64,000 nt of DNA from Leptolyngbyaceae cyanobacterium (GCA_965263355.1 CBDHHL010000032.1:1824001-1888000); one strand, 5' to 3'; counted from the first letter of the stretch, positions 1 to 64,000 are shown. The notes: generated from the letters alone by a model not told the origin. Program-made: numbers and translations.

Positions 1-619
1 AGAGTTTTTGGAAATAGTTAACTTCCTCAAACTGAGAATCAGTCGAGGGTTCGTCATAGCGATTATAGAAAAACCCCTGGTTGTCATGGCTCCAGGCAGC
101 TCCCGAGAATTTACTCCACTTTAGGTGGTCAATGGTATCTACCCCAGCCTCAATCTCTCGCACCTTCCACTCCAGCCAGTCTGACCCTGAACTTGACAGA
201 CTATAGGCCAGATAACGGCCATTTTCACTAACTGCAATATTTCTCAGAGCAACGGTACCGTCCTCTGACAGGGTGTTGGGGTCAAGCAACACCACCGGTT
301 CTGCCTCCAGGGAGGGTTGTGTGTAAAGTACTGCCTGGTTTTGTAAACCGTCATTTTTATAGTAAAAGTAACGCCCACCCCGCTTAAACGGCACACTATA
401 GCGCTCATAGTTCCACAGTTCCGTCAGCCGCTGTTTCAAAGGCTCAACCGCAGGTAGCTGACGCAAATATTCAAATGTAACCTCATTCTGTGCCTCAACC
501 CAGGCCTTAGTCTCGTCAGAATTCGGATCTTCAAGCCAACGGTAGGGATCGGCCACGACAGTGCCATGGTACGTATCGGTTTGATCGCAGCGGCGGGTTT
601 GGGGATATTGAAAGGGCAT
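1..619 (-). CDS. Prolyl oligopeptidase (S9A), N-terminal part; runs off the window start
   Basis: Manual translation from ATG at 619 gives MPFQYPQTRRCDQTDTYHGTVVADPYRWLEDPNSDETKAWVEAQN...NDGLQNQAVLY...LDPNTLSEDGT...SGSDW, the typical prolyl endopeptidase N-terminus. Not in the ORF track because there is no stop in the window. Confidence 0.9.
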   Translation of the reverse strand, partial: MPFQYPQTRRCDQTDTYHGTVVADPYRWLEDPNSDETKAWVEAQNEVTFEYLRQLPAVEPLKQRLTELWNYERYSVPFKRGGRYFYYKNDGLQNQAVLYTQPSLEAEPVVLLDPNTLSEDGTVALRNIAVSENGRYLAYSLSSSGSDWLEWKVREIEAGVDTIDHLKWSKFSGAAWSHDNQGFFYNRYDEPSTDSQFEEVNYFQKL

Positions 620-695
620 GGGGGACGAAGGTGAGGGGGGATTAGGCTTTCTTGGGGTAGTTTAGCGTTTTCAGGATGAATTGCGATCGCACCCC

Positions 696-2198
696 CTAAC
701 TTCCTACCCCCTGCATCAACGCTTTCAGTCGCTGCAAACGCCGCCGCAGTACCATGAGTAGAGCCGCTAAAACGATACCTTGTAAGGCTATCCCCAAACA
801 AACCGCCATGAAAAATCTAGCTTGAGAAACAGCATGAAATGGATAGCCAAAGAATGTGCGATAAGCCAACCAAACGGGATTTAGAGGAGTCCCATTCTGA
901 AAGATAAACAAAATACTCAACGGCACAATAATCAGCAGTAGTATGGTGCCTGCCGACCAAAGGGCTGGATTCCGCACCTGGGTGGTAAAGATAATTTGGG
1001 TTAGAGCAGCATAAATCAACCAACTTAAAACAACACTTATGGGGATTACTAACAAATGATCCAGGGGTAATACTGTCTGATCCTCCAGGAGTAACAATGG
1101 CACTATCAATAAACCGGCAATCAAAATATTGACCCCCACGGCGGTAAATGCTGGACTCTTATCAGCCCAAAGCCGGGTAGCTAGATTGGTTTTGGGATAA
1201 GTTAGCCAATCAAATAGCTGTTGACGGTGAGGCATCAGGGCCAATAATAACAACAGTATTAAGCCAAAATTGACCCCATACAGCACGATGGCACCGAGAA
1301 ATGATTCCCAATCTTGCGCAGCGTTCTGATGTTGGAAAAATCCCCAAATAAGTACGTTGATATAGGCCGTTAGCATATAGCTCAACCGTTTACTAATCAA
1401 TGTGGTTTTAGGCTGATGGAAGAGCCGCTCTAGCATGCACCACACTAAGCTAATCGTAATCAGCAGATTAACCAGAGTAAAGCCATAGGCCAAAAAGCTA
1501 TTGTCAATCAAATTGATATATAGCCACTGGACGGATGTAAATGGAGTGTCTCCATTAAACAGTCGGGAAACATCAGCCACGTTTCGCCAGCTAACCCCTA
1601 TATTCCAAAACATAAACATGGGGGCAAACAAAAATAGGCTAAGACCTGAAAAGGCAATGGCTGTAGACGTTTTCTGGGCCTGTAGCTTACGGGTGATGCC
1701 GGCTAAAAGCGCAAGGCTAAAACATAAACCTGTAGCCATTGCCAATAAGCTGTAATAGCTCAGAAGAAAGCTAAAGGGTATTTCTATTTGAATCAGCGAC
1801 AAAACATGCAAAGGAACGACTGAGAGGACAACCAGATAGGGGACAATGGGAACACCTAAGAGTTTTCCTAAGAGAATTTCTCTGGCAGGTCGTGGACTCA
1901 GGCGAATAAAATTCAGGGTGCCTTTCTTCTCTTCTTGGGCCAGGTCACTCACTATGTAGTAGCCGCCAATAATAAACAGAAAATAGGGAAGGGTCCAGGT
2001 AAAAAAGCGGGCAATATCAAGCCATGGGTTAGCAAATTCGGGAAACGTTTGAGCGTTTTGAAACGATAGGAAGCAAAGCAAGATTTGAAATATGGCCGAT
2101 ATGCCCAACGTCGCTATTACCGTCCGTGGTTTAAGATGGCCGCGACACTCTCGCAAAAATTGAGGATTCCAAATGCCAATTTGATTGATCCAGTTCAT
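696..2198 (-). CDS. ABC-2 type transporter permease (multi-TM membrane protein)
   Basis: Many hydrophobic segments; WNPQFLRE and EEKKGTLNFIRLSPRP motifs; directly downstream of an ABC ATPase. Start likely MNWINQ at 2198 (ORF track starts at 2255). Confidence 0.75.
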   Translation of the reverse strand: MNWINQIGIWNPQFLRECRGHLKPRTVIATLGISAIFQILLCFLSFQNAQTFPEFANPWLDIARFFTWTLPYFLFIIGGYYIVSDLAQEEKKGTLNFIRLSPRPAREILLGKLLGVPIVPYLVVLSVVPLHVLSLIQIEIPFSFLLSYYSLLAMATGLCFSLALLAGITRKLQAQKTSTAIAFSGLSLFLFAPMFMFWNIGVSWRNVADVSRLFNGDTPFTSVQWLYINLIDNSFLAYGFTLVNLLITISLVWCMLERLFHQPKTTLISKRLSYMLTAYINVLIWGFFQHQNAAQDWESFLGAIVLYGVNFGLILLLLLALMPHRQQLFDWLTYPKTNLATRLWADKSPAFTAVGVNILIAGLLIVPLLLLEDQTVLPLDHLLVIPISVVLSWLIYAALTQIIFTTQVRNPALWSAGTILLLIIVPLSILFIFQNGTPLNPVWLAYRTFFGYPFHAVSQARFFMAVCLGIALQGIVLAALLMVLRRRLQRLKALMQGVGS

Positions 2199-2269
2199 GG
2201 TGAGTGGGAAATGAGGGATAGGTTGTAGGGCGGGCATAGCCCACCATCCTGGCACCGTTGTGATTCACC

Positions 2270-3250
2270 CTAAGCAGTGCGTTGATGGCCAGAGCGAATA
2301 AAAATATCTTCCAGGGTCTCTTGGGTACGATAAAATTCTGTAATGGCAAAGCCTTCGGAGACTAACTGACGCAGCAGATCAGCAGCGGCCTGGGCATCCT
2401 GTGTAAATTGAATGGCTAGCTGATTGTTATCCAGTGGTTTTACAGGGATAGTTTGAGCATCCAGGTAGCGCGCCAGCCCATCAATATTTTCTACCACCGA
2501 AATCAGTAACTGTTGTGTGGCAGGTTCATACAAGCTATGTAATTGACCACTTTGGACCAGACGGCCCTGCTCCATAATACCAATGGCGGTACAAAAGTCT
2601 TCTAAATCACTGAGAATATGGGACGAAATTAAAATGGTAATTCCGTCTTGCTGCAGGGTTTTAATGGTTTGACGATACTCAATCCGGGCGATGGGGTCCA
2701 GGCCAGAAACGGGTTCATCTAAAAGTAATAGGGTGGGTTTATGCAGCACAGTACGAGCCAAGCTGAGTCGCTGTTTCATTCCCCGTGACAGTTTACTAAT
2801 CAGCGCCCGACGTTTGTTTTCTAAACTGACTAATGCCAATACGTCGGTAATGCGTTGCTGCAGTGCAGTTCCTTGAAGATAATACAGTTGGCCAAAGTAC
2901 TGTAGATATTCGTCAACGGTGAGATCGTCGTAGAGGGGGAAATCATCAGGGAGTAACCCCAGTTGATGCTTAATCTGAGCATTGGGATGGCCCCGCTTGA
3001 GGAGTTTGCCACCAATTAAAATTTCTCCGGTGGTTGGTTCCTCAGCCGTAGCCAGTAAACGAATCAGAGTTGTTTTACCCGCACCGTTAGGGCCAATCAG
3101 TCCATAAACTTCGCCAGCAGCAATAGCCAGGTCAACATTGTCAACGGCGACATGGCGATCAAACTGTTTTGTTAGCCCTCGGGTTTCTACCACGAGAGGT
3201 GGCGAAGCAGCAGGGGACGGGTCTTGAGATAGAGACAAAACTTCAGGCAT
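2270..3250 (-). CDS. ABC transporter ATP-binding protein (ABC-2/drug-export type)
   Basis: Walker A GPNGAGKTT, signature LSRGMKQR, Walker B LLLLDEP, H-loop SSH. Confidence 0.95.
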   Translation of the reverse strand: MPEVLSLSQDPSPAASPPLVVETRGLTKQFDRHVAVDNVDLAIAAGEVYGLIGPNGAGKTTLIRLLATAEEPTTGEILIGGKLLKRGHPNAQIKHQLGLLPDDFPLYDDLTVDEYLQYFGQLYYLQGTALQQRITDVLALVSLENKRRALISKLSRGMKQRLSLARTVLHKPTLLLLDEPVSGLDPIARIEYRQTIKTLQQDGITILISSHILSDLEDFCTAIGIMEQGRLVQSGQLHSLYEPATQQLLISVVENIDGLARYLDAQTIPVKPLDNNQLAIQFTQDAQAAADLLRQLVSEGFAITEFYRTQETLEDIFIRSGHQRTA

Positions 3251-3427
3251 ACCGTCACTGGATAAATAAAACTGAGCAGATTGCTGAACACATCGCTTTT
3301 GTAGCTTAAGGGGCCTAGCGATCGCAATTATCGTTAACTATGGGCACCGATCGATAAAATTAGCAGTCGTAGCATAGACTAAGACCTCGTTAGACAACAG
3401 GTGTTTACGGTTACATTTAGTAGCCGG

Positions 3428-4714
3428 TTAATGATTCGTTTCAATTCGGTTTAATGCATCGGCGGGTAGCGTCTCCAGAATCAGCTGGGCAAAGCGGCCA
3501 GCTGCCCCCGATGGACCACGCAGTTGACGGAGGGTTTTGCTCATGGCTTGCAGTTGTTCGGGATGATCGAGGTAAGTGGAGATGCGATCGCACACCTCTG
3601 CTGCCGTAATCCGTCCCAGCAGCTCCGGGACCACTTCCTGTCTGGCCCAAATATTCGGCCAGGCAAAACGCTTCTGATTTCGCTGGATATACTGAACAGC
3701 CACAGTATTGATCACTTTAGTGAGCGCAGTACCCACTATGGGTAGCTGACATAGTAACCCCCAAAAACCATCCCAGGTGCGCATAACATCTAGCTGCTGG
3801 GTGGGTAGCAGCACCACCATGGGGACAGCCAGGGAACCGAGCTGGGCGGTATTGGCCCCAACGGTGGTAACGCAGAGAGTGCAGCGTTTAAGCAAACCAT
3901 GGGCAGGAAAATCAGTCCACAGACTGACCTTGGGACCGTCTTTGATTTGGAAGTAGGGCAGGCCGTTATCGGGAGTGATCAGCTGGGCCTCGGGACCGTG
4001 CATCACGTCGACAGTGGCGTTTTGGTTGGGGTCGGCATATTTGGCCAGGATTTCTGGCGTGACGGTGGGGGCAACGGGGATGATGAATTCTATTTGGGGA
4101 TGGGTTTGGTGGAGATGGTGTGCGATCGCCAGGGACAACGGCACCCCCGGTCTCAACTTATCGGGCTTAGACCCCGGCAGCAGCCCAATCACCTGGGTAT
4201 CGGTGGCAAAGGGCAGCTCAGTACTGGCAACAGACTCCACATCCGCCATCAGGTCCCCTACCACCGTTAGTTTGGACTGATACTTAGCAGCAATGTTCTT
4301 TGTACTGTCCCCCTGCATCATGCCAAAGCTGTCCACCCAGTTCAGCCAGCGCGGTTCCCATTCAGCGTAGACTGTCGTGCGATAGCCCAAGCGCTTGGCC
4401 GCCCACACTGCATAGAGCTGGTCGCCACCGAGAAAGACCACCACACCCCGGCTATACCAGTTCCAGTTGTCGGCAGTGTTGCCCGATAAAAGAAATTTGA
4501 AAAAATCCCCTGGCCCTTGAACCCTATCTACTTCTGGATAGGACCTTAGGGAATCCGTTTCACCACCGGATGCATGGGGACAGGGGGACAGCATTACCGA
4601 TAAGCGCAGTTTGCTGTGGTCTGGCTCCTGTTTGCGGAGTTGCTGCACCACAGGTTTGACCCAGGTGGAGACCTCTCCGGGGCCGTTGGTCAAAATTAGG
4701 ACATCTACCGCCAT
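3428..4714 (-). CDS. Lipid-A-disaccharide synthase-like glycosyltransferase (cyanobacterial LpxB-related)
   Basis: ILTNGPGE N-terminus, VVGDLMAD, GLLPGSK, TVGANTAQL, PELLG motifs. Confidence 0.75.
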   Translation of the reverse strand: MAVDVLILTNGPGEVSTWVKPVVQQLRKQEPDHSKLRLSVMLSPCPHASGGETDSLRSYPEVDRVQGPGDFFKFLLSGNTADNWNWYSRGVVVFLGGDQLYAVWAAKRLGYRTTVYAEWEPRWLNWVDSFGMMQGDSTKNIAAKYQSKLTVVGDLMADVESVASTELPFATDTQVIGLLPGSKPDKLRPGVPLSLAIAHHLHQTHPQIEFIIPVAPTVTPEILAKYADPNQNATVDVMHGPEAQLITPDNGLPYFQIKDGPKVSLWTDFPAHGLLKRCTLCVTTVGANTAQLGSLAVPMVVLLPTQQLDVMRTWDGFWGLLCQLPIVGTALTKVINTVAVQYIQRNQKRFAWPNIWARQEVVPELLGRITAAEVCDRISTYLDHPEQLQAMSKTLRQLRGPSGAAGRFAQLILETLPADALNRIETNH

Positions 4715-4831
4715 TGGCTGATGGGGGCCCGAGATATTGTCATGGCTACAGTATCATGGGACCCCATACGGGGAATATAGCCGCATCGTGCCTGAGAGAC
4801 CTGTGAACGCTGTCTATTGGTTCATTTCTAC

Positions 4832-5152
4832 TTAGTTTGCGTTCCTTTGGCCTGTATTCCCTTGGCCTGTATCATCTTGGTCTCCATTCCCTTGGCCTGC
4901 GTTCCTTTGGTCTGTATCCCCCCCTTGGCCGGCATTCCTTTGGCCTGAGTTGGCTTGGCTTACCTCAATAGGGATATCCCTGGGCTGCATCACATATACA
5001 AAGCCATCAGCCATCGACGGGTCATCTTGGATAGTCTGAATTCGCAGACTATCATTAATTTGGGCAGTCGCCGCCGAATTACCAGCTGCTACAAGCAGTG
5101 AACCCACAACCAAAGCCCCTAGGGACTTAGACAAATAAGACACAGTTACCAT
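4832..5152 (-). CDS. Small secreted hypothetical protein with Gly/Gln/Asn-rich repetitive tail
   Basis: Signal-peptide-like N-terminus ending ATA-Q; C-terminal GQRNAGQG/DQRNAGQG/GQRNAN repeats. Confidence 0.55.
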   Translation of the reverse strand: MVTVSYLSKSLGALVVGSLLVAAGNSAATAQINDSLRIQTIQDDPSMADGFVYVMQPRDIPIEVSQANSGQRNAGQGGDTDQRNAGQGNGDQDDTGQGNTGQRNAN

Positions 5153-5333
5153 GATGATTAGAACCTAAGTTAGCGCAACATAAGAAACAAACGTTTAACC
5201 GGTTATCAAGAAGTATGACAGCCCGTATTACATAGCTCATGCTTGAGCCTTACCACATATTCACTTTTTCGTAATAACGAACAAGCTTCAGCCATAACCT
5301 TAGGACATTTCTGGGAAAGAAGCTACCAGTTAT

Positions 5334-5467
5334 CTAGTGCAGCGTCAAAGCTAAAAATTCGGGTTGGTTACTGATGAAGAGTGAAGGGTAAAGCATGACT
5401 CTTCATCCCTTTAGACTCTTTACTCTTTACAGTCTTACCCGAAATCTTAGGCTTGACAGACCACTAG
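5334..5467. mobile_element. MITE-like element with imperfect ~31-bp terminal inverted repeats
   Basis: Left end CTAGTGCAGCGTCAAAGCTAAAAATTCGGGT; right end reverse-complements to CTAGTGGTCTGTCAAGCCTAAGATTTCGGGT; short internal repeats. Confidence 0.6.
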
Positions 5468-5664
5468 GCCCCGTTCGGCCAAACTCACGTCGAAGCTAAA
5501 ACCCTAAAATTGGGGCTCGGTCGCTAGGGGTATGGTGTCAGCTTGTTGGGGCTGCCAATGCGGTACCGCCTAGTAATTTCCACATAGGTCGTTGCTTTGG
5601 TCATGCCTATTTCGCTCAAAAGCGTTAGTCTATAATCGTTAAATTTCACATTTGCATTGTCATC

Positions 5665-6468
5665 GTGACCCAGCCCGCCGCCCTCCGTGATTTGTTAACT
5701 GCTGTTGCCCAGGGGCAGATAAGCCCAGATACGGCCTTTGGTAAGCTCAAGCATCTGGACTATCAGCCCGTTGAGGACTTTGCCAAAATTGACCATCATC
5801 GGCAGCTCCGTACAGGGTTTCCAGAGGTAATCTGGGGTCAGGATAAGACAGTGGAGCAGCTGGTTAAAATTTTTCAGGCGATGGAGCTGGAAAATCCGGT
5901 CGTAATGGCAACGCGGATAGCCCCTGAAGTATACGGACAGCTACAAAAATTGTTGCCAAATTTACGGTATTACGAAACAGCTCGCATTTGTGCGTTGCAG
6001 CCGAATAGTGTGGCAACAGACTATCCAGGAACAATTGCCATTCTCACGGCGGGGACGGCGGATCTGCCGGTGGCGGCAGAAGCAGCGGTGACGCTAGAAC
6101 TATCTGGTTTTCAAGTGACGCGACTGTGGGACGTAGGCGTGGCAGGCATTCACCGACTGTTAAACAATCGAGCGGTGATTGATAATGCCGATGTGTTGAT
6201 TGTTGTTGCTGGTATGGAGGGGGCATTGCCCAGTGTTGTTGCTGGGTTGGCAGACTGTCCGGTGATTGCGGTGCCGACGAGTGTGGGCTATGGGGCTAGC
6301 TTTGGTGGCGTGTCGGCATTGTTGACAATGTTGAATTCTTGCGCAGCAGGGATTGGGGTGATGAATATTGACAACGGATTTGGGGCCGCGATTTTAGCCG
6401 GACAAATTATCAGAACAGCAGCCCGTTTAGGATCATCAAGGAATCAACAATCAAACATGATTTCTTAG
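5665..6468 (+). CDS. larB: LarB-family (PurE-like) protein, the cyanobacterial circadian phase modifier CpmA family
   Basis: FAKIDHHRQLRTGFPEVIWG, AGTADLPVA, DVGVAGIHRL, VAGMEGALPSVV, PTSVGYGA, NIDNGFGAA motifs. Confidence 0.9.
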   Translation: MTQPAALRDLLTAVAQGQISPDTAFGKLKHLDYQPVEDFAKIDHHRQLRTGFPEVIWGQDKTVEQLVKIFQAMELENPVVMATRIAPEVYGQLQKLLPNLRYYETARICALQPNSVATDYPGTIAILTAGTADLPVAAEAAVTLELSGFQVTRLWDVGVAGIHRLLNNRAVIDNADVLIVVAGMEGALPSVVAGLADCPVIAVPTSVGYGASFGGVSALLTMLNSCAAGIGVMNIDNGFGAAILAGQIIRTAARLGSSRNQQSNMIS

Positions 6469-6608
6469 AAAAGACGGTGCAACTGACCAAATAGCATTTT
6501 CTTTACTAAATTCACTACAGACTTTATTGTTGCTTTGCCTAGACCCCGTGGCAATACAGTTAAATATACTTACGGGACAGAACAGATGTGCTGACACACT
6601 GTTAAAGG

Positions 6609-6737
6609 CTATTGCCAAAGCTAAAAATTAGAGTATGTAGAGTATGCATCGAAGTAATCAGGGCATATGAGCTTTCCCTTTTCTTTTCTCCATTGCCCAA
6701 GTATTCACTAGAAAACGTAGCTTTGACAGACCACTAG
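6609..6737. mobile_element. Degenerate MITE related to 5334-5467
   Basis: Right end TTGACAGACCACTAG is shared with the end of the 5334-5467 element; left CAAAGCTAAAAATT matches its left end. Confidence 0.45.
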
Positions 6738-6963
6738 GTACTTAAGTCCTCATTAGTGGGTGACTATCTTGCTCAATTGCCAAGGATAAAAACATCCTTG
6801 AAAGCAATAGATTATCAGCGTGGACAGGCAAATACCTCAATGTATCTACTATCCAGATTAGGGCCTGTCTGTCTTTAACAGATTTTCCATAGCAAATACC
6901 CAGTCAGGTGATGTTAGTACGTCATCACAAGTGTTTTTAAAGTTTTTTACGGCAGGAGATTCT

Positions 6964-7842
6964 ATGAACCGATATTTAGGTAAACCCTCTTGGTTGTTGA
7001 TGGCTTCTGTAACATCAGGAGTGCTTGCGATCGCAACACCCAGTCAGGCCGCTAGTTTTGCATTTTCGGAAAGCTTATTAGAAGTTGTTTTTGGCCAAGA
7101 GTTCACGGGTAGCGAAGCAGATACGGATGCCGATACATTTGCCATTGCAGATGACGGTGACGTATCAGTGGACGCATTTGCAGACGCCACTATCTTTAAT
7201 GATGCCTCTGGGTTATCTACATGTCTATTTGGCTTAGGTGCTCCCGGTGCTTGCAATGTCGCTCTCAGCGAAGCAATTGGTGATGATGGCAACAACTATT
7301 TTGGCATCGGTGAGAGCACAGCCGAAGTCATTGGTGACTTCTTTGTAGCATCAGGCAACAACTTTAGTTTTGATTTCATTGCTTCACTACTGCTCGAAAC
7401 CAATATTGACCGTCCTGATGTGGAAAGTGCCCAGGCTACTGGAGAGGTCTCATTTGCAATCTTTGGAAGCAGCCAAGCAGAGTCTCTCTCACTTCTAGAT
7501 ACCTTCACACTAGCAGGACAGCTATCAACATTGAGTGAAGACGATAGCCTGACCGAGCCACAAACCAGTAACACATTCGCATTTAATACATTCATTAATA
7601 CCTCCTTTGGAGGACAAAATGAGTTTGTTGATGCTTTGGCGGAAGGCTCCTATAGCCGTACCTTTGACAGTGACACATACTTACAACTGGTGGAAGTAAA
7701 AACCAGTTCTGCTTGTGTAACGACAACGGATAGTGGCCAAAACTGTAACCAGTCAATTCCAGAACCCACTAGTCTACTAGCTTTAATTGCACCACTCTTA
7801 GGCCTAACTGGCATCTCTTTACAAAAAAGAACAAGTCGATAG
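6964..7842 (+). CDS. PEP-CTERM sorting-domain exoprotein, acidic and beta-strand-rich
   Basis: AGGAGA RBS before ATG 6964; signal peptide ending SQA-A; C-terminal IPEPTSLLALIAPLLGL plus basic KRTSR. Confidence 0.85.
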   Translation: MNRYLGKPSWLLMASVTSGVLAIATPSQAASFAFSESLLEVVFGQEFTGSEADTDADTFAIADDGDVSVDAFADATIFNDASGLSTCLFGLGAPGACNVALSEAIGDDGNNYFGIGESTAEVIGDFFVASGNNFSFDFIASLLLETNIDRPDVESAQATGEVSFAIFGSSQAESLSLLDTFTLAGQLSTLSEDDSLTEPQTSNTFAFNTFINTSFGGQNEFVDALAEGSYSRTFDSDTYLQLVEVKTSSACVTTTDSGQNCNQSIPEPTSLLALIAPLLGLTGISLQKRTSR

Positions 7843-7892
7843 TCTGAAAAGATTGCGTCTAAGGTCAGCATTTTCTCCTTCTAAGGCTATCT

Positions 7893-7935
7893 ACTGAAGC
7901 CTCCTTTGATATCCATCAAGGGAGGCTTCAGTTTT
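7893..7935 (+). terminator. Intrinsic terminator after the PEP-CTERM gene
   Basis: ACTGAAGCCTCCTTTGAT-ATCC-ATCAAGGGAGGCTTCAGT stem followed by TTT. Confidence 0.75.
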
Positions 7936-8106
7936 AATATCTTGTGTCAAGAGTAGGGGCTTGTGCCTGATTTTCTGTCGATCCCTTAGCTATCCCAAAT
8001 TCATCCAGAAATCTGCCAAAATGGCCACCCTCCTCCTAACGAATTGCCTATCTTTATCTCAAGAGCAACAAAAGTTGCTTAAAACACTTTCTAGGAGAGT
8101 TTCAAA

Positions 8107-8322
8107 ATGATTATCAACAATTTAAGCTATCTGGGCGACGTTGCTGACGATACAGCTATCTCTGGTGGTTACTATTACTACCATCCATATAATAGCGCGA
8201 ATGCAAGTGCTTCAGCTGTTGCTCTTGGCTACAATACCAACACCAACACCTATACAAGTGCATCAGTGATTCAAGGCTATCGCTCCTCATCTTATTCCAG
8301 TTCTAACGCCAGTACTAGCTAG
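8107..8322 (+). CDS. Double-glycine-leader secreted small protein 1 (71 aa)
   Basis: AGGAGA RBS; leader MIINNLSYLGDVADDTAISGG; paralogue of 8675-8896; near a C39 exporter. Confidence 0.85.
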   Translation: MIINNLSYLGDVADDTAISGGYYYYHPYNSANASASAVALGYNTNTNTYTSASVIQGYRSSSYSSSNASTS

Positions 8323-8425
8323 CCCACAGTCATAGGTAACATTAAATTCTTCAAGAATGGCTCAAGAGACCACGTATAAGTGGTCTTTCAGTCATTCTTC
8401 TATCTGAATTTCCTTAGAACATGGC

Positions 8426-8474
8426 CACTGAATTCCCGTTCAAGATCTTTATGATCCTGGACGGGAATTCAGTG
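8426..8474. repeat. Long inverted repeat/hairpin between peptide genes 1 and 2
   Basis: CACTGAATTCCCGT (8426-8439) and ACGGGAATTCAGTG (8461-8474) are perfect 14-bp arms, extendable with G-U pairs. Confidence 0.7.
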
Positions 8475-8674
8475 TTTAAATAGATAATAAAAAATAAAAT
8501 TCATCCAAGAATCTGCCAAAATAGCCACATTTCTCTTAGGAATTGATCAGTCAGCGAAATTCGAAATTCATCCAAGAATCTGCCAAAATGGCCACATTTC
8601 TCCTGATAAATTGCCTATCTTTATTTCAGGAGCAACAAAGAGTTGCTTAAAACACTTTCTAGGAGAGTTTCAAA

Positions 8675-8896
8675 ATGATTATCAACGATTTAAGCTATTT
8701 GGGCGATGCCACTAAAGATGCAGCTATCTCTGGTGGTCGTCGTTATTATTACTATCGTCCACGTAATAGCGCGAATGCAAGTGCTTCAGCCGTTGCTCTT
8801 GGCTACAATACTTACACTAGCACCTATACAAGTGCATCAGTGATTCAAGGCAATGGTTCCTCGTCTTCTTCCGGGTCTTACGCAAATGCTTCCTAA
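8675..8896 (+). CDS. Double-glycine-leader secreted small protein 2 (73 aa)
   Basis: AGGAGA RBS; leader MIINDLSYLGDATKDAAISGG; core NSANASASAVALGYNT shared with peptide 1. Confidence 0.85.
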   Translation: MIINDLSYLGDATKDAAISGGRRYYYYRPRNSANASASAVALGYNTYTSTYTSASVIQGNGSSSSSGSYANAS

Positions 8897-9070
8897 TCCA
8901 GGGTGTATGCTTGGAATGTAAATCCTCGAGAGTCGCTGAAAGAATGCTAAAAGTGCCCTTTCAGCGATTCTATTCTTACAGCTAAAAGATTTTAAGTGTG
9001 AGAGTAGATAAGTCCTTCTCGAGGAATTTGCACCTTGAGAAGGACTTATAATCCAACAAGGAGAAAAACA

Positions 9071-9331
9071 ATGAGTCAGTTAGTTATATCAGACCTTGAT
9101 CTTTTAGAAGATGTATCAAATCAACTCCACATTCATGGTGGTCATCTTAATGCTGTTTTGAGTGCCACTGTAACTGCCGATCTTGATGCAGGCTTGTATA
9201 CTCAAGGCAATTTAATAATAGGAGGCATAAGCTTCTATTATCATGGAAGCTTGGCTGGGGCAACAGCTGGTGCAGTGGCCTCTGGTGGGCGACGAGTTTC
9301 GGTTTCGGTTTCTGCCACTGCTCAGGCATGA
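9071..9331 (+). CDS. Double-glycine-leader secreted small protein 3 (86 aa)
   Basis: AAGGAG RBS before ATG 9071; leader MSQLVISDLDLLEDVSNQLHIHGG; Ala/Gly/Ser/Val-rich core ending VSVSVSATAQA. Confidence 0.8.
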   Translation: MSQLVISDLDLLEDVSNQLHIHGGHLNAVLSATVTADLDAGLYTQGNLIIGGISFYYHGSLAGATAGAVASGGRRVSVSVSATAQA

Positions 9332-9339
9332 AGCAAAAT

Positions 9340-9372
9340 GTGTCGATGTCGCCACAATAGCAACATCGACAC
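9340..9372. terminator. Hairpin between convergent peptide 3 and hetP-like genes
   Basis: GTGTCGATGT...ACATCGACAC inverted repeat. Confidence 0.55.
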
Positions 9373-9435
9373 TATACTTATCATCACAATCAAGAAAATT
9401 TTCCAATTACTTACCAGTTTATTCAATCTTCGATC

Positions 9436-9771
9436 CTAAGTTCTCCATCTAAGGGATGGTGATTTTGTTTTGTGGAACCATTTTTTCCGGCCTCCACTTA
9501 TGTTTGTTCGAGACGTATCAACTGTCTTTAAGTATTTAAGATCAGAGATTTTCCCAGAGATTTGACAACTATTAGAGTATTGCTTAATAGTAGAGGATTC
9601 TTTCAACAAACTCTCTTGGTGACGGTTTGCTTTCATCAAACGATGATAAGTTCGATAGGGCATATATTGAAGAGGGTTGTGGCCTTCACCACAGAGAAAT
9701 AAAATACAAGCCCAAGAATATTTGCCATCAAGAATTGCCTCAATGACTTCATCAAAGTATGCCTTATTCAT
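9436..9771 (-). CDS. hetP: HetP-family protein (copy 1)
   Basis: FDEVIEAILDGKYSWACILFL...GHNPLQYMPYRTYHRLMK matches the HetP family core motif. Confidence 0.85.
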   Translation of the reverse strand: MNKAYFDEVIEAILDGKYSWACILFLCGEGHNPLQYMPYRTYHRLMKANRHQESLLKESSTIKQYSNSCQISGKISDLKYLKTVDTSRTNISGGRKKWFHKTKSPSLRWRT

Positions 9772-9809
9772 TCGTTGTCTCCAGTGTGTGAGTAGTAAGT
9801 TTTAAGGGG

Positions 9810-10016
9810 CTATTCCACTACATTAGAATGGCTACTGACATGACTGCTAGAATAGCTATGGGTTTGATTTGGAAAGGTTTCAACCTCGACGCTTTGTTGG
9901 TATGTTGTATAACTCTCAGCTTGGTCATCAGAGATAATGACAACGCTGCTTGCTTCGGCAATAACCTGACCATTTTTAGTAATGACGCGTTTTTTAACAA
10001 CTTTTTTCTGTGTCAT
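9810..10016 (-). CDS. Small hypothetical protein (68 aa) in the secretion locus
   Basis: AGGAGA RBS upstream; co-oriented between the PPIase and hetP genes; alternating V/I/S pattern; no GG leader. Confidence 0.6.
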   Translation of the reverse strand: MTQKKVVKKRVITKNGQVIAEASSVVIISDDQAESYTTYQQSVEVETFPNQTHSYSSSHVSSHSNVVE

Positions 10017-10159
10017 TGGTTTATTTCTCCTAATTGGTTGCTGTCTCTGTTTTGTACTATAAATTAGCTTGAAATCAATGCTGATTTACTAAACCTTATT
10101 CACGTCTAGAATAGAAGTCTTCCCCTCAAGGAAGCTATAGGGTGAACCTTGAGCACAGC

Positions 10160-10924
10160 TTAAACTGTCGTTTTCAATATACTTGAATCCAATTCGCTAT
10201 AAAGCAGATGGTTGATCTCTCGTTCTAACCACTCGTCAAATAAATCTTGGATGATTTCTTGTCGAACTTCATTGGTTAGTTGGGCTGGGATAAACGCTTC
10301 AACCATAAACAGATGGTAACTAGACTCTATTGCAAGGGGTCCAATAATTGTCCCTAAGGAAGCACCAAAGATGGCAGCTGCAACCTGGGGTTGCAGGTCC
10401 CAACGAGATAGCTTACCTTCATAACCGCACCGTAATCGACGCTCTGGGTCAGTATCATATCTATGGGCAGCTGCATAAAATGTGATCTCTTTTTCTAAAA
10501 TTTGATAGCAGATCTCTTGCACAACGTGGGGATCGTCAACCTGCAGCTGATAGAGTAAAACCTGATCAAATTGAAGTTTATTTTGTGAGAAATATTTTTC
10601 GACTTCCGAGTCAAATAATACATTTGCTAGCTTTTTCTCTAACAATTTTGAATATATACCCGCTTCCCAGTCGTCAACAGACATTAATTGATCTGCTAGC
10701 CAGACAAACGTATCCGCTGCTTTTTCTAGCTGATATTCGCGACGAAACTGCTCAGCTTCAGCTTGAATTTCTAGAGGTCCGATGGTTAGGTTTTGATTAC
10801 GAGCACTATTCTGAATAACGCGTTGACTCAACAATTTTTGATAGATATTTCTCAGTTGGATTGTTTGTCTAAAATAACTAACAATCTCTTCCGAAGTAAA
10901 GTTGACCTTTGAAAAATCTGCCAT
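10160..10924 (-). CDS. PpiC/SurA-type peptidylprolyl isomerase (T1SS-associated foldase)
   Basis: Helical N-domain (EIQAEAEQFRREYQL) plus degenerate parvulin domain (FYAAAHRYD...CGYEG...IIGPL...YHLF). Confidence 0.8.
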   Translation of the reverse strand: MADFSKVNFTSEEIVSYFRQTIQLRNIYQKLLSQRVIQNSARNQNLTIGPLEIQAEAEQFRREYQLEKAADTFVWLADQLMSVDDWEAGIYSKLLEKKLANVLFDSEVEKYFSQNKLQFDQVLLYQLQVDDPHVVQEICYQILEKEITFYAAAHRYDTDPERRLRCGYEGKLSRWDLQPQVAAAIFGASLGTIIGPLAIESSYHLFMVEAFIPAQLTNEVRQEIIQDLFDEWLEREINHLLYSELDSSILKTTV

Positions 10925-11179
10925 ATTTCAGAGTCTTTTAGGTAAATAACTCTTATGTATATCCAAAATCGTAACATGCCTGTAAAAGCAGCAATCGGCT
11001 TCAACAAGATTCAGGCAATTCAATGGGAAATTCCTAGAAAAGGTTACACATTCATATCAATAATCCAGAGTCAATGTGCAGCATATACAAACAAATAGTT
11101 CGTATTTCTGAAGAATAGCTTGAGCCCAACAAGAAATCAGGCCATTTTGGCCTAATGTATATTTTGTAACAAAAATCCT

Positions 11180-11228
11180 AAAAAAATGATACTCAAACAG
11201 GTTGCAAAGAACAGCTGTTTGAGTATCA
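11180..11228 (-). terminator. Intrinsic terminator downstream of hetP copy 2
   Basis: TGATACTCAAACAG / CTGTTTGAGTATCA 14-bp arms; A-run at 11180-11186 gives a U-tail on the minus strand. Confidence 0.75.
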
Positions 11229-11271
11229 AAGCTAAAGCATTAGAAAAGATATAACCTGTTCTTGGAGCGGC

Positions 11272-11604
11272 TCACCGCGATTTGATACCTAAGCGGGGTA
11301 TACAAAATCTTGAACGAATTCGTCTGGGCTGAAATCCACCTTGTACAGAACGACTACTATGGTGACTGCTTTCTAAGTGTGATAAGTCTACAATTTTTGG
11401 TCTATGTCTATGGTTTTGGCTCTTCAAAGTAGTATTGTCGCCCCGCTTATATCCTGTCTGTTGTTGTCTAAGTAAGCGATTATAAGTACGACACGGGATG
11501 TATTCTTTGGGGTTATATCCTTTTTCACGTAGCCATAATACACAAGCCCATGAGTATTTACCCTCTAAAATGGCTGTCATCACATCATCTGACTGCTTAT
11601 CCAT
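11272..11604 (-). CDS. hetP: HetP-family protein (copy 2)
   Basis: AILEGKYSWACVLWLREKGYNPKEYIPCRTYNRLL motif. Confidence 0.85.
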   Translation of the reverse strand: MDKQSDDVMTAILEGKYSWACVLWLREKGYNPKEYIPCRTYNRLLRQQQTGYKRGDNTTLKSQNHRHRPKIVDLSHLESSHHSSRSVQGGFQPRRIRSRFCIPRLGIKSR

Positions 11605-11760
11605 TTTTCGACACCCTCTATCTGTTGGTCAATTAATGATTGTTTTCTATTCCTAAATAATTGATCTATTTGCGAGGATTCTCACCTGAATTATTTCAAG
11701 ATTCTATGAAGAATCCATAGAATCCTAATTGAAATTGACATAGAGTCTAAAATTCAGCCC

Positions 11761-13098
11761 TTATAAGTTAAGTCCTCCTTTTTGTAACTGCTTAAAGGGA
11801 TCAATCAAGATATCGATGATTCGACGTTGACGAATACTAATATCAACGGTAGCCGTCTGTCCCGGTTTAAATTGTTTGATTCCTTTTTCTGTTTCCAATC
11901 GGTTTGTTGAGAGGGCAATTTCTAGTTCATAAACATCCCCCAAGATGTCATCTTTGACGGTACCAGGGGCAACCTTCTCTACACTCCCGTCAATAACGCC
12001 ATAGTCTTGAAATGGATAGGCATCAAATTTAATCCGGGCAGCCATCCCTTGTTGTATAAACCCAGCATCTCGGTTAGCAAGCTTGGCAGATAACACTAAT
12101 GGGGCTCCCTCAGGCGCTATTTCAGCAATAGCCTGTCCCGCCTGTACAACTTCATCGGGATTGGCAATATTAAGGGCAAGGACCACACCATCAACAGGGG
12201 CCATTAGGGTGCTATGGGCTAATTTGGTGCGAGCCCCTTGCAGTTGAGTCTCAGTTTCAAAAATGTTAGCTTTGAGCTGGGTTATTTCCACCTTTAGCTG
12301 TTGCAGGCGTTGTTGGATTTCTAATATATGGCGTTGCCCTTCCGCTTGTTTTTGTGTTTGTTCTGCACCTAAACGCCTGATTTCTGAAAGCTGCTCTCGC
12401 AAATTGCCCTGTTGTTGAGTCATGGTTTGCTGGCGTACTAGCAGAGATTGCTCTGCGTCAAAAAAATATTCTTTGGAAATTGCACCATTTTCCTTTAATG
12501 AATTTAATCGTTGAATGCGGTCTTTATGGGCTACAATTTCTGCCTGAATTTGCGCTATTAACGCTTGTGTAGTATCTACATTGGATTTAACCCGTTCAAT
12601 GGCTGCAGTGTGGGCCAGGGTATCGGCCTGGACGCCTGCCTGACGAGTCTGCATTTCTATATGGGTTTGTTCGACTAATGCTTGAGTTTGACTAAGTTTC
12701 TTTTGGGCCGCCTTTAATACTTGTTCTAATCGCTCAATTTCATTCTGATCAAGTCGATCATCTAGTTGAAGCATCACTTGTCCAGCTTTAACCAAATCCC
12801 CTTCTTTGATAAAAATATCTGATACCTTGCCCTGTTGAATAGGCATAACTTTGTAAGCTTCACCTTGGGGAACAAGCTTGCCGCGGGCAGAGCTGACTTC
12901 TTCGACTTTGCCGACATAGGCCCAGATTCCAAATGCAAGGCAAAAGCCTATGCCGCCTGCAAGTAGACGATAGGGGAGTTGTGCAGGGGGGCGATCTAAG
13001 GTTGATTGTACAGCTAGGGACCAGGTGGCAGCTGTGGCCTGGTCAGGTGATGATATCGATTTATGGGGAAAATCGGGGGCATTCGAGAAATTTGTCAT
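11761..13098 (-). CDS. HlyD-family type I secretion membrane-fusion protein
   Basis: N-terminal TM, ARGKLVPQG, long coiled coil, APVDGVV, KFDAYPFQDYG, DPFKQLQKGGLNL end. Start likely 13098 (ORF track starts at 13140). Confidence 0.92.
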   Translation of the reverse strand: MTNFSNAPDFPHKSISSPDQATAATWSLAVQSTLDRPPAQLPYRLLAGGIGFCLAFGIWAYVGKVEEVSSARGKLVPQGEAYKVMPIQQGKVSDIFIKEGDLVKAGQVMLQLDDRLDQNEIERLEQVLKAAQKKLSQTQALVEQTHIEMQTRQAGVQADTLAHTAAIERVKSNVDTTQALIAQIQAEIVAHKDRIQRLNSLKENGAISKEYFFDAEQSLLVRQQTMTQQQGNLREQLSEIRRLGAEQTQKQAEGQRHILEIQQRLQQLKVEITQLKANIFETETQLQGARTKLAHSTLMAPVDGVVLALNIANPDEVVQAGQAIAEIAPEGAPLVLSAKLANRDAGFIQQGMAARIKFDAYPFQDYGVIDGSVEKVAPGTVKDDILGDVYELEIALSTNRLETEKGIKQFKPGQTATVDISIRQRRIIDILIDPFKQLQKGGLNL

Positions 13099-13222
13099 AG
13101 GGATACGCTCTGAAGATAGGGGCTTTGAAAATGGAGGCACTGAATAGTGCAGTGATTATCAATTTTTTTCATTCGAGGGACAGAGCAAAATAAGCGTTAA
13201 ACCTTAAGAAATTGCCCATGGC

Positions 13223-16200
13223 TTAGCCCATGAGCTGTTGTTGGGCTAAATAGTAGTAAAGCCCTTGTTCTGCAATCAACTGATCGTGGTTGCCCTGCTC
13301 CACTAAAATGCCTTGGTCCAGGACAAGAATGCGATCCACCTGGCGTACCGTTGATAACCGATGAGCAATGATAAATGTAGTATGGTTACGACTCAGCTGG
13401 GCCAGGTTATGTTGAAATCGACGTTCTGATTCAGTGTCCAGAGAGCTGGTTGCTTCGTCTAAAATCAGTACCCGAGGCTTTCCGAGCAGTGCCCGCGCAA
13501 TGGCAATCCGCTGTCGTTGCCCGCCTGAGAGGGTAGCTCCTCGCTCTCCTACCTTGGTGTTGTAACCCAGGGGTAAGGCTTGGATAAAGGTATGGGCTTC
13601 GGCTAGCTTAGCAACCTCAACAACATCATCAATTGTATAGTTGGGCCGATATAATGTAATGTTGTCCAGAATCGTTCCAGAAAATAGAAAACAGTCTTGG
13701 GGAACCACACCTAGTTGCGATCGCAACGAATGGGGAGCAATATGTCGAATATCATGACCATCAATCAAAATACGCCCGCTACTTGGTTGGTATAACCCCT
13801 GTAGTAAACTAATGAGTGTTGTTTTCCCTGAGCCACTGCGTCCTACGATAGCAACGGTTTCTCCAATGGGCACCTCAAATGATACATTTTGCAGGATATT
13901 CCGCTCTTCATCTTCTGCATAACGAAAGGTAACATTGTCGAGCCTAATCTGCCCCTGAATGGAGGGAAGTTGCAGCATAGTTTCCTGGGCCGCTTCCTCA
14001 GGCTTGGCAGAAAAAATATCATTGAGGCGTTCTACAGAGATTGTTATCTCCTGAAACTCGTCCCATAAACCAACGAGTGCTAAAACAGGTCCAATTACAC
14101 TGCCAATCAGCATGTTAAATGCAAAAAATTGCCCAATAGTCAGCTGATCCTGGATAACGAGATAGGCCCCATACCAAATTAAAGCAGTACTGCCCAGGGA
14201 ATGAATAACGCCACTGGATGCCTGCAGGGCATTCGCTAATTTTTGACCATGAAATCGGGCATTGAGCAGTTCAATCAAGTCATTTTCCCAACGCCATCGA
14301 GTTTCTTGTTCAACAGCAACTGTTTTGATCGTACCAATACCCGCCATGATTTCGACTAAAGTAGAATTTTCCTTCGCATCGGCATTAAAAATCCTGCGAG
14401 AGACTCGTCGTAGTAGAGGCGTGGCTCCAACGGCTAGCAACGCAATTAACGGGATAAAGACCAATACTACTAAAGTTAAATGCCAGTTGTAATAGGCCAT
14501 TAGCCCAATATAAACAACCATCATCAAGACATCTAGCCATACAATTATCAACTGTCGCGTAAGAAATAACTGAATTTTCTGTCCTTCCTCAACTCGGGTT
14601 GTAATATCACCCACATGGCGAAAGTCAAAAAACTTTAAGGGTAACCTCAACGTATGTTGTACAAACCCACTGAGTAATGAGAGGTCTAAACGATTGGAAA
14701 AGTAATCCAATAAATATTGGCGCACGGCGGTTAACCCAATTTTCCATAGGCCAAATAATAATAGACCCATGGCAAATACATTTAAGGTAACAACGCTGCG
14801 CTGTACCACTACCCGGTCCAGAATAACCTGTGTAAACAAGGGGGTGACTAATCCAAAAATCTGAATAAGTAGGGATGCCAGGATGATTTGAACAATCAGA
14901 TTGCGGTAAGGCCATAATAACCTCAATAGATTGCCCAGAGACTGTTGATTCTCAGTGGATAATGATTGTAATCGTGCAGTTGGTTCCAACAGCAGGGCAT
15001 ATCCAGTCCAACCAGCCAAAAAGTCTTGACGCTGGAGCCATTTACGTCCCTTTGCCGGATCCGCAACCAAAATACTTCTATGATGAATCTGGTAGACCAC
15101 AATATAGTGATTACCTTGCCAGTGAGCCACAAAGGGACCTTGTATTTGAGATAGGCGATCCAAACTAGCACGGACTGGTTGAGCATCAAATCCAACCTTT
15201 TCGGCAGCCCTCACCAGTCCCTTCAGGGATGTTCCCTCACGACTGGTACCTGCGAGTTCTCGTAGCACGTTTAACCCTATTTGTTTGCCCCAATATTGGG
15301 CCACCATGGCTAAACAAGCGACCCCGCAATCTGCCGTACTTTGCTGTTCAATAAAGGGAAACCCATGCCACGGTCGCCGACCTCGATATCGAGGCTGAGG
15401 AAACTCAACCACCGTTTTTTTAGCTAATTCCAATCCAGAAGCACTTGAGTCCAATGGAGTCAGTGATTGATGCGGCTGTCCAACCCTATTGTTAAGCTGA
15501 CTAATATTGGTCGTGTCCGCCTTGAATCCACGCTCCTCTGAACTACTCTTCTTCAGACCATTTGAAACTAGTTTGGAGTCCGAGGCGTGTAAAAATGGAA
15601 AGCGTGTCCACTGGTGCTGAGGTAGACTGTAAACCAACAAGGTTTCTTGAGCCACCCAGTCGTTTGAAACTGGTTGAGGATAGCCCCAATCATCACCTGG
15701 CAGTAATAATTTATGGCCACCGTGGGAGAGTTGAATACGGCCTTCTTTGAGCCAAAAATGACTGGTACTTCCTAACTCAGCTAACCGCTGTTGAGGCTCC
15801 AGCTGTTGTTGCTGACAAGCCGTGGCAAAGGATTCTAGCTCGTAACTACTCAACTCTTGCAGAGAAGTCATAGTTTTAAAGAAAATCAGCTTTTCACGAT
15901 GCTGAGCTTGAGTTTGTAAATATGTTTTCAGATCTGATAGCTGGTCAATCCAACGTTGAAGCACAGTTAACGGCATATATGCGGCCTCAACATTGCCAGC
16001 CGCTACAACCCGATAGGGCATGGCATGATTGCCCAGAATAGGTTCTGCCCCAAAGGTATCACCGCTCTCCAGGGATTGCACAGGGGTCTCCCCCATCTCC
16101 CCAGATTTAGCAATAATTCGGGCACGACCACAACATATTATGTAGAAACCTTTACGTTCTCTGTGATAGACCGATTGTCGAGACTCTCCCCCATATATAA

Positions 16201-16327
16201 ATAGTTCATCTCCCATCCTGTACTTACAACTTTGAAAGGCTCGATTGAAATCAGCAGAAATCCCTGGTTTTATATCTACATCAATGAGTGCAGAGATATC
16301 AAAAGGTACAGTAGAAAAGTAATTCAT
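13223..16327 (-). CDS. HetC-like peptidase-containing ABC exporter (cNMP-binding-like domains + C39 + ABC membrane + ATPase)
   Basis: C39 motifs QQSTADCGVACL, HWQGNHY, ADPAKG; Walker A GRSGSGKTT; LSGGQRQR; DEATSSLD; N-terminal cNMP-like GFYIICCGRARI...GDTFG. Confidence 0.93.
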   Translation of the reverse strand: MNYFSTVPFDISALIDVDIKPGISADFNRAFQSCKYRMGDELFIYGGESRQSVYHRERKGFYIICCGRARIIAKSGEMGETPVQSLESGDTFGAEPILGNHAMPYRVVAAGNVEAAYMPLTVLQRWIDQLSDLKTYLQTQAQHREKLIFFKTMTSLQELSSYELESFATACQQQQLEPQQRLAELGSTSHFWLKEGRIQLSHGGHKLLLPGDDWGYPQPVSNDWVAQETLLVYSLPQHQWTRFPFLHASDSKLVSNGLKKSSSEERGFKADTTNISQLNNRVGQPHQSLTPLDSSASGLELAKKTVVEFPQPRYRGRRPWHGFPFIEQQSTADCGVACLAMVAQYWGKQIGLNVLRELAGTSREGTSLKGLVRAAEKVGFDAQPVRASLDRLSQIQGPFVAHWQGNHYIVVYQIHHRSILVADPAKGRKWLQRQDFLAGWTGYALLLEPTARLQSLSTENQQSLGNLLRLLWPYRNLIVQIILASLLIQIFGLVTPLFTQVILDRVVVQRSVVTLNVFAMGLLLFGLWKIGLTAVRQYLLDYFSNRLDLSLLSGFVQHTLRLPLKFFDFRHVGDITTRVEEGQKIQLFLTRQLIIVWLDVLMMVVYIGLMAYYNWHLTLVVLVFIPLIALLAVGATPLLRRVSRRIFNADAKENSTLVEIMAGIGTIKTVAVEQETRWRWENDLIELLNARFHGQKLANALQASSGVIHSLGSTALIWYGAYLVIQDQLTIGQFFAFNMLIGSVIGPVLALVGLWDEFQEITISVERLNDIFSAKPEEAAQETMLQLPSIQGQIRLDNVTFRYAEDEERNILQNVSFEVPIGETVAIVGRSGSGKTTLISLLQGLYQPSSGRILIDGHDIRHIAPHSLRSQLGVVPQDCFLFSGTILDNITLYRPNYTIDDVVEVAKLAEAHTFIQALPLGYNTKVGERGATLSGGQRQRIAIARALLGKPRVLILDEATSSLDTESERRFQHNLAQLSRNHTTFIIAHRLSTVRQVDRILVLDQGILVEQGNHDQLIAEQGLYYYLAQQQLMG

Positions 16328-16621
16328 AACTTAACCTTCACAATGCGCAAGCAAAAGTCTCAAAAAACCTAAAGCTACAGCTTTAAATTTTTAAAAAAAC
16401 ACAGAGCCAAACATACAAATATAATACAGAGCCAAATATCAGGCCTGAACATACCCAGGCCTTGCATTAGCAAAAGATGATCAAAAAACTCAAGTACTAT
16501 GGCAGGCCTGTTTTCATGTCAACCTACTCTTATGGACACAGCACCTACCGCACTAGTACCTGTGTCTTAGAAATTGAACCAGATGAAAGTATGTCAACAG
16601 AAGTAAGGAAACACAAATTTT

Positions 16622-16802
16622 ACACTACGTCGATTATGACACTCAAATCCACGCCCGGTTCAAAACCGAGCGCTAATTGAAGGTTGCCTGAGTAAAGCGA
16701 CAAAACCGCTCGTGCTATTTGGGATTGCCTATAAGCTACTAGCCCCTTTGAGTGGGTTATATCCTGTTAGCCTTGGGTTTGAACTCTGGGCGGGATAAAG
16801 CC
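16622..16802. repeat. Dispersed REP-like repeat; related copies at ~26055-26140 and ~26202-26343
   Basis: Shared TCAAA(T/C)CCAC..(C/G)GGTTCAAAA in all three copies; ATCCTGTTAGCCTTGGGTTT...TGGG(C/T)GGGATA shared with the 26202 copy. Confidence 0.7.
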
Positions 16803-17231
16803 ACCTCGCCAGGTGCAAGATGTGAGTGAAACCCTTTTTAGGGAGGAGAGCGTTGCCTGACTATAAAAAAGCCGAAAAGTAGAAAACATTTTTCAGTATC
16901 ACTATGTTAAATCGAAGCAGAAATTTTTATAAAAAAGAGTGATTTTTGCGAACCCCATTGAGTTCGCATAGCCACGGTTTTATATATAAATATATATATG
17001 AGATATCAACAAAAAACAATGTTCAGTTTGAGTTGTTAGCAAATTTAAATAATATTTGACTGTTGTACTCTCAAAAAGGCAAATTTTATCTAACCTTTCA
17101 ACTAAAGTTTGAATAGCTCTGGTTGAAGCTGAGTGATATTAGTCTGCTTTAGAAATGCGTTGCCCTATCTAAGTTTGACGTCAGGATCATCAACGTATAC
17201 TTGGCTTGCATCACAAACAGGTTATGACACC

Positions 17232-17247
17232 TGTGAGGAATTTCACA
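17232..17247. promoter_or_regulatory. Perfect CRP-type binding site (TGTGA-N6-TCACA)
   Basis: TGTGAGGAATTTCACA, in the long non-coding region upstream of the hetC-like exporter. Confidence 0.55.
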
Positions 17248-17459
17248 TTTAGAAATGTAACACGAACTACTGAGGTGAGTTAGATAGCTTCTTAATAAAC
17301 TATTACCATTCTGTACCTAAAAACCATGTAGTATAGAGTGCAGTCCAGTTCATTTTTGTGCTATTCTAATGTAGTACAAAATGCTACTCATCGGTGTCTG
17401 CGGTCTAACCATTCATGCAATGTCAGGTTTGCAGTCGAACTGCAATTGATCGAGTCAGA

Positions 17460-17542
17460 TTATCTTTCCAAAAGCGTTTGAAACGATACTAACGCCTGCT
17501 TTAGTCGTTTGCCACTGACCCAGGTAAAGTCATTGTGACCTG
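17460..17542 (-). pseudogene. 3'-end remnant of a probable alpha/beta hydrolase, truncated by an IS end
   Basis: Translation GHNDFTWVSGKRLKQALVSFQTLLER* contains the catalytic-His GHND motif and abuts the TIR at 17543. Confidence 0.55.
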
Positions 17543-18152
17543 CAGCAATTCCAAATTCCAACTTAAGAACAGAAATCAGTATCCTGGAGCTAGCAATCGA
17601 GTCGTGCAAAGCGTAACCCTATCGGGTACAGTCAACTCATTCGGATGGGTCTTGCCTTGGGCAAGATAGTCGTTATGGCTTCAAGTGTGCTCAGTTTCGA
17701 CAGTTTGCTAGGAGGACTGACCTCGTGCATAGGAACGATGAAGGATGGGCGTCAGCCCAGTAACGCAACTCGTTATAGCCTTCAAGATGCAGTGCTGGGA
17801 GCGTTTAGTGCGTTTTTCATGCAAAGCCCGTCATTCCTCAGCAGTTCCAAATTCCAATTTACAGACATCTGAAACCCTTGATTTTCCGTTGGAATTGAGT
17901 TCACTCAGGTTTAGGGGGAGGGGCATAGTCAAGCGAAGGAGTTGGCTAGCTACTCCTCTATTTCGAAGATTGAGTCACAGGAATTAACTGATGGAAAGAA
18001 AACGACCATACCCTCAAACCTTTATAAATCAGGAGCTTTGCCTGGACTAGATATGCCTCTGAAAGTCTTCTAAAGTCTTTTTTAGCAAGGGTTTCACCCT
18101 TCTTGGGGCAGGCCAGCGCAGGCTGTCCTAAAGTTGGAATTTGGAATTGCTG
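17543..18152. mobile_element. Defective ISNCY-like element with terminal inverted repeats and a truncated transposase
   Basis: CAGCAATTCCAAATTCCAACTT at 17543-17564 and its exact reverse complement at 18131-18152. Transposase N-terminal fragment MASSVLSFDSLL...RQPSNATRYSLQDAVLGAFSAFFMQSPSFL is cut by a third end copy at 17839-17860. Confidence 0.8.
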
Positions 18153-18153
18153 A

Positions 18154-18312
18154 CGACAACTTTACCGAGATATTGAAGACGGACTTCTCAGAATCGGAAT
18201 AGAAGTCGAAGACCGGAGACGACCAGGCACGAAAAAGGCACGGTATTACATCAACATTCCTGCCACGAGAAAACGACTTAATTGCGCACCTGAGAAACGG
18301 AAGGTGGTTTAG
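18154..18312 (+). pseudogene. C-terminal remnant of a small basic DNA-binding (excisionase-like) protein
   Basis: RQLYRDIEDGLLRIGIEVEDRRRPGTKKARYYINIPATRKRLNCAPEKRKVV*; no start because it is cut by the TIR; convergent with and overlapping the integrase 3' end. Confidence 0.5.
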
Positions 18313-19384
18313 GGCCGCCTGCAATCGCACTGTGATAGACCGCCTGCTGTTCAGCGGCAGATAGCCATCGCTGATAGGTCTCAGTATGGACCTTAACCGA
18401 GTGCCCCATCATACGAGCTGCAATACTGACTGGGATATTAAACTTGATGCACCGAACCGCAAAAGCATGACGAAGGTCATACGCTAGAAACGGCACCTTA
18501 TAGGTTCTGAACTTTTTAGATAATATCTTTCCGTATTTTCTAAACTCTGGATATTTAAGCGGTGGCGGATTGCCCTCCCCTATCCTCCACTTTGCAACCC
18601 ACTCTGGATAGAGCGCAGAAACTTGGCGATACCCCGTTTTTCCATCAGTAACGTTCCAGATAAGCGGGTCAGGCGTTGGTTCTAAAAAGAACGCTTCATG
18701 AGGACGAACCCCAAAGGTTGAGATCGCAGCATAGACCCACTGCCATGCAGGGTCAGGAAATATATTCCACCACTCCTCTATCAGTTCATCAGCAGGTAAA
18801 TCCCTTCTTGCTTCAGAGCGTCCTGGCGCATAGCTTCCACCATGAGGACGTAAATCAATCTGAATCTCAGCAAACTCAGCAAGTCGCTGAAAGTACCGCA
18901 TAGTGCGCTTTCTGGTATAGGTACCAACATCAGTCTCAAGGAGTATGTTCAGCAGTATATCTCCAGTAAGCGGCTTATCCTGTGGCAGGCGTTTGTATGC
19001 TGCTCCCCAATGCTGATGCCAGGTATCTTCTGTGGTAATGCCCTTTGATAACCAGTGCTCACGAAACTCAGCTATCCATTCTTTTACGGTTCTGTCCTCA
19101 CGAGATACTTTTCCTCGCCAGGTATCCCACTCAAAGCTTCCATCAATCACACTTCCCCAAAGTGAGATCGCAACTTTCTCAGCATCTTTTAATCCACGAG
19201 TCGTTGCAGGAAGTCCAACCTTAGGTCGCGTTACTTCCTGACGGTACGCCTTTACTTTGTCAGATTCAGGTTTTGGAGGAAGCACAGCTCTTAAATACAA
19301 CCATTGCTTTCGCTGAAGAATGGTGACTCTAATTCCGGAGTCACGTAACCGGCTATTTACTCCTGAAAGGTCTACTTGTTCCAT
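18278..19384 (-). CDS. Site-specific tyrosine integrase/recombinase (cyanobacterial type)
   Basis: N-terminal LYLRAVLPPKP; catalytic R (GVRPHE), K (DGKTG), HxxxxR (YDLRHAFAVR), MGHS and Y (HTETYQRW). Confidence 0.9.
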   Translation of the reverse strand: MEQVDLSGVNSRLRDSGIRVTILQRKQWLYLRAVLPPKPESDKVKAYRQEVTRPKVGLPATTRGLKDAEKVAISLWGSVIDGSFEWDTWRGKVSREDRTVKEWIAEFREHWLSKGITTEDTWHQHWGAAYKRLPQDKPLTGDILLNILLETDVGTYTRKRTMRYFQRLAEFAEIQIDLRPHGGSYAPGRSEARRDLPADELIEEWWNIFPDPAWQWVYAAISTFGVRPHEAFFLEPTPDPLIWNVTDGKTGYRQVSALYPEWVAKWRIGEGNPPPLKYPEFRKYGKILSKKFRTYKVPFLAYDLRHAFAVRCIKFNIPVSIAARMMGHSVKVHTETYQRWLSAAEQQAVYHSAIAGGPKPPSVSQVRN

Positions 19385-19637
19385 GTGACAGTTTGGGGAA
19401 TTCGTTCACCACCTGTTCACCATAGTAGCGGTAGTTTTAGAGAAAAAATGGTGAATAGAAAACTGACCAAAACTGCTGGAGGCTTTCCTGAGAGTGCCAC
19501 AAGACTTGAGATTCAAGGATTTGGCCTGTGCTAGAGTTTATGTGGGGGACCGCCCTGCCCATAGGGGTTCGGGGAACTCGGAGGAGCCCCGAGCAGCCCC
19601 TTTTGCCTCTTAGCCAAAACAACTAACTACTAATCCA

Positions 19638-21239
19638 TCACAAAACAATCGCCATGCCATCCGCCCGTGGCTCCGACCCCGCCACCAGTACACCGTCCAA
19701 TCGCAAAATCACCTGTCCTTTGCCAAACATGCCCGGCGCTGCAACCACCTGCACATCATGGCCCAGATCCCCCAACCCCAATGCCACATGACGCGGCACC
19801 GTCTGCTCCAAATACACCCGATTGCCCCGATCAAATCGCCAGCGTGGTGCATCTAATGCTGCCTGCGGATTTAACCCCCGGTCCAGCAAATTCGAAACCA
19901 CCTGCAAATGCCCCTGGGGCTGCATCGACGCCCCCATCACGCCAAATGGCCCTAACGGTTGACCATCACGGCTCAAAAAACCAGGAATAATCGTATGAAA
20001 TGGCCGTTTGCCAGGTGCGATCGCATTCGGATGTCCCCCATCTAACACAAACCCCGCACCCCGATTTTGCAACGCAATTCCTGTCCCCGGAATCGCAATC
20101 CCACTCCCAAACCCCATAAAATTCGACTGGATAAACGACACCATTAGGTCATCGTCCGCTGCCGCCAAATACACCGTGCCCCCCTGCGGTAAACCCGGTT
20201 CTGCCAACGGTATCGCAAAATCGCCAATCAACTCTCGACGCTGAGCCGCATAGGCCTTATCCAACAACGCTGCCGTCGACACATCCATGGTGCTTGGATC
20301 CGCCACATACCGATGGGCATCTGCAAACGCCAGCTTCATCGCCTCAATCTGTTGGTGATAATTTACCACCGATTCCCGTGGCACAGCCGTCAAGTCAAAC
20401 CCCTCAACAATATTTAGCGCCATTAACGCCGCAATTCCCTGCCCATTGGGCGGCAGTTCCGACACCGTCAGCCCTCGATATGGGGTAGAAATCGGGTTAA
20501 CCCACTCCGCCTGATGATGGCGTAAATCATCCAGGGAAAATACACCCCCCGTTGCTTCTGCAAACGCAACGAATTGTTCCGCCAGTTTGCCCCGATAAAA
20601 ACTCTCCCCTTCCGTGGTCGCTAACTCTCGCAGGGTATCTGCCTGATCTGGACAGCGCCAGATTTTACCCGTACGTGGTGCCTGATGTCCTGGAAAGAAT
20701 GTTTCTAGAAAGGGTTGATAGACGACATCATCGGTTAACGACAAATAGTTCTTTGCTTGCTGCTGCCAGTTGCGGGCTGTCGCAGGCGATACCGGAAACC
20801 CTTCTGCTGCATGACGAATAGCCGGTTCAAATAACCGCTCAAATGGCAGCTTACCCCAGCGTCGCCATAATGTTTGCCAGGCCGAAACCGCCCCCGGTAC
20901 CGTAGTGGCTAACCAGCCGTGCAAGGGTAATTGTGACCGATCTGCCCACATCTCTGGCGAGAGCGCCTGCGGACTTTTTCCCGATGCATTCAGACCATGG
21001 AGTTCGCCGTCCCACACCAGGGCAAAGGCATCCGAGCCTAAACCATTGGAGGTGGGTTCAACGATAGTCAGGTCGATGGCCATTGCGATCGCAGCATCCA
21101 CCGCATTGCCCCCCGCCAGCAAAATCTCTGCCCCCGTCGCAGCTGCTAACGGTTGAGATGTGGCCACAGCCCCCCGTGATCCCAACATGACAGGACGAGA
21201 AGATACATAGGGATAGGCGTTTAGGTCGAATGGTTGCAT
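19638..21239 (-). CDS. ggt: Gamma-glutamyltransferase family protein
   Basis: ATSQPLA, GGNAVDAAIA, TVPGAV, PPNGQG, nucleophile GGTVYL, PGKRPFHTIIP, MQPQGH, EPRADG. Confidence 0.92.
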   Translation of the reverse strand: MQPFDLNAYPYVSSRPVMLGSRGAVATSQPLAAATGAEILLAGGNAVDAAIAMAIDLTIVEPTSNGLGSDAFALVWDGELHGLNASGKSPQALSPEMWADRSQLPLHGWLATTVPGAVSAWQTLWRRWGKLPFERLFEPAIRHAAEGFPVSPATARNWQQQAKNYLSLTDDVVYQPFLETFFPGHQAPRTGKIWRCPDQADTLRELATTEGESFYRGKLAEQFVAFAEATGGVFSLDDLRHHQAEWVNPISTPYRGLTVSELPPNGQGIAALMALNIVEGFDLTAVPRESVVNYHQQIEAMKLAFADAHRYVADPSTMDVSTAALLDKAYAAQRRELIGDFAIPLAEPGLPQGGTVYLAAADDDLMVSFIQSNFMGFGSGIAIPGTGIALQNRGAGFVLDGGHPNAIAPGKRPFHTIIPGFLSRDGQPLGPFGVMGASMQPQGHLQVVSNLLDRGLNPQAALDAPRWRFDRGNRVYLEQTVPRHVALGLGDLGHDVQVVAAPGMFGKGQVILRLDGVLVAGSEPRADGMAIVL

Positions 21240-21357
21240 AGTTGGAAAAACGTCGTTTGTAGCATGGTACCCGACGGGCCGCAGGCCGTAGGCCGTAGAT
21301 TGGGTAGAGCCCCGAAACCCAACCTCAAGCCATAATAATATTTAATCAGGAGGAATC

Positions 21358-21747
21358 ATGACAGTTAGCGATCGCACCCAAATCAAAAAAATATTTGAAG
21401 AAATTTACCCTGAAACCGCCCGTTCCAGAAATCCCCAACGCTACGGAGCCATGTTTACCGAAACAGCCATACAAATGCCACCCCATGTGCCCGACCGCCA
21501 TGGCCAAGCTGACATTGCCGCTGGCTATGCAGAACAGATTGTTGACAAAGATCTGGATCCCACCCTTACCGCTGAAGATATCCATGTCACAGGAGACTTT
21601 GGCTATGTTACCGGCATTGCCATGGTTACCATTCATCCCCACGATGATAGCCCTGCCATACAGCTCAAATTTCGAGGACTGTGGTTAATGAAAAAGGAAC
21701 AGGGAGACTGGAAAATTGATCGGCAGATTTGGAACGAAAAGTCCTAG
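21358..21747 (+). CDS. NTF2/SnoaL-like (DUF4440/YybH-type) protein
   Basis: AGGAGG RBS; MFTETAIQMPP...HGQADI, GDFGY, KKEQGDWKIDRQIWN. Confidence 0.75.
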   Translation: MTVSDRTQIKKIFEEIYPETARSRNPQRYGAMFTETAIQMPPHVPDRHGQADIAAGYAEQIVDKDLDPTLTAEDIHVTGDFGYVTGIAMVTIHPHDDSPAIQLKFRGLWLMKKEQGDWKIDRQIWNEKS

Positions 21748-21752
21748 TGGGG

Positions 21753-21787
21753 TATTGGACTTATTGGACTTATTGGACTTATTGGAC
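21753..21787 (+). repeat. Short tandem repeat (TATTGGACT)x~4
   Basis: Directly visible 9-bp unit repeated 3.9 times. Confidence 0.9.
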
Positions 21788-22024
21788 GTGGTTTATAACT
21801 GATAATCAGTCTAAGCCAAGGCTATTTACAGTTTTTAAGGAGCTTTGCCTACAATAGGTATAGTCCAAAGCTGTCAACTTACCCATGGGTCAAGTTATTT
21901 TAGTCCCATACTTAACCCTAAAGCAGTACCTGATCCATATCGTTAGTACTAAAACCCGTTATATATATCTGAAAAATTAAAGGTTTCCTCCTAATGCAAC
22001 ACCTAAGGCAAAAGAGAATAACAT

Positions 22025-22120
22025 TTCCCCTCCTGGGAGGGGCTCCGGGGTGGGTTCCTGTGACTGGCGCTAATGATAAAAACCTACCTCGCCCACTGGG
22101 CACTCTTCCCGAAAGGGGAT
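22025..22120. repeat. REP-like palindromic repeat; related copy at ~38566-38656
   Basis: CCCC(T/G)CCTGGGAGGGGC...GGGTGGGT in both copies. Confidence 0.55.
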
Positions 22121-22148
22121 AAGTCGGAACATTGCTGAATTTTTTCCT

Positions 22149-24134
22149 ATGTCGCTGTTACCCCATCTCTCCCAACTATCAAATCTTCGTCAAGCACTTG
22201 CTGCTCAGCTTGAGGAGATGAGCAGCACACTCCAATCGCTGCAAGCAGCCTTCGATTTGACCCAGCCCCTGGCCGATCTCTCTACCACTGGCCAACGCCT
22301 GCGTCAGGGTGTCTTTCGGCTGATGGTGTTAGGGGATATGAAACGGGGCAAAAGCACGTTTCTGAATGCCCTGTTAGGAGAACCCCTCCTCCCCAGTGAT
22401 GTTAATCCTTGTACTGCGCTGCTTACGGTGCTACGCTATGGCCCCACTCCCCAAGCCACAGTTTATTTCACCGACGATCGACCCTCAGAACAGCTAGATA
22501 TTGATACGTTTACCCAACGGTATACTATTGATCCAGCAGAAACTCGCCAAACCAGGGAGGATAGCCCCTTTGCTCACGTTAGCCATGCTGTTATCTACTA
22601 TCCACTTCCCCTATTGCAAAATGGTGTAGAAATTGTCGATAGCCCTGGTCTTAATGATACTGAGGCCCGTAATAAACTCTCCCTGGGCTATATTCAAAAT
22701 TGTCATGCGATCTTGTTTATGTTGCGGGCAACCCAGCCCTGTACCTTAGCAGAGCGACGCTATCTGAATAACTATTTACAAAATAAGGGACTGTCGCTAT
22801 TTTTCTTGCTGAATGCTTGGGATCATATTAAAGATAGTCTGCTCGATCCGGATGATCCCGATGAGTTAGCCCAGGCGGAAGCACGTCTCCATAGGGTATT
22901 TAACAGTACACTCAAGGACTATTGCGACAATTATGACCAGCGGGTATTTCCCATCTCTGCCCTGGAGGTTCTACGCCAACGGATTAAGACTCCGAATGCG
23001 CCCATCTGTGATCCAGAGTTTGCGAGATTTTTAACCACGTTGGATCAGTTTCTAACCCATGAGCGAGCCCGGGCAGAATTTCAGCCGGTGGTGGCCTTAT
23101 CCAACCGTGTGTTGACGGAAATAACTGAGAAAGTACATCTGCGTCAGACGTTGTTGCATCAAACGGTGGCTGAACTTAAGCAATCTATTTTGCAACTGGC
23201 TCCAGTATTTGAACAGCTGGTGGCGATTCGAGATCAGTTTCAACAGGAGATACGGGAAAGTTGCGATCGCAACTCAACCGCCACCACCACCGCCTTCAAA
23301 GACTTTATCCTCAATCTAGAAACCACCTTTGAAAAAGACTTTGCACCCTACCAACCCGATCTCTCGTTACTTGATCTAGTCAGTCCTGCCGGTCGACAAC
23401 AATTTAACCAATCCTTAGAAACCGCCTTTCAACAGTATCTTAACGACCAGCTTCTACACTGGAGTCGTACCCTGGAGCCCACCCTCCGGGACGCTTTTCA
23501 GACGCTATCCGAACGTGCTGCCCACTATGGCACGTCTTACAACCAAATTACCCAAGAAATTCTGACTGCACTCAGCGGTCAGCCAGTACAAATTCCCCTC
23601 GACAATACCCAACCCAGCTGGGCAGCATGGGCCGTTGAAGCCCTCAACCAGCCTGCCGATACCCCCGAGGTAAAAGCGGTGCTGGCGAGTATCAATCTGC
23701 AAAGCATTTTATTTAATCTGGTGGCTGCTGTCGGTGCCAGTCTGTTGGCCTCTAGCCTAATCAGCTCCATTGCAGGACCTATCACCTTAGGGCTTGCCAG
23801 TCTTGGCATTGGTGCGTTTCAAGTGGACCAAATCCGTCGTGCCCTGGTGAAGGCGGCCCGCCAGGAACTGAGTACCCATTTACCCCGCATTGCCGCCGAA
23901 CAACAGCAGCCCATCCACTCTGCTATTGTTCAATACTTTCGTGACTATGAGCAGTCCGTCATCAGTCGTCTAGATGCTGATATCAAAGCCCGTAAGGCAG
24001 ATTTGGAAACCCTCCTGACCCAAAAGCAAGACCAGGAACATCAGGGTCAAAGTGAAATAAACCGATTGCAGACGACTTTAACTAAACTGCAGCAGACAGA
24101 TCAAGCCATTCAAGAACTATATGACCAGATTTAG
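22149..24134 (+). CDS. Bacterial dynamin-like protein (BDLP family)
   Basis: G1 GDMKRGKST, LPSDVNPCTA, G3 DSPG, NAWD; hydrophobic paddle near the C-terminus; coiled coils. Confidence 0.9.
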   Translation: MSLLPHLSQLSNLRQALAAQLEEMSSTLQSLQAAFDLTQPLADLSTTGQRLRQGVFRLMVLGDMKRGKSTFLNALLGEPLLPSDVNPCTALLTVLRYGPTPQATVYFTDDRPSEQLDIDTFTQRYTIDPAETRQTREDSPFAHVSHAVIYYPLPLLQNGVEIVDSPGLNDTEARNKLSLGYIQNCHAILFMLRATQPCTLAERRYLNNYLQNKGLSLFFLLNAWDHIKDSLLDPDDPDELAQAEARLHRVFNSTLKDYCDNYDQRVFPISALEVLRQRIKTPNAPICDPEFARFLTTLDQFLTHERARAEFQPVVALSNRVLTEITEKVHLRQTLLHQTVAELKQSILQLAPVFEQLVAIRDQFQQEIRESCDRNSTATTTAFKDFILNLETTFEKDFAPYQPDLSLLDLVSPAGRQQFNQSLETAFQQYLNDQLLHWSRTLEPTLRDAFQTLSERAAHYGTSYNQITQEILTALSGQPVQIPLDNTQPSWAAWAVEALNQPADTPEVKAVLASINLQSILFNLVAAVGASLLASSLISSIAGPITLGLASLGIGAFQVDQIRRALVKAARQELSTHLPRIAAEQQQPIHSAIVQYFRDYEQSVISRLDADIKARKADLETLLTQKQDQEHQGQSEINRLQTTLTKLQQTDQAIQELYDQI

Positions 24135-24143
24135 GGAATTTTT

Positions 24144-24241
24144 GTAGGGGCACTCCCTTGTGGATGCCCCTTCGATAAGGCATAGCCCCTACAAGATTAT
24201 CTATTTAAAACCCTGTAGGGCACTCCCTTGTAGATGCCCCC
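24144..24241. repeat. REP-like GTAGGG repeats
   Basis: GTAGGGGCACTCCCTTGTGGATGCCCC...GCCCCTAC and a second GTAGGGCACTCCCTTGTAGATGCCCC. Confidence 0.7.
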
Positions 24242-24318
24242 TTTTCAAGAGTCATGGAATGTCATGGAGAATATCGGATATTCTGGTCAATGGCATTCGT
24301 TATACCATTCCCTCTCCC

Positions 24319-24966
24319 ATGCCTGATTTCAAACCCAACGACGGTCGTCTTTATGCCCCTGCTACGGAGCGTAACCGTGAGTATATCCTGGCAGTGCTAG
24401 AACGGGTACTGCCCACCCCTGGCAACGATTCCAGCACCATCCTGGAAATTGCCAGTGGTACGGGGGAACATGCTAGCTTTTTTGCCCCTAAGTTAGCGCC
24501 CCGTCGTTGGTGGCCCAGTGATATCAGTGCTCCCATGCTAAAGAGTATTGCGGCCTGGCAACAGGCGACCAATGCGCGTTATTTGTTGCCACCCATTGAG
24601 TTAAATGTCTGTGTTGACCCCTGGCCGGTTGAAGCAGATGAGAAGCGAGCTATTGATGCCATCGTTAATATTAATATGATCCATATTTCACCTTGGAAAG
24701 CCTGTGAGGCATTGATGGCCGGGGCCGGTCGTATATTGCCAGACGGTGGCGTTCTTTATCTATACGGTCCCTTTAAACGCAATGGTGAGCATACAGCCCC
24801 CAGTAATGAGACATTTAACAGTTGGCTGACAGAGCAAAACGCTGATTGGGGAGTGCGTGATTTAGAAACGGTTGAAGAGCTTGCTAACAGTCATCAGCTA
24901 ACCTTGCAGGAGGTGGTTGAGATGCCTGCTAATAATCTTTCTCTGGTGTTTCATAAACAGCCATAA
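24319..24966 (+). CDS. DUF938-family SAM-dependent methyltransferase
   Basis: APATERNREYI, LEIASGTGEH, NMIHISPW, LYGPF, WGVRD, MPANN. Start MPDFKP; the upstream ORF extension lies in REP repeats. Confidence 0.88.
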   Translation: MPDFKPNDGRLYAPATERNREYILAVLERVLPTPGNDSSTILEIASGTGEHASFFAPKLAPRRWWPSDISAPMLKSIAAWQQATNARYLLPPIELNVCVDPWPVEADEKRAIDAIVNINMIHISPWKACEALMAGAGRILPDGGVLYLYGPFKRNGEHTAPSNETFNSWLTEQNADWGVRDLETVEELANSHQLTLQEVVEMPANNLSLVFHKQP

Positions 24967-25081
24967 ACGACTATTCCCTCACCCCTTCACCCCATTCCCC
25001 GTCTTAATCTCAATTGTTACCATTGACACGGTACTCATCTAGGCTATACTAAGTATAAGTACGCATGTACCATAGCCTACT

Positions 25082-26020
25082 ATGGCATTTTTGTTTCCTG
25101 ATAAGTATATTGACCCTTTAACCGACTTTGGGTTTAAGCGCCTGTTTGGCACCGAACCCCACAAAGTGCTGCTGATCGATTTTCTGAATACCCTATTACC
25201 CGACTATCACCATATTCAGGATGTCACCTTCAAAAATCCAGAATCCATTGGTAGAACCTGGGCTGATCGTAAAGCGATTTTTGATATCTACTGTCAAACC
25301 GAAACCGGTGAACGGTTTATCGTTGAACTCCAGAAAGCAAAACAACAGTTCTTTAAGGACCGAAGTGTCTATTATTCCACCTTTCCGATTCAAGAGCAGG
25401 CCCGCACCGGGCCTTGGGACTATCAGTTAAGTGCGGTCTATACCGTTGGTGTACTGGACTTTATCTTTGATGAACACAAGCATGAAGAGACAATCATCCA
25501 TACCGTTGAACTAAAAGACCAACACTGTCAAGATGGTTTTGGTTCGTTCCAAACCCAAGATAAGTATGATAAGTTGAAATTTATTTATATTGAACTGCCT
25601 AAGTTTAAGAAATCCCTGGCGGAGTTAAGTTCCCATACAGATAATTGGTTGTTTATATTACGACACTTATCTCAATTGGAAACTCCACCTAGTAATTTAC
25701 AAGACGGTGTGTTTAACCAACTGTTTCAAGTGGCTAAGATTGCCAACTTTTCAGAAACAGAACAGGCTCTTTACCAAGAGAGTTTAAAGGTCTACCGTGA
25801 TAATTTTAATGTCACCCAGACCTTGCTTAAAGAAGCTGATAAAAAAGCTAGGGAAGAGGGCAGGGAAGAAGGTAGAGCAGAAGGTAGAGCGGAAGGTAGA
25901 GCGGAAGGCAGAGAAGAAGAACGACAGCAAATTGCTCAACGGTTGAGATCTTTGGGCCTCTCCATTCAGGAGGTTGTGAAAGCGACAGGGCTAACTCCAG
26001 AAGAAATTGAGCAGCTTTAA
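25082..26020 (+). CDS. Rpn-family PD-(D/E)XK nuclease / putative transposase
   Basis: DPLTDFGFKRLFG, DRKAIFDIYC, FIVELQK, FKDRSVYY, IELPKF; C-terminal EGREEG/EGRAEG repeats and ATGLTPEEIEQL. Confidence 0.9.
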   Translation: MAFLFPDKYIDPLTDFGFKRLFGTEPHKVLLIDFLNTLLPDYHHIQDVTFKNPESIGRTWADRKAIFDIYCQTETGERFIVELQKAKQQFFKDRSVYYSTFPIQEQARTGPWDYQLSAVYTVGVLDFIFDEHKHEETIIHTVELKDQHCQDGFGSFQTQDKYDKLKFIYIELPKFKKSLAELSSHTDNWLFILRHLSQLETPPSNLQDGVFNQLFQVAKIANFSETEQALYQESLKVYRDNFNVTQTLLKEADKKAREEGREEGRAEGRAEGRAEGREEERQQIAQRLRSLGLSIQEVVKATGLTPEEIEQL

Positions 26021-26441
26021 TTCGGTACCTGTCCATAATTTTGACTCAAATCTTGTACTAAGTCGATTGTGAGGCTCAAACCCACATTGGGTTCAAAACC
26101 CAACGATAATGGAGGGTTGTCCACTAAAAGGGACAATTTAGCTGTGAAGCTATGAATATTGAGCTTTCGGTTATTTTCTAACCCCTTTTAGGACAGATAT
26201 TGCACTATGTTGGTTATGAGGTTCAAACCCACGCTCGGTTCAAAATTGGGTGCTAGTTGGGATCGCCTGTAAGCTACAAACCCTTTTAGTGGGTTTTTGA
26301 TCCTGTTAGCCTTGGGTTTTCAACCCTGGGTGGGATAGAGCTATTTTCTATGTACTTTCCAGTAATCAAGTTTGCATAAGTCGGCAATGGTGAGTGGTAT
26401 TACGCTACAGACGTCTTAGTTCTCTGTTTGGTGTATAGCCC

Positions 26442-29400
26442 ATGCGTTACCATCTGGTTGCTCTTAGTCTTGCCTCTGGGATTGGTTTTGTTGGTTTTGA
26501 TGCGTTATTGGCCCATGGTGAACCACTGCTTGCTTCGTTGATTCAAGCTAATGCTGATCTGTCAGAAGATGATATTGAGTCTGATGGGACAGATGATGAT
26601 ATTAGTCGTCTGCAAGCGTTGGGTGAGGCACAGGTACAACAGGCTCAGTTATTAGAGGCTATTACCACCTATAAACAGGTTTTGACAGCTTATCGACAAG
26701 TAGGCAATCGTAACGGTGTAGCCGCTACCCTAATTCGTCTAGCAGATACCTATAATTTACTTTTTCAGTATGACGACACACTGGCTGCAGTCAATGAAGC
26801 GCTAGTGATCTATCAGACGCTGGGGGATGCAACTGGCGAGGCAACTGCGCTAGATCGTCTAGGAATGGTTCAAGTGAATCTGGGGCACCCTCATCAGGGG
26901 CTAGCTACGTTACAACAAGCCTTAGAATTGCGACGGTCATTGGCCAATGTGCTCGGTGAAGCAGAAACACTGATGTATTTGGGTATTGCGCTGGTTGGTC
27001 AGGGAGACACTGGGGTAGCCCGTGAGAATTTACAGGTGGCGTTGGAGAGACATGAAGAGACAGAAAATGATTACTACACGGCGCTGACCCTTGTCTATCT
27101 TGGCCTGACGACTCTCCAAGTGGATGTTGAACAGGGACTAAAGCTGATGGAACAGGGGGTAACAGTAGCTGAGAAAATTGATCATAGGCCAACAGTTGCG
27201 ATTGCGCAATCTATCCTGGGTCATGTTTATCAAGCCCAAGGTCAGCTTGCCCAAGCCACAGAGTCTTTTTCAGCTGCTCTAGTTATCGCTGAAACTGCAG
27301 GTAATCAGTCATTTCTCAAAAATACTCAAGGCCAGCTAGCGGCTTTACTGATGACTCTGGGTAACCAATATTCCGAACAAGACCAACCTCAACAAGCTAT
27401 TGACGTTTACCAACAGGCATTGTCAGTGATTAAACAATTAGGCGATGCCCTTGAACCATCAGTGCTGGGTAACGTCTATCGCTCGCTAGGACATAGTTAT
27501 CATCAACTTGGAAAGAGACTATACACAGAGGAAAAGTTTGAAAAAGCCTTAGAAAACTATCAACAGGCTCTGACAACAGCACAGCAAAGTGTTGAAATAT
27601 TCCGTCAGAATGAGTTAAGTCAAGAAGAAGGCTCATCCTTAATAGATATCTGGTTGGTCTACAACAGTTTGATTGATACTTATGATTCTCTAGAGAATTA
27701 CGAAATGGCTCTGATATTCGTTCAAGAGCGTCTGGAGATTGCACAGCAAGGTGCTTTCTTAAAAACAGAGTCTGGTGAGCTTTTACAGGCACGTTCGCAA
27801 TCTCTCGCTGCTAACTTTTATGATTACTATGGCGCTCGATTGTTAGGGAGTACTCCTGATGAATTAAGAGCTGTTACACTTGATGAATTGAGAGCTGCAA
27901 TTGCTGTTGTCAAGCAAGGTCTGAGATATGCCCAAACAGCTTTAGATTTAGTTCAGGCTAACCCTACGATATCAGAAGAGATGACTTCAGCTTTAAGAAG
28001 CTTGTGGCAGTTAAGTTCTAGTTTGCAAGCCAAGTATGCTAGAGCTGCCCAAATAACAAAGGAAAATAATCCCGATGCTGCTATTCAAGATTATCAACAG
28101 GCACTTTACTGGAGCCAACAAGCAATAGATTTAGAAACAATTGTAGTTTCTAAGATTGATTCTAGCAATCATCCAATTAGTGAAGAGTCTCGACAATCCA
28201 TTCGACAGGGGCTATTGACTAGCTATATGGGATTAGCTGGTATTTATGAAAGTCAAAAGGCGTACAAACAAGCGTTAACGAACTACAACAATGCTCGTGT
28301 GCTTGCAGAAGAAGTAGGTGACCTGGAACGTCTGAAAATAACATTGGGAGCAATTTGGTCTTTCTATTCTAGAAAAGCAGATGACTATAGGGAGCAACAA
28401 CTTTATGACGAAGCAATTGCCGCCTATCGCGCTGGCATCCAAGTTGCTCAAGAACGTAATAATCCCAGGGAAGAACAAGTAATGCTGGCTAGCATTGCTA
28501 ATCTTCATAGACGTATTGGTGAATACAACAAGGCCCTAAGTGTTACTCAAGAAATGTTGCACCTTGCTCAAGTGAATGAGCGTCCCAGAGATGAATTCAC
28601 AGTCTGGAATTACATTGGTCACATACACCTAGATTTAGGCAACTACAGTGAAGCTCTTAACGCTTATCAAAGAGGTTTATCAATTAATCAAAAGCTAAAC
28701 AACCAGTTGAATGAATCTGCCAGCCTCCTCAATCTGGTAAATGTGTATACTGCGTTAGGTGACTATCAGAAAGCATTAGATGCTGCACAGCAAAGTATAC
28801 TGTTGGCAATGTCTGCTGAGTATATATCAGAGCAATTCGATCTGGAATTTGAATATTTACCCGACTATTGTTTATTTGATAATCTTGCAGATTATCAACA
28901 AGAAAGCTGTTCTCAGCTAGAACAGAATCAGACTGAGCGTAGTCGTACCAGTTATGAGGAGATCAAAAAAGTTTTTGCTAGTTCTGCATTCAATAATCTG
29001 GCTGCAGTTTATCAGAACATGGGTCGCTACCCTGAGGCCCTTGAAAATGTACTCCAAGCACTAGATTTGGTAAAGGATATTACGCTACGCGACAAGCATA
29101 GCAACTTAATTCTAATGTCATCCATCCATAGCGACTTAGGACAGCCTGAACAGGCTAGTGCTGCCTTACAACAGGCTCAAAAAATTATTGAAAGTTCAGA
29201 TGAGCGTGTTGCAAAAATTAATGTTCTGAATAATCGAGCTTTGCAAATTCTTGAGAACGAAAATGATGCCGAGCAAGCATTAACTATGCTCAATCAAGCA
29301 TTTTCACTTTCCCAAGAATTGGGCACTCGCCCTCAGGATATCTTCATTCTCAACAATAAAGGGCTTTTCTATACAGCCCAGGGTGACTATCCCCAGGCCA

Positions 29401-31676
29401 TTGAAACTTATCAAACAGCACTAGAACTGGCTCAAGAGATGCAGAACGCAGAAGGGCAGGTGGTTAGCCTTGATAACTTGGGTTCGCTTTATCTTGTTCT
29501 CGGACAGACAGACCAAGCTCTTGCCTATCGCCAACAGGTGCTGAATTTGGTGAGAACTAACGGTTCGCGAGGATATGAAAGTGAATTTTTGACTACCGCT
29601 GGTAAGGTGCACCATTATGCAGGGCGTCTGAAGCAGGCATTAGATTATTATCAGCAGGGGCTAACTCTGGCCCGAGAGCTGCAATTTCCCAAATCTGAAC
29701 TCTATGCCTTGAGTGAGCTAGGACGATTATATGCGGATCAGCAAGACTTTGCTAACGCAGAACGTACTTTGAAGGAAGCGTTGGGAATCGCAGATGTCAT
29801 CGGTAGCCCATTCCTAAAGACCAGTGTGCTCAGAAATCTTGGCAAAGCTCAAGTTGGCCGTGGTGACTATGAACAGGCACAAGCTACACTAGAAACTGGT
29901 TTAGTCCTAGCCCGTAAGGTCAAAGACAAATCGAGAGAAGCTAGGCTCCTGGCTGAGTTGGGATCCCTTTATAATGCTCAAGAGCAGCCTGAAACAGCTA
30001 CTATTTTCCTCAAACAGGCCGTGAATCTCTGGGAAGAAATTCGGGCAGGCTTACAGGTGCTGCCCAAAGACGATCAAGAATCCTTTACCGAAACCGTTGC
30101 CGATACCTATCGTCAGCTCGCCGATATCCTCCTTACCCAAGGCCGCATACTCGAAGCACAACGAGTCATAGAGTTGCTGAAAATAGAAGAACTGCGTGAG
30201 TTTACCTCCCAAACCCGTGCTGCATGGACAAGCAATGGGATTGTCCTCACCCCTGTAGAACAGAGAATTCAAGCAGCCCATGGTAGTTTAATTGCTGTCG
30301 GTCACGCACTACGAAAATGCAAGATTGAAGACTGTAGTGACGAAGAAGAACGTGAACTCGACTTACAGCGTGTTGAGCTAATTAAGGAATATAATCGGCA
30401 GACTCAAGCAGCTGTAGACATCTATAAGAGATGTTCAACTTCTGTTGATGATCATACCAGTTTATGCGTTGAGCCTATCGACCTCGGCAATCAAGCCACT
30501 AAGCTACTTGAGACCCATGAAAATGCTGTTCTTGTTTATCCATTAATCGTCAAAGATAAACTCTGGTTACTGTGGGCTGGTGAAAGCGGTACTGCCGGTA
30601 GGATAGAAGTCAATACCGTGACCCCAGAACACCTAGCTGAAACAGTAAAAGACTTGCGTATCAATATTGAACGTGGCAGACAGGGCTATGTTGATCACAA
30701 CTCCCTGCAAACCATGCAAGAACAGTCAGAAGAACTTTACGACTGGCTGATCCGTCCCCTAGAAGAAGAACTCACCAAAAATAATATCAAACATCTTATT
30801 TTTGCCCATGATCGCTACACACGCTATATTCCCATGGCAGCCCTTCACGACGGCAACAATTATCTAATTGAAAACTATGCAGTCTCCACTGTCTTATCCG
30901 CAAGCTTAACCCAAATAGACGACGCACTTCCCCCTGCTGATCAAGCATCGGTACTCGGTGTAGGCTTATCCGAACCAGTAGCCGCGTCTGAAACAATCCC
31001 TCAACCGTTCAGTGCATTAGAAAATGTCCCTTTAGAATTAGATGGCATTATCAAAGAAGAGACTAACGACGATAGTGGATTTTATCCAGGACAAATCTTC
31101 CTAAACGACACATTCAACGAAAAATTATTGTCAACCAAGGTAGATGAGCATCAGGTTCTACATATTGCCACCCATGGCAAATTTGAATTTGGTCAGCCTG
31201 ATAAATCCTTTATTCTTCTAGGTAACGGTGATCCGCTGTACATTCCTAAAATTGACACGCTGCTACCAGACCAGCTCAAAGATGTACATCTTGTTGTTTT
31301 ATCAGCCTGTGAAACAGCGTATGGTGAGGAGGGAAGTGATGGTACGGAAATTGCTGGGATCAGTTCTTACTTCCTAAAAGATAATCGTGCAGATGCGGTT
31401 ATGGCTTCCCTATGGGTTGTGGATGACGCTAGTACTAGCCTACTGATGCAGCGTTTTTACGAATTTCTTGCCACTGGTGACCTAACTAAAGCCGAAGCCC
31501 TCCAGCAAGCACAGCTTAGCCTACTTTATAACCAAGATGTCGCAACCCGACTCGACGCCGTACAACGTGCCTCCATCGAAGTTACCACCCATGAAGGACT
31601 ACCCGTAATCGCAAACACCTCCACCGCCCATCCCTATCATTGGGCTCCATTTATCCTCATTGGTAACGCCCTATGA
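26442..31676 (+). CDS. Large secreted TPR-repeat + CHAT (caspase-like) domain protein, 1744 aa
   Basis: Signal-like N-terminus; many TPRs; CHAT dyad HIATHG and LSACET; HPYHWAPFILIGN end. Confidence 0.92.
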   Translation: MRYHLVALSLASGIGFVGFDALLAHGEPLLASLIQANADLSEDDIESDGTDDDISRLQALGEAQVQQAQLLEAITTYKQVLTAYRQVGNRNGVAATLIRLADTYNLLFQYDDTLAAVNEALVIYQTLGDATGEATALDRLGMVQVNLGHPHQGLATLQQALELRRSLANVLGEAETLMYLGIALVGQGDTGVARENLQVALERHEETENDYYTALTLVYLGLTTLQVDVEQGLKLMEQGVTVAEKIDHRPTVAIAQSILGHVYQAQGQLAQATESFSAALVIAETAGNQSFLKNTQGQLAALLMTLGNQYSEQDQPQQAIDVYQQALSVIKQLGDALEPSVLGNVYRSLGHSYHQLGKRLYTEEKFEKALENYQQALTTAQQSVEIFRQNELSQEEGSSLIDIWLVYNSLIDTYDSLENYEMALIFVQERLEIAQQGAFLKTESGELLQARSQSLAANFYDYYGARLLGSTPDELRAVTLDELRAAIAVVKQGLRYAQTALDLVQANPTISEEMTSALRSLWQLSSSLQAKYARAAQITKENNPDAAIQDYQQALYWSQQAIDLETIVVSKIDSSNHPISEESRQSIRQGLLTSYMGLAGIYESQKAYKQALTNYNNARVLAEEVGDLERLKITLGAIWSFYSRKADDYREQQLYDEAIAAYRAGIQVAQERNNPREEQVMLASIANLHRRIGEYNKALSVTQEMLHLAQVNERPRDEFTVWNYIGHIHLDLGNYSEALNAYQRGLSINQKLNNQLNESASLLNLVNVYTALGDYQKALDAAQQSILLAMSAEYISEQFDLEFEYLPDYCLFDNLADYQQESCSQLEQNQTERSRTSYEEIKKVFASSAFNNLAAVYQNMGRYPEALENVLQALDLVKDITLRDKHSNLILMSSIHSDLGQPEQASAALQQAQKIIESSDERVAKINVLNNRALQILENENDAEQALTMLNQAFSLSQELGTRPQDIFILNNKGLFYTAQGDYPQAIETYQTALELAQEMQNAEGQVVSLDNLGSLYLVLGQTDQALAYRQQVLNLVRTNGSRGYESEFLTTAGKVHHYAGRLKQALDYYQQGLTLARELQFPKSELYALSELGRLYADQQDFANAERTLKEALGIADVIGSPFLKTSVLRNLGKAQVGRGDYEQAQATLETGLVLARKVKDKSREARLLAELGSLYNAQEQPETATIFLKQAVNLWEEIRAGLQVLPKDDQESFTETVADTYRQLADILLTQGRILEAQRVIELLKIEELREFTSQTRAAWTSNGIVLTPVEQRIQAAHGSLIAVGHALRKCKIEDCSDEEERELDLQRVELIKEYNRQTQAAVDIYKRCSTSVDDHTSLCVEPIDLGNQATKLLETHENAVLVYPLIVKDKLWLLWAGESGTAGRIEVNTVTPEHLAETVKDLRINIERGRQGYVDHNSLQTMQEQSEELYDWLIRPLEEELTKNNIKHLIFAHDRYTRYIPMAALHDGNNYLIENYAVSTVLSASLTQIDDALPPADQASVLGVGLSEPVAASETIPQPFSALENVPLELDGIIKEETNDDSGFYPGQIFLNDTFNEKLLSTKVDEHQVLHIATHGKFEFGQPDKSFILLGNGDPLYIPKIDTLLPDQLKDVHLVVLSACETAYGEEGSDGTEIAGISSYFLKDNRADAVMASLWVVDDASTSLLMQRFYEFLATGDLTKAEALQQAQLSLLYNQDVATRLDAVQRASIEVTTHEGLPVIANTSTAHPYHWAPFILIGNAL

Positions 31677-31839
31677 CATTGATGATGCAAACAATCTTCT
31701 AAACTTACGATGTTGGTAAGTTATCTGGAGCGATGCCGAGCGATCGCAATAATCCGCCAATTTATTAGCCCTACAACATTCGGCCACTAGCTCAGCCTGG
31801 GTCGTTTCGATAATTTCATCCGGTCAAACTAAAATTCAT

Positions 31840-33414
31840 CTACCTTAGTCCGTAATAATTGGGCACCCATGACCCATGTAATCCAGGGACTAACCGATGG
31901 TTTAACCATAGTCGACAAACTGGACCTGCGGCTAAATCTTTAGCATCCAGCACCACCAGCGACGAACGTTCCTGTGGATGGCTGTAAACCATGCCAATTA
32001 ACCAGCCATCATCTTCATTGTTGCCTGCAGGCACAAACACCGGTTCATCGGTAAAACTAAGACCGTCTTCCATCCAAATTTGCGACGTTTGGGTTTGCAG
32101 ATCCACCTTGAGATAACCGATGGGTGGCGAAGACTTCCCAACACAGTTGCTATAGGTCATGTAAAGATAGCGAATTGCCTGGGTTTCATAGTCAGGATTA
32201 GCACAGGGATATTCAATGCAATGGTTATTGAGAACAACCTGGTGCTCTACGGTAGCGCCCTGGGGTTGAATGGTCGTTTGCCAGAGATAGGTGGGTGCGA
32301 TCGCATCAAAATCTGGCGCATAGCCCTGCCAGCTACTCAAAAAACCCTGTTCTAACCCCGCCTCTGGCCAACCAGCACTATAAACCACCACAGAGCCATC
32401 CGGTTGATCATAGGCGCAAGCCTGGTGAATCGAAAACCAGGGGCTGGTCTCAAAGGTTTGTACCGGTTGCCCTGACATGGCACCACCGGGGCGGGGCACT
32501 AAATGTACTCGTGTTGGTTGGTCGGTTTGTAGTTGTAGGCAATCAGCCGGAGACTGGAAACCTAGGATAAACGGCCAGGGATTGAAGGTGAGGCGGTTTT
32601 CAAAAAACACATAATACGTTTGGGTCAGGGCAAAATCATGGGGATTTACCTGGGCTCCTGGCATTTGAAACTGGTAGCGGCTATATTCGTGCCATTGTCG
32701 GTCATATTCCACGATATCAATGGTTAGCCCCTTAAGCTGGGGAGCCCAATGCCATAGGATAATGCGATCGCGCACCGGATCAATATGGGGATGGGCCGTC
32801 GTTGCCCATTGCCCCCGAGCAAAGTGTTGTAGGGTTTTCCAACGGGAGCCTGACAAGGGTGGGATAACCAATTGCCCGTGGGGATTTTCCGCTCCCAGGG
32901 TATCAAGGGTATAAGGATCAACCTGATAAGGCAATCCAGCCTCATACATGGCTAGCAGTTTATCCCCCCAGGCCACAGCATTGACATTAGCGGGATTTTT
33001 GAGATAAAGCTCAAACAGATTGTCCTGAGGTTTTCGCGTGCCAAAGGTAGAACGAAACAAAAAGCGATCGGCCTTTTTTTCTTGCACAAACTCTGCCGTT
33101 TGCACAAACCTGGAGTCAAAGAACACGCGTCTATCATCGCGAAAGGCGATTCGACAGAGATAGCCATCGCCATCTAAAAAATGATTAACTCGTTGGTTGC
33201 CCCGTTCAAACCCGCTGGGGCCGTTATGAAACCAGGTAGAGTTTAAGAGCCGCTCTGGTAGTGAACCTTCAATGTCAGTAATTTCGTAGGAAAACTCCGC
33301 TGTTTGTGGGCGAAATGCACCAAACCATGCGTCTTTCTGCCCCTGTCTTAGCCTACTATCACATTTGCCCCAAACAATCTGGTCAGCATTCACAGGTCCC
33401 TGGTCTGTAATCAT
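31840..33414 (-). CDS. Carotenoid cleavage oxygenase (RPE65 family)
   Basis: NGP, HFLDGDG, KNPANVN; four His ligands (AHPH, PHDF, IHQ, GLHG); EPVFVP, EDDGWL. Confidence 0.88.
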   Translation of the reverse strand: MITDQGPVNADQIVWGKCDSRLRQGQKDAWFGAFRPQTAEFSYEITDIEGSLPERLLNSTWFHNGPSGFERGNQRVNHFLDGDGYLCRIAFRDDRRVFFDSRFVQTAEFVQEKKADRFLFRSTFGTRKPQDNLFELYLKNPANVNAVAWGDKLLAMYEAGLPYQVDPYTLDTLGAENPHGQLVIPPLSGSRWKTLQHFARGQWATTAHPHIDPVRDRIILWHWAPQLKGLTIDIVEYDRQWHEYSRYQFQMPGAQVNPHDFALTQTYYVFFENRLTFNPWPFILGFQSPADCLQLQTDQPTRVHLVPRPGGAMSGQPVQTFETSPWFSIHQACAYDQPDGSVVVYSAGWPEAGLEQGFLSSWQGYAPDFDAIAPTYLWQTTIQPQGATVEHQVVLNNHCIEYPCANPDYETQAIRYLYMTYSNCVGKSSPPIGYLKVDLQTQTSQIWMEDGLSFTDEPVFVPAGNNEDDGWLIGMVYSHPQERSSLVVLDAKDLAAGPVCRLWLNHRLVPGLHGSWVPNYYGLR

Positions 33415-33503
33415 GGTCAGGCTGGCAGAAAAGAACGGCAGAATATACCTGTACCAGAATAAAATATAGAGCTACCGTAAAGGTATCGATACCATGACCT
33501 TGT

Positions 33504-33842
33504 ATGAAATACTCTATGCTGCCATTACTCCCCAACCATCCCCTGGTGCTTAACGTGCTTAAAGTGCTTTCTTGCATATTAATTGCCGGAGCATTGGCTT
33601 TAGTGGTGGGCAAGCTGAGTGGTATTATCGCCGAGCATACCTTTTTAGAGAGAGTCTTTTGGGTTGGTACAGTAGCCTTGTTGATCCATGCTTTGGAGGG
33701 TATAGTTGCTGGCATTCTGGCTTATCGTTTAAAGGAAAATCCAGTTAAAGCAGGTGTTTATACTTTTTGGACAGGTACTGTAGGTATTACAGAAATTTTG
33801 CAGAGACTTGAAAACAGCCATCAGGTAACAACGGCTGAGTAA
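33504..33842 (+). CDS. Hypothetical membrane protein
   Basis: Hydrophobic helices; HALEG and GVYTFWTG motifs; fills the gap between flanking genes. Confidence 0.6.
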   Translation: MKYSMLPLLPNHPLVLNVLKVLSCILIAGALALVVGKLSGIIAEHTFLERVFWVGTVALLIHALEGIVAGILAYRLKENPVKAGVYTFWTGTVGITEILQRLENSHQVTTAE

Positions 33843-33844
33843 CT

Positions 33845-34750
33845 TTATTTCTTTTTCTTAGAGCGATTTTGCTTACGGGCCTGTTTTTGAGTTTGCCGCT
33901 TTTTCTTCCGTTTGGCTTCACCTTTTTTCGGATCCGTAAATCCAAAGGAAAGACCAAGTCCCGCCGGAGCCATCCGTTTCTGTTTTGGCGCATTGCCTTG
34001 AAAGCAAGCCCACCATCCCATTGACTTGATGGCGTCAGTTATAAAGCCATATCTCTGGGCAACTAGCTTCTGCCTAGAACCCTCTGTACCCAAGTCAATT
34101 GCCCTGCCTAAATCCTCCATAGTACTCCATTGAGGAAATATTCTATTTGTCTGGTAATCATAGCGTATCAGCTCTGCCAGTGACTTATGGGGACATAGGT
34201 CCAAACTGTACATGAGTAGTATGTGATAGATGAAATCATCATCATCGTCTGTTTCTTGTCGAAATTTAGGCCATATCTCCTCAAAGTAGTTTAGTACTGA
34301 TTCTCGAGAGATTTCTCCTTCCACTACCAGTACCAACAATGCTCTCATGCTTGCACTGCGAACATATTCATTGACATCTGTGTTTTCGATAGTTTGCTTG
34401 ATCAGCTCCAAATTGCCATCACAAACAGATGCCAGAATATTGCCTAAATCTTCAGTAACTACATCTCCAGTGATATTCATAATGATGTCACCGGGTACTG
34501 AAACAAAGTCAATGATGGGTTGATATGCTTGAGTTTCTCGGAACTGTGCCAGCAAGTAAAGCGTGTAAAGATGGCGAATATAGTCAGGATTTGCATCAAT
34601 TTCTGCCAGCTTCTCTGCACTGGGGGTTATCTCTGTCAGTAGCAGAGGGGTAATTTCTTCTTTTTTGGCAATGGCTTGTTTTAGGGCTTCATGGGGAAAA
34701 TTGCGATCGCAAACTTCCTTTAATGCCTCCATAATAGCCGTTACGTCCAT
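33845..34750 (-). CDS. DUF1186-family protein
   Basis: FPHEALKQAI, LYLLAQFRE, GDVVTEDL..ILASV, EYVRSA, MGWWACF; basic tail. Confidence 0.75.
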   Translation of the reverse strand: MDVTAIMEALKEVCDRNFPHEALKQAIAKKEEITPLLLTEITPSAEKLAEIDANPDYIRHLYTLYLLAQFRETQAYQPIIDFVSVPGDIIMNITGDVVTEDLGNILASVCDGNLELIKQTIENTDVNEYVRSASMRALLVLVVEGEISRESVLNYFEEIWPKFRQETDDDDDFIYHILLMYSLDLCPHKSLAELIRYDYQTNRIFPQWSTMEDLGRAIDLGTEGSRQKLVAQRYGFITDAIKSMGWWACFQGNAPKQKRMAPAGLGLSFGFTDPKKGEAKRKKKRQTQKQARKQNRSKKKK

Positions 34751-34874
34751 TGTCTTAATCTTTCAGTGTCTATAAGTTACCGGACTCCTATCCTAAAGTA
34801 TGCGCTTACTTTCAATGCAGTTTTTGTCCATTCATGAGATAAATCGCAACGATTATTCTGGTAGGAAATACTCG

Positions 34875-36128
34875 TTAAGCTAAGCCCTGTTTGTCTAGCT
34901 GCAACAGCGTATGTAACAACACATCTGCCCCCTGTCCACATTGTTCTGGTGAGGTATACTCATCTTCCGCATGGCTCACCCCTGCCTGGCTGGGTACAAA
35001 AATCATTCCCATTTGAGTAAACCGACCAATTTCCTGGGCATCATGAATAGCTCGGCTGGGCATAGAATAATGGCTTAGCTTTAGGGAGTTGCAAACAGTA
35101 GCAATAGTCTCTTGAATCTTAGGGCTGGCCATGGTGGGAGCTACCGCATGTTGTCGTTCTAACTGGATCTGATTGCCCGTAGCTGCTTCGATTTCCTGGC
35201 CCCGTTGTTGTAATACATTTACCATGGCCTCAATGGTTTCCAGGGATAAATCTCGCAGATCAATGGTGAGGTCTACTTGCCCTGGCACAATATTGGCAGC
35301 ATTAGGAGTCACATTTAGATAACCTACGGTAGCTACCTGATCCCCAGGAATATCCACCGCCGCATCATGTACCGCCGCTATTAGCAAAGAGGCTGCATAA
35401 AGGGCATCCTGACGCATATCCATAGGGGTAGTGCCCGCGTGATTAGGACGCCCAGTAATGGTCACTATGTAGCGCTGCAAGCTTACAATGCCCTGAACTA
35501 CACCAATCTGACATTCTCTCGCTTCTAGTACACCACCTTGTTCCACATGCAATTCTAAATAGGCTGCTATATCCTGAGATTTCCTTTGGGCGGTGACCAG
35601 ATTATCCCAGTCTCCACCAATCCGGTGTAAACAGGTTTGAATGGTGTTGCCATCCAGACGACGATAGAATTCTGCATCGCTGTAATGGGCAGTGCCAGCC
35701 ATGGCTTTACTGCCAATCATTTCCCCTTCTTCATCGGTGAATACAATTACTTCAATGGGATGATTAAGGCGTTGTTCAGCCCCATGGAGGGTAGCGACAA
35801 CTTCGATACCAGCAAGCACTCCCAGGGCTCCGTCATAGCGACCACCTGCAGGCACCGTATCAATGTGGGAACCTGTGGCCAGGGCTGGCAAATCTTGGGT
35901 GCCGCTGTAGCGTCCGATAATGTTGCCAGCGGCATCTATGGTGACATCCATATGGACCTCTTCCATAGCGGTAATTATCTGCTGACGAGCAGCCAGGTCT
36001 TCTGGGCTATAGGCCGTACGGCGCACGCCACCACAGGAAAGCTGGCCAATGGTAGCCAGATCGCTTAGTCGTTGTTGGAGTCGAGCGTAATTAGTCTGCA
36101 GTACGGCGGTAACCATAGGGGAGCCCAA
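34875..36128 (-). CDS. M20 Zn-dependent amidohydrolase (N-carbamoyl-amino-acid/allantoate amidohydrolase family)
   Basis: GSHIDTVP, DGALGV, DEEG, ELHVEQG, NHAGTTPM, HDAQ, SHAEDE. Confidence 0.9.
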   Translation of the reverse strand: MGSPMVTAVLQTNYARLQQRLSDLATIGQLSCGGVRRTAYSPEDLAARQQIITAMEEVHMDVTIDAAGNIIGRYSGTQDLPALATGSHIDTVPAGGRYDGALGVLAGIEVVATLHGAEQRLNHPIEVIVFTDEEGEMIGSKAMAGTAHYSDAEFYRRLDGNTIQTCLHRIGGDWDNLVTAQRKSQDIAAYLELHVEQGGVLEARECQIGVVQGIVSLQRYIVTITGRPNHAGTTPMDMRQDALYAASLLIAAVHDAAVDIPGDQVATVGYLNVTPNAANIVPGQVDLTIDLRDLSLETIEAMVNVLQQRGQEIEAATGNQIQLERQHAVAPTMASPKIQETIATVCNSLKLSHYSMPSRAIHDAQEIGRFTQMGMIFVPSQAGVSHAEDEYTSPEQCGQGADVLLHTLLQLDKQGLA

Positions 36129-36440
36129 AACTTAGGATTTTATAGTGATCGAAAAGAAATTAGAGGATTGTTATTAAAGTTACCTGAGCTGAGACATTGT
36201 AGTCTTGGCAAAGCAAGAAAAAGTTATCCAATTGTCTGTTAGGCAAAATAGCCATAGTCAAAGCTATAGTCAAACCATAAACTTAATTTTTAACAAGCCC
36301 TTAATGCAAGAGTTCTGTGAGAGTATTACAGTTCGTTACTGATTCATCATTGGAAAACCATTAAATGGTGCGTGCTGAACACTTTGTCTAAGGGGAAATG
36401 CTTAAAATTCCAACGGTGGCTTCTACCTAAGGGACCCAGC

Positions 36441-38555
36441 ATGAAACTTATCGGCGTAGATATTGGCGGCACATTCACAGATTTGATCCTGGCGGATGTG
36501 GCTCAACAACAGACCTGGATCCACAAAGTGCCGACAACGGTGGATGATCCCTCCATTGCCATGATTCAGGGAATTGAAACCCTATGTCAGATGGCCCAAG
36601 CGGACTACGGTGATATTGAACATGTGCTCCACGGTACGACCATTGCTACCAATACGTTACTCACCCATGATGGTGCCCGTACAGGTATGGTCACCACGAA
36701 GGGATATCGGGATATTGTTCATATTGGTCGCCACCAGCGCCCCCAGCATTATTCCATCATGCAGGATATTCCCTGGCAGGCGAGACCGCTGGTGAAAAGG
36801 CGCGATCGCAAAGTGGTCTCAGAACGTCTCGACCCCAAAGGCGAAACCCTCACTCCCCTGAATGAAGCCGAAGCCAAAACCGCCATCCTTGAACTCAAAG
36901 AAGCCGGAGTCGAATCCATTGCCATTTGTTTTCTCAACTCCTACTTTGATGCTCGCCACGAAGAACGCGTTGCTGCCATTGCCCAAGAACTCTATCCCGA
37001 AGCCTTCATTACTACCAGTGCCAGTATCTTTCCCCAGTTCCGAGAATTTGAACGGTTCACCACTGCCTGTATAAATGCTTTTGTTGGCCCTAAGGTGAAA
37101 CGGTATATTAACAACCTTAGCCATCGCCTCAAAGAACAATCTGTACGGGGCGAACTACACATCATGCGATCAAACGGTGGGGTAGCCACGGCAGATGTCG
37201 CCGGAGAACAACCTGTTACACTATTGCTATCAGGTTTAGCAGCTGGTGTACTGGGTGGTGCAGCCGCTGGTGCTCAGTCCAAGCGAGATCGACTGATTAC
37301 CTTTGATATGGGCGGCACCAGTACCGACATTGGCATTGTTACCGAGCAAGGCTTTGCCGAGGCCACAGCAAGAGACACCTGGATTGCTGGATATCCCGTC
37401 ATGGTACCTATGATAGATGTTCATACCATTGGTGCTGGTGGCGGTAGCATAGCCTATGTTGATGCTGGCGGAGCATTTCGTGTGGGTCCCCGCAGTGCTG
37501 GTGCTGAACCTGGTCCCATCTGCTACGACAAGAATGGCACCGAAGTAACCGTAACCGATGCCAATGTTGTTCTCAATCGGTTGGACCCAGACTATTTTCT
37601 CGGGGGTGAAATGACCATTTACCCAGAAAAAGCCTTTGCAGCCATGCAGGCTTTAGCAGATCATATGGGTTTGGACCTCCACGAAACCGCAGCCGGAATT
37701 CTCACCATTGTGAATAACAACATGGCCAATGCCATCCGCTCCCGCACCATTCAAAAAGGGCAAGACCCCCGTAAGTTTGCCCTAGTTGCCCAGGGGGGTG
37801 CTGGTCCCCTTCATGCAGCTGAAGTGGCCTTATCCCTTGGTATTCCCGAAGTGATTGTCCCACGCTATCCTGGCATCACCTCTGCCATGGGGCTGCTCAC
37901 TACTGACCTCAAACATGACCTGATTCAAAACGAATTTATCCTTAGCACCGATCCCAATCTGCCCAAACTCAACGCCGATCTACAATCCCTAGAAGCCCAG
38001 GTTAAAGAGCAACTGCGAACCGATGGCTTTAGCGAAACAGACATAGCCCTACAAAGGTTTGCCGACTGTCGCTATGTAGGCCAGGGCTACGAACTACGTG
38101 CTCAAATACCCAATGGAACCCTGGATGAAGCCGCTCTGCAATCCGTCTGGCAACAGTTCCAAGATCTCCACACCGCCGAATATGGCCATGCCTTTCCAGA
38201 AAATACGGTAGAGCTAGTTACCCTCAGAGTCACTGGCACCGGTCCCATGCCTAAACTTTCAGACTTCCCCGCACCTGCTCAGGGAGACCTACAAGATGCC
38301 TGGTTAAAAACAGCCGTTACCTACTTCCGAGTTAACGGCCAGCTAGAGAAATATTCCACCCAATTCTTTGATCGAGACCGACTGCCCATAGGTGTTCAAA
38401 TTGAAGGTCCTGCTTTAATCTTCCAAAAAGACTCCACAATTTTATTACCTCCCCACAGCCGCACCACCGTAGAACCCAATGGCAACCTAGTCATTCGCGT
38501 AACCGACGATTCCTTAATGAATAAAGCTATAGAAATGGCCACTTCTGCCATATAG
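36441..38555 (+). CDS. Hydantoinase A/oxoprolinase-family ATP-binding subunit
   Basis: GVDIGGTFTD, HGTTIATN, DMGGTSTD, IGAGGGS, GPRSAGAEPGP, RYVGQGYEL. Start MKLIG at 36441. Confidence 0.92.
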   Translation: MKLIGVDIGGTFTDLILADVAQQQTWIHKVPTTVDDPSIAMIQGIETLCQMAQADYGDIEHVLHGTTIATNTLLTHDGARTGMVTTKGYRDIVHIGRHQRPQHYSIMQDIPWQARPLVKRRDRKVVSERLDPKGETLTPLNEAEAKTAILELKEAGVESIAICFLNSYFDARHEERVAAIAQELYPEAFITTSASIFPQFREFERFTTACINAFVGPKVKRYINNLSHRLKEQSVRGELHIMRSNGGVATADVAGEQPVTLLLSGLAAGVLGGAAAGAQSKRDRLITFDMGGTSTDIGIVTEQGFAEATARDTWIAGYPVMVPMIDVHTIGAGGGSIAYVDAGGAFRVGPRSAGAEPGPICYDKNGTEVTVTDANVVLNRLDPDYFLGGEMTIYPEKAFAAMQALADHMGLDLHETAAGILTIVNNNMANAIRSRTIQKGQDPRKFALVAQGGAGPLHAAEVALSLGIPEVIVPRYPGITSAMGLLTTDLKHDLIQNEFILSTDPNLPKLNADLQSLEAQVKEQLRTDGFSETDIALQRFADCRYVGQGYELRAQIPNGTLDEAALQSVWQQFQDLHTAEYGHAFPENTVELVTLRVTGTGPMPKLSDFPAPAQGDLQDAWLKTAVTYFRVNGQLEKYSTQFFDRDRLPIGVQIEGPALIFQKDSTILLPPHSRTTVEPNGNLVIRVTDDSLMNKAIEMATSAI

Positions 38556-38712
38556 CCGATATGTAATCCCCGCCTGGGAGGGGCAACGGGTGGGTCGACC
38601 CTTGGCGCTAGTGATCGAGACTACCCCGTCTGACCAGCGCCCCTCCCAAGAGAAGATTGAGGCGTACTCCTGATTAAATTCTTTTTCTTTTAACACTGCC
38701 TGGTGACTTCCC

Positions 38713-40512
38713 ATGACCATCTCCCCCACCCCATCCCGCCAACTTCCTAAAATCGATCCTGTCACCGCCCAAGTTATCGCCGGAGCCCTCAATGGCATCG
38801 CCTTAGAAATGGGCCACAAGCTTGCTCGCATGTCCTACTCCAGCATCATTCGTGAGTCCGAGGACTTTGGTGCCGCCGTTCTCGATGCTGACTGTCAGCA
38901 ACTGGCTGAATGCGCCTATAGTACTCCTCTACAGCTTGGTCCTATCCCTGGCTACATGCGGGGCGTCCTCAAAGCCATGGAAGAAGACGGAGAAGAGTTT
39001 TACCCTGGTGATGTAATTTTGCACAATCACGCCTATTATGGTGCTTCCCACGGTCCCGACATTGGTATTGGTATTCCCATTTTTCGAGATGAAGAGCTGA
39101 TTGGCTATTCTTTTACCACGGCTCATCACCTGGATATTGGTTCATCTTCCCCAGGCAGTTGCGGTATTGTCGATGCAGTGGATGCTTTTGCCGAAGGGTT
39201 ACAGTTCAAGGCCGTAAAGATTTACGAGAAAGGTATCAAAAACCGCCAAGTTTGGCGCATGCTACGACAGAACATTCGTAGTGCTCAGGTTGTAGTAGGC
39301 GATATTGAAGCTCAAGTAGCGGCCTGTCGCGTGGGTGAGCAGAGATTTCTAGAACTGGTAGACCAATACGGGTTAGCTATAGTATTAGCTGCCAGCGAAG
39401 TCCTGATGAACTATTCCGAACGGATGATGCGTCAGGCAATTTCAAAGCTACCGGATGGCACTTATTCCGCCGAAGGCTTTATTGATGGCTTTTTGGATGA
39501 TCCGGATCCCAGTAAAAAAGACTTAAAAATTGCCGTTACTGTCACCATTGATGGTAGCGATATGACTATCGACCTGACAGGTACAGCGCCCCAGGTGGAC
39601 GATCGCCCTATTAATATGCCTTTTGTGGGCACCGTGGACATCGCTATTTTTGTTACCTTGCGTTCTGTTTTGCTCGATACGTCTTTGATGGAATATGTGC
39701 CTCAAAATTCTGGTCTGACGCGTCCCATTCATATTGTCGCGCCTAGGGGCTGTTTGGCTAATCCCATTTACCCAGCTCCAGTTATTGCCCGCTGTTGTCC
39801 AGGTAATATTGTCGCTGACACCCTGATGAAAGCCCTAGCCCAGGTTGCTCCTCAAAACGTTAGCGGCGGCATTGGCAATATCAAGGTGGTTTCCTATAGT
39901 GGTGCCTTGGATGAAGACTACTGGGTCTACATGGACATTACAGAGGGCAGCTACGGTGGTCGCTATGGCAAGGATGGCATGGATGGTGTAGATACACTCT
40001 ATGCTAACACTCGCAACAATCCCATCGAAGACATTGAAGCTCATTTGCCCCTGAGAGTAACCCGTTACGAACTGATTGAAGACGCCAGCGGTGCTGGTAA
40101 ATGGCGAGGTGGTCTAGGCTCCATTCGAGATATTCAGTTTCTCTCACCTGGGCAAATGTCTTTGGAAGGAGAAGGTAATAAATATGCACCTTGGGGCATA
40201 TTTGGCGGAGAAGATGGCACACCCGGTGGCGTGCAAATCCTACAGTCAGATAGTGATGAAGTCCAGGTTTTGCCATCTAAGTTCCCTTGTCGTAAGACAA
40301 AACCCGGTGATACTTTACGTACCATTAGTCCCTGCGGTGGTGGCTATGGTAATCCTTTAGAACGTGAGCCAGCCTTGGTTTTGGAAGATGTTCTAGATGG
40401 GTTTCTTACCATTGATTCGGCTCAGCAAGACTATAAGGTAGTGATTGATCCCATTATACTTACAGTTGATGATGCCGCAACAACGTCTCTGCGACAAGCT
40501 CAGGAACTCTAA
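38713..40512 (+). CDS. Hydantoinase B/oxoprolinase-family subunit
   Basis: SSIIRESEDF, SHGPD, HHLDIG, EGSYGGRYGKDG, NNPIEDIE, GAGKWRGG, GGGYG. Confidence 0.92.
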   Translation: MTISPTPSRQLPKIDPVTAQVIAGALNGIALEMGHKLARMSYSSIIRESEDFGAAVLDADCQQLAECAYSTPLQLGPIPGYMRGVLKAMEEDGEEFYPGDVILHNHAYYGASHGPDIGIGIPIFRDEELIGYSFTTAHHLDIGSSSPGSCGIVDAVDAFAEGLQFKAVKIYEKGIKNRQVWRMLRQNIRSAQVVVGDIEAQVAACRVGEQRFLELVDQYGLAIVLAASEVLMNYSERMMRQAISKLPDGTYSAEGFIDGFLDDPDPSKKDLKIAVTVTIDGSDMTIDLTGTAPQVDDRPINMPFVGTVDIAIFVTLRSVLLDTSLMEYVPQNSGLTRPIHIVAPRGCLANPIYPAPVIARCCPGNIVADTLMKALAQVAPQNVSGGIGNIKVVSYSGALDEDYWVYMDITEGSYGGRYGKDGMDGVDTLYANTRNNPIEDIEAHLPLRVTRYELIEDASGAGKWRGGLGSIRDIQFLSPGQMSLEGEGNKYAPWGIFGGEDGTPGGVQILQSDSDEVQVLPSKFPCRKTKPGDTLRTISPCGGGYGNPLEREPALVLEDVLDGFLTIDSAQQDYKVVIDPIILTVDDAATTSLRQAQEL

Positions 40513-40617
40513 CTTTAGTGCAGCTTTCATTAGCACCTTTGTTGGCCAGTAACCATTGGGTTTATTGTCGTTTTCCTCGGTACGTTTTTCGCCCGGCGCG
40601 TTGCCTTCTTAAGAAAT

Positions 40618-40741
40618 TAAGTAGGTAGGCAAAATAACTTACACAAGAACTTTTCAAGGATGACACTTTTGAAAAGGCCCCCAGAATTGGGGGATTTAGG
40701 GGGCTTCCAGGATTTTGAAATTAATTGTGCTTATCTACTTA
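40618..40741. mobile_element. MITE-like element
   Basis: Ends TAAGTAGGTAGGCAAAATAA and TTAATTGTGCTTATCTACTTA form an imperfect inverted repeat; internal CCCCCAGAATTGGGGGATTTAGGGGG repeat. Confidence 0.55.
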
Positions 40742-40935
40742 CGATATTCCTGAGCCCGTCTCAGCATTTTGGGATTTTCTCATGCCAAGAATCAACAACA
40801 TGCCTATACATTTAGGCTGCAAATCAAGCGTTTCAGCAGCAGTAGAAACATATTATGAAATTATGACAAGTTTTTGTAATCTATTGTAGGCTGTAATCTG
40901 TATATCAGAATACGCGTTTTTGCTAAGACAGCTTG

Positions 40936-41820
40936 ATGGACAATTGGAATGAGATCAAGACAGCCTATCAGGTCGCACGTTTTGGAACTATCAGCGCTGC
41001 AGCAGAAGCATTAGGTGTACATCGCTCAACCGTTATTCGACATATTGATACACTAGAAGCTGTTTTGGGAGCCAAAATTTTTCTGCGTCATGCACGGGGA
41101 TATACGCCAACAGATTTAGGGTTTGATTTGATGCGTGTGGCAAAGGCCACTGATGAACAATTTAGTCGGTTAGTGGAACGGGCAAAGGCAGATACAGCAG
41201 GATTATCCGGTGAATTTATTTTAACATCGTTGTATATCCTCGCACCGTTGGTGATCCCAATCTTGAAGTCCTTTCAAGCCAGCCATCCCAAGGTCATTGT
41301 CCGATATCTGACCGGCGAACGACTTTTTCGGTTGAACTATGCGGAAGCCCATGTTGCTGTAAGAGCCGGTCCCAAACCTGATCTCCCAGACCACATCGTC
41401 CAGCCCTTTATTAAGACAAGGGTAGGATTATATGCTAGTGCTGACTACATTTCCCGTAATGGTACTCCACAAACGTCTGAGGATTTTGTAAATCACTGTT
41501 TTGTAGGTTTTGACAACTTAAATTCTGGTCCACCCTTTAATCTAAATATCTGGATGCGAGAAAACATTCCTGAAACAAATGTTGTTCTTCGAAGTACTGA
41601 TGTACTTGTGTTAGACCATGCAATATTATCGGGCATAGGAATCGGTTTCTATCCGGCTGAAAAAGCCAAACAACATTCTGATTTAATTGAAATCTTACCC
41701 CATCAAAATGAATGGGATGTGCCATTCTGGCTGATCACCCATGCTGACTTACATCGAACTGCTAAAGTACAGGCCTTTCTGAAATTTTTGCAGGAAAAGG
41801 CTAATGAACAAGCTTCTTAA
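40936..41820 (+). CDS. LysR-family transcriptional regulator
   Basis: HTH GTISAAAEALGVHRSTVIRHIDTLE...LGAKIF.R...GYTPT; substrate domain EAHVAVRAG. Confidence 0.93.
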   Translation: MDNWNEIKTAYQVARFGTISAAAEALGVHRSTVIRHIDTLEAVLGAKIFLRHARGYTPTDLGFDLMRVAKATDEQFSRLVERAKADTAGLSGEFILTSLYILAPLVIPILKSFQASHPKVIVRYLTGERLFRLNYAEAHVAVRAGPKPDLPDHIVQPFIKTRVGLYASADYISRNGTPQTSEDFVNHCFVGFDNLNSGPPFNLNIWMRENIPETNVVLRSTDVLVLDHAILSGIGIGFYPAEKAKQHSDLIEILPHQNEWDVPFWLITHADLHRTAKVQAFLKFLQEKANEQAS

Positions 41821-41944
41821 TTTGCCAATTCCGTTGACTGAATTGTCTGGTCAGATGAATTGAATAAAAATACTGGAATAATAGACCATGCAATTAAAAT
41901 AGCAAAGAAAATATATTCGGGAAAAAGCTTAAACCAGTTAGCTG

Positions 41945-42078
41945 CCATAGGAATTTCAACATCATACTCGCACAAAATATCGGGGTCTGCTTCTGTTAGT
42001 TCACAGTGGGGGCTGAATAACTGTCCACTTTTGAGGGTATGCGTGACAATTGGAGCTAGGGTTCGAACTGTGTTCAGC
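41945..42078 (-). pseudogene. Possible N-terminal remnant of a CocE/NonD-type hydrolase
   Basis: TLAPIVTHTLKSGQLFSPHCELTEADPDILCEYDVEIPM resembles the DVxIPM start of CocE/NonD hydrolases; no start codon, and it joins unrelated hydrophobic sequence. Confidence 0.35.
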
Positions 42079-42507
42079 CTATGAAGGCTGGCGCTGGAAA
42101 TAGGCATAAAAACTAAACACAACTGCTGCTGCTGAGATGATTGTCATCATAGTTCCAGGAACAAACTTGTTGTAACCACCAAGGTCAATGAATATAAAGT
42201 AACCGATATCGAGCAGACCACCTACCAGGGCTGAGATAAATATGGCAGCAACGCTTTTGCGCCATATAAATATGCCGCCGATAATGGTAACGACACCAGC
42301 CCAAAGCAGATTAAAACCGTGCTGATTGATGATGGCACCAACAGCATCAGGATAATCCATCGCTAACAGAGCAGGGGCAACGCCATCGGCAATTCCAGAA
42401 ACTGCAGATGTTGTGTCACCAGAGATGGTCAGAATCCCAGCTAAGGCATGGACAAGTCCCCAAATCACCCAAAGGATGGCGGAAATTTTCAATAGTGTGT
42501 GATTCAT
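42079..42507 (-). CDS. Hypothetical 4-TM membrane protein
   Basis: LWVIWGLVHALAG, QHGFNL, DIGYFIFIDLGG, FVPGT; start MNHTLL. Confidence 0.7.
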   Translation of the reverse strand: MNHTLLKISAILWVIWGLVHALAGILTISGDTTSAVSGIADGVAPALLAMDYPDAVGAIINQHGFNLLWAGVVTIIGGIFIWRKSVAAIFISALVGGLLDIGYFIFIDLGGYNKFVPGTMMTIISAAAVVFSFYAYFQRQPS

Positions 42508-42560
42508 GGGTGATGGATATTTACTGTCTAATTGCATAATCTTGCGTTCCTCATCGTGGC

Positions 42561-44039
42561 CTAGAAGTCATATCGAGCAGATGTTTCAAGTCGTGCACCT
42601 GTACCGCATTCTCCATCGAAAGTCTCTCGATCGGCATAGATGACGTCAACCCCAAAGGTGATGTCTTCGATCGGTGTCCAAAATAGATTGATATTGACAT
42701 AAAGACCATTGTCAAACGTACCTGAGTCAGCACTACTGGGTAAGTCAAGGTCTATAAAACCCAAGATAAAATTAGACCGCATGCGATCACTCCACCAATG
42801 TTGATAGGCAACATAGCCAGAGACTGAACTAATCGGGTCAATAGTGCCGTCAGTGTCTATAATTCCGTCAAGGCCAGCGCCTGCAAAAGCAGGCTGATAG
42901 CGAGTAATGCCTTGCCCAGCTTGCACTTGAAACGCCATATTATCTCGTTCCCCAAGGAATCGGAGTGGGATGCGACCGGATAGATTGCCTCCGCCCACAA
43001 ATGCCTGATCGTCTTTTGATACAAGCTGTCGTAGGATACCAGAAGCACGCACACGTCCCCAGGGGCGATCTAGTTGGACATGGCCAATCACATCGGGAAA
43101 CGACTCAGAAGCCAAGTTGTCAGCAGGACCAGTTAGATCTCCCTCTGGGTTCTCAAGCGCTAGACCATATGTCAATCCAGCATCAGTTTGATGCGCCCAT
43201 TGAATCCCAGGTTGGCGAATGTTTGACGCTCCCACTGAAGGGATACCGCTTTGTTCAGGTAAGGCTTTGATGTCAGCAAAGCTAGTCCACCATTGGCCAA
43301 GGGTGAAATCGTCAAATTGGACAACCGCATGGCGGAGCCGAAACTGAAAGCTAGAACCAAATTCGTTACCGCCGCTGGAGAAATCGCCCTCAATAAACGT
43401 ACGGATGGGAAAACGAGCTGTGGTACGTCGAACATCTACATTGAGCCTGCTACCCCGAGCCAAAAACCGTAACTGATTTGTGCCATCGTCTTCTGAGTTA
43501 TCAAGCGGGATAGTGCGATTGAACACCCCAGTCTCAGACCCCAGGTTGTCGAAATCATATATTCCCTGAAGTTTAACGAAACCACCAATTCGTACTGATG
43601 TATTTGTGCCGGGAATACTAATAGAGCCAGGGAAGTTGCCCGTCGTTACGATGGCATCATCAGGAAATCTTCCATCTGGTAAGGGAGATTCTGAACTGTC
43701 TGGTTGTTCTGCTATATCTGGCATTTCCAGTGTGTTTAATGGCTCTGCCATGTCTGACTGCTCTTCGTCTTCAGCAGAAGTAGTGACTGTTGAGGCATTG
43801 TTCGAATTTAGTTTGTCATCATCAACATCGAGATTATCAAGCTGACGCTGCAGCGCTTCAATCTCAGCTTCCTGACGAATGATTTCTTCGTCCTGGCGGG
43901 TAACAGTGTCCTCTAACAATTCTAGCCTTTGACGCAACGCTTCAATCTCAGGATTAAGGGATTGGGCCATGACCGCTTGGCCAAGAGACATAAAGACAAC
44001 TGTAGCCACAGATCCCCAAATACATGTTTTCACTTTCAT
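42561..44039 (-). CDS. DcaP-family outer-membrane porin with N-terminal coiled coil
   Basis: Signal peptide, coiled coil, SIPGTNTSVRIGGFVKL, TFIEGDF, FRLRHA, GQWWTSF.D, YQHWW, C-terminal RYDF. Confidence 0.8.
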   Translation of the reverse strand: MKVKTCIWGSVATVVFMSLGQAVMAQSLNPEIEALRQRLELLEDTVTRQDEEIIRQEAEIEALQRQLDNLDVDDDKLNSNNASTVTTSAEDEEQSDMAEPLNTLEMPDIAEQPDSSESPLPDGRFPDDAIVTTGNFPGSISIPGTNTSVRIGGFVKLQGIYDFDNLGSETGVFNRTIPLDNSEDDGTNQLRFLARGSRLNVDVRRTTARFPIRTFIEGDFSSGGNEFGSSFQFRLRHAVVQFDDFTLGQWWTSFADIKALPEQSGIPSVGASNIRQPGIQWAHQTDAGLTYGLALENPEGDLTGPADNLASESFPDVIGHVQLDRPWGRVRASGILRQLVSKDDQAFVGGGNLSGRIPLRFLGERDNMAFQVQAGQGITRYQPAFAGAGLDGIIDTDGTIDPISSVSGYVAYQHWWSDRMRSNFILGFIDLDLPSSADSGTFDNGLYVNINLFWTPIEDITFGVDVIYADRETFDGECGTGARLETSARYDF

Positions 44040-44089
44040 CTAATGCAACCTTGTAAGCCTAAGGGATACTGAGGATTTTAGTAGGGGCG

Positions 44090-44548
44090 TTAGCCTAGTT
44101 GCCTGTGAATTCTAAGGAAAATTTGTTCAGTTGCAATCATGGAGAGGACAACGACAATAAAAGCAAGATTTCCATTAGCTGTCCCTGTGAAAACAACTTT
44201 GTCACCAAACAGAAAATCAATGCCACTAATGAGAACTAACTTAGAACCCACTTTAGCTAGCACAAAGCACAGCACTTTGAGTAATATCATTCTAAAACCG
44301 CTTTTTCCCTTAAAGAAAGCAGACACTTTGCTAAACGCATACGTTGTAAATGTCAACGCAATTTGAATGATAAATGCCATCAAAACAAGGACAGTAAAAG
44401 AATCAATGGACACATACTGCCAATATTCTTCAATCAGTCCAATGACTACTAAACTGAGCAGAACTCCAATCAGATGACGAGTAAAAAATTTCTGCTTGTC
44501 AGTTGGAATAAAAACTTCAGAGTTGCTGGATGAAACCATGATTTCCAC
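44090..44548 (-). CDS. Hypothetical membrane protein
   Basis: Four hydrophobic helices; EYWQYVSIDSF, FLFGDKVVF.G. Confidence 0.65.
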   Translation of the reverse strand: MEIMVSSSNSEVFIPTDKQKFFTRHLIGVLLSLVVIGLIEEYWQYVSIDSFTVLVLMAFIIQIALTFTTYAFSKVSAFFKGKSGFRMILLKVLCFVLAKVGSKLVLISGIDFLFGDKVVFTGTANGNLAFIVVVLSMIATEQIFLRIHRQLG

Positions 44549-44600
44549 ACGTAATCGACAGCTAGTAGCTGAACAAAATTAATTGTTAAACCTATTAGCT

Positions 44601-44673
44601 GGCTTCGACTCCGCTCGACCAGCTAAGCCCCTTGCCTGGCATAAAGACTGAGAGTTGAGCGGAGTCGAAACCC
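44601..44673. repeat. REP-like inverted repeat pair
   Basis: GGCTTCGACTCCGCTC ... GAGCGGAGTCGAAACC. Confidence 0.7.
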
Positions 44674-44705
44674 GTCTACAAGATAATTACTTAGATATAG
44701 AAATC

Positions 44706-44844
44706 GGGTATCCACTCAAGTCGGGAAATTTTGGTTAAGTAGTAATCTAGAATCCAGGAGCCAGAATTTAGAAGGGATATTGCTTCTGGCTCCTGACTTC
44801 TGACGTCTATCCTTAGGAAAACTTCCCGCTTTAAGTTGGTACCC
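44706..44844. mobile_element. MITE-like element
   Basis: Ends GGGTATCCACTCAAGTCGGGAA and TTCCCGCTTTAAGTTGGTACCC form an imperfect inverted repeat; internal CAGGAGCCAGAA/TTCTGGCTCCTG. Confidence 0.5.
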
Positions 44845-44850
44845 TAGAAA

Positions 44851-45477
44851 TCAGTTAGATGCAGATTTCAAAGTTGCTTTAGCTTCTTTATTCAAAGCGA
44901 GATATTTTTCAACGTCATCAAACGTTGCTGGAATAGCATCTTTTCTGTCACCCAGCTTAGGGTTGAATTCCCTTGTATCGCAGGCAAATTCAAGCATAAT
45001 TCCGTCGGGATCTTGAAAGAAAATGGAACGCATCCAAACCCCTTCATGAAGTTCGTCTGACACCTGTGCAGGTGAATTGTCATGGTTCATGATTGGAGTA
45101 GCGTTTACCCCTTTTGCAATTAACTTCTGATAATATTCTTCCATCTTTTCTGGAGGGACATTAAAAGCAAAGTGGTTCATTGATCCATGTGAAGACACGG
45201 ATACCTCATTACCTTGTTCTGGATCGAAGACAGATTGAGGGTTAGAAATACCGATCTCTCGCTCTGCAGCATCGGGAAACCAAAAAAAAGCGAAACTTTC
45301 TTGCCCGCCCATGCTGAAAAAAAAGTGTTGACCAACACCACCAGGCATCTCAAGCGTTCTACTTAACTCCATGCCCAGCACATTAGTGTAAAAATCTACC
45401 GTGCGTTGCATGTCTTTACAAACCATTGCTATATGGTTTAGTCCTAGAATTTCAAATTCTGAGTTTGTATTTTTCAT
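44851..45477 (-). CDS. VOC/glyoxalase-family protein
   Basis: GLNHIAMVCKDMQRTVDFYTNVLG, MNHFAF, SIFFQDPDGIMLEF; GAGGAG RBS. Confidence 0.88.
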   Translation of the reverse strand: MKNTNSEFEILGLNHIAMVCKDMQRTVDFYTNVLGMELSRTLEMPGGVGQHFFFSMGGQESFAFFWFPDAAEREIGISNPQSVFDPEQGNEVSVSSHGSMNHFAFNVPPEKMEEYYQKLIAKGVNATPIMNHDNSPAQVSDELHEGVWMRSIFFQDPDGIMLEFACDTREFNPKLGDRKDAIPATFDDVEKYLALNKEAKATLKSASN

Positions 45478-45719
45478 GGATATACTCCTCTCAAATGATT
45501 GGAACAATTTACTTGCAAGAACAATCTCATGCTTAAGAGGTCTAGCATGACGCCTAGGTGTCAGGGAATGGAATCATGTGCATTCTCTTCGCACCTGATA
45601 TCTACATGTCATGCTGACATGCTTCAAAATTGCTGTAAATTCCATTAATATGCACATCATATGTGCGATTTTGCAGAGGTAGCTTGTGGGATTAGAACAG
45701 ATGCTGGCCACAATGATTG

Positions 45720-46838
45720 CTAGAAACTTAGACGACGGGCGGTGCGATCGCAGTAATTAATCACCCTAGCCTGCCAATAATCCACCTGACGTCGCCAATT
45801 AGAGCGACTACACCAGCTCTGATAAGCCGGTATCGCCACCTCGCACAAAAACTGTTGCCATCGTTGAGTAATCACCTCTGGAGTGTAGTGAATAGAACGA
45901 ATTTGCCCTTTTTTAACAATCCTTGCCCGCAGCACAGTATCTTGTTGCAATTGATCTAGACAAGACAACAACTCTGCCATAGAGTTAGCTTCTAAATAAT
46001 CTACACCAGAAGTCCCCTCTGTTTGATAGGCTAACTCTCGACCCAATATGGCTGGAACACCTGCTAACCAGGCATTATAAAGCTTGGTAGCAGGTTTATT
46101 CCGATAAGCAGGACGTCTCAGATTAAACTGACGCACAGCGATAATTCCATCGATATGTCGATAATCATTCCAGCGGGTATCAATCGATTGATGGCTATCC
46201 CAGACATTGGTATTGATCACCGGTAACCAGTTCAACCCTCGCTGCTGCAGCTTTTTTTCCCACTCGGGGGCCATCAACTCAGCCACTAAACTGTTGCGAT
46301 GTCCTAGAAACGCAATCGTTTCAAACCGATCTCGTCGTTCCAATAAACGAGGCTGTAATCCAGGTTGAGGCCAATGGGGAATAAAATAACATCCCAGCCA
46401 CCTAGAGGCCTCACAGGGATTTTGTACCACATGGAGCTGTGCCTGGGCACACAAAGTATCCTCGGCCTTCAAACAAATTAGCAAACGTCTAGGACCGGGC
46501 CGAATAGCAGCCCCTCGAGTAGCGTTAGCATGGAATAGAACAATGCCCTGATCAGGCAACTGCTTCGTTAGCTGACAAGCAAAACCAGCTTCCCGTAGCT
46601 TTAGATATGTCTGTAAAGTCCAAGCATAAATACCTAACCCAAAGCCTGACCAGTTTTCAGCACTGGATGTCGGTAGCTGAGCAGGCCAGAAAGCTGCCGG
46701 GATATAAAAGTAAATATCCGTAAACGAAGAATTTTCCAAACGTGTCAGCGAGGTGTAAACGACCCAAGATGATTTTATCAGTCTCCTAACGTTTTCAATC
46801 ACCACCCAACTGTAATCATCCCAACCGAAAACCACCAT
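45720..46838 (-). CDS. Putative glycosyltransferase-like protein
   Basis: WTLQTY..L, HVVQNP, PHWPQPGL.PR, KPATKLYNAWLAGVPAILG. Start uncertain. Confidence 0.55.
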   Translation of the reverse strand: MVVFGWDDYSWVVIENVRRLIKSSWVVYTSLTRLENSSFTDIYFYIPAAFWPAQLPTSSAENWSGFGLGIYAWTLQTYLKLREAGFACQLTKQLPDQGIVLFHANATRGAAIRPGPRRLLICLKAEDTLCAQAQLHVVQNPCEASRWLGCYFIPHWPQPGLQPRLLERRDRFETIAFLGHRNSLVAELMAPEWEKKLQQRGLNWLPVINTNVWDSHQSIDTRWNDYRHIDGIIAVRQFNLRRPAYRNKPATKLYNAWLAGVPAILGRELAYQTEGTSGVDYLEANSMAELLSCLDQLQQDTVLRARIVKKGQIRSIHYTPEVITQRWQQFLCEVAIPAYQSWCSRSNWRRQVDYWQARVINYCDRTARRLSF

Positions 46839-46912
46839 AAAATTCTCCCCCGATTCCTTCTTTTGAAAGGAAATCAGGGGAGAATTCCGAAACTAAATGT
46901 CCAGAGTCAAAA

Positions 46913-47326
46913 CTATACTTTCTTACTTGCCAAGACCTTGATCTTAGTAATCAGGGAGTTTTTCAGTTTTTCATAATCTGTAGCCGATCCAGATGTGGGT
47001 TTTGGAAAAAAGTCCAGGGCACCAGCCTGCATTAAATTAAAAATATTATCCACATCAGAGGGATGTACCGTATTGCTTACCACGAGAATCGGTCGGGGAA
47101 ATTCAGACATAACTTTTTTGGTAAATTCCAGACCATCCATTTGAGGCATCTGTAAGTCAGTGCAGATTACATCTGGCATGGTTTGAGCAATCACCTTTAA
47201 CCCATCGGCCCCATCTTGAGCCGTACCGACAACGTCAACCTCTGGAGACGAATCGATCAGCCGCTGTAGAATTTGTAACGCAATGGCAGAATCTTCAACT
47301 AGAACAACTTTAATTGGGTTAGCCAT
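46913..47326 (-). CDS. Stand-alone receiver domain of CheB type (no methylesterase domain)
   Basis: VVLVEDS, VVGTAQDG, PDVICTDLQMPQMDG, PRPILVVS, GALDFFPKP; stops after KIKVLASKKV. Confidence 0.8.
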   Translation of the reverse strand: MANPIKVVLVEDSAIALQILQRLIDSSPEVDVVGTAQDGADGLKVIAQTMPDVICTDLQMPQMDGLEFTKKVMSEFPRPILVVSNTVHPSDVDNIFNLMQAGALDFFPKPTSGSATDYEKLKNSLITKIKVLASKKV

Positions 47327-47328
47327 AG

Positions 47329-49719
47329 TTAGATTAAACTCCTAAGGGTATTGAGAAGTAGACTTTGGTCGAAATCACCTTTGGTGATGTAAGCATTGGC
47401 TCCAGCGTCAGTACCACGCTGTTTGTCTTCATCTTTAGCCAATGTCGTAACTAAAATAATGGGTAACTTTTCGTATTTTGCCTCCTGTCGAATGCGAGTG
47501 GTTAACTCCAAGCCATTAAGATTGGGCATTTCTACATCAGATACTACTGCATTAAATGACTCTTCTTCCTGAAGTTTGTTCAACCCATCCAAGCCATCTG
47601 CAGCAGCTGTAACTTGATAGCCCGCTCCCTCTAAAATCCGTTTCACCTGAGTCCGAATTGGAATAGAGTCTTCCACTAATAATACTTTAGGAACAGAAAT
47701 AGTCTTTTCCAATGTGGGAATTACTAAATCGCCTTTACAACCTCGAAGTGATTTAAGTAAATCTTGGGGGCTCAGCACCATACAGACTTCCCCATTTCCT
47801 AAAATAGTAGCACCTGCAATGTTACGTACATGCTTAAGCAACTTACTATGGGGCTTTAAGACAATATCCTGTTGATCCACAAGGGTATCAACAAATAGCC
47901 CTAATCGCTCTGAGCCAACTTTGAGAACCACACAAGGCATTGATTGTTTATACTCATTGGGTTCGGCCTGTGTTGCAACAGATTTTGGTAGCTCCAATAG
48001 ATCGGTTAGCCAGACAACGGATAGGGGATTGTTTTGAAATGTAATGGTGGGATTGCCCTCAAGTTTAAATATATCCCCAGGGGCAACCCGCATCATCATA
48101 TCGATAGATTCTACGGGAATCGCATAGGATGTTTGATTGACCCCCACAATTAAGGCTGAGGCCGTTGCTAAACTCTTATTGAGGATAAATCGGAACGCAC
48201 AACCTTGAGCTGGTTCAGACGCAACTTCAATAGAGCCCTTCAACCGTTCAACATTGACACGAACAACATCCAAACCAACACCTCTACCAGAAATTTCGGT
48301 TACACTTGTACGTGTAGAAAACCCCGGCATAAAAATGAGTTCGTGAAGTTGCTCATTACTCATTTTTTCTAAGTCTTTTTCATTGTATAGTCCGCGTCGT
48401 ATCGCTGTTCGCTTAATGGTTTCTACACTGAGCCCACGACCGTCATCAATGACTTCAATACCGATATGACTACCCTGCTGATACGCTTTGAGGCATATGG
48501 TTGCTGTGGGGGGTTTACCCATGGCAATGCGCTCACTGGGTGTTTCAACACCATGGTCAATGGCATTGCGGATCAGGTGAGTCAGCGGAGCCTTCATCTC
48601 TTCTAAGATGCGTTTATCTGCCTGGGTATCGCCCCCTTCAATCACTAAATCGATGGTTTTCCCCTGTTGTTTAGCCAAATCCCTCACCATACGTGGGAAA
48701 AGACTAAACATACTGGATAATGGTAACTGACGTAGTTTGAGAATACCCGATTCTAAGTCATTAGAAAGGGTCTCTAACTGGGCAGAGTCTTCATAAGAAC
48801 TACTTCTAAGTTGCTTTAAGAGATCTCCTAATTGATCTAGACGGTCTTCTGTAGTTTGTTGTAAGGCCTGTATAGGTGCTAGGGCTTTAGATGTTAGCTG
48901 GGGGGCGTCGAGATTATCAATGGCTAAACGCTGGGCTAAACTATCACGGACCCAGCTTTCCCAAAATAGAAGCACCTTATCAATGTCATCCATCCGACGA
49001 TTAATCCGCCGTTTGGTCACAGCTAACTCACTGGCTTGAGTCATTAAGGCATCGAGCTTTGGTGCTTCAACCCGCACAGTATCAATTTGATAAGTATCAC
49101 CAACGATAGGCTCAGGCTGCTGAGATAGCTGAGGAACTTCGGGGGAGTCTACAGCGGCGGGTACAGGTTGTTTCCCATTAGTCGCTATATCAAGTTCTCC
49201 CACTGCTGATGACGCAGTTAATGAGGTAATAATAGCAGTCGTATCACTTGAGTCATGGCCAGCATCACTGGGAGCCCATTCCAGCATAGCCCGTTCCTCA
49301 GCAGCTGGCGCAATCTCACCAAAATCTTGATCCGAGGATTCCCCAGCATCTACCAACTGGGCCATCACATGGAAAATACTGATATTGGAGGGCTCACCCG
49401 TGACAGCTTCATGGGCGATTTTACGCACCGCATCTAATCCTTGATAGAGACAATCGCAGAATGAAGGCGTAATCTGTCGCTCACCTTGTTCCACACTGCT
49501 TAGTAGGGTTTCTAACTGATGCGTTAAGGTCTCCGCATCCTTTACCCCGAGCATACGTGAGTCCCCCTTTAAGGAGTGGGTCGCTCGCAATAGATCTTTT
49601 AGTTTAGCCGGGTCATCTGGATGTTTCTCTAAATAGAGCAATCCTGCTTCTAATTTGTCTAAATGGTCTTTACTAGCATCTCGATAGAGCGTGCGTAGTT
49701 CTTCATCTTCGATAAACAT
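47329..49719 (-). CDS. cheA: Hybrid CheA histidine kinase (Hpt-dimerisation-HATPase-CheW-REC)
   Basis: RATHSLKGDS, HLIRNAIDHG, DDGRG, GFST, SGRGVGLDVV, C-terminal receiver. Start MFIEDEE at 49719. Confidence 0.93.
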   Translation of the reverse strand: MFIEDEELRTLYRDASKDHLDKLEAGLLYLEKHPDDPAKLKDLLRATHSLKGDSRMLGVKDAETLTHQLETLLSSVEQGERQITPSFCDCLYQGLDAVRKIAHEAVTGEPSNISIFHVMAQLVDAGESSDQDFGEIAPAAEERAMLEWAPSDAGHDSSDTTAIITSLTASSAVGELDIATNGKQPVPAAVDSPEVPQLSQQPEPIVGDTYQIDTVRVEAPKLDALMTQASELAVTKRRINRRMDDIDKVLLFWESWVRDSLAQRLAIDNLDAPQLTSKALAPIQALQQTTEDRLDQLGDLLKQLRSSSYEDSAQLETLSNDLESGILKLRQLPLSSMFSLFPRMVRDLAKQQGKTIDLVIEGGDTQADKRILEEMKAPLTHLIRNAIDHGVETPSERIAMGKPPTATICLKAYQQGSHIGIEVIDDGRGLSVETIKRTAIRRGLYNEKDLEKMSNEQLHELIFMPGFSTRTSVTEISGRGVGLDVVRVNVERLKGSIEVASEPAQGCAFRFILNKSLATASALIVGVNQTSYAIPVESIDMMMRVAPGDIFKLEGNPTITFQNNPLSVVWLTDLLELPKSVATQAEPNEYKQSMPCVVLKVGSERLGLFVDTLVDQQDIVLKPHSKLLKHVRNIAGATILGNGEVCMVLSPQDLLKSLRGCKGDLVIPTLEKTISVPKVLLVEDSIPIRTQVKRILEGAGYQVTAAADGLDGLNKLQEEESFNAVVSDVEMPNLNGLELTTRIRQEAKYEKLPIILVTTLAKDEDKQRGTDAGANAYITKGDFDQSLLLNTLRSLI

Positions 49720-49818
49720 GATCTCTTTGGTTGGATAGGGTAGATGGGGTGAGATGGGCATACACTCTACCCCAATGAGAACCTTAAACTGTTGTGAACT
49801 ATGGGCGCAAAGCTATGA

Positions 49819-51177
49819 TTAGACGGCAACTCGTAGTTCTTGTGCAATAGTCTGCAGTTCTTTGGTGGAGTTTTGTACCTCACTCACCGCAGTCACCGTT
49901 TCCTTTGCTCCCAGGTTAATGGTGTTCATGGCTGAAACTACCTGCTGTACTCCCACCGCCTGTTGCTTAGCCGTTTGGGCAATTTGTTGCGAGTTTTCAT
50001 AGACTTCGCTAATTGCATTGGCAATCTGGCTAAATACATTAGCTGTATTTTGGGCAGTTTCAATACCCACTTTTGCGGTTTTGTTGCCCTCGTCCGTCAC
50101 CATGACCGTAGAATTAATTGAAGTCTGAATAGCTTCTACCAGAGTGCCAATTTTACCGGCTGAATCACGACTTTGGTCAGCCAACTTTCGAATTTCACCT
50201 GCAACCACTGCGAAACCTTTACCTTGTTCACCGGCTCGAGCTGCCTCAACCGCTGCGTTTAGGGCTAACATATTCGTTTGGTCGGCGACGTCTGCCACCA
50301 GGCCTGAAATTGTCGAAATTTGGTCGGTTTGTTCACTGAGCTGCATAATCTGATCTGCGATCGCACTCACCTTGTCTCGCAGGTCCTCAATTTCCTGCAC
50401 CGTGGTTTCCACCGCCTGACTTCCGGTTTCCGATAGGGTGAGTGCTTCGCGGGCACCTGTTGCCGAAGAATCTGCCTTTTGAGCCGCTTGCAGTGATGCA
50501 GCTCCCAAGGATTCAATGGTAGATGTTGTTATATTCACAGAATCCGTTTGTTCTATTACCGCCCGCTCCTGGGCTTCTACCGTAGCGGCAATGTTGGCAG
50601 AACTTTCAGACACCGTTGACACTGATTTTTGGAGTACCTTTGAAGCTTGGTGAATACTCCAAAATACGAATCCTAATATCGCGATGTCCAGAATCAAAAA
50701 TGCTAACTGGGAATTACTTACTTCCTTAATGTGCGCTGTTGTAAAGTTCTCTGCTGCCTCTGCAGCTATATTGGCATCGTCAAAAAATTGTTCACTGTCA
50801 CTGAGCACCTGAGCCTTTAGATTTGGATTTTGGCGATATTGCAGAATATCTGACTTTAGTGTTTGCCAATCACTCTCAACCTGCTCCATTGCAGCTACAA
50901 ACGCTGGATCCTTCTGCTTATGCAACTTTAATTCTTCATCACCGTTAACCAGGCCATTAATGACCTTATCGATTTCGGCTATCAGTGCATCATTGGGTTG
51001 TCCATTAGTTTCCAGTTTTACTAATCGTTGAGTAGCTCCGCGAACAAAACCCGTTTTGTTCACCGCACTTCCATCAAAAACACCCTCATTAGTTCGAAGG
51101 TTTTCAAAAATAGTTATACCAATGGTAAAGGCAGCCAGTCCAGCAATGGTGTATTTTAGCTGGTTAGTAATTTTCAT
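49819..51177 (-). CDS. Methyl-accepting chemotaxis protein with PilJ/NarX-like periplasmic domain
   Basis: Two TMs; [15 protein letters not shown]; signalling hairpin [34 protein letters not shown]. Confidence 0.9.
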
Positions 51178-51244
51178 GGAATCACTCCTAAGTTGTATTT
51201 AAGACAATATGGGTAGAGAAGTTATGCTGCTTGTAGCTCTGGGG

Positions 51245-52342
51245 TTAAGCTGTCTGATCTACAAGTAAACCTCCCTGGGAGAAGACCTTAGAAAGATCAA
51301 GAATACTCAAGCTTTTTTGGTGATATTGAGTTGCTCCTTGAAAAAATGCTTGAGAATGCTGAGATAATGCAGCGGGCATCGCTGAAATCTCTGAGAGAGG
51401 AAGATAAACAACATCCAGAACCTGATCAACCGTAATACCAGCGACAATATCATCAACCTCAATAACGACAGCCTTAGACGCTTGGGCAACTGTTTGGGCA
51501 AGGTTCAAGGTCTCTCGAATATCAATTAGAGTCATGATATCTCCGCGCAAATTAATGTTGCCCATAATGTGAGATGGGCAACAGGGAATGGGCTGAACAC
51601 GACGAATATTAATAAATTCTTGTATCTGCCCTAGCTCTAAACCAAAGTATTCGTCTGCCAGCTTGATTACAGCTAGGGGCATTAATTTATCACTATTAGA
51701 ACTCCCTGCTAATGCGTGACGTAGCTTGACAGCACGCTGTTGAAAAATAGCTTGTTCTTCTAATGTACTATTGGGACAGTAAAGTGAGAAAAAATTAGTC
51801 AAAACAGGTATTGGTTGCGCATCAAACACCTGTTCCTCGGGATAGGCCTTAGCACTGTCATCCTCTTCTATATTGTCAAGGTTAGCTTCCCAGACCATCA
51901 TGGCCACTTCATCCGTTTGGCGAATCAAGGACTCTGGATTGAGCAAGAGAATTAAATGATCATCAACCTTAGCCACCCCTGATGCGAATGCCGAATGCAC
52001 TGATTGTCTAAATTCATAGGTTGGTGCCGCTTCAATTATAGAAGGTGGCAGGGTTTGTACATCATGAACCCCATTAACCACCATTCCAATTTGTATTCCC
52101 TGCCATTCAATCACAATGACACTATCGCTTACCTGGCAAGTTGGCATATCTTGCCCCAAACGTTTAGCAAGGTGCATTACTGGCAAAATGGCTCCTCGCA
52201 AATTGAGGATACCGATGATGTCCCCCGGTGCATCAGCCATTGGTGTTAGCTCGGGGAGCTGAAAAATCTCTCGAACCTGGTCCGTTTTGAGACCGTACTG
52301 TAGGTCATTTAGTTCAAAAATTAAATAGGTTTGGGTTTCCAT
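51245..52342 (-). CDS. cheW: Tandem CheW-domain protein
   Basis: Two CheW repeats (GILNLRGAILPV; GNINLRGDIMTLID). Confidence 0.9.
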   Translation of the reverse strand: METQTYLIFELNDLQYGLKTDQVREIFQLPELTPMADAPGDIIGILNLRGAILPVMHLAKRLGQDMPTCQVSDSVIVIEWQGIQIGMVVNGVHDVQTLPPSIIEAAPTYEFRQSVHSAFASGVAKVDDHLILLLNPESLIRQTDEVAMMVWEANLDNIEEDDSAKAYPEEQVFDAQPIPVLTNFFSLYCPNSTLEEQAIFQQRAVKLRHALAGSSNSDKLMPLAVIKLADEYFGLELGQIQEFINIRRVQPIPCCPSHIMGNINLRGDIMTLIDIRETLNLAQTVAQASKAVVIEVDDIVAGITVDQVLDVVYLPLSEISAMPAALSQHSQAFFQGATQYHQKSLSILDLSKVFSQGGLLVDQTA

Positions 52343-52366
52343 GATGATCGATTAACAATGAACTCT

Positions 52367-53614
52367 CTACGATATAACTGTGCTAGGAATATATTTTTCT
52401 AATACTTCCAGTAATTTTGGACGGTCAACGGGTTTAGTTAAATAGTGGGTTGAGCCTACGATTTGACCTCTGAGTTTGTTAAACATTCCATCTTTAGCAG
52501 TCAGCATCACAATCGGAAGATCCCGAAACCTACCAATACTCCGAACGGTGCGACAAAGCTCTAGTCCGTCGATATCAGGCATTGTTACGTCCAACAGCAT
52601 TAGTTCGATTTTTTCTTTATTTAGCAGGCTGAGTGCATCCATCGCATTGCTTGCCAGTAGTACATGATAGTAGTCACCAATGGCGCGTTTAATCATTGTC
52701 TGCACTACTGGACTATCATCAACACTGAGAATGGTAGGGCGATTCTCAGTGACTTTGGCAACAATAGGAGCTGGCGGATCAGGAATTGTTTCGACCAGCC
52801 CATTGATGTTGATTTTCTGTGGATTAATGATTTTTTGTGAGTCATTAACAACCGTTTTTGGCGAATTCTCAATGGTGGATAGATACTTAGTTTGTTCAAA
52901 TGTAAGCCAGCCCATTTGCACAAATTTGAGATATTTATGGGCTAATTCCAATGGATCCAGGTTGATTTGGCTTGCTATTTCGTAAAGTGTTTGCTGGCCA
53001 TCGATCCACTGGGGCAAATGTTGTCGTGCCCAATCATCAGTGATAGTTTGATGGCTATGCAGAAGCTGATAGGGAATTGCATTGACAGAAGGAATGGTAT
53101 CGGCTAAGGATGCCCATACCTGCTGTCGCTGCATCATATCTTGCTCTAGTGGCTCCCAAGTAAACCCATGACAGTCTTCTCCATAGGCAAGATCAATAGA
53201 AATAGACGTATTTACGGTTAGTTTTCCTGCATAGGGAAAAATACGTTCTAATATCAAGATGACTTGTTTTCGAATATATTTTTCAACATCTTGCCAAGTA
53301 AATAGTTTAAGACGAACAAAAAGCTCTAGATGTTTACGTATAGAAGTCTGATCGTCGAGCCGTTTCTTAGCTAGCTGCAAAGCTGTTCTCATAATTTCTA
53401 AGTCGAAATGCTTTCCCAGCGCTTGTGAGAACGTTATTGGTTCCGGTAATGATAATCCGCAGTAGGTGAGTTCTCCATTGTGCCACACAAAAACCGTAGA
53501 ACGATTGTTATTTAGGACATTGGGAAAGGTTTCTATATAGGTAACCCCACTAAATTTCTTGTATTGCAGGTCTAAAATTACATCGCCTAAGTGATTAGCT
53601 TCAAATCGCAACAT
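52367..53614 (-). CDS. PatA-family response regulator (N-terminal PATAN-like + REC)
   Basis: C-terminal ILSVDDSPVVQ, LLDVTMPDIDG, MLTAKDG, YLTKP; paralogue of 53704-54891. Confidence 0.85.
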   Translation of the reverse strand: MLRFEANHLGDVILDLQYKKFSGVTYIETFPNVLNNNRSTVFVWHNGELTYCGLSLPEPITFSQALGKHFDLEIMRTALQLAKKRLDDQTSIRKHLELFVRLKLFTWQDVEKYIRKQVILILERIFPYAGKLTVNTSISIDLAYGEDCHGFTWEPLEQDMMQRQQVWASLADTIPSVNAIPYQLLHSHQTITDDWARQHLPQWIDGQQTLYEIASQINLDPLELAHKYLKFVQMGWLTFEQTKYLSTIENSPKTVVNDSQKIINPQKININGLVETIPDPPAPIVAKVTENRPTILSVDDSPVVQTMIKRAIGDYYHVLLASNAMDALSLLNKEKIELMLLDVTMPDIDGLELCRTVRSIGRFRDLPIVMLTAKDGMFNKLRGQIVGSTHYLTKPVDRPKLLEVLEKYIPSTVIS

Positions 53615-53703
53615 TAATACTTTCCTATAGAAACTTTAGAAGGGTAAAAGACTTTTTCTTGACGCTGGTCATATAATGATTTAAGAAATGACACTAACAC
53701 TCT

Positions 53704-54891
53704 CTAAGTAACTACTTGAGATGGGACATATTTATTGAGCACTTCCATCAGTTTTAGTTGATTGATAGGCTTAGTTAAATAATGTGTTGAGCCGGCCATT
53801 TGCCCTTTAATCTTATTGAACATGCCATCCTTAGCCGTCAGCATGATCACTGGCAGATTTCGGAATTTATTAATCTTTCGGATCGTACGACAAAGTTCTA
53901 GCCCATCAATATCTGGCATTGTGACATCCAATAACAATAGGTCAATTTTTTCGCTATTTAATAGGTTGAGTGCATCCATTGCATTACTGGCTAGCAGTAG
54001 GTTATAGCAATCACCAATAGCGCGCTTAATCATTGTTTGTACAACGGTACTATCATCAACACTGAGAATTGTAGGTAGCTCTTGGGACAGTGACTCCTGA
54101 GGAAGTGTTTTTTGAAGGGTTGTTGGTGCACTACGGACAATAGATGTGTGACTCTCTTGACGAGGTTGAAACGTCAACCAACCCATCTGGACAAAATGCA
54201 TATAGCTATGGGCTAGCTCTAATGGATCTCGACCAATTGCATGGGCAATATCTCCTAGAGTACGCTGGCCGTCTATCCACTGGTGTACATGTTGTTGCAC
54301 CCAGGGATCATTGATTGTCTGTTGGGTTGCCTGGATGCGGTGGGGGATTGCGTTGATGGATGCGATCGCAGGTGATAATGAGGCCCATCCCTGCTGTCGC
54401 TGGTTGATTTCAGCCCCTAACTGTTGCCAGGTAAATCCATGGCTATCTTCTCCGTAGGCAAGATCAATGACTACAGTTGGATTTAATTTGATTGTTCCAC
54501 GATAGGGTAGGATTTCTTCTAATGTTAGAACGATTTGTTTGCGAATAAATGTTTCAAGATCTTGCCAGCTAAATAACTCAAGTTGGATGTATAGCTCTAA
54601 ATATTGACGAATAGAGGCCTGATTTTCAACTTTTTTACTAGCTAGTTGCAACGCTGCATCCATAATTTGCAGCTTAAAATGCTGCCCCAATTGTTGAGAT
54701 AATTCATGGGGCTCTGGCAAATATAGTCCCGCATAGGTGAGTTCACCGTTGAAAAAGCTTAAAACCCTAGGGTGCTGAAGTTTTCTAATATTAGACAGAG
54801 GCTCTACATAAGCAACTCCACTAAAACCATCATATTGTAAGTTTAAAATGGCACTGTCCAATTGCTTGGCGTTAAATTGAAGCATTAACAC
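53704..54891 (-). CDS. PatA-family response regulator, second tandem paralogue
   Basis: Same architecture; shared IDLAYGED.HGFTW and QWIDGQ.TL motifs. Confidence 0.85.
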   Translation of the reverse strand: MLMLQFNAKQLDSAILNLQYDGFSGVAYVEPLSNIRKLQHPRVLSFFNGELTYAGLYLPEPHELSQQLGQHFKLQIMDAALQLASKKVENQASIRQYLELYIQLELFSWQDLETFIRKQIVLTLEEILPYRGTIKLNPTVVIDLAYGEDSHGFTWQQLGAEINQRQQGWASLSPAIASINAIPHRIQATQQTINDPWVQQHVHQWIDGQRTLGDIAHAIGRDPLELAHSYMHFVQMGWLTFQPRQESHTSIVRSAPTTLQKTLPQESLSQELPTILSVDDSTVVQTMIKRAIGDCYNLLLASNAMDALNLLNSEKIDLLLLDVTMPDIDGLELCRTIRKINKFRNLPVIMLTAKDGMFNKIKGQMAGSTHYLTKPINQLKLMEVLNKYVPSQVVT

Positions 54892-55273
54892 CCTCCCACA
54901 AAAGATTTAGAAGATCGTAAAAATGGTTTTATACAGTCAATAGACTGGCGTAAATACTGACTGTTGTTGGCAATGATTTACTCAGATGAATCGCCGAGCA
55001 AACAATCAACTCAGCTTGATGTTAATAATTCATGGCAACAAGTTTAAGGGAACAATCTTTACTCTCATTGTTGATTTTTCTATGGTTAAAGTGCCCACTA
55101 AATCAGAAGACGAACATAGAAAATAAGGGGGACAACTTAACCTGAGAAATCGTTACTCGGCAGATAATTGAAAGGCAGGGTACAAAAATCAGTTAATCCA
55201 GGGCGTAAGCGATTCAATCGCTTACAATATCCCATGGATGAGGTTTTATTGGTCAGATCTGTATGGATGGGAT

Positions 55274-56182
55274 ATGAAGATCTTTTATTACCGACGACGG
55301 GATAGTCAGCCTAATTTTGGAGATGAGCTAAATACGTGGCTGTGGCCCCAATTGCTGCCGAATTTCTTTGATGATGATGAGTCTACCCAGTTTATCGGCA
55401 CTGGGACCTTACTTAATCATCGATTACCAGAACGCACAGCTAATGCCCAGCGTCTGATTATATTTAGCAGTGGTGCCGGTTATGAACAGCCATTATCAGA
55501 GATTCCATCCCATTGGCATATTGCCTGTGTTAGAGGTCCACTATCCGCCAGACGTTTACAGTTGCCCAGTCAAAAAGCCATTACAGATGGGGGTATTTTA
55601 GTGCGCCGCTGCTTTTCTCCTGTTGGGGGAACAATAGCTCCCTATGGGTTTATGCCTCATATTCACCATGCTAATTTTGCCGATGTGACCTGGAAAACCC
55701 TGTGTAAAGATGTTGGTATTAGCTACATAGACCCTCGTTGGCCCATAGAACAGATTTTAGAGGCCATTAGTAGTACAGAAGTTTTATTGGCAGAAGCCAT
55801 GCATGGGGCAATTGTGGCCGATGCCCTCAGAACGGCCTGGATTCCTATTATTACTAGCCCTAGGATTCTGAGCTTTAAATGGCAAGACTGGTGTGCCTCC
55901 ATTGGTGTGCCCTATCGTCCCTGGAGATTGTTGCCATTACCAGACTATCCAAAATATGCGCAGGGATTTCGGTCATCACTCCAGGCCGGATGGCTCCGAG
56001 CAAAATGGGGACAGCAGCTATTAGAACATCAGCCAACACAGCTATTCAGCCAATCCACAGCAGATACTCTTAGAAGAGTAATCAAACACGGTCGGCCAGT
56101 TTTAAGTGAGGACGCCACCCTAGAACAGTTGACCACTCAGTTAGAAACAACATTAAGTTCTCTAAAGAAATCTCTAGTTTAG
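55274..56182 (+). CDS. Polysaccharide pyruvyl transferase (ExoV-like)
   Basis: NFGDELN.WLWP, GTGTLLN, VRGPLSA, FMPH, AEAMHGAIVADALR. Confidence 0.85.
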   Translation: MKIFYYRRRDSQPNFGDELNTWLWPQLLPNFFDDDESTQFIGTGTLLNHRLPERTANAQRLIIFSSGAGYEQPLSEIPSHWHIACVRGPLSARRLQLPSQKAITDGGILVRRCFSPVGGTIAPYGFMPHIHHANFADVTWKTLCKDVGISYIDPRWPIEQILEAISSTEVLLAEAMHGAIVADALRTAWIPIITSPRILSFKWQDWCASIGVPYRPWRLLPLPDYPKYAQGFRSSLQAGWLRAKWGQQLLEHQPTQLFSQSTADTLRRVIKHGRPVLSEDATLEQLTTQLETTLSSLKKSLV

Positions 56183-56269
56183 TGAGTTGATAATCACTCA
56201 GCAACGCTTAAGGGGTTCATCGCTACAATCGCGCATCTGCTTATAGTGTATCTGTACTGTAGTGGACTC

Positions 56270-57376
56270 CTAATGTTTTGTCTGTTTTAGTATCAACCAG
56301 ATTAGAATTGGAGCGCCCAATAGGGCCATGACTGCATTGAGGGGAAGAACGATTTGGCTACCAGGAATCTGGGCAATACTGTTGGCCACCAGGGCTAACA
56401 TTGCCCCCAGCAAAGCGACAACAGGTACCAATATCCGGTGGTCTTGAGTGTGAAAAAGACTACGGCCCAGATGGGGAACAGCCACCCCTAGAAACGCGAT
56501 CGGACCACAAAATGCAGTGATGCTGCCTGCCAAAAGAGAAGCACTAAAAATCAGATAGCAGCGCACGATTGTGATGGATAGTCCGAGGCTAATGGCTTGT
56601 TCTTCACCCAGGAGTAAAAGGTTGAGAGGCTTACAAGCAAATTGGGAAATTATTAGTCCAACGCTTACCATCGATAACAAAATTGGCATCTGTTGCCAGG
56701 TAACTCCGCTAAAACTACCAAAAGTCCAATTGAGATAGGCCAGGGTTTGTTCTAGGCGGCTAAAGTGTAGCAGAATTGTCACGAGGGCAGTGGTGACATA
56801 GCCCAGCATAAGGCCAAAGATCAGCAGCGCCAGGGAGCTACGAACCTGACGAGCAATTAGGAGAACCAGGAGCATTGCGATCGCAGCCCCCGCACTAGCG
56901 GCTCCTACCACACTCAACTGGCCCCACCAGCCTATTCCACCCCCCGTTAAGACAATCAAGGCCGCGCCAAGACTAGCTCCAGCATTAATTCCAAGGACGG
57001 ATGGTCCAGCCAGTGGGTTACGGAATAGGGCCTGAAGTTGGAGACCACTAATGGCTAAAGCTGAGCCTGCGGCCATGGCGGTGAGGGAACGGGGAAGACG
57101 AAAATTGAGGATGATTTCTTGCCAGGCAGGTTTTGTAGCAGTGCTACCAAAAAGAATATTGAGCACTTCGTTGGGGGGAATGGCTACGGAGCCGAGGGCA
57201 AGGCTCGTGATAAATGTTATTAGCAGAGTAATTGTGAGGATGGTTAAACCAGTTAGATGGTTAATGGAGAGAGATTTAAATTGGTAATTGAATAGTCTGC
57301 TAAATAATTTGTTTAACTGAGGGACTGCTGGGTGCCTAGTATGTCTAGGTTTTAGGGGGTAGATTTTGTTGGCCAT
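56270..57376 (-). CDS. FecCD/BtuC-family ABC permease (probable cobamide uptake)
   Basis: RLPRSL, LFRNPLAGP..LG, LLGEEQA.SLG, GPIAFLG..VPH; downstream of the B12 riboswitch genes. Confidence 0.88.
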   Translation of the reverse strand: MANKIYPLKPRHTRHPAVPQLNKLFSRLFNYQFKSLSINHLTGLTILTITLLITFITSLALGSVAIPPNEVLNILFGSTATKPAWQEIILNFRLPRSLTAMAAGSALAISGLQLQALFRNPLAGPSVLGINAGASLGAALIVLTGGGIGWWGQLSVVGAASAGAAIAMLLVLLIARQVRSSLALLIFGLMLGYVTTALVTILLHFSRLEQTLAYLNWTFGSFSGVTWQQMPILLSMVSVGLIISQFACKPLNLLLLGEEQAISLGLSITIVRCYLIFSASLLAGSITAFCGPIAFLGVAVPHLGRSLFHTQDHRILVPVVALLGAMLALVANSIAQIPGSQIVLPLNAVMALLGAPILIWLILKQTKH

Positions 57377-57534
57377 AATAAATCTGTTGTGGTTTTTCGA
57401 ATGTTGGGGAAGAGCTTAAATGTGCTGCTTGGGGTCCCTCCGAGTTCACATTCGGAAGTAGGTATAGTATCCCAATTAGGTAAACTGGAGGAATACGGAT
57501 ATGGCAAATTGGATCGATTTGGCTATCGGTGAAG

Positions 57535-57578
57535 CGGTTTAGAATTTTATGTGTCGCAATACATAAAATTCTAAACCG
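57535..57578. repeat. Perfect 18-bp inverted repeat between the phosphodiesterase and permease genes
   Basis: CGGTTTAGAATTTTATGT-GTCGCAAT-ACATAAAATTCTAAACCG. Confidence 0.85.
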
Positions 57579-57658
57579 TTTTATCCATGTCGTTGTTAGA
57601 CTCTTTCTATCCATAAATTTTTTTCTTATAAAGACTTGGAAAATACTTTTGCTCGGAC

Positions 57659-58459
57659 CTAACTGTAACTTAGCTTTCTCGCTATTGGCTCAGTGTCTCG
57701 AATAATGGTGACCCTTCTCACTTTCGTTCTGTAAGTCCCATCTGCATACAACCAAATCAGCCTAAAACCCGGCTTCTCTTCCACAATACCCACATCCAAT
57801 GACGTCACCTGCAAACAAGTCGACGGACATCCATAAAAGCTAATCCCCTCAGCCGTCTCCTGCCGAAACTCATGGTGAATATGCCCAAAAAAAACTACTT
57901 TAACGTTGGAAAATTGATTGATCAGTGAGAGAAATTCATCCGCATTTTGTACCTGCATCAGATCCACCCAATCAATACCTACCGGCAACGGTTGATGATG
58001 CAACGCGATGAGCGTAGGCTTATGGGAAGACTGACGCAAGTAACGTTGAAGTCGCTGTAACTGTTGTTCAGACAAATAACCTTCACCAAATTTTGCCTGG
58101 GGTAACACTGAATCAAGGAGAATCAGCTGCCAGGAACCCAGATTAACTGAAGTGAGTCCTTGAGCTGTAGGCAACTGCCGACATATCTGTTGAAGCCTAG
58201 GCAAGTGGTCATGATTACCAGGAATCCAATAGACGGGCAGTTGAAACGGTGCGATCGCATCCACTAAATGCCCATAGGCTTCAACATCCCCCTGTTCGGC
58301 CAAATCTCCTGTCAACAATAGCCCATCAGGTTTACACCGCATCACTTCCCGTAATACGGTATTAAATGACTGCCAGGGATTACAGCCCCGTAGCAGAGCC
58401 GTCGTTTGGGCTAGCAAATGGCTATCGGTAACTTGGGCTAATAGGAACGGTAAGCTCAT
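57659..58459 (-). CDS. CpdA/Icc-type metallophosphoesterase (cyclic-nucleotide phosphodiesterase family)
   Basis: TDSHL, TGDL, PGNHD, LHHQP, GHIH, CPSTC, PGFR; start overlaps the upstream stop (ATGA). Confidence 0.88.
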   Translation of the reverse strand: MSLPFLLAQVTDSHLLAQTTALLRGCNPWQSFNTVLREVMRCKPDGLLLTGDLAEQGDVEAYGHLVDAIAPFQLPVYWIPGNHDHLPRLQQICRQLPTAQGLTSVNLGSWQLILLDSVLPQAKFGEGYLSEQQLQRLQRYLRQSSHKPTLIALHHQPLPVGIDWVDLMQVQNADEFLSLINQFSNVKVVFFGHIHHEFRQETAEGISFYGCPSTCLQVTSLDVGIVEEKPGFRLIWLYADGTYRTKVRRVTIIRDTEPIARKLSYS

Positions 58460-59688
58460 GGTTCTAACTTTTGGTAGTACACTAATTCATGGTCGGGTAG
58501 AAGCTCCGGATGAAAAATCTTAACTAAATCCGCCAGAATCAGGTGAGGATTAACAGCACCGCTTTCCCAGTAATCGTTGCCACCGGTATCATTCATACGG
58601 GCATTGTTATTGAAAACGTTTTCTTGCTTAAAGGCTCCAAAGTTGCCATAGCGAGGGTCGGTTGCGATCGCATCGCCATAGGCTAACCAATCCTGACTAA
58701 CATTCACCCACACATCAGCCGCCGCCGCCTGATCAAAAACAGATTCAAAATCCAACGGGATGGTAACAGTAGACTCATTTTCTGCCCACAAATAATTTGA
58801 ACCTGCATCTTTTAACAGCTGAGCAGCATAGCTTTTACCCCCTGGCATATACCAAGTACCCTCGTAGCTAAAGCCAGAAAAAACGGTTGGTCGTTTTGAG
58901 ACAGTTGCTGTTAACTCCACTAATGATTCATACGCTGTAGAGATATCTGCAAACACTTGTTGAGCAGTTACCTCTTGATTAAAAAACAATGCTGTAAAGG
59001 TTAACCATTCAGCTCGTCCCAGGGGAGAGTTTTCCACATATTCCCCTAGTAAAACCACCGGTAATCCTACTTGGATCAAGCGCTTATAACTATCGACATC
59101 CGGATCACCGGTACCATAAGCCATGATCAGGTCTGGAGAACTAACTAACAGTCGCTCAATATCAAGGGTTCTACCTGAGCTAAATTCTATGAGTTTTCCC
59201 TGCTCAATTTTTGTACGCACATTAGGCGTGTATACAAAACTAAAATTATCCATACCCACCAGCGCATCTATTTCGTTTAACAGCTCTAAATGGGGCAGAT
59301 ACGTCGTAGACAGTGTAACAACGCTACTAACAGGCACCTGTATCACCTGAGCTTCTGTAAATCCCTCTGGAGTCGGTGTACCGCATTGTACTAGCAGATA
59401 TTCAAAGGTTTCATTAGCAGCTTGCCATGGCTGAACCACCGTTACGATCTTGTAATGGTTGTAGTAGTCAACAGAAAAGCCGATGGCGTACTCTGGCTGA
59501 ACTTTGTTGGGAAAATAGTCTTTATTAGGATCATAGTCAGTTACACAGGCAGAATTTGCAGATTTTTCAGAGATGGGGGGGGCTGTTACAGAGGGAAGTT
59601 GCCGACAGCTAACAGTTGTGAATAAACCTGTTAGGAACACTGCCGTAAAGACAGGCTTATCCCCTAGCCACTTAGATCGGTACATCAT
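58456..59688 (-). CDS. ABC substrate-binding lipoprotein (BtuF/iron-siderophore class)
   Basis: Lipobox TVSC; ENSPLGRAEW; PGGKSY; NDYWESG..NPHLILADL. Confidence 0.85.
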   Translation of the reverse strand: MMYRSKWLGDKPVFTAVFLTGLFTTVSCRQLPSVTAPPISEKSANSACVTDYDPNKDYFPNKVQPEYAIGFSVDYYNHYKIVTVVQPWQAANETFEYLLVQCGTPTPEGFTEAQVIQVPVSSVVTLSTTYLPHLELLNEIDALVGMDNFSFVYTPNVRTKIEQGKLIEFSSGRTLDIERLLVSSPDLIMAYGTGDPDVDSYKRLIQVGLPVVLLGEYVENSPLGRAEWLTFTALFFNQEVTAQQVFADISTAYESLVELTATVSKRPTVFSGFSYEGTWYMPGGKSYAAQLLKDAGSNYLWAENESTVTIPLDFESVFDQAAAADVWVNVSQDWLAYGDAIATDPRYGNFGAFKQENVFNNNARMNDTGGNDYWESGAVNPHLILADLVKIFHPELLPDHELVYYQKLEP

Positions 59689-59709
59689 CGTTCCCTTCTC
59701 CTTAGCGCA

Positions 59710-61815
59710 TCAAAATGTCCCTTTTATCCCTACCTGGATGCTTCGCCCCACCCCTGGAAAGCCAGGAAACTCTTCAAACTCCTCGTCAAAAATATTGTCC
59801 ATACTTGCTCTTAATGTCCAGTTATCACTCAGAGGTACCCGTAATTTAAAGTCCATAGTTGTTCGTCCGTCAAGAGTTTCTAGGTTACCTCTATCAACAA
59901 AAGTATCACTGATGGAGTGCAAAAACAGAGCAGCGTACAACCCATCTCCTGGCTCATAGGCTACACCAAAATTAAAGCTGTCTGCATTAGTGAATGGCAA
60001 AGAGTTACCTTTATCGGCTGGGTTAGAACTTTCCCTGATTTCTGGACGGTTCCATGTATAGTTAGCAAAGGTAAACACATTGTCAAATACCTGGTAACTC
60101 AGCTCCGTTTCGATGCCAACAGACTCCACATGATCTATGTTTTCAAGTCTGAAGGTTTCACTGTCAAAGTTAATGGCATCATCAATTTCGTTACGATAGA
60201 AGGTAAATCTAAATAAACCTCGCTTCCCAATTTGTTGATCAATACCGACGTCAAAGCTAAGCCCAGTTTCTGGCTCAAGGTCTGGGTTGTTGGTATTGAA
60301 CGTTGTCAAAAAGAGATCCGAGAGAGTGGGTACGCGAAAATTACGAGCAAAGTTAGCCCGAAAATTAGTGGTATCGGTTAGGGCCACCCGTGTCCCCAGA
60401 TTAAAGGATGTAAAAGAGCCATCAGCCAAATCGTTGAAATCTTGGCGAATGCCAGCATTTACACTAAAATGAGATGTGATATCAGCCTGATATCGTACAA
60501 AAATACCCGTTTGGTTGATACTTTCGTCATAGGCCTCGGTGGTTATCCCTGTCAACAAATTTGTTGTCTCATTCTCTGCTTGAACGTTGCGATAGTCGAC
60601 GCCATAGGCAATATTTTGATTACTAGCAAATTGCCATGAGTGTTGTAATTGCCCTCCGAGAGATGTCTGGTCAATCCGGTCTTCCGAAGGATTATCAAAA
60701 CTATTATCAGCCACCGGGTCATTGAACGTTAAGTCAAGGAAATCGCCAAACAAGCGTGCTGTTAGTAATGAGTCATCACCTTGTCCTAGCTTTAACTCAT
60801 AGGTCAGATCAAGCAGCAAGTTTTCTGTGTACTGATTATCATCCTCAGTTAATGTATTAAACGCACCAAACCCGCTAGGTGTAGGCACACCACCAGGAAC
60901 ATTTAAATCTTTTGTCAGATATAATGCTCCCAAGTTGAGACGATTCCGGTCGTTGAAGTCAGCTGCCAATTGAAAATTGAGATTGTTATAGAGCACCTCT
61001 GCATTGGTGCGAGTACCCTCAAAGTCAGTTGTGCTTAGACTAAAAGGAAAGTCATTGTCCGAATCGGTGCGATTATAACCCAAGCTCCAGTTAATATTAC
61101 TAGTGTTTCCTCGTACTTGTAGTACCTGACTGTTATAACCAAAACTGCCAAGATCAAAGCTAGTTTTAGCTTCAATGCCTTCCTCCACCAATGGTCTGCG
61201 CGTAATAATGTTAATAACACCACCGATAGCATTGGACCCGTATAGCACTGAACCGCCCCCTGGCAGTACTTCGATTTGCTCCACTGCATCGGTTGTAAAA
61301 TTCGATAAGTCAAACGCTCCCGCAGCACCAATCTCGTTAATAGGACGTCCATCCAGTAAAATTAGGGTTTGAGCTGACCCATTCCCCCGAATAAACTGGC
61401 TACTTTGGGCTCCAATCTGACCACCCGCTGTACCTTCACTCAACACACCTGGTAAAAAGCGTAATGCTTCATCAACAGTGCGTGCCCCCTGAGCTTCGAT
61501 TTGCTCACGGTTGATCACATAGACTGGCTGTGTCGCCTCACGTACGGTGCCCTCACGACGGAAAGGGGTGTAGACTGGCTGATCAAGAATGCTCTCGATC
61601 ACATTAATTCGCAGAATATCGTCATCATCAGAAGACTGAGCGAATATTGCTGACGTTTCTGGATTGAATATTTCTTCGGCCCAAGCAGGTGCCACTAGCA
61701 GCCAAGGTAGCAGAATAAAAGAAACAGAAAATTTGGACATGGTAGATGATAATTGTTTTTTCAGTTTGAAGTGCGTTGGATGAGGAGAATCTAAAAGCCA
61801 AATCATTGACTTCAT
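59710..61815 (-). CDS. btuB: TonB-dependent receptor, probable BtuB (cobamide)
   Basis: Plug motifs (VINREQIE, FIRG, LLDGRP, EQIEVL.G..SVLYG..AIGGVINIIT), NPDLEPE, C-terminal Phe; preceded by a cobalamin riboswitch. True start may be the later Met (MSKFSV). Confidence 0.85.
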   Translation of the reverse strand: MKSMIWLLDSPHPTHFKLKKQLSSTMSKFSVSFILLPWLLVAPAWAEEIFNPETSAIFAQSSDDDDILRINVIESILDQPVYTPFRREGTVREATQPVYVINREQIEAQGARTVDEALRFLPGVLSEGTAGGQIGAQSSQFIRGNGSAQTLILLDGRPINEIGAAGAFDLSNFTTDAVEQIEVLPGGGSVLYGSNAIGGVINIITRRPLVEEGIEAKTSFDLGSFGYNSQVLQVRGNTSNINWSLGYNRTDSDNDFPFSLSTTDFEGTRTNAEVLYNNLNFQLAADFNDRNRLNLGALYLTKDLNVPGGVPTPSGFGAFNTLTEDDNQYTENLLLDLTYELKLGQGDDSLLTARLFGDFLDLTFNDPVADNSFDNPSEDRIDQTSLGGQLQHSWQFASNQNIAYGVDYRNVQAENETTNLLTGITTEAYDESINQTGIFVRYQADITSHFSVNAGIRQDFNDLADGSFTSFNLGTRVALTDTTNFRANFARNFRVPTLSDLFLTTFNTNNPDLEPETGLSFDVGIDQQIGKRGLFRFTFYRNEIDDAINFDSETFRLENIDHVESVGIETELSYQVFDNVFTFANYTWNRPEIRESSNPADKGNSLPFTNADSFNFGVAYEPGDGLYAALFLHSISDTFVDRGNLETLDGRTTMDFKLRVPLSDNWTLRASMDNIFDEEFEEFPGFPGVGRSIQVGIKGTF

Positions 61816-62133
61816 CTTTCAGTCCCTCCTGCCTGAAGAGAAAGAGAAAAAAGGAAAAAATCTGACACAATATGATTTTTTCCAACTCAAAACTTCTCCT
61901 CAGGGAAAAGGCTTTAAAGTGAGGGGCAAAGCCTACATTTACAAGCCAACTCTCAGGTATCTATCCAGCTAAGTGATGTAGGTTTAAGCCGATTTAGAGA
62001 CATTATGCCTAGACTCTAGCCAATGCTGCACTAAAATCATCGATATAGCCACGAAAAACTCGCCAACAGAGCCTTGATCGGCTAAAAAATAATTGATTCA
62101 CCATCCGTACCTCGCAGATATTTTTAGATCATT

Positions 62134-62266
62134 GCATCGGCGGGCATTCTGACTGAGAGGTATAAACAAGATTCAGAGCCTCCTTCACAGCTGCGGGACA
62201 GTGGCAGACTTTCACTGCGCTTTCCCCATTGACTCTAGTGACTGCTCCCCACTAGAACCGATACAG
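62134..62266 (-). ncRNA. Cobalamin (B12) riboswitch
   Basis: Minus strand reads ATCGGTTCTAGTGGGG...AATGGGGAAAG..CAGTGAAAGTCTG.CACTGTCCCGCAGCTGTGA...AGTCAGAATGCCCGCCGATG, with the B12-box features of the cobalamin riboswitch. Confidence 0.92.
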
Positions 62267-62449
62267 TGGAAAAATCATATCACACTGTCTAAAGCTGAAA
62301 TCTAAAGCTGAAATATTCAAATTGAATAAACTACGTCCAAGTTGGACCCTTTAGATTCTTCACCGGAAAAACGACCATCCTGGACGTGGACAGAATTTAG
62401 ATGGAGCCTCTCAATTTGTAATCACCCAGCCACAGTAACTCTGGTCGCC

Positions 62450-63448
62450 ATGACAAAATCTATCCTAACAATTGAAGCAGTCTATTCAACATTAAGTACG
62501 TCTGAGCTGCTAGCCAAAGTAGTGTCGCAGTATGCAATGCCTACTACCCCCACCTACTGTGAGTTCTGGTATCGGGGCTTAAATGACACCTATAAATTAT
62601 CTTCAGCAAAAGAGAATTTCGTTTTGCGTGTCTATCGAAAAAATTGGCGGACGCTCTCAGCAATAACGTTTGAGTTAGAGGCCATTATGTACTTACATCG
62701 GGCAGGTGTTGCTGTTGCGATGCCCATGGAGAAAAAAGACGGTGGTTTTATTACGTCCATTATGGCTCCAGAAGGTGAAAGATATGTCATTATCACCGAA
62801 TTTGCTCGAGGAAATATTCTAAAATTTGAAGATGACAACGATGCTAGAATCTTTGGCAAAGCTGTTGCAGAAATTCATCATTTTTCCTCTGGATTTAAGT
62901 CCAGCTCTTCTCGTTACACATTAAATCTTCAACATCTTATTAATGAGCCACTAGTAAATATTAAACCTTATCTGTCTCACAGATCTGCAGACTGGGAATT
63001 TGTCAGTGAGTTTGCACGTACCCTTTCTAGCATTATAAATAGAGCAGACTCAGGTGAACTCGACTATGGCTTTTGTCATGGAGACGTTCATGGAGAAAAT
63101 GCCCATGAACATAATGGCAAAGTGACGCATTTTGATTTTGACTGCTGTGGGTTTGGTTGGCGAAGTTATGATTTGGCTACCTTTAAGTGGGTGAGCAGGT
63201 TGCTAGCAAGAGAAGATAAACTATGGCCCAGTTTTTTGGAAGGATACCGATCAAAGAGAAAGATTTCTGGTTTAGATTTAAGCCTGATCGAGCCTTTTGT
63301 GGCTATTCGAGATATTTGGTTTTTTGGGCTGAATACGGGTAACTCTCTAGCGCAAGGCTGGCTTAACGATGACTATTTTGACCTACACTTGAATTTGCTC
63401 AAACAATCATCTGAGATAATTAGTCTGGGAATATTTTGGATGAGTTAG
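62450..63448 (+). CDS. APH/homoserine kinase type II-like phosphotransferase
   Basis: GLNDTY, VLRVYR, Brenner motif CHGDVHGEN, FDFD, YDLA. Start MTKSIL at 62450. Confidence 0.85.
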   Translation: MTKSILTIEAVYSTLSTSELLAKVVSQYAMPTTPTYCEFWYRGLNDTYKLSSAKENFVLRVYRKNWRTLSAITFELEAIMYLHRAGVAVAMPMEKKDGGFITSIMAPEGERYVIITEFARGNILKFEDDNDARIFGKAVAEIHHFSSGFKSSSSRYTLNLQHLINEPLVNIKPYLSHRSADWEFVSEFARTLSSIINRADSGELDYGFCHGDVHGENAHEHNGKVTHFDFDCCGFGWRSYDLATFKWVSRLLAREDKLWPSFLEGYRSKRKISGLDLSLIEPFVAIRDIWFFGLNTGNSLAQGWLNDDYFDLHLNLLKQSSEIISLGIFWMS

Positions 63449-63563
63449 TAGGGGCAATTGTTGGCCTGACTGGACATCTTGACTAGCCTACGATGGTTAA
63501 CTGGCTTACCGGGTGCCTGCTGTAAATGCCTCTTAGCTGTAGTATTTCTAAATTTTAAAGCAC

Positions 63564-64000
63564 CTACCCAGAAATCTTGTCACCTGCTCTCAGGTATTTG
63601 TGAATCATGTTTAATAGCTCCTTAGCTTCTGGTGGCTTGACCAAAAACTCGGTAGCACCGGCCATACTAGCTCGGGCCCGATCCACTGGTTTACTTCGTC
63701 CCGTCAAGATAATGATAGGTGTATCCTTAAAGACTGGCGTATCGCGTAAAAATCGACAGATGTTATAGCCATCAGTATGGGGCAACATCACATCCAATAA
63801 GATCAGACTGGGCCTATGCTCAATCAGTTGCGCAAACCCCTGCATCGGTTCTTGAATAATTAACGTTCGATAGCCACCTGTCGCTAAGATTTTTTTCAGA
63901 CTATGGGCCAGGACTGGACTGTCATCAATGCAAGCAATCAGAGGCAGATGACTATTGTCACTCGATAGAACCGGCTCAGGTGTGGAGGATTTTTGGGGGA
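63564..64000 (-). CDS. PatA-like response regulator, C-terminal part (5' end outside the window)
   Basis: Frame is open to the window edge: PLIACIDDSPVLAHSLKKIL...PSLILLDVMLPHTDGYNIC...FLVKP. Confidence 0.8.
   Translation of the reverse strand, partial: PQKSSTPEPVLSSDNSHLPLIACIDDSPVLAHSLKKILATGGYRTLIIQEPMQGFAQLIEHRPSLILLDVMLPHTDGYNICRFLRDTPVFKDTPIIILTGRSKPVDRARASMAGATEFLVKPPEAKELLNMIHKYLRAGDKISG

Follow-up and report, generated by a model that had tools for sequence, protein, structure and literature searches.

HetP proteins of a cyanobacterial peptide-export cluster carry the leader motif of neighbouring precursors at a Gly-Gly site that tracks hetC

The window, i.e. the whole 64,000-nt stretch analysed (Leptolyngbyaceae cyanobacterium, GCA_965263355.1, CBDHHL010000032.1:1824001-1888000), carries a 'group II' cyanobacterial peptide-export cluster. 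Minus-strand genes for the exporter, HlyD, HetP-B, a rotamase, a 68-aa ORF and HetP-A face three plus-strand precursor genes convergently:

8107..8322, plus strand: MIISDL-type double-glycine precursor 1, with a 21-aa leader and a 50-aa Ser/Ala/Tyr/Asn-rich core
8675..8896, plus strand: MIISDL-type precursor 2, with a 21-aa leader and a 52-aa core
9071..9331, plus strand: MIISDL-type precursor 3, with a 24-aa leader and a 62-aa Ala/Gly/Val/Ser-rich core
9340..9372, no strand assigned: terminator-like hairpin where the convergent genes of precursor 3 and hetP-A meet
9436..9771, minus strand: HetP-family protein A, 111 aa (NF037966, 82.9 bits)
9810..10016, minus strand: leaderless, conserved Val/Ser-rich 68-aa ORF with homologues elsewhere
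10160..10924, minus strand: PpiC/SurA-like rotamase-domain protein (domain matches)
11272..11604, minus strand: HetP-family protein B, 110 aa (NF037966, 78.2 bits), with hlyD immediately upstream
11761..13140, minus strand: HlyD-family periplasmic adaptor (TIGR01843, above cut-off)
13223..16327, minus strand: long-type peptidase-containing ABC exporter, a HetC relative, with cNMP-binding, C39, TMD and NBD domains
about 14969-15367, minus strand: C39 domain of the exporter, Cys/His/Asp intact

With 82.9 and 78.2 bits against an NF037966 cut-off of 45, both HetP proteins belong to the HetP family. The exporter has all features of an active, HetC-like PCAT (catalytic Cys/His/Asp, TMD, NBD and cNMP domain), and the Gln/Cys/His/Asp active site of its C39 domain is intact. 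The group II type of bacteriocin cluster was defined by Wang, Fewer and Sivonen in 2011 (PMC3140520; the papers cited here were available in part). Such clusters (PMC3140520, PMC4558948) share with the window a long-type C39 exporter with a nucleotide-binding domain, HlyD, a SurA/rotamase protein, and a KIxDLxYLEx10GG-bearing HetP beside arrays of small Gly-Gly precursors. A Pfam scan found no M16 peptidase among the 44 window proteins, which places the cluster between groups I and II in Wang's scheme, and domain scans of the cluster found no recognisable regulator besides HetP.

The locus of Leptothoe sp. PORK10 BA2 (L001) has a gene set identical to that of the window, including two HetP copies, and homologues of the 68-aa ORF occur at eight other distinct loci, every one with MIISDL precursors. 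The closest relatives of the window, by locus and by protein, are Leptothoe/Leptolyngbyaceae, which are not known to form heterocysts; the window system is therefore most likely the ancestral export cluster, rather than part of heterocyst commitment itself.

Precursors 1 and 2 are tandem duplicates, and Atlas look-alikes of precursor 2 fall in unnamed cyanobacterial clusters (0.93-0.94). The cores of the precursors are rich in Ser (15%) and Ala (13%), with Thr and Gly at 9% each and Cys, Trp and Met nearly absent; they look more like EbfG-kind matrix proteins than bacteriocins, and a matrix or amyloid role would be an analogy with that group (PMC4997328, PMC9981879, PMC12267927). EbfG1-4 of Synechococcus elongatus are likewise small Gly-Gly precursors with low-complexity cores that a C39 transporter (PteB) cleaves and exports, but HetP has no occurrence in the available text of those papers (PMC4997328, PMC9981879), unlike in the window cluster with its two HetPs.

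Each of these HetPs carries an internal copy of the precursor leader motif:

9490..9552, minus strand: HetP-A internal motif, K74-G94 (27.4 bits), predicted cut after Gly94, 17-aa tail
11335..11397, minus strand: HetP-B internal motif, K70-G90 (30.6 bits), predicted cut after Gly90, 20-aa tail

A two-block profile trained on 89 HetP motifs, all from other genomes, finds exactly five matches of at least 14 bits across the six frames of the 64-kb window, one in each HetP and one in each of the three leaders (30.6, 27.4, 25.1, 24.7 and 20.8 bits). A preliminary description of the locus had claimed this correspondence, and the sequence does contain the two ORFs and five motifs that it names. None of 3000 shuffles of the post-domain region of each HetP reached the observed score, and over 1,608 other long ORFs (670,978 positions) at least 20 bits was reached just six times, always in HetPs or MIISDL precursors. 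The motif itself has been known since 2011, and this core of the finding is in print: KIXDLXYLEX10GG was described in HetP proteins, alr2818 included, and tentatively ascribed to an M16 peptidase (PMC3140520), and a 2015 survey repeats it (PMC4558948). Both papers associate the motif tentatively with M16 and differ from the present account in taking HetP as a bacteriocin precursor; identity with the leaders of neighbouring precursors and a link to HetC are not stated in the available text of either.

Common to the HetP motifs and the leaders are conserved I, D, L, Y/H, L and E residues, a hydrophobic residue at -4 and Gly-Gly. A hydrophobic residue at -7 is rare (2% of 89 HetP motifs, 7% of 74 leaders) and one at -12 is found in 24% and 28%, respectively; the 74 leaders were picked with the HetP profile, which did not impose the start of the block at residue 3 (66/74). 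Of the marks of canonical double-glycine leaders (LahT/ComA type), GG/GA at -2/-1 and the hydrophobic -4 are present, but hydrophobic residues at -7 and -12 on a short helix are not; LahT requires Leu-7 and Leu-12 of its leader (PMC6363468). Recognition by LahT150 likewise involves Gly-Gly at P2-P1, a hydrophobic -4 and a Cys/His/Asp protease, whereas the HetP motif lacks the hydrophobic -7, has conserved residues at -20, -17, -15, -14 and -11, and lies internally, about 70 residues into a folded regulator (PMC6363468). Because HetP motifs and leaders share these residues, and the hydrophobic -7 needed by LahT is missing from both, they form a leader class of their own, found in cargo and HetP alike. 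From knowledge of the family, the C39 exporter and HlyD would strip this non-canonical leader (I-x-D-L-x-Y-L-E ... V/I-x-G-G) off the three small Ser/Ala/Thr-rich precursors and secrete the cores.

HetP motifs are equally similar to foreign and local leaders, with no locus-specific co-variation between the two (26 loci, p=0.45; 24 loci, p=0.63). This, the non-canonical spacing and the presence of M16 genes in group II clusters (PMC3140520) would suit a motif that is cut by another protease (M16, following Wang 2011), or one that is a relic of an old precursor-gene fusion without a present exporter link. Such an explanation is very improbable: M16 is missing from the 44 window proteins scanned with Pfam, a crude regex for M16 drew a blank at 34 loci that have MIISDL precursors, and M16 genes were reported in only two Subsection V genomes, though each had a motif-bearing HetP (PMC4558948). 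A relic would also not persist phylum-wide and decay specifically on branches that have lost hetC (see below).

In the HetP-A model three confident helices (residues 3-61; pLDDT about 90 for residues 1-50, low beyond 60) are followed by a disordered, low-confidence linker or arm bearing the motif, a position in which the site would be accessible. Fold comparison of the model gave no Foldseek hit at E<=0.001 (best VIA-align Z 4.8), and an Atlas search with HetP gave no usable hit beyond PF28069. The pairing of C39 with HetP, which the preliminary description had proposed, was modelled for HetP-A residues 68-104 and scored 0.44 vs 0.01 for the best control (runs agreeing at 90% or more, partner pLDDT at least 56). 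The mark was attained by 116/157 solved vs 2/215 mismatched pairs, but at 0.60 or below it includes only 18 solved pairs and both mismatches; the prediction was rated weak support, and the score possibly reflects memory of solved C39-leader complexes.

Conservation of the motif in orthologues, on which the earlier reading depended, holds and extends to Anabaena alr2818. A search of 201 cyanobacterial genomes with a domain-only model, which avoids selection for the motif, found HetP in 46 (98 matches); adding the three HetPs of genome G005 and collapsing identical sequences gave 98 proteins with loci of about 19 kb, and a further 80 loci and 150 proteins biased towards motif bearers were kept out of the association and co-loss counts. 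A C39 exporter lies within about 9.5 kb (second exporter type and remnants included) of 32/36 motif-positive HetPs (at least 20 bits) vs 14/62 motif-negative ones (Fisher 1e-10, kinship ignored), leaving 4 and 48, respectively, without one. MIISDL precursors are present at 17 of the 44 loci with C39 (window counted) vs 2 of 52 without, and both of the latter carry HlyD adjoining hetP.

The tails behind the Gly-Gly vary widely across the family (n=96; 1-88 aa, median 20; Trp present in 68). The preliminary description had cleavage releasing cationic tails, and as a family feature this fails: net charge is +4 or more in only 7/96 and negative in 40/96, which rules out conserved cationic tails, and the basic tails of the window HetPs are a local trait. 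Its wider suggestion, that HetP is a substrate, decoy or sensor of the HetC-like peptidase, fares better, in that the motif is conserved and evolves as a site dependent on HetC-type exporters.

In two unrooted trees, a quick one of C39 domains (126 rows) and a FastTree of the longer exporter (116 rows), the Nostocales HetC clade attaches via exporters that retain HlyD and MIISDL precursors (L075; L033, Aliterella). The window exporter falls outside the HetC clade, grouping with L001 and L038 within the HlyD-linked exporters, and the Stigonema hetC locus retains hlyD. Taking the second exporter type as outgroup, HetC appears to be derived from the full cluster, forming a clade mostly without hlyD, in contrast to the window exporter. 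The HetC-HetP system of Anabaena/Nostoc PCC 7120 (PMC10986499, PMC4133259, PMC13342950) shares with the window the exporter architecture and family and an adjacent motif-bearing hetP (alr2818), whereas the window cluster still includes hlyD, the rotamase gene and precursor genes, its two HetPs end in short basic tails, and its relatives are non-heterocystous. The catalytic Cys/His, ATPase and cNMP domain of HetC were found in 2024 to be essential for heterocysts; its substrate was unknown, identification of this being named as the next crucial step, and no double-glycine-leader gene was found near hetC, according to the available text (PMC10986499). Since heterocyst-forming cyanobacteria kept hetC and hetP while hlyD and the precursors have mostly gone, HetP is the leading candidate for the HetC substrate.

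A sample of 131 genomes from the heterocyst-forming family yielded 127 with a hetP match, of which 125 were examined (without G243 and G249); three with unclear hetC status were set aside. In the remaining 122, hetC, assigned by genome-wide search with a clear E-value gap plus synteny, is intact in 65 (five assignments being contig-split genes), a remnant in 16 and absent in 41; G217 was judged without its upstream side. Gly-Gly is retained in 57/65, 6/16 and 2/41 genomes, respectively. At P2-P1, the remaining hetC-intact genomes have GA (2), GS (1), GR (3), SG (1) or a truncation (1); those with remnants have GG with the upstream block deleted (1), GS (3), SG (1) or a truncation (5); those lacking hetC have GA (2), GS (9), a truncation (6) or other residues (22). 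With GA and GS included, 60/65 hetC-intact vs 22/57 remnant or absent genomes have a cleavable site. Among the 8/65 intact genomes without GG, those whose HetC was extracted retain C/H/D, and in one clade erosion of Gly-Gly and tail started with hetC still intact. After hetC loss many new stop codons fall from -8 to +13 of the Gly-Gly site, while the HetP core (AILxGKYSWAC...PYRTY positions) is near-invariant with or without hetC.

Dollo reconstruction on a tree of hetP DNA (309 nt of hetP itself, motif columns left out) gave about 17 hetC losses. It puts 13 Gly-Gly losses on hetC-lost branches (2.17 length units in all) and 5 on intact ones (8.83 units), a rate ratio of about 10 (p=2e-6), and 300 bootstrap trees gave 11-14 Gly-Gly-loss events (p<=6e-7). 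The two Gly columns have rate ratios of 15.8 and 9.8 on hetC-lost branches, in counts where one truncation hits several columns simultaneously and where Dollo reconstruction overstates the number of events in columns that can revert (18 for L123). Among N-domain control columns, 2/13 variable ones (K23 and V35) speed up after hetC loss. A strict and underpowered independent-pairs test had 8 well-supported pairs, 4 in the same direction, 0 opposite and 4 tied (median p=0.125). Shared deletion does not explain the co-loss, because hetC is some 1.5 kb or more further upstream and the site is at the 3′ end of hetP. The pattern shows an apparent dependence of the HetP Gly-Gly on hetC.

The I-K-D-L-x-Y-L-E block outlives Gly-Gly after hetC loss (D 0.93 and Y 0.88 vs G 0.42 and 0.21), as would be expected of a docking site or pseudo-substrate that sits in the C39 groove, sequestering HetP at the membrane or throttling the exporter with little or no cleavage. 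The two HetP copies in the window cluster and L001 would fit this, as would the gathering of both HetP-GFP and HetC-GFP near heterocyst poles, but HetP-GFP localisation is unaltered in the peptidase-less hetC strain, hetC-p (PMC4133259). A decoy would not need the scissile Gly-Gly, which is invariant or nearly so across the HetP family and is the part most tightly tied to hetC, so that simple docking seems rather unlikely. The internal motif is instead probably a real cut site for its cognate C39.

A different role for such a cut would make HetP a long-leader precursor, the exported C-terminal tail being the active signal or a bacteriocin-like peptide, the reading towards which both Wang 2011 and the preliminary description leaned. 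In hetC-intact Nostocaceae the tail is indeed about 36 aa long and fairly well conserved (with W, Y-Q and K-F-C), and it erodes once hetC is lost, tails of at least 25 aa being found in 55/65 hetC-intact vs 15/57 remnant or absent genomes; Trp is frequent in tails across the family, a conserved leader with a variable core is typical of the precursor class, and the HetC ATPase is essential (PMC10986499). Beyond Nostocaceae, however, the tails span the full length range with charge of either sign, and nine hetC-intact genomes have tails of only 4-20 aa. The supposed leader is moreover the most conserved, functional part of the protein, and this N-terminal HetP part stands by itself in motif-less paralogues. 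We regard export of the tail as unlikely, and prefer trimming because tails are variable and dispensable, hetP acts downstream and truncations follow hetC loss. HetP is placed downstream of HetC by the full rescue of hetC-p with a second copy of hetP, as hetP-sfGFP (PMC4133259).

In the trimming model, HetPs carry the leader of the cargo on a disordered arm, and the exporter's own C39 would bind there and cut after Gly-Gly, as their co-evolution strongly suggests. The cut would likely alter the state of the N-terminal HetP domain, in Anabaena that of a DNA-binding enhancer of transcription, rather than release a defined peptide, given that the tail is variable and often shortened, and it would couple exporter activity to cargo expression, presumably in that direction. 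Whether the exporter's protease trims HetP and thereby couples export to gene expression seems to us evenly balanced. More tentatively, HetP may be the physiological substrate of HetC, with hetC-less lineages bearing a naturally 'pre-cut' HetP that stops at or near the site. Against trimming, the HetP-sfGFP that restores heterocysts in hetC-p cannot be cut there, so that the cut is not indispensable, barring an effect of extra dosage or of a tail masked by the fusion; the essential HetC ATPase (PMC10986499) is not obviously needed for simple trimming; and the motif lacks the Leu-7/Leu-12 needed by LahT (PMC6363468).

Coupling could act at a palindrome in the precursor promoters, the most speculative step. 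Four copies were found in the window with a matrix trained without it:

8014..8026, plus strand: putative TGCCA-N3-TGGCA palindromic operator before precursor 1, followed by a -10-like box (23.7 bits)
8514..8526, plus strand: weaker second putative operator copy upstream of precursor 2 (16.6 bits)
8581..8593, plus strand: putative operator upstream of precursor 2 (23.4 bits)
11140..11152, minus strand: operator-like site ahead of the rotamase gene, shared with L001 (12.5 bits)

TGCCA-N3-TGGCA lies about 100 nt before precursor starts with a TAnnnT box about 22 nt further on, a spacing similar to that of class II activator sites, e.g. those of NtcA. Palindrome plus TAnnnT precedes 44/79 precursors (27/31 loci), 0/395 shuffles and 22/961 other genes; a generic sigma-70 scan found no excess over chance (12 vs 10.9). 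The exact palindrome is present in 44/46 HetP-positive genomes and in 15/55 of the HetP-negative ones with at least 3.4 Mb, with equal control-pattern density and kinship ignored. It also lies within 700 nt downstream of hetP at 89/125 Nostocaceae loci, where no conserved ORF was found behind the palindrome promoter, except a precursor-like ORF in G240. As no other recognisable regulator is encoded in the cluster, HetP is, from co-occurrence, a candidate binder or co-activator at the palindrome. Its description as a nonspecific DNA-binding protein, which enhances sigma-HetZ occupancy and is needed for it (PMC13342950), argues against this step, and no fold match backs sequence-specific binding.

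Ties of the HetP motif to HetC cleavage, hetC co-loss or the palindrome were not found in the literature searched, which left most subscription journals uncovered. Apparently new on that basis are the identity of the motif with the MIISDL precursor leader of this cluster type, its tracking of a neighbouring C39 exporter, the grouping of HetC with these exporters, the dependence of Gly-Gly on hetC, and the promoter palindrome. hetP, which adjoins hetC, holds an internal double-glycine leader, as opposed to the statement in the available text of PMC10986499 that none lies nearby, and an exact HetP bond can now be tested as the HetC target with existing reagents. Cleavage there could explain both the rescue of hetC mutants by extra hetP and how heterocyst-formers manage without hetC (57 of the 122 classified; known from Cylindrospermopsis, PMC2821919). 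If true, this would make a PCAT the regulator of a cytoplasmic transcription factor, acting through proteolysis.

MIISDL precursors, small double-glycine peptides with a leader like the internal HetP motif, form a family of 79 ORFs from ~31 loci, with cores rich in Ser, Ala, Thr and Gly; no model for this family is present in Pfam or NCBIfam, and Atlas matches are to unnamed clusters only. Window precursors 1 and 2 arose through a ~570 bp tandem duplication that included the promoter, the duplicated units (7992-8326 vs 8559-8900) sharing 84-90% identity. In many loci, a TGCCA-N3-TGGCA palindrome lies 5′ of the precursor genes, followed ~22 nt on by a −10-like box, and across 201 genomes compared this palindrome co-occurs strongly with HetP. 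Associated and other features of the window are as follows:

4832-5152, minus strand: protein of 106 aa that looks secreted and closes with a short repeat unit of the Q-R-N-A-G-Q-G type (no match in a family search)
6931-7842, plus strand: PEP-CTERM-like protein (weak EDSAP-1 match, below cut-off), adjoining the precursor array on its upstream side
8014-8026, 8514-8526 and 8581-8593, plus strand: conserved TGCCA-N3-TGGCA palindrome
9810-10016, minus strand: leaderless ORF of a 57-81-aa family
11140-11152, minus strand: conserved TGCCA-N3-TGGCA palindrome
18278-19384, minus strand: tyrosine-recombinase-like gene, ~2 kb past the exporter (C39 peptidase-containing ABC transporter)
47329-54891, minus strand: chemotaxis-like operon encoding CheA, an MCP, a double CheW and two large response regulators

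The leaderless family, with relatives in L001, L049, L059, L075, L108, L121, L172 and L175 (loci from other cyanobacterial genomes), was seen only in loci holding MIISDL precursors. Its members have a basic N-terminus, an S-P-D-G-K-type turn and a Ser-rich end, and are candidate chaperones or nucleators. Broken-up transposase-like ORFs lie around 17600-18000 and, together with the tyrosine-recombinase-like gene, may mark an island edge.

A second exporter type was identified in Nostocales (L090, L095, L166, L178, L179, L181, L184), accompanied by short HetP paralogues lacking the motif, a rotamase, a conserved ORF of 200 aa and precursors whose leader is longer (I-x-D-L ... D-L ... GG). Also in Nostocales, a recurrent 157-195-aa ORF overlaps or directly precedes the hetP start (L090:8083-8703, L097, L098, L117).

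Among Nostocaceae loci, 89 of 125 (e.g. L195, L224, L237) retain a TGCCA-N3-TGGCA-type promoter ≤700 nt 3′ of hetP, with no conserved ORF found behind it. This apparent orphan promoter may drive expression of patC or of the rotamase gene, or else that of a non-coding RNA; in one genome (G240, locus L287) a precursor-like ORF still follows it. Fragments and frameshifted copies of hetC, the heterocyst-former counterpart of the exporter gene, lie 5′ of hetP (L028:5875, L065:5050, L112:7437, L114:8177, L098:4515-7833, L074:6027), and these remnants are a record of recent, independent losses in Nostoc and its relatives.
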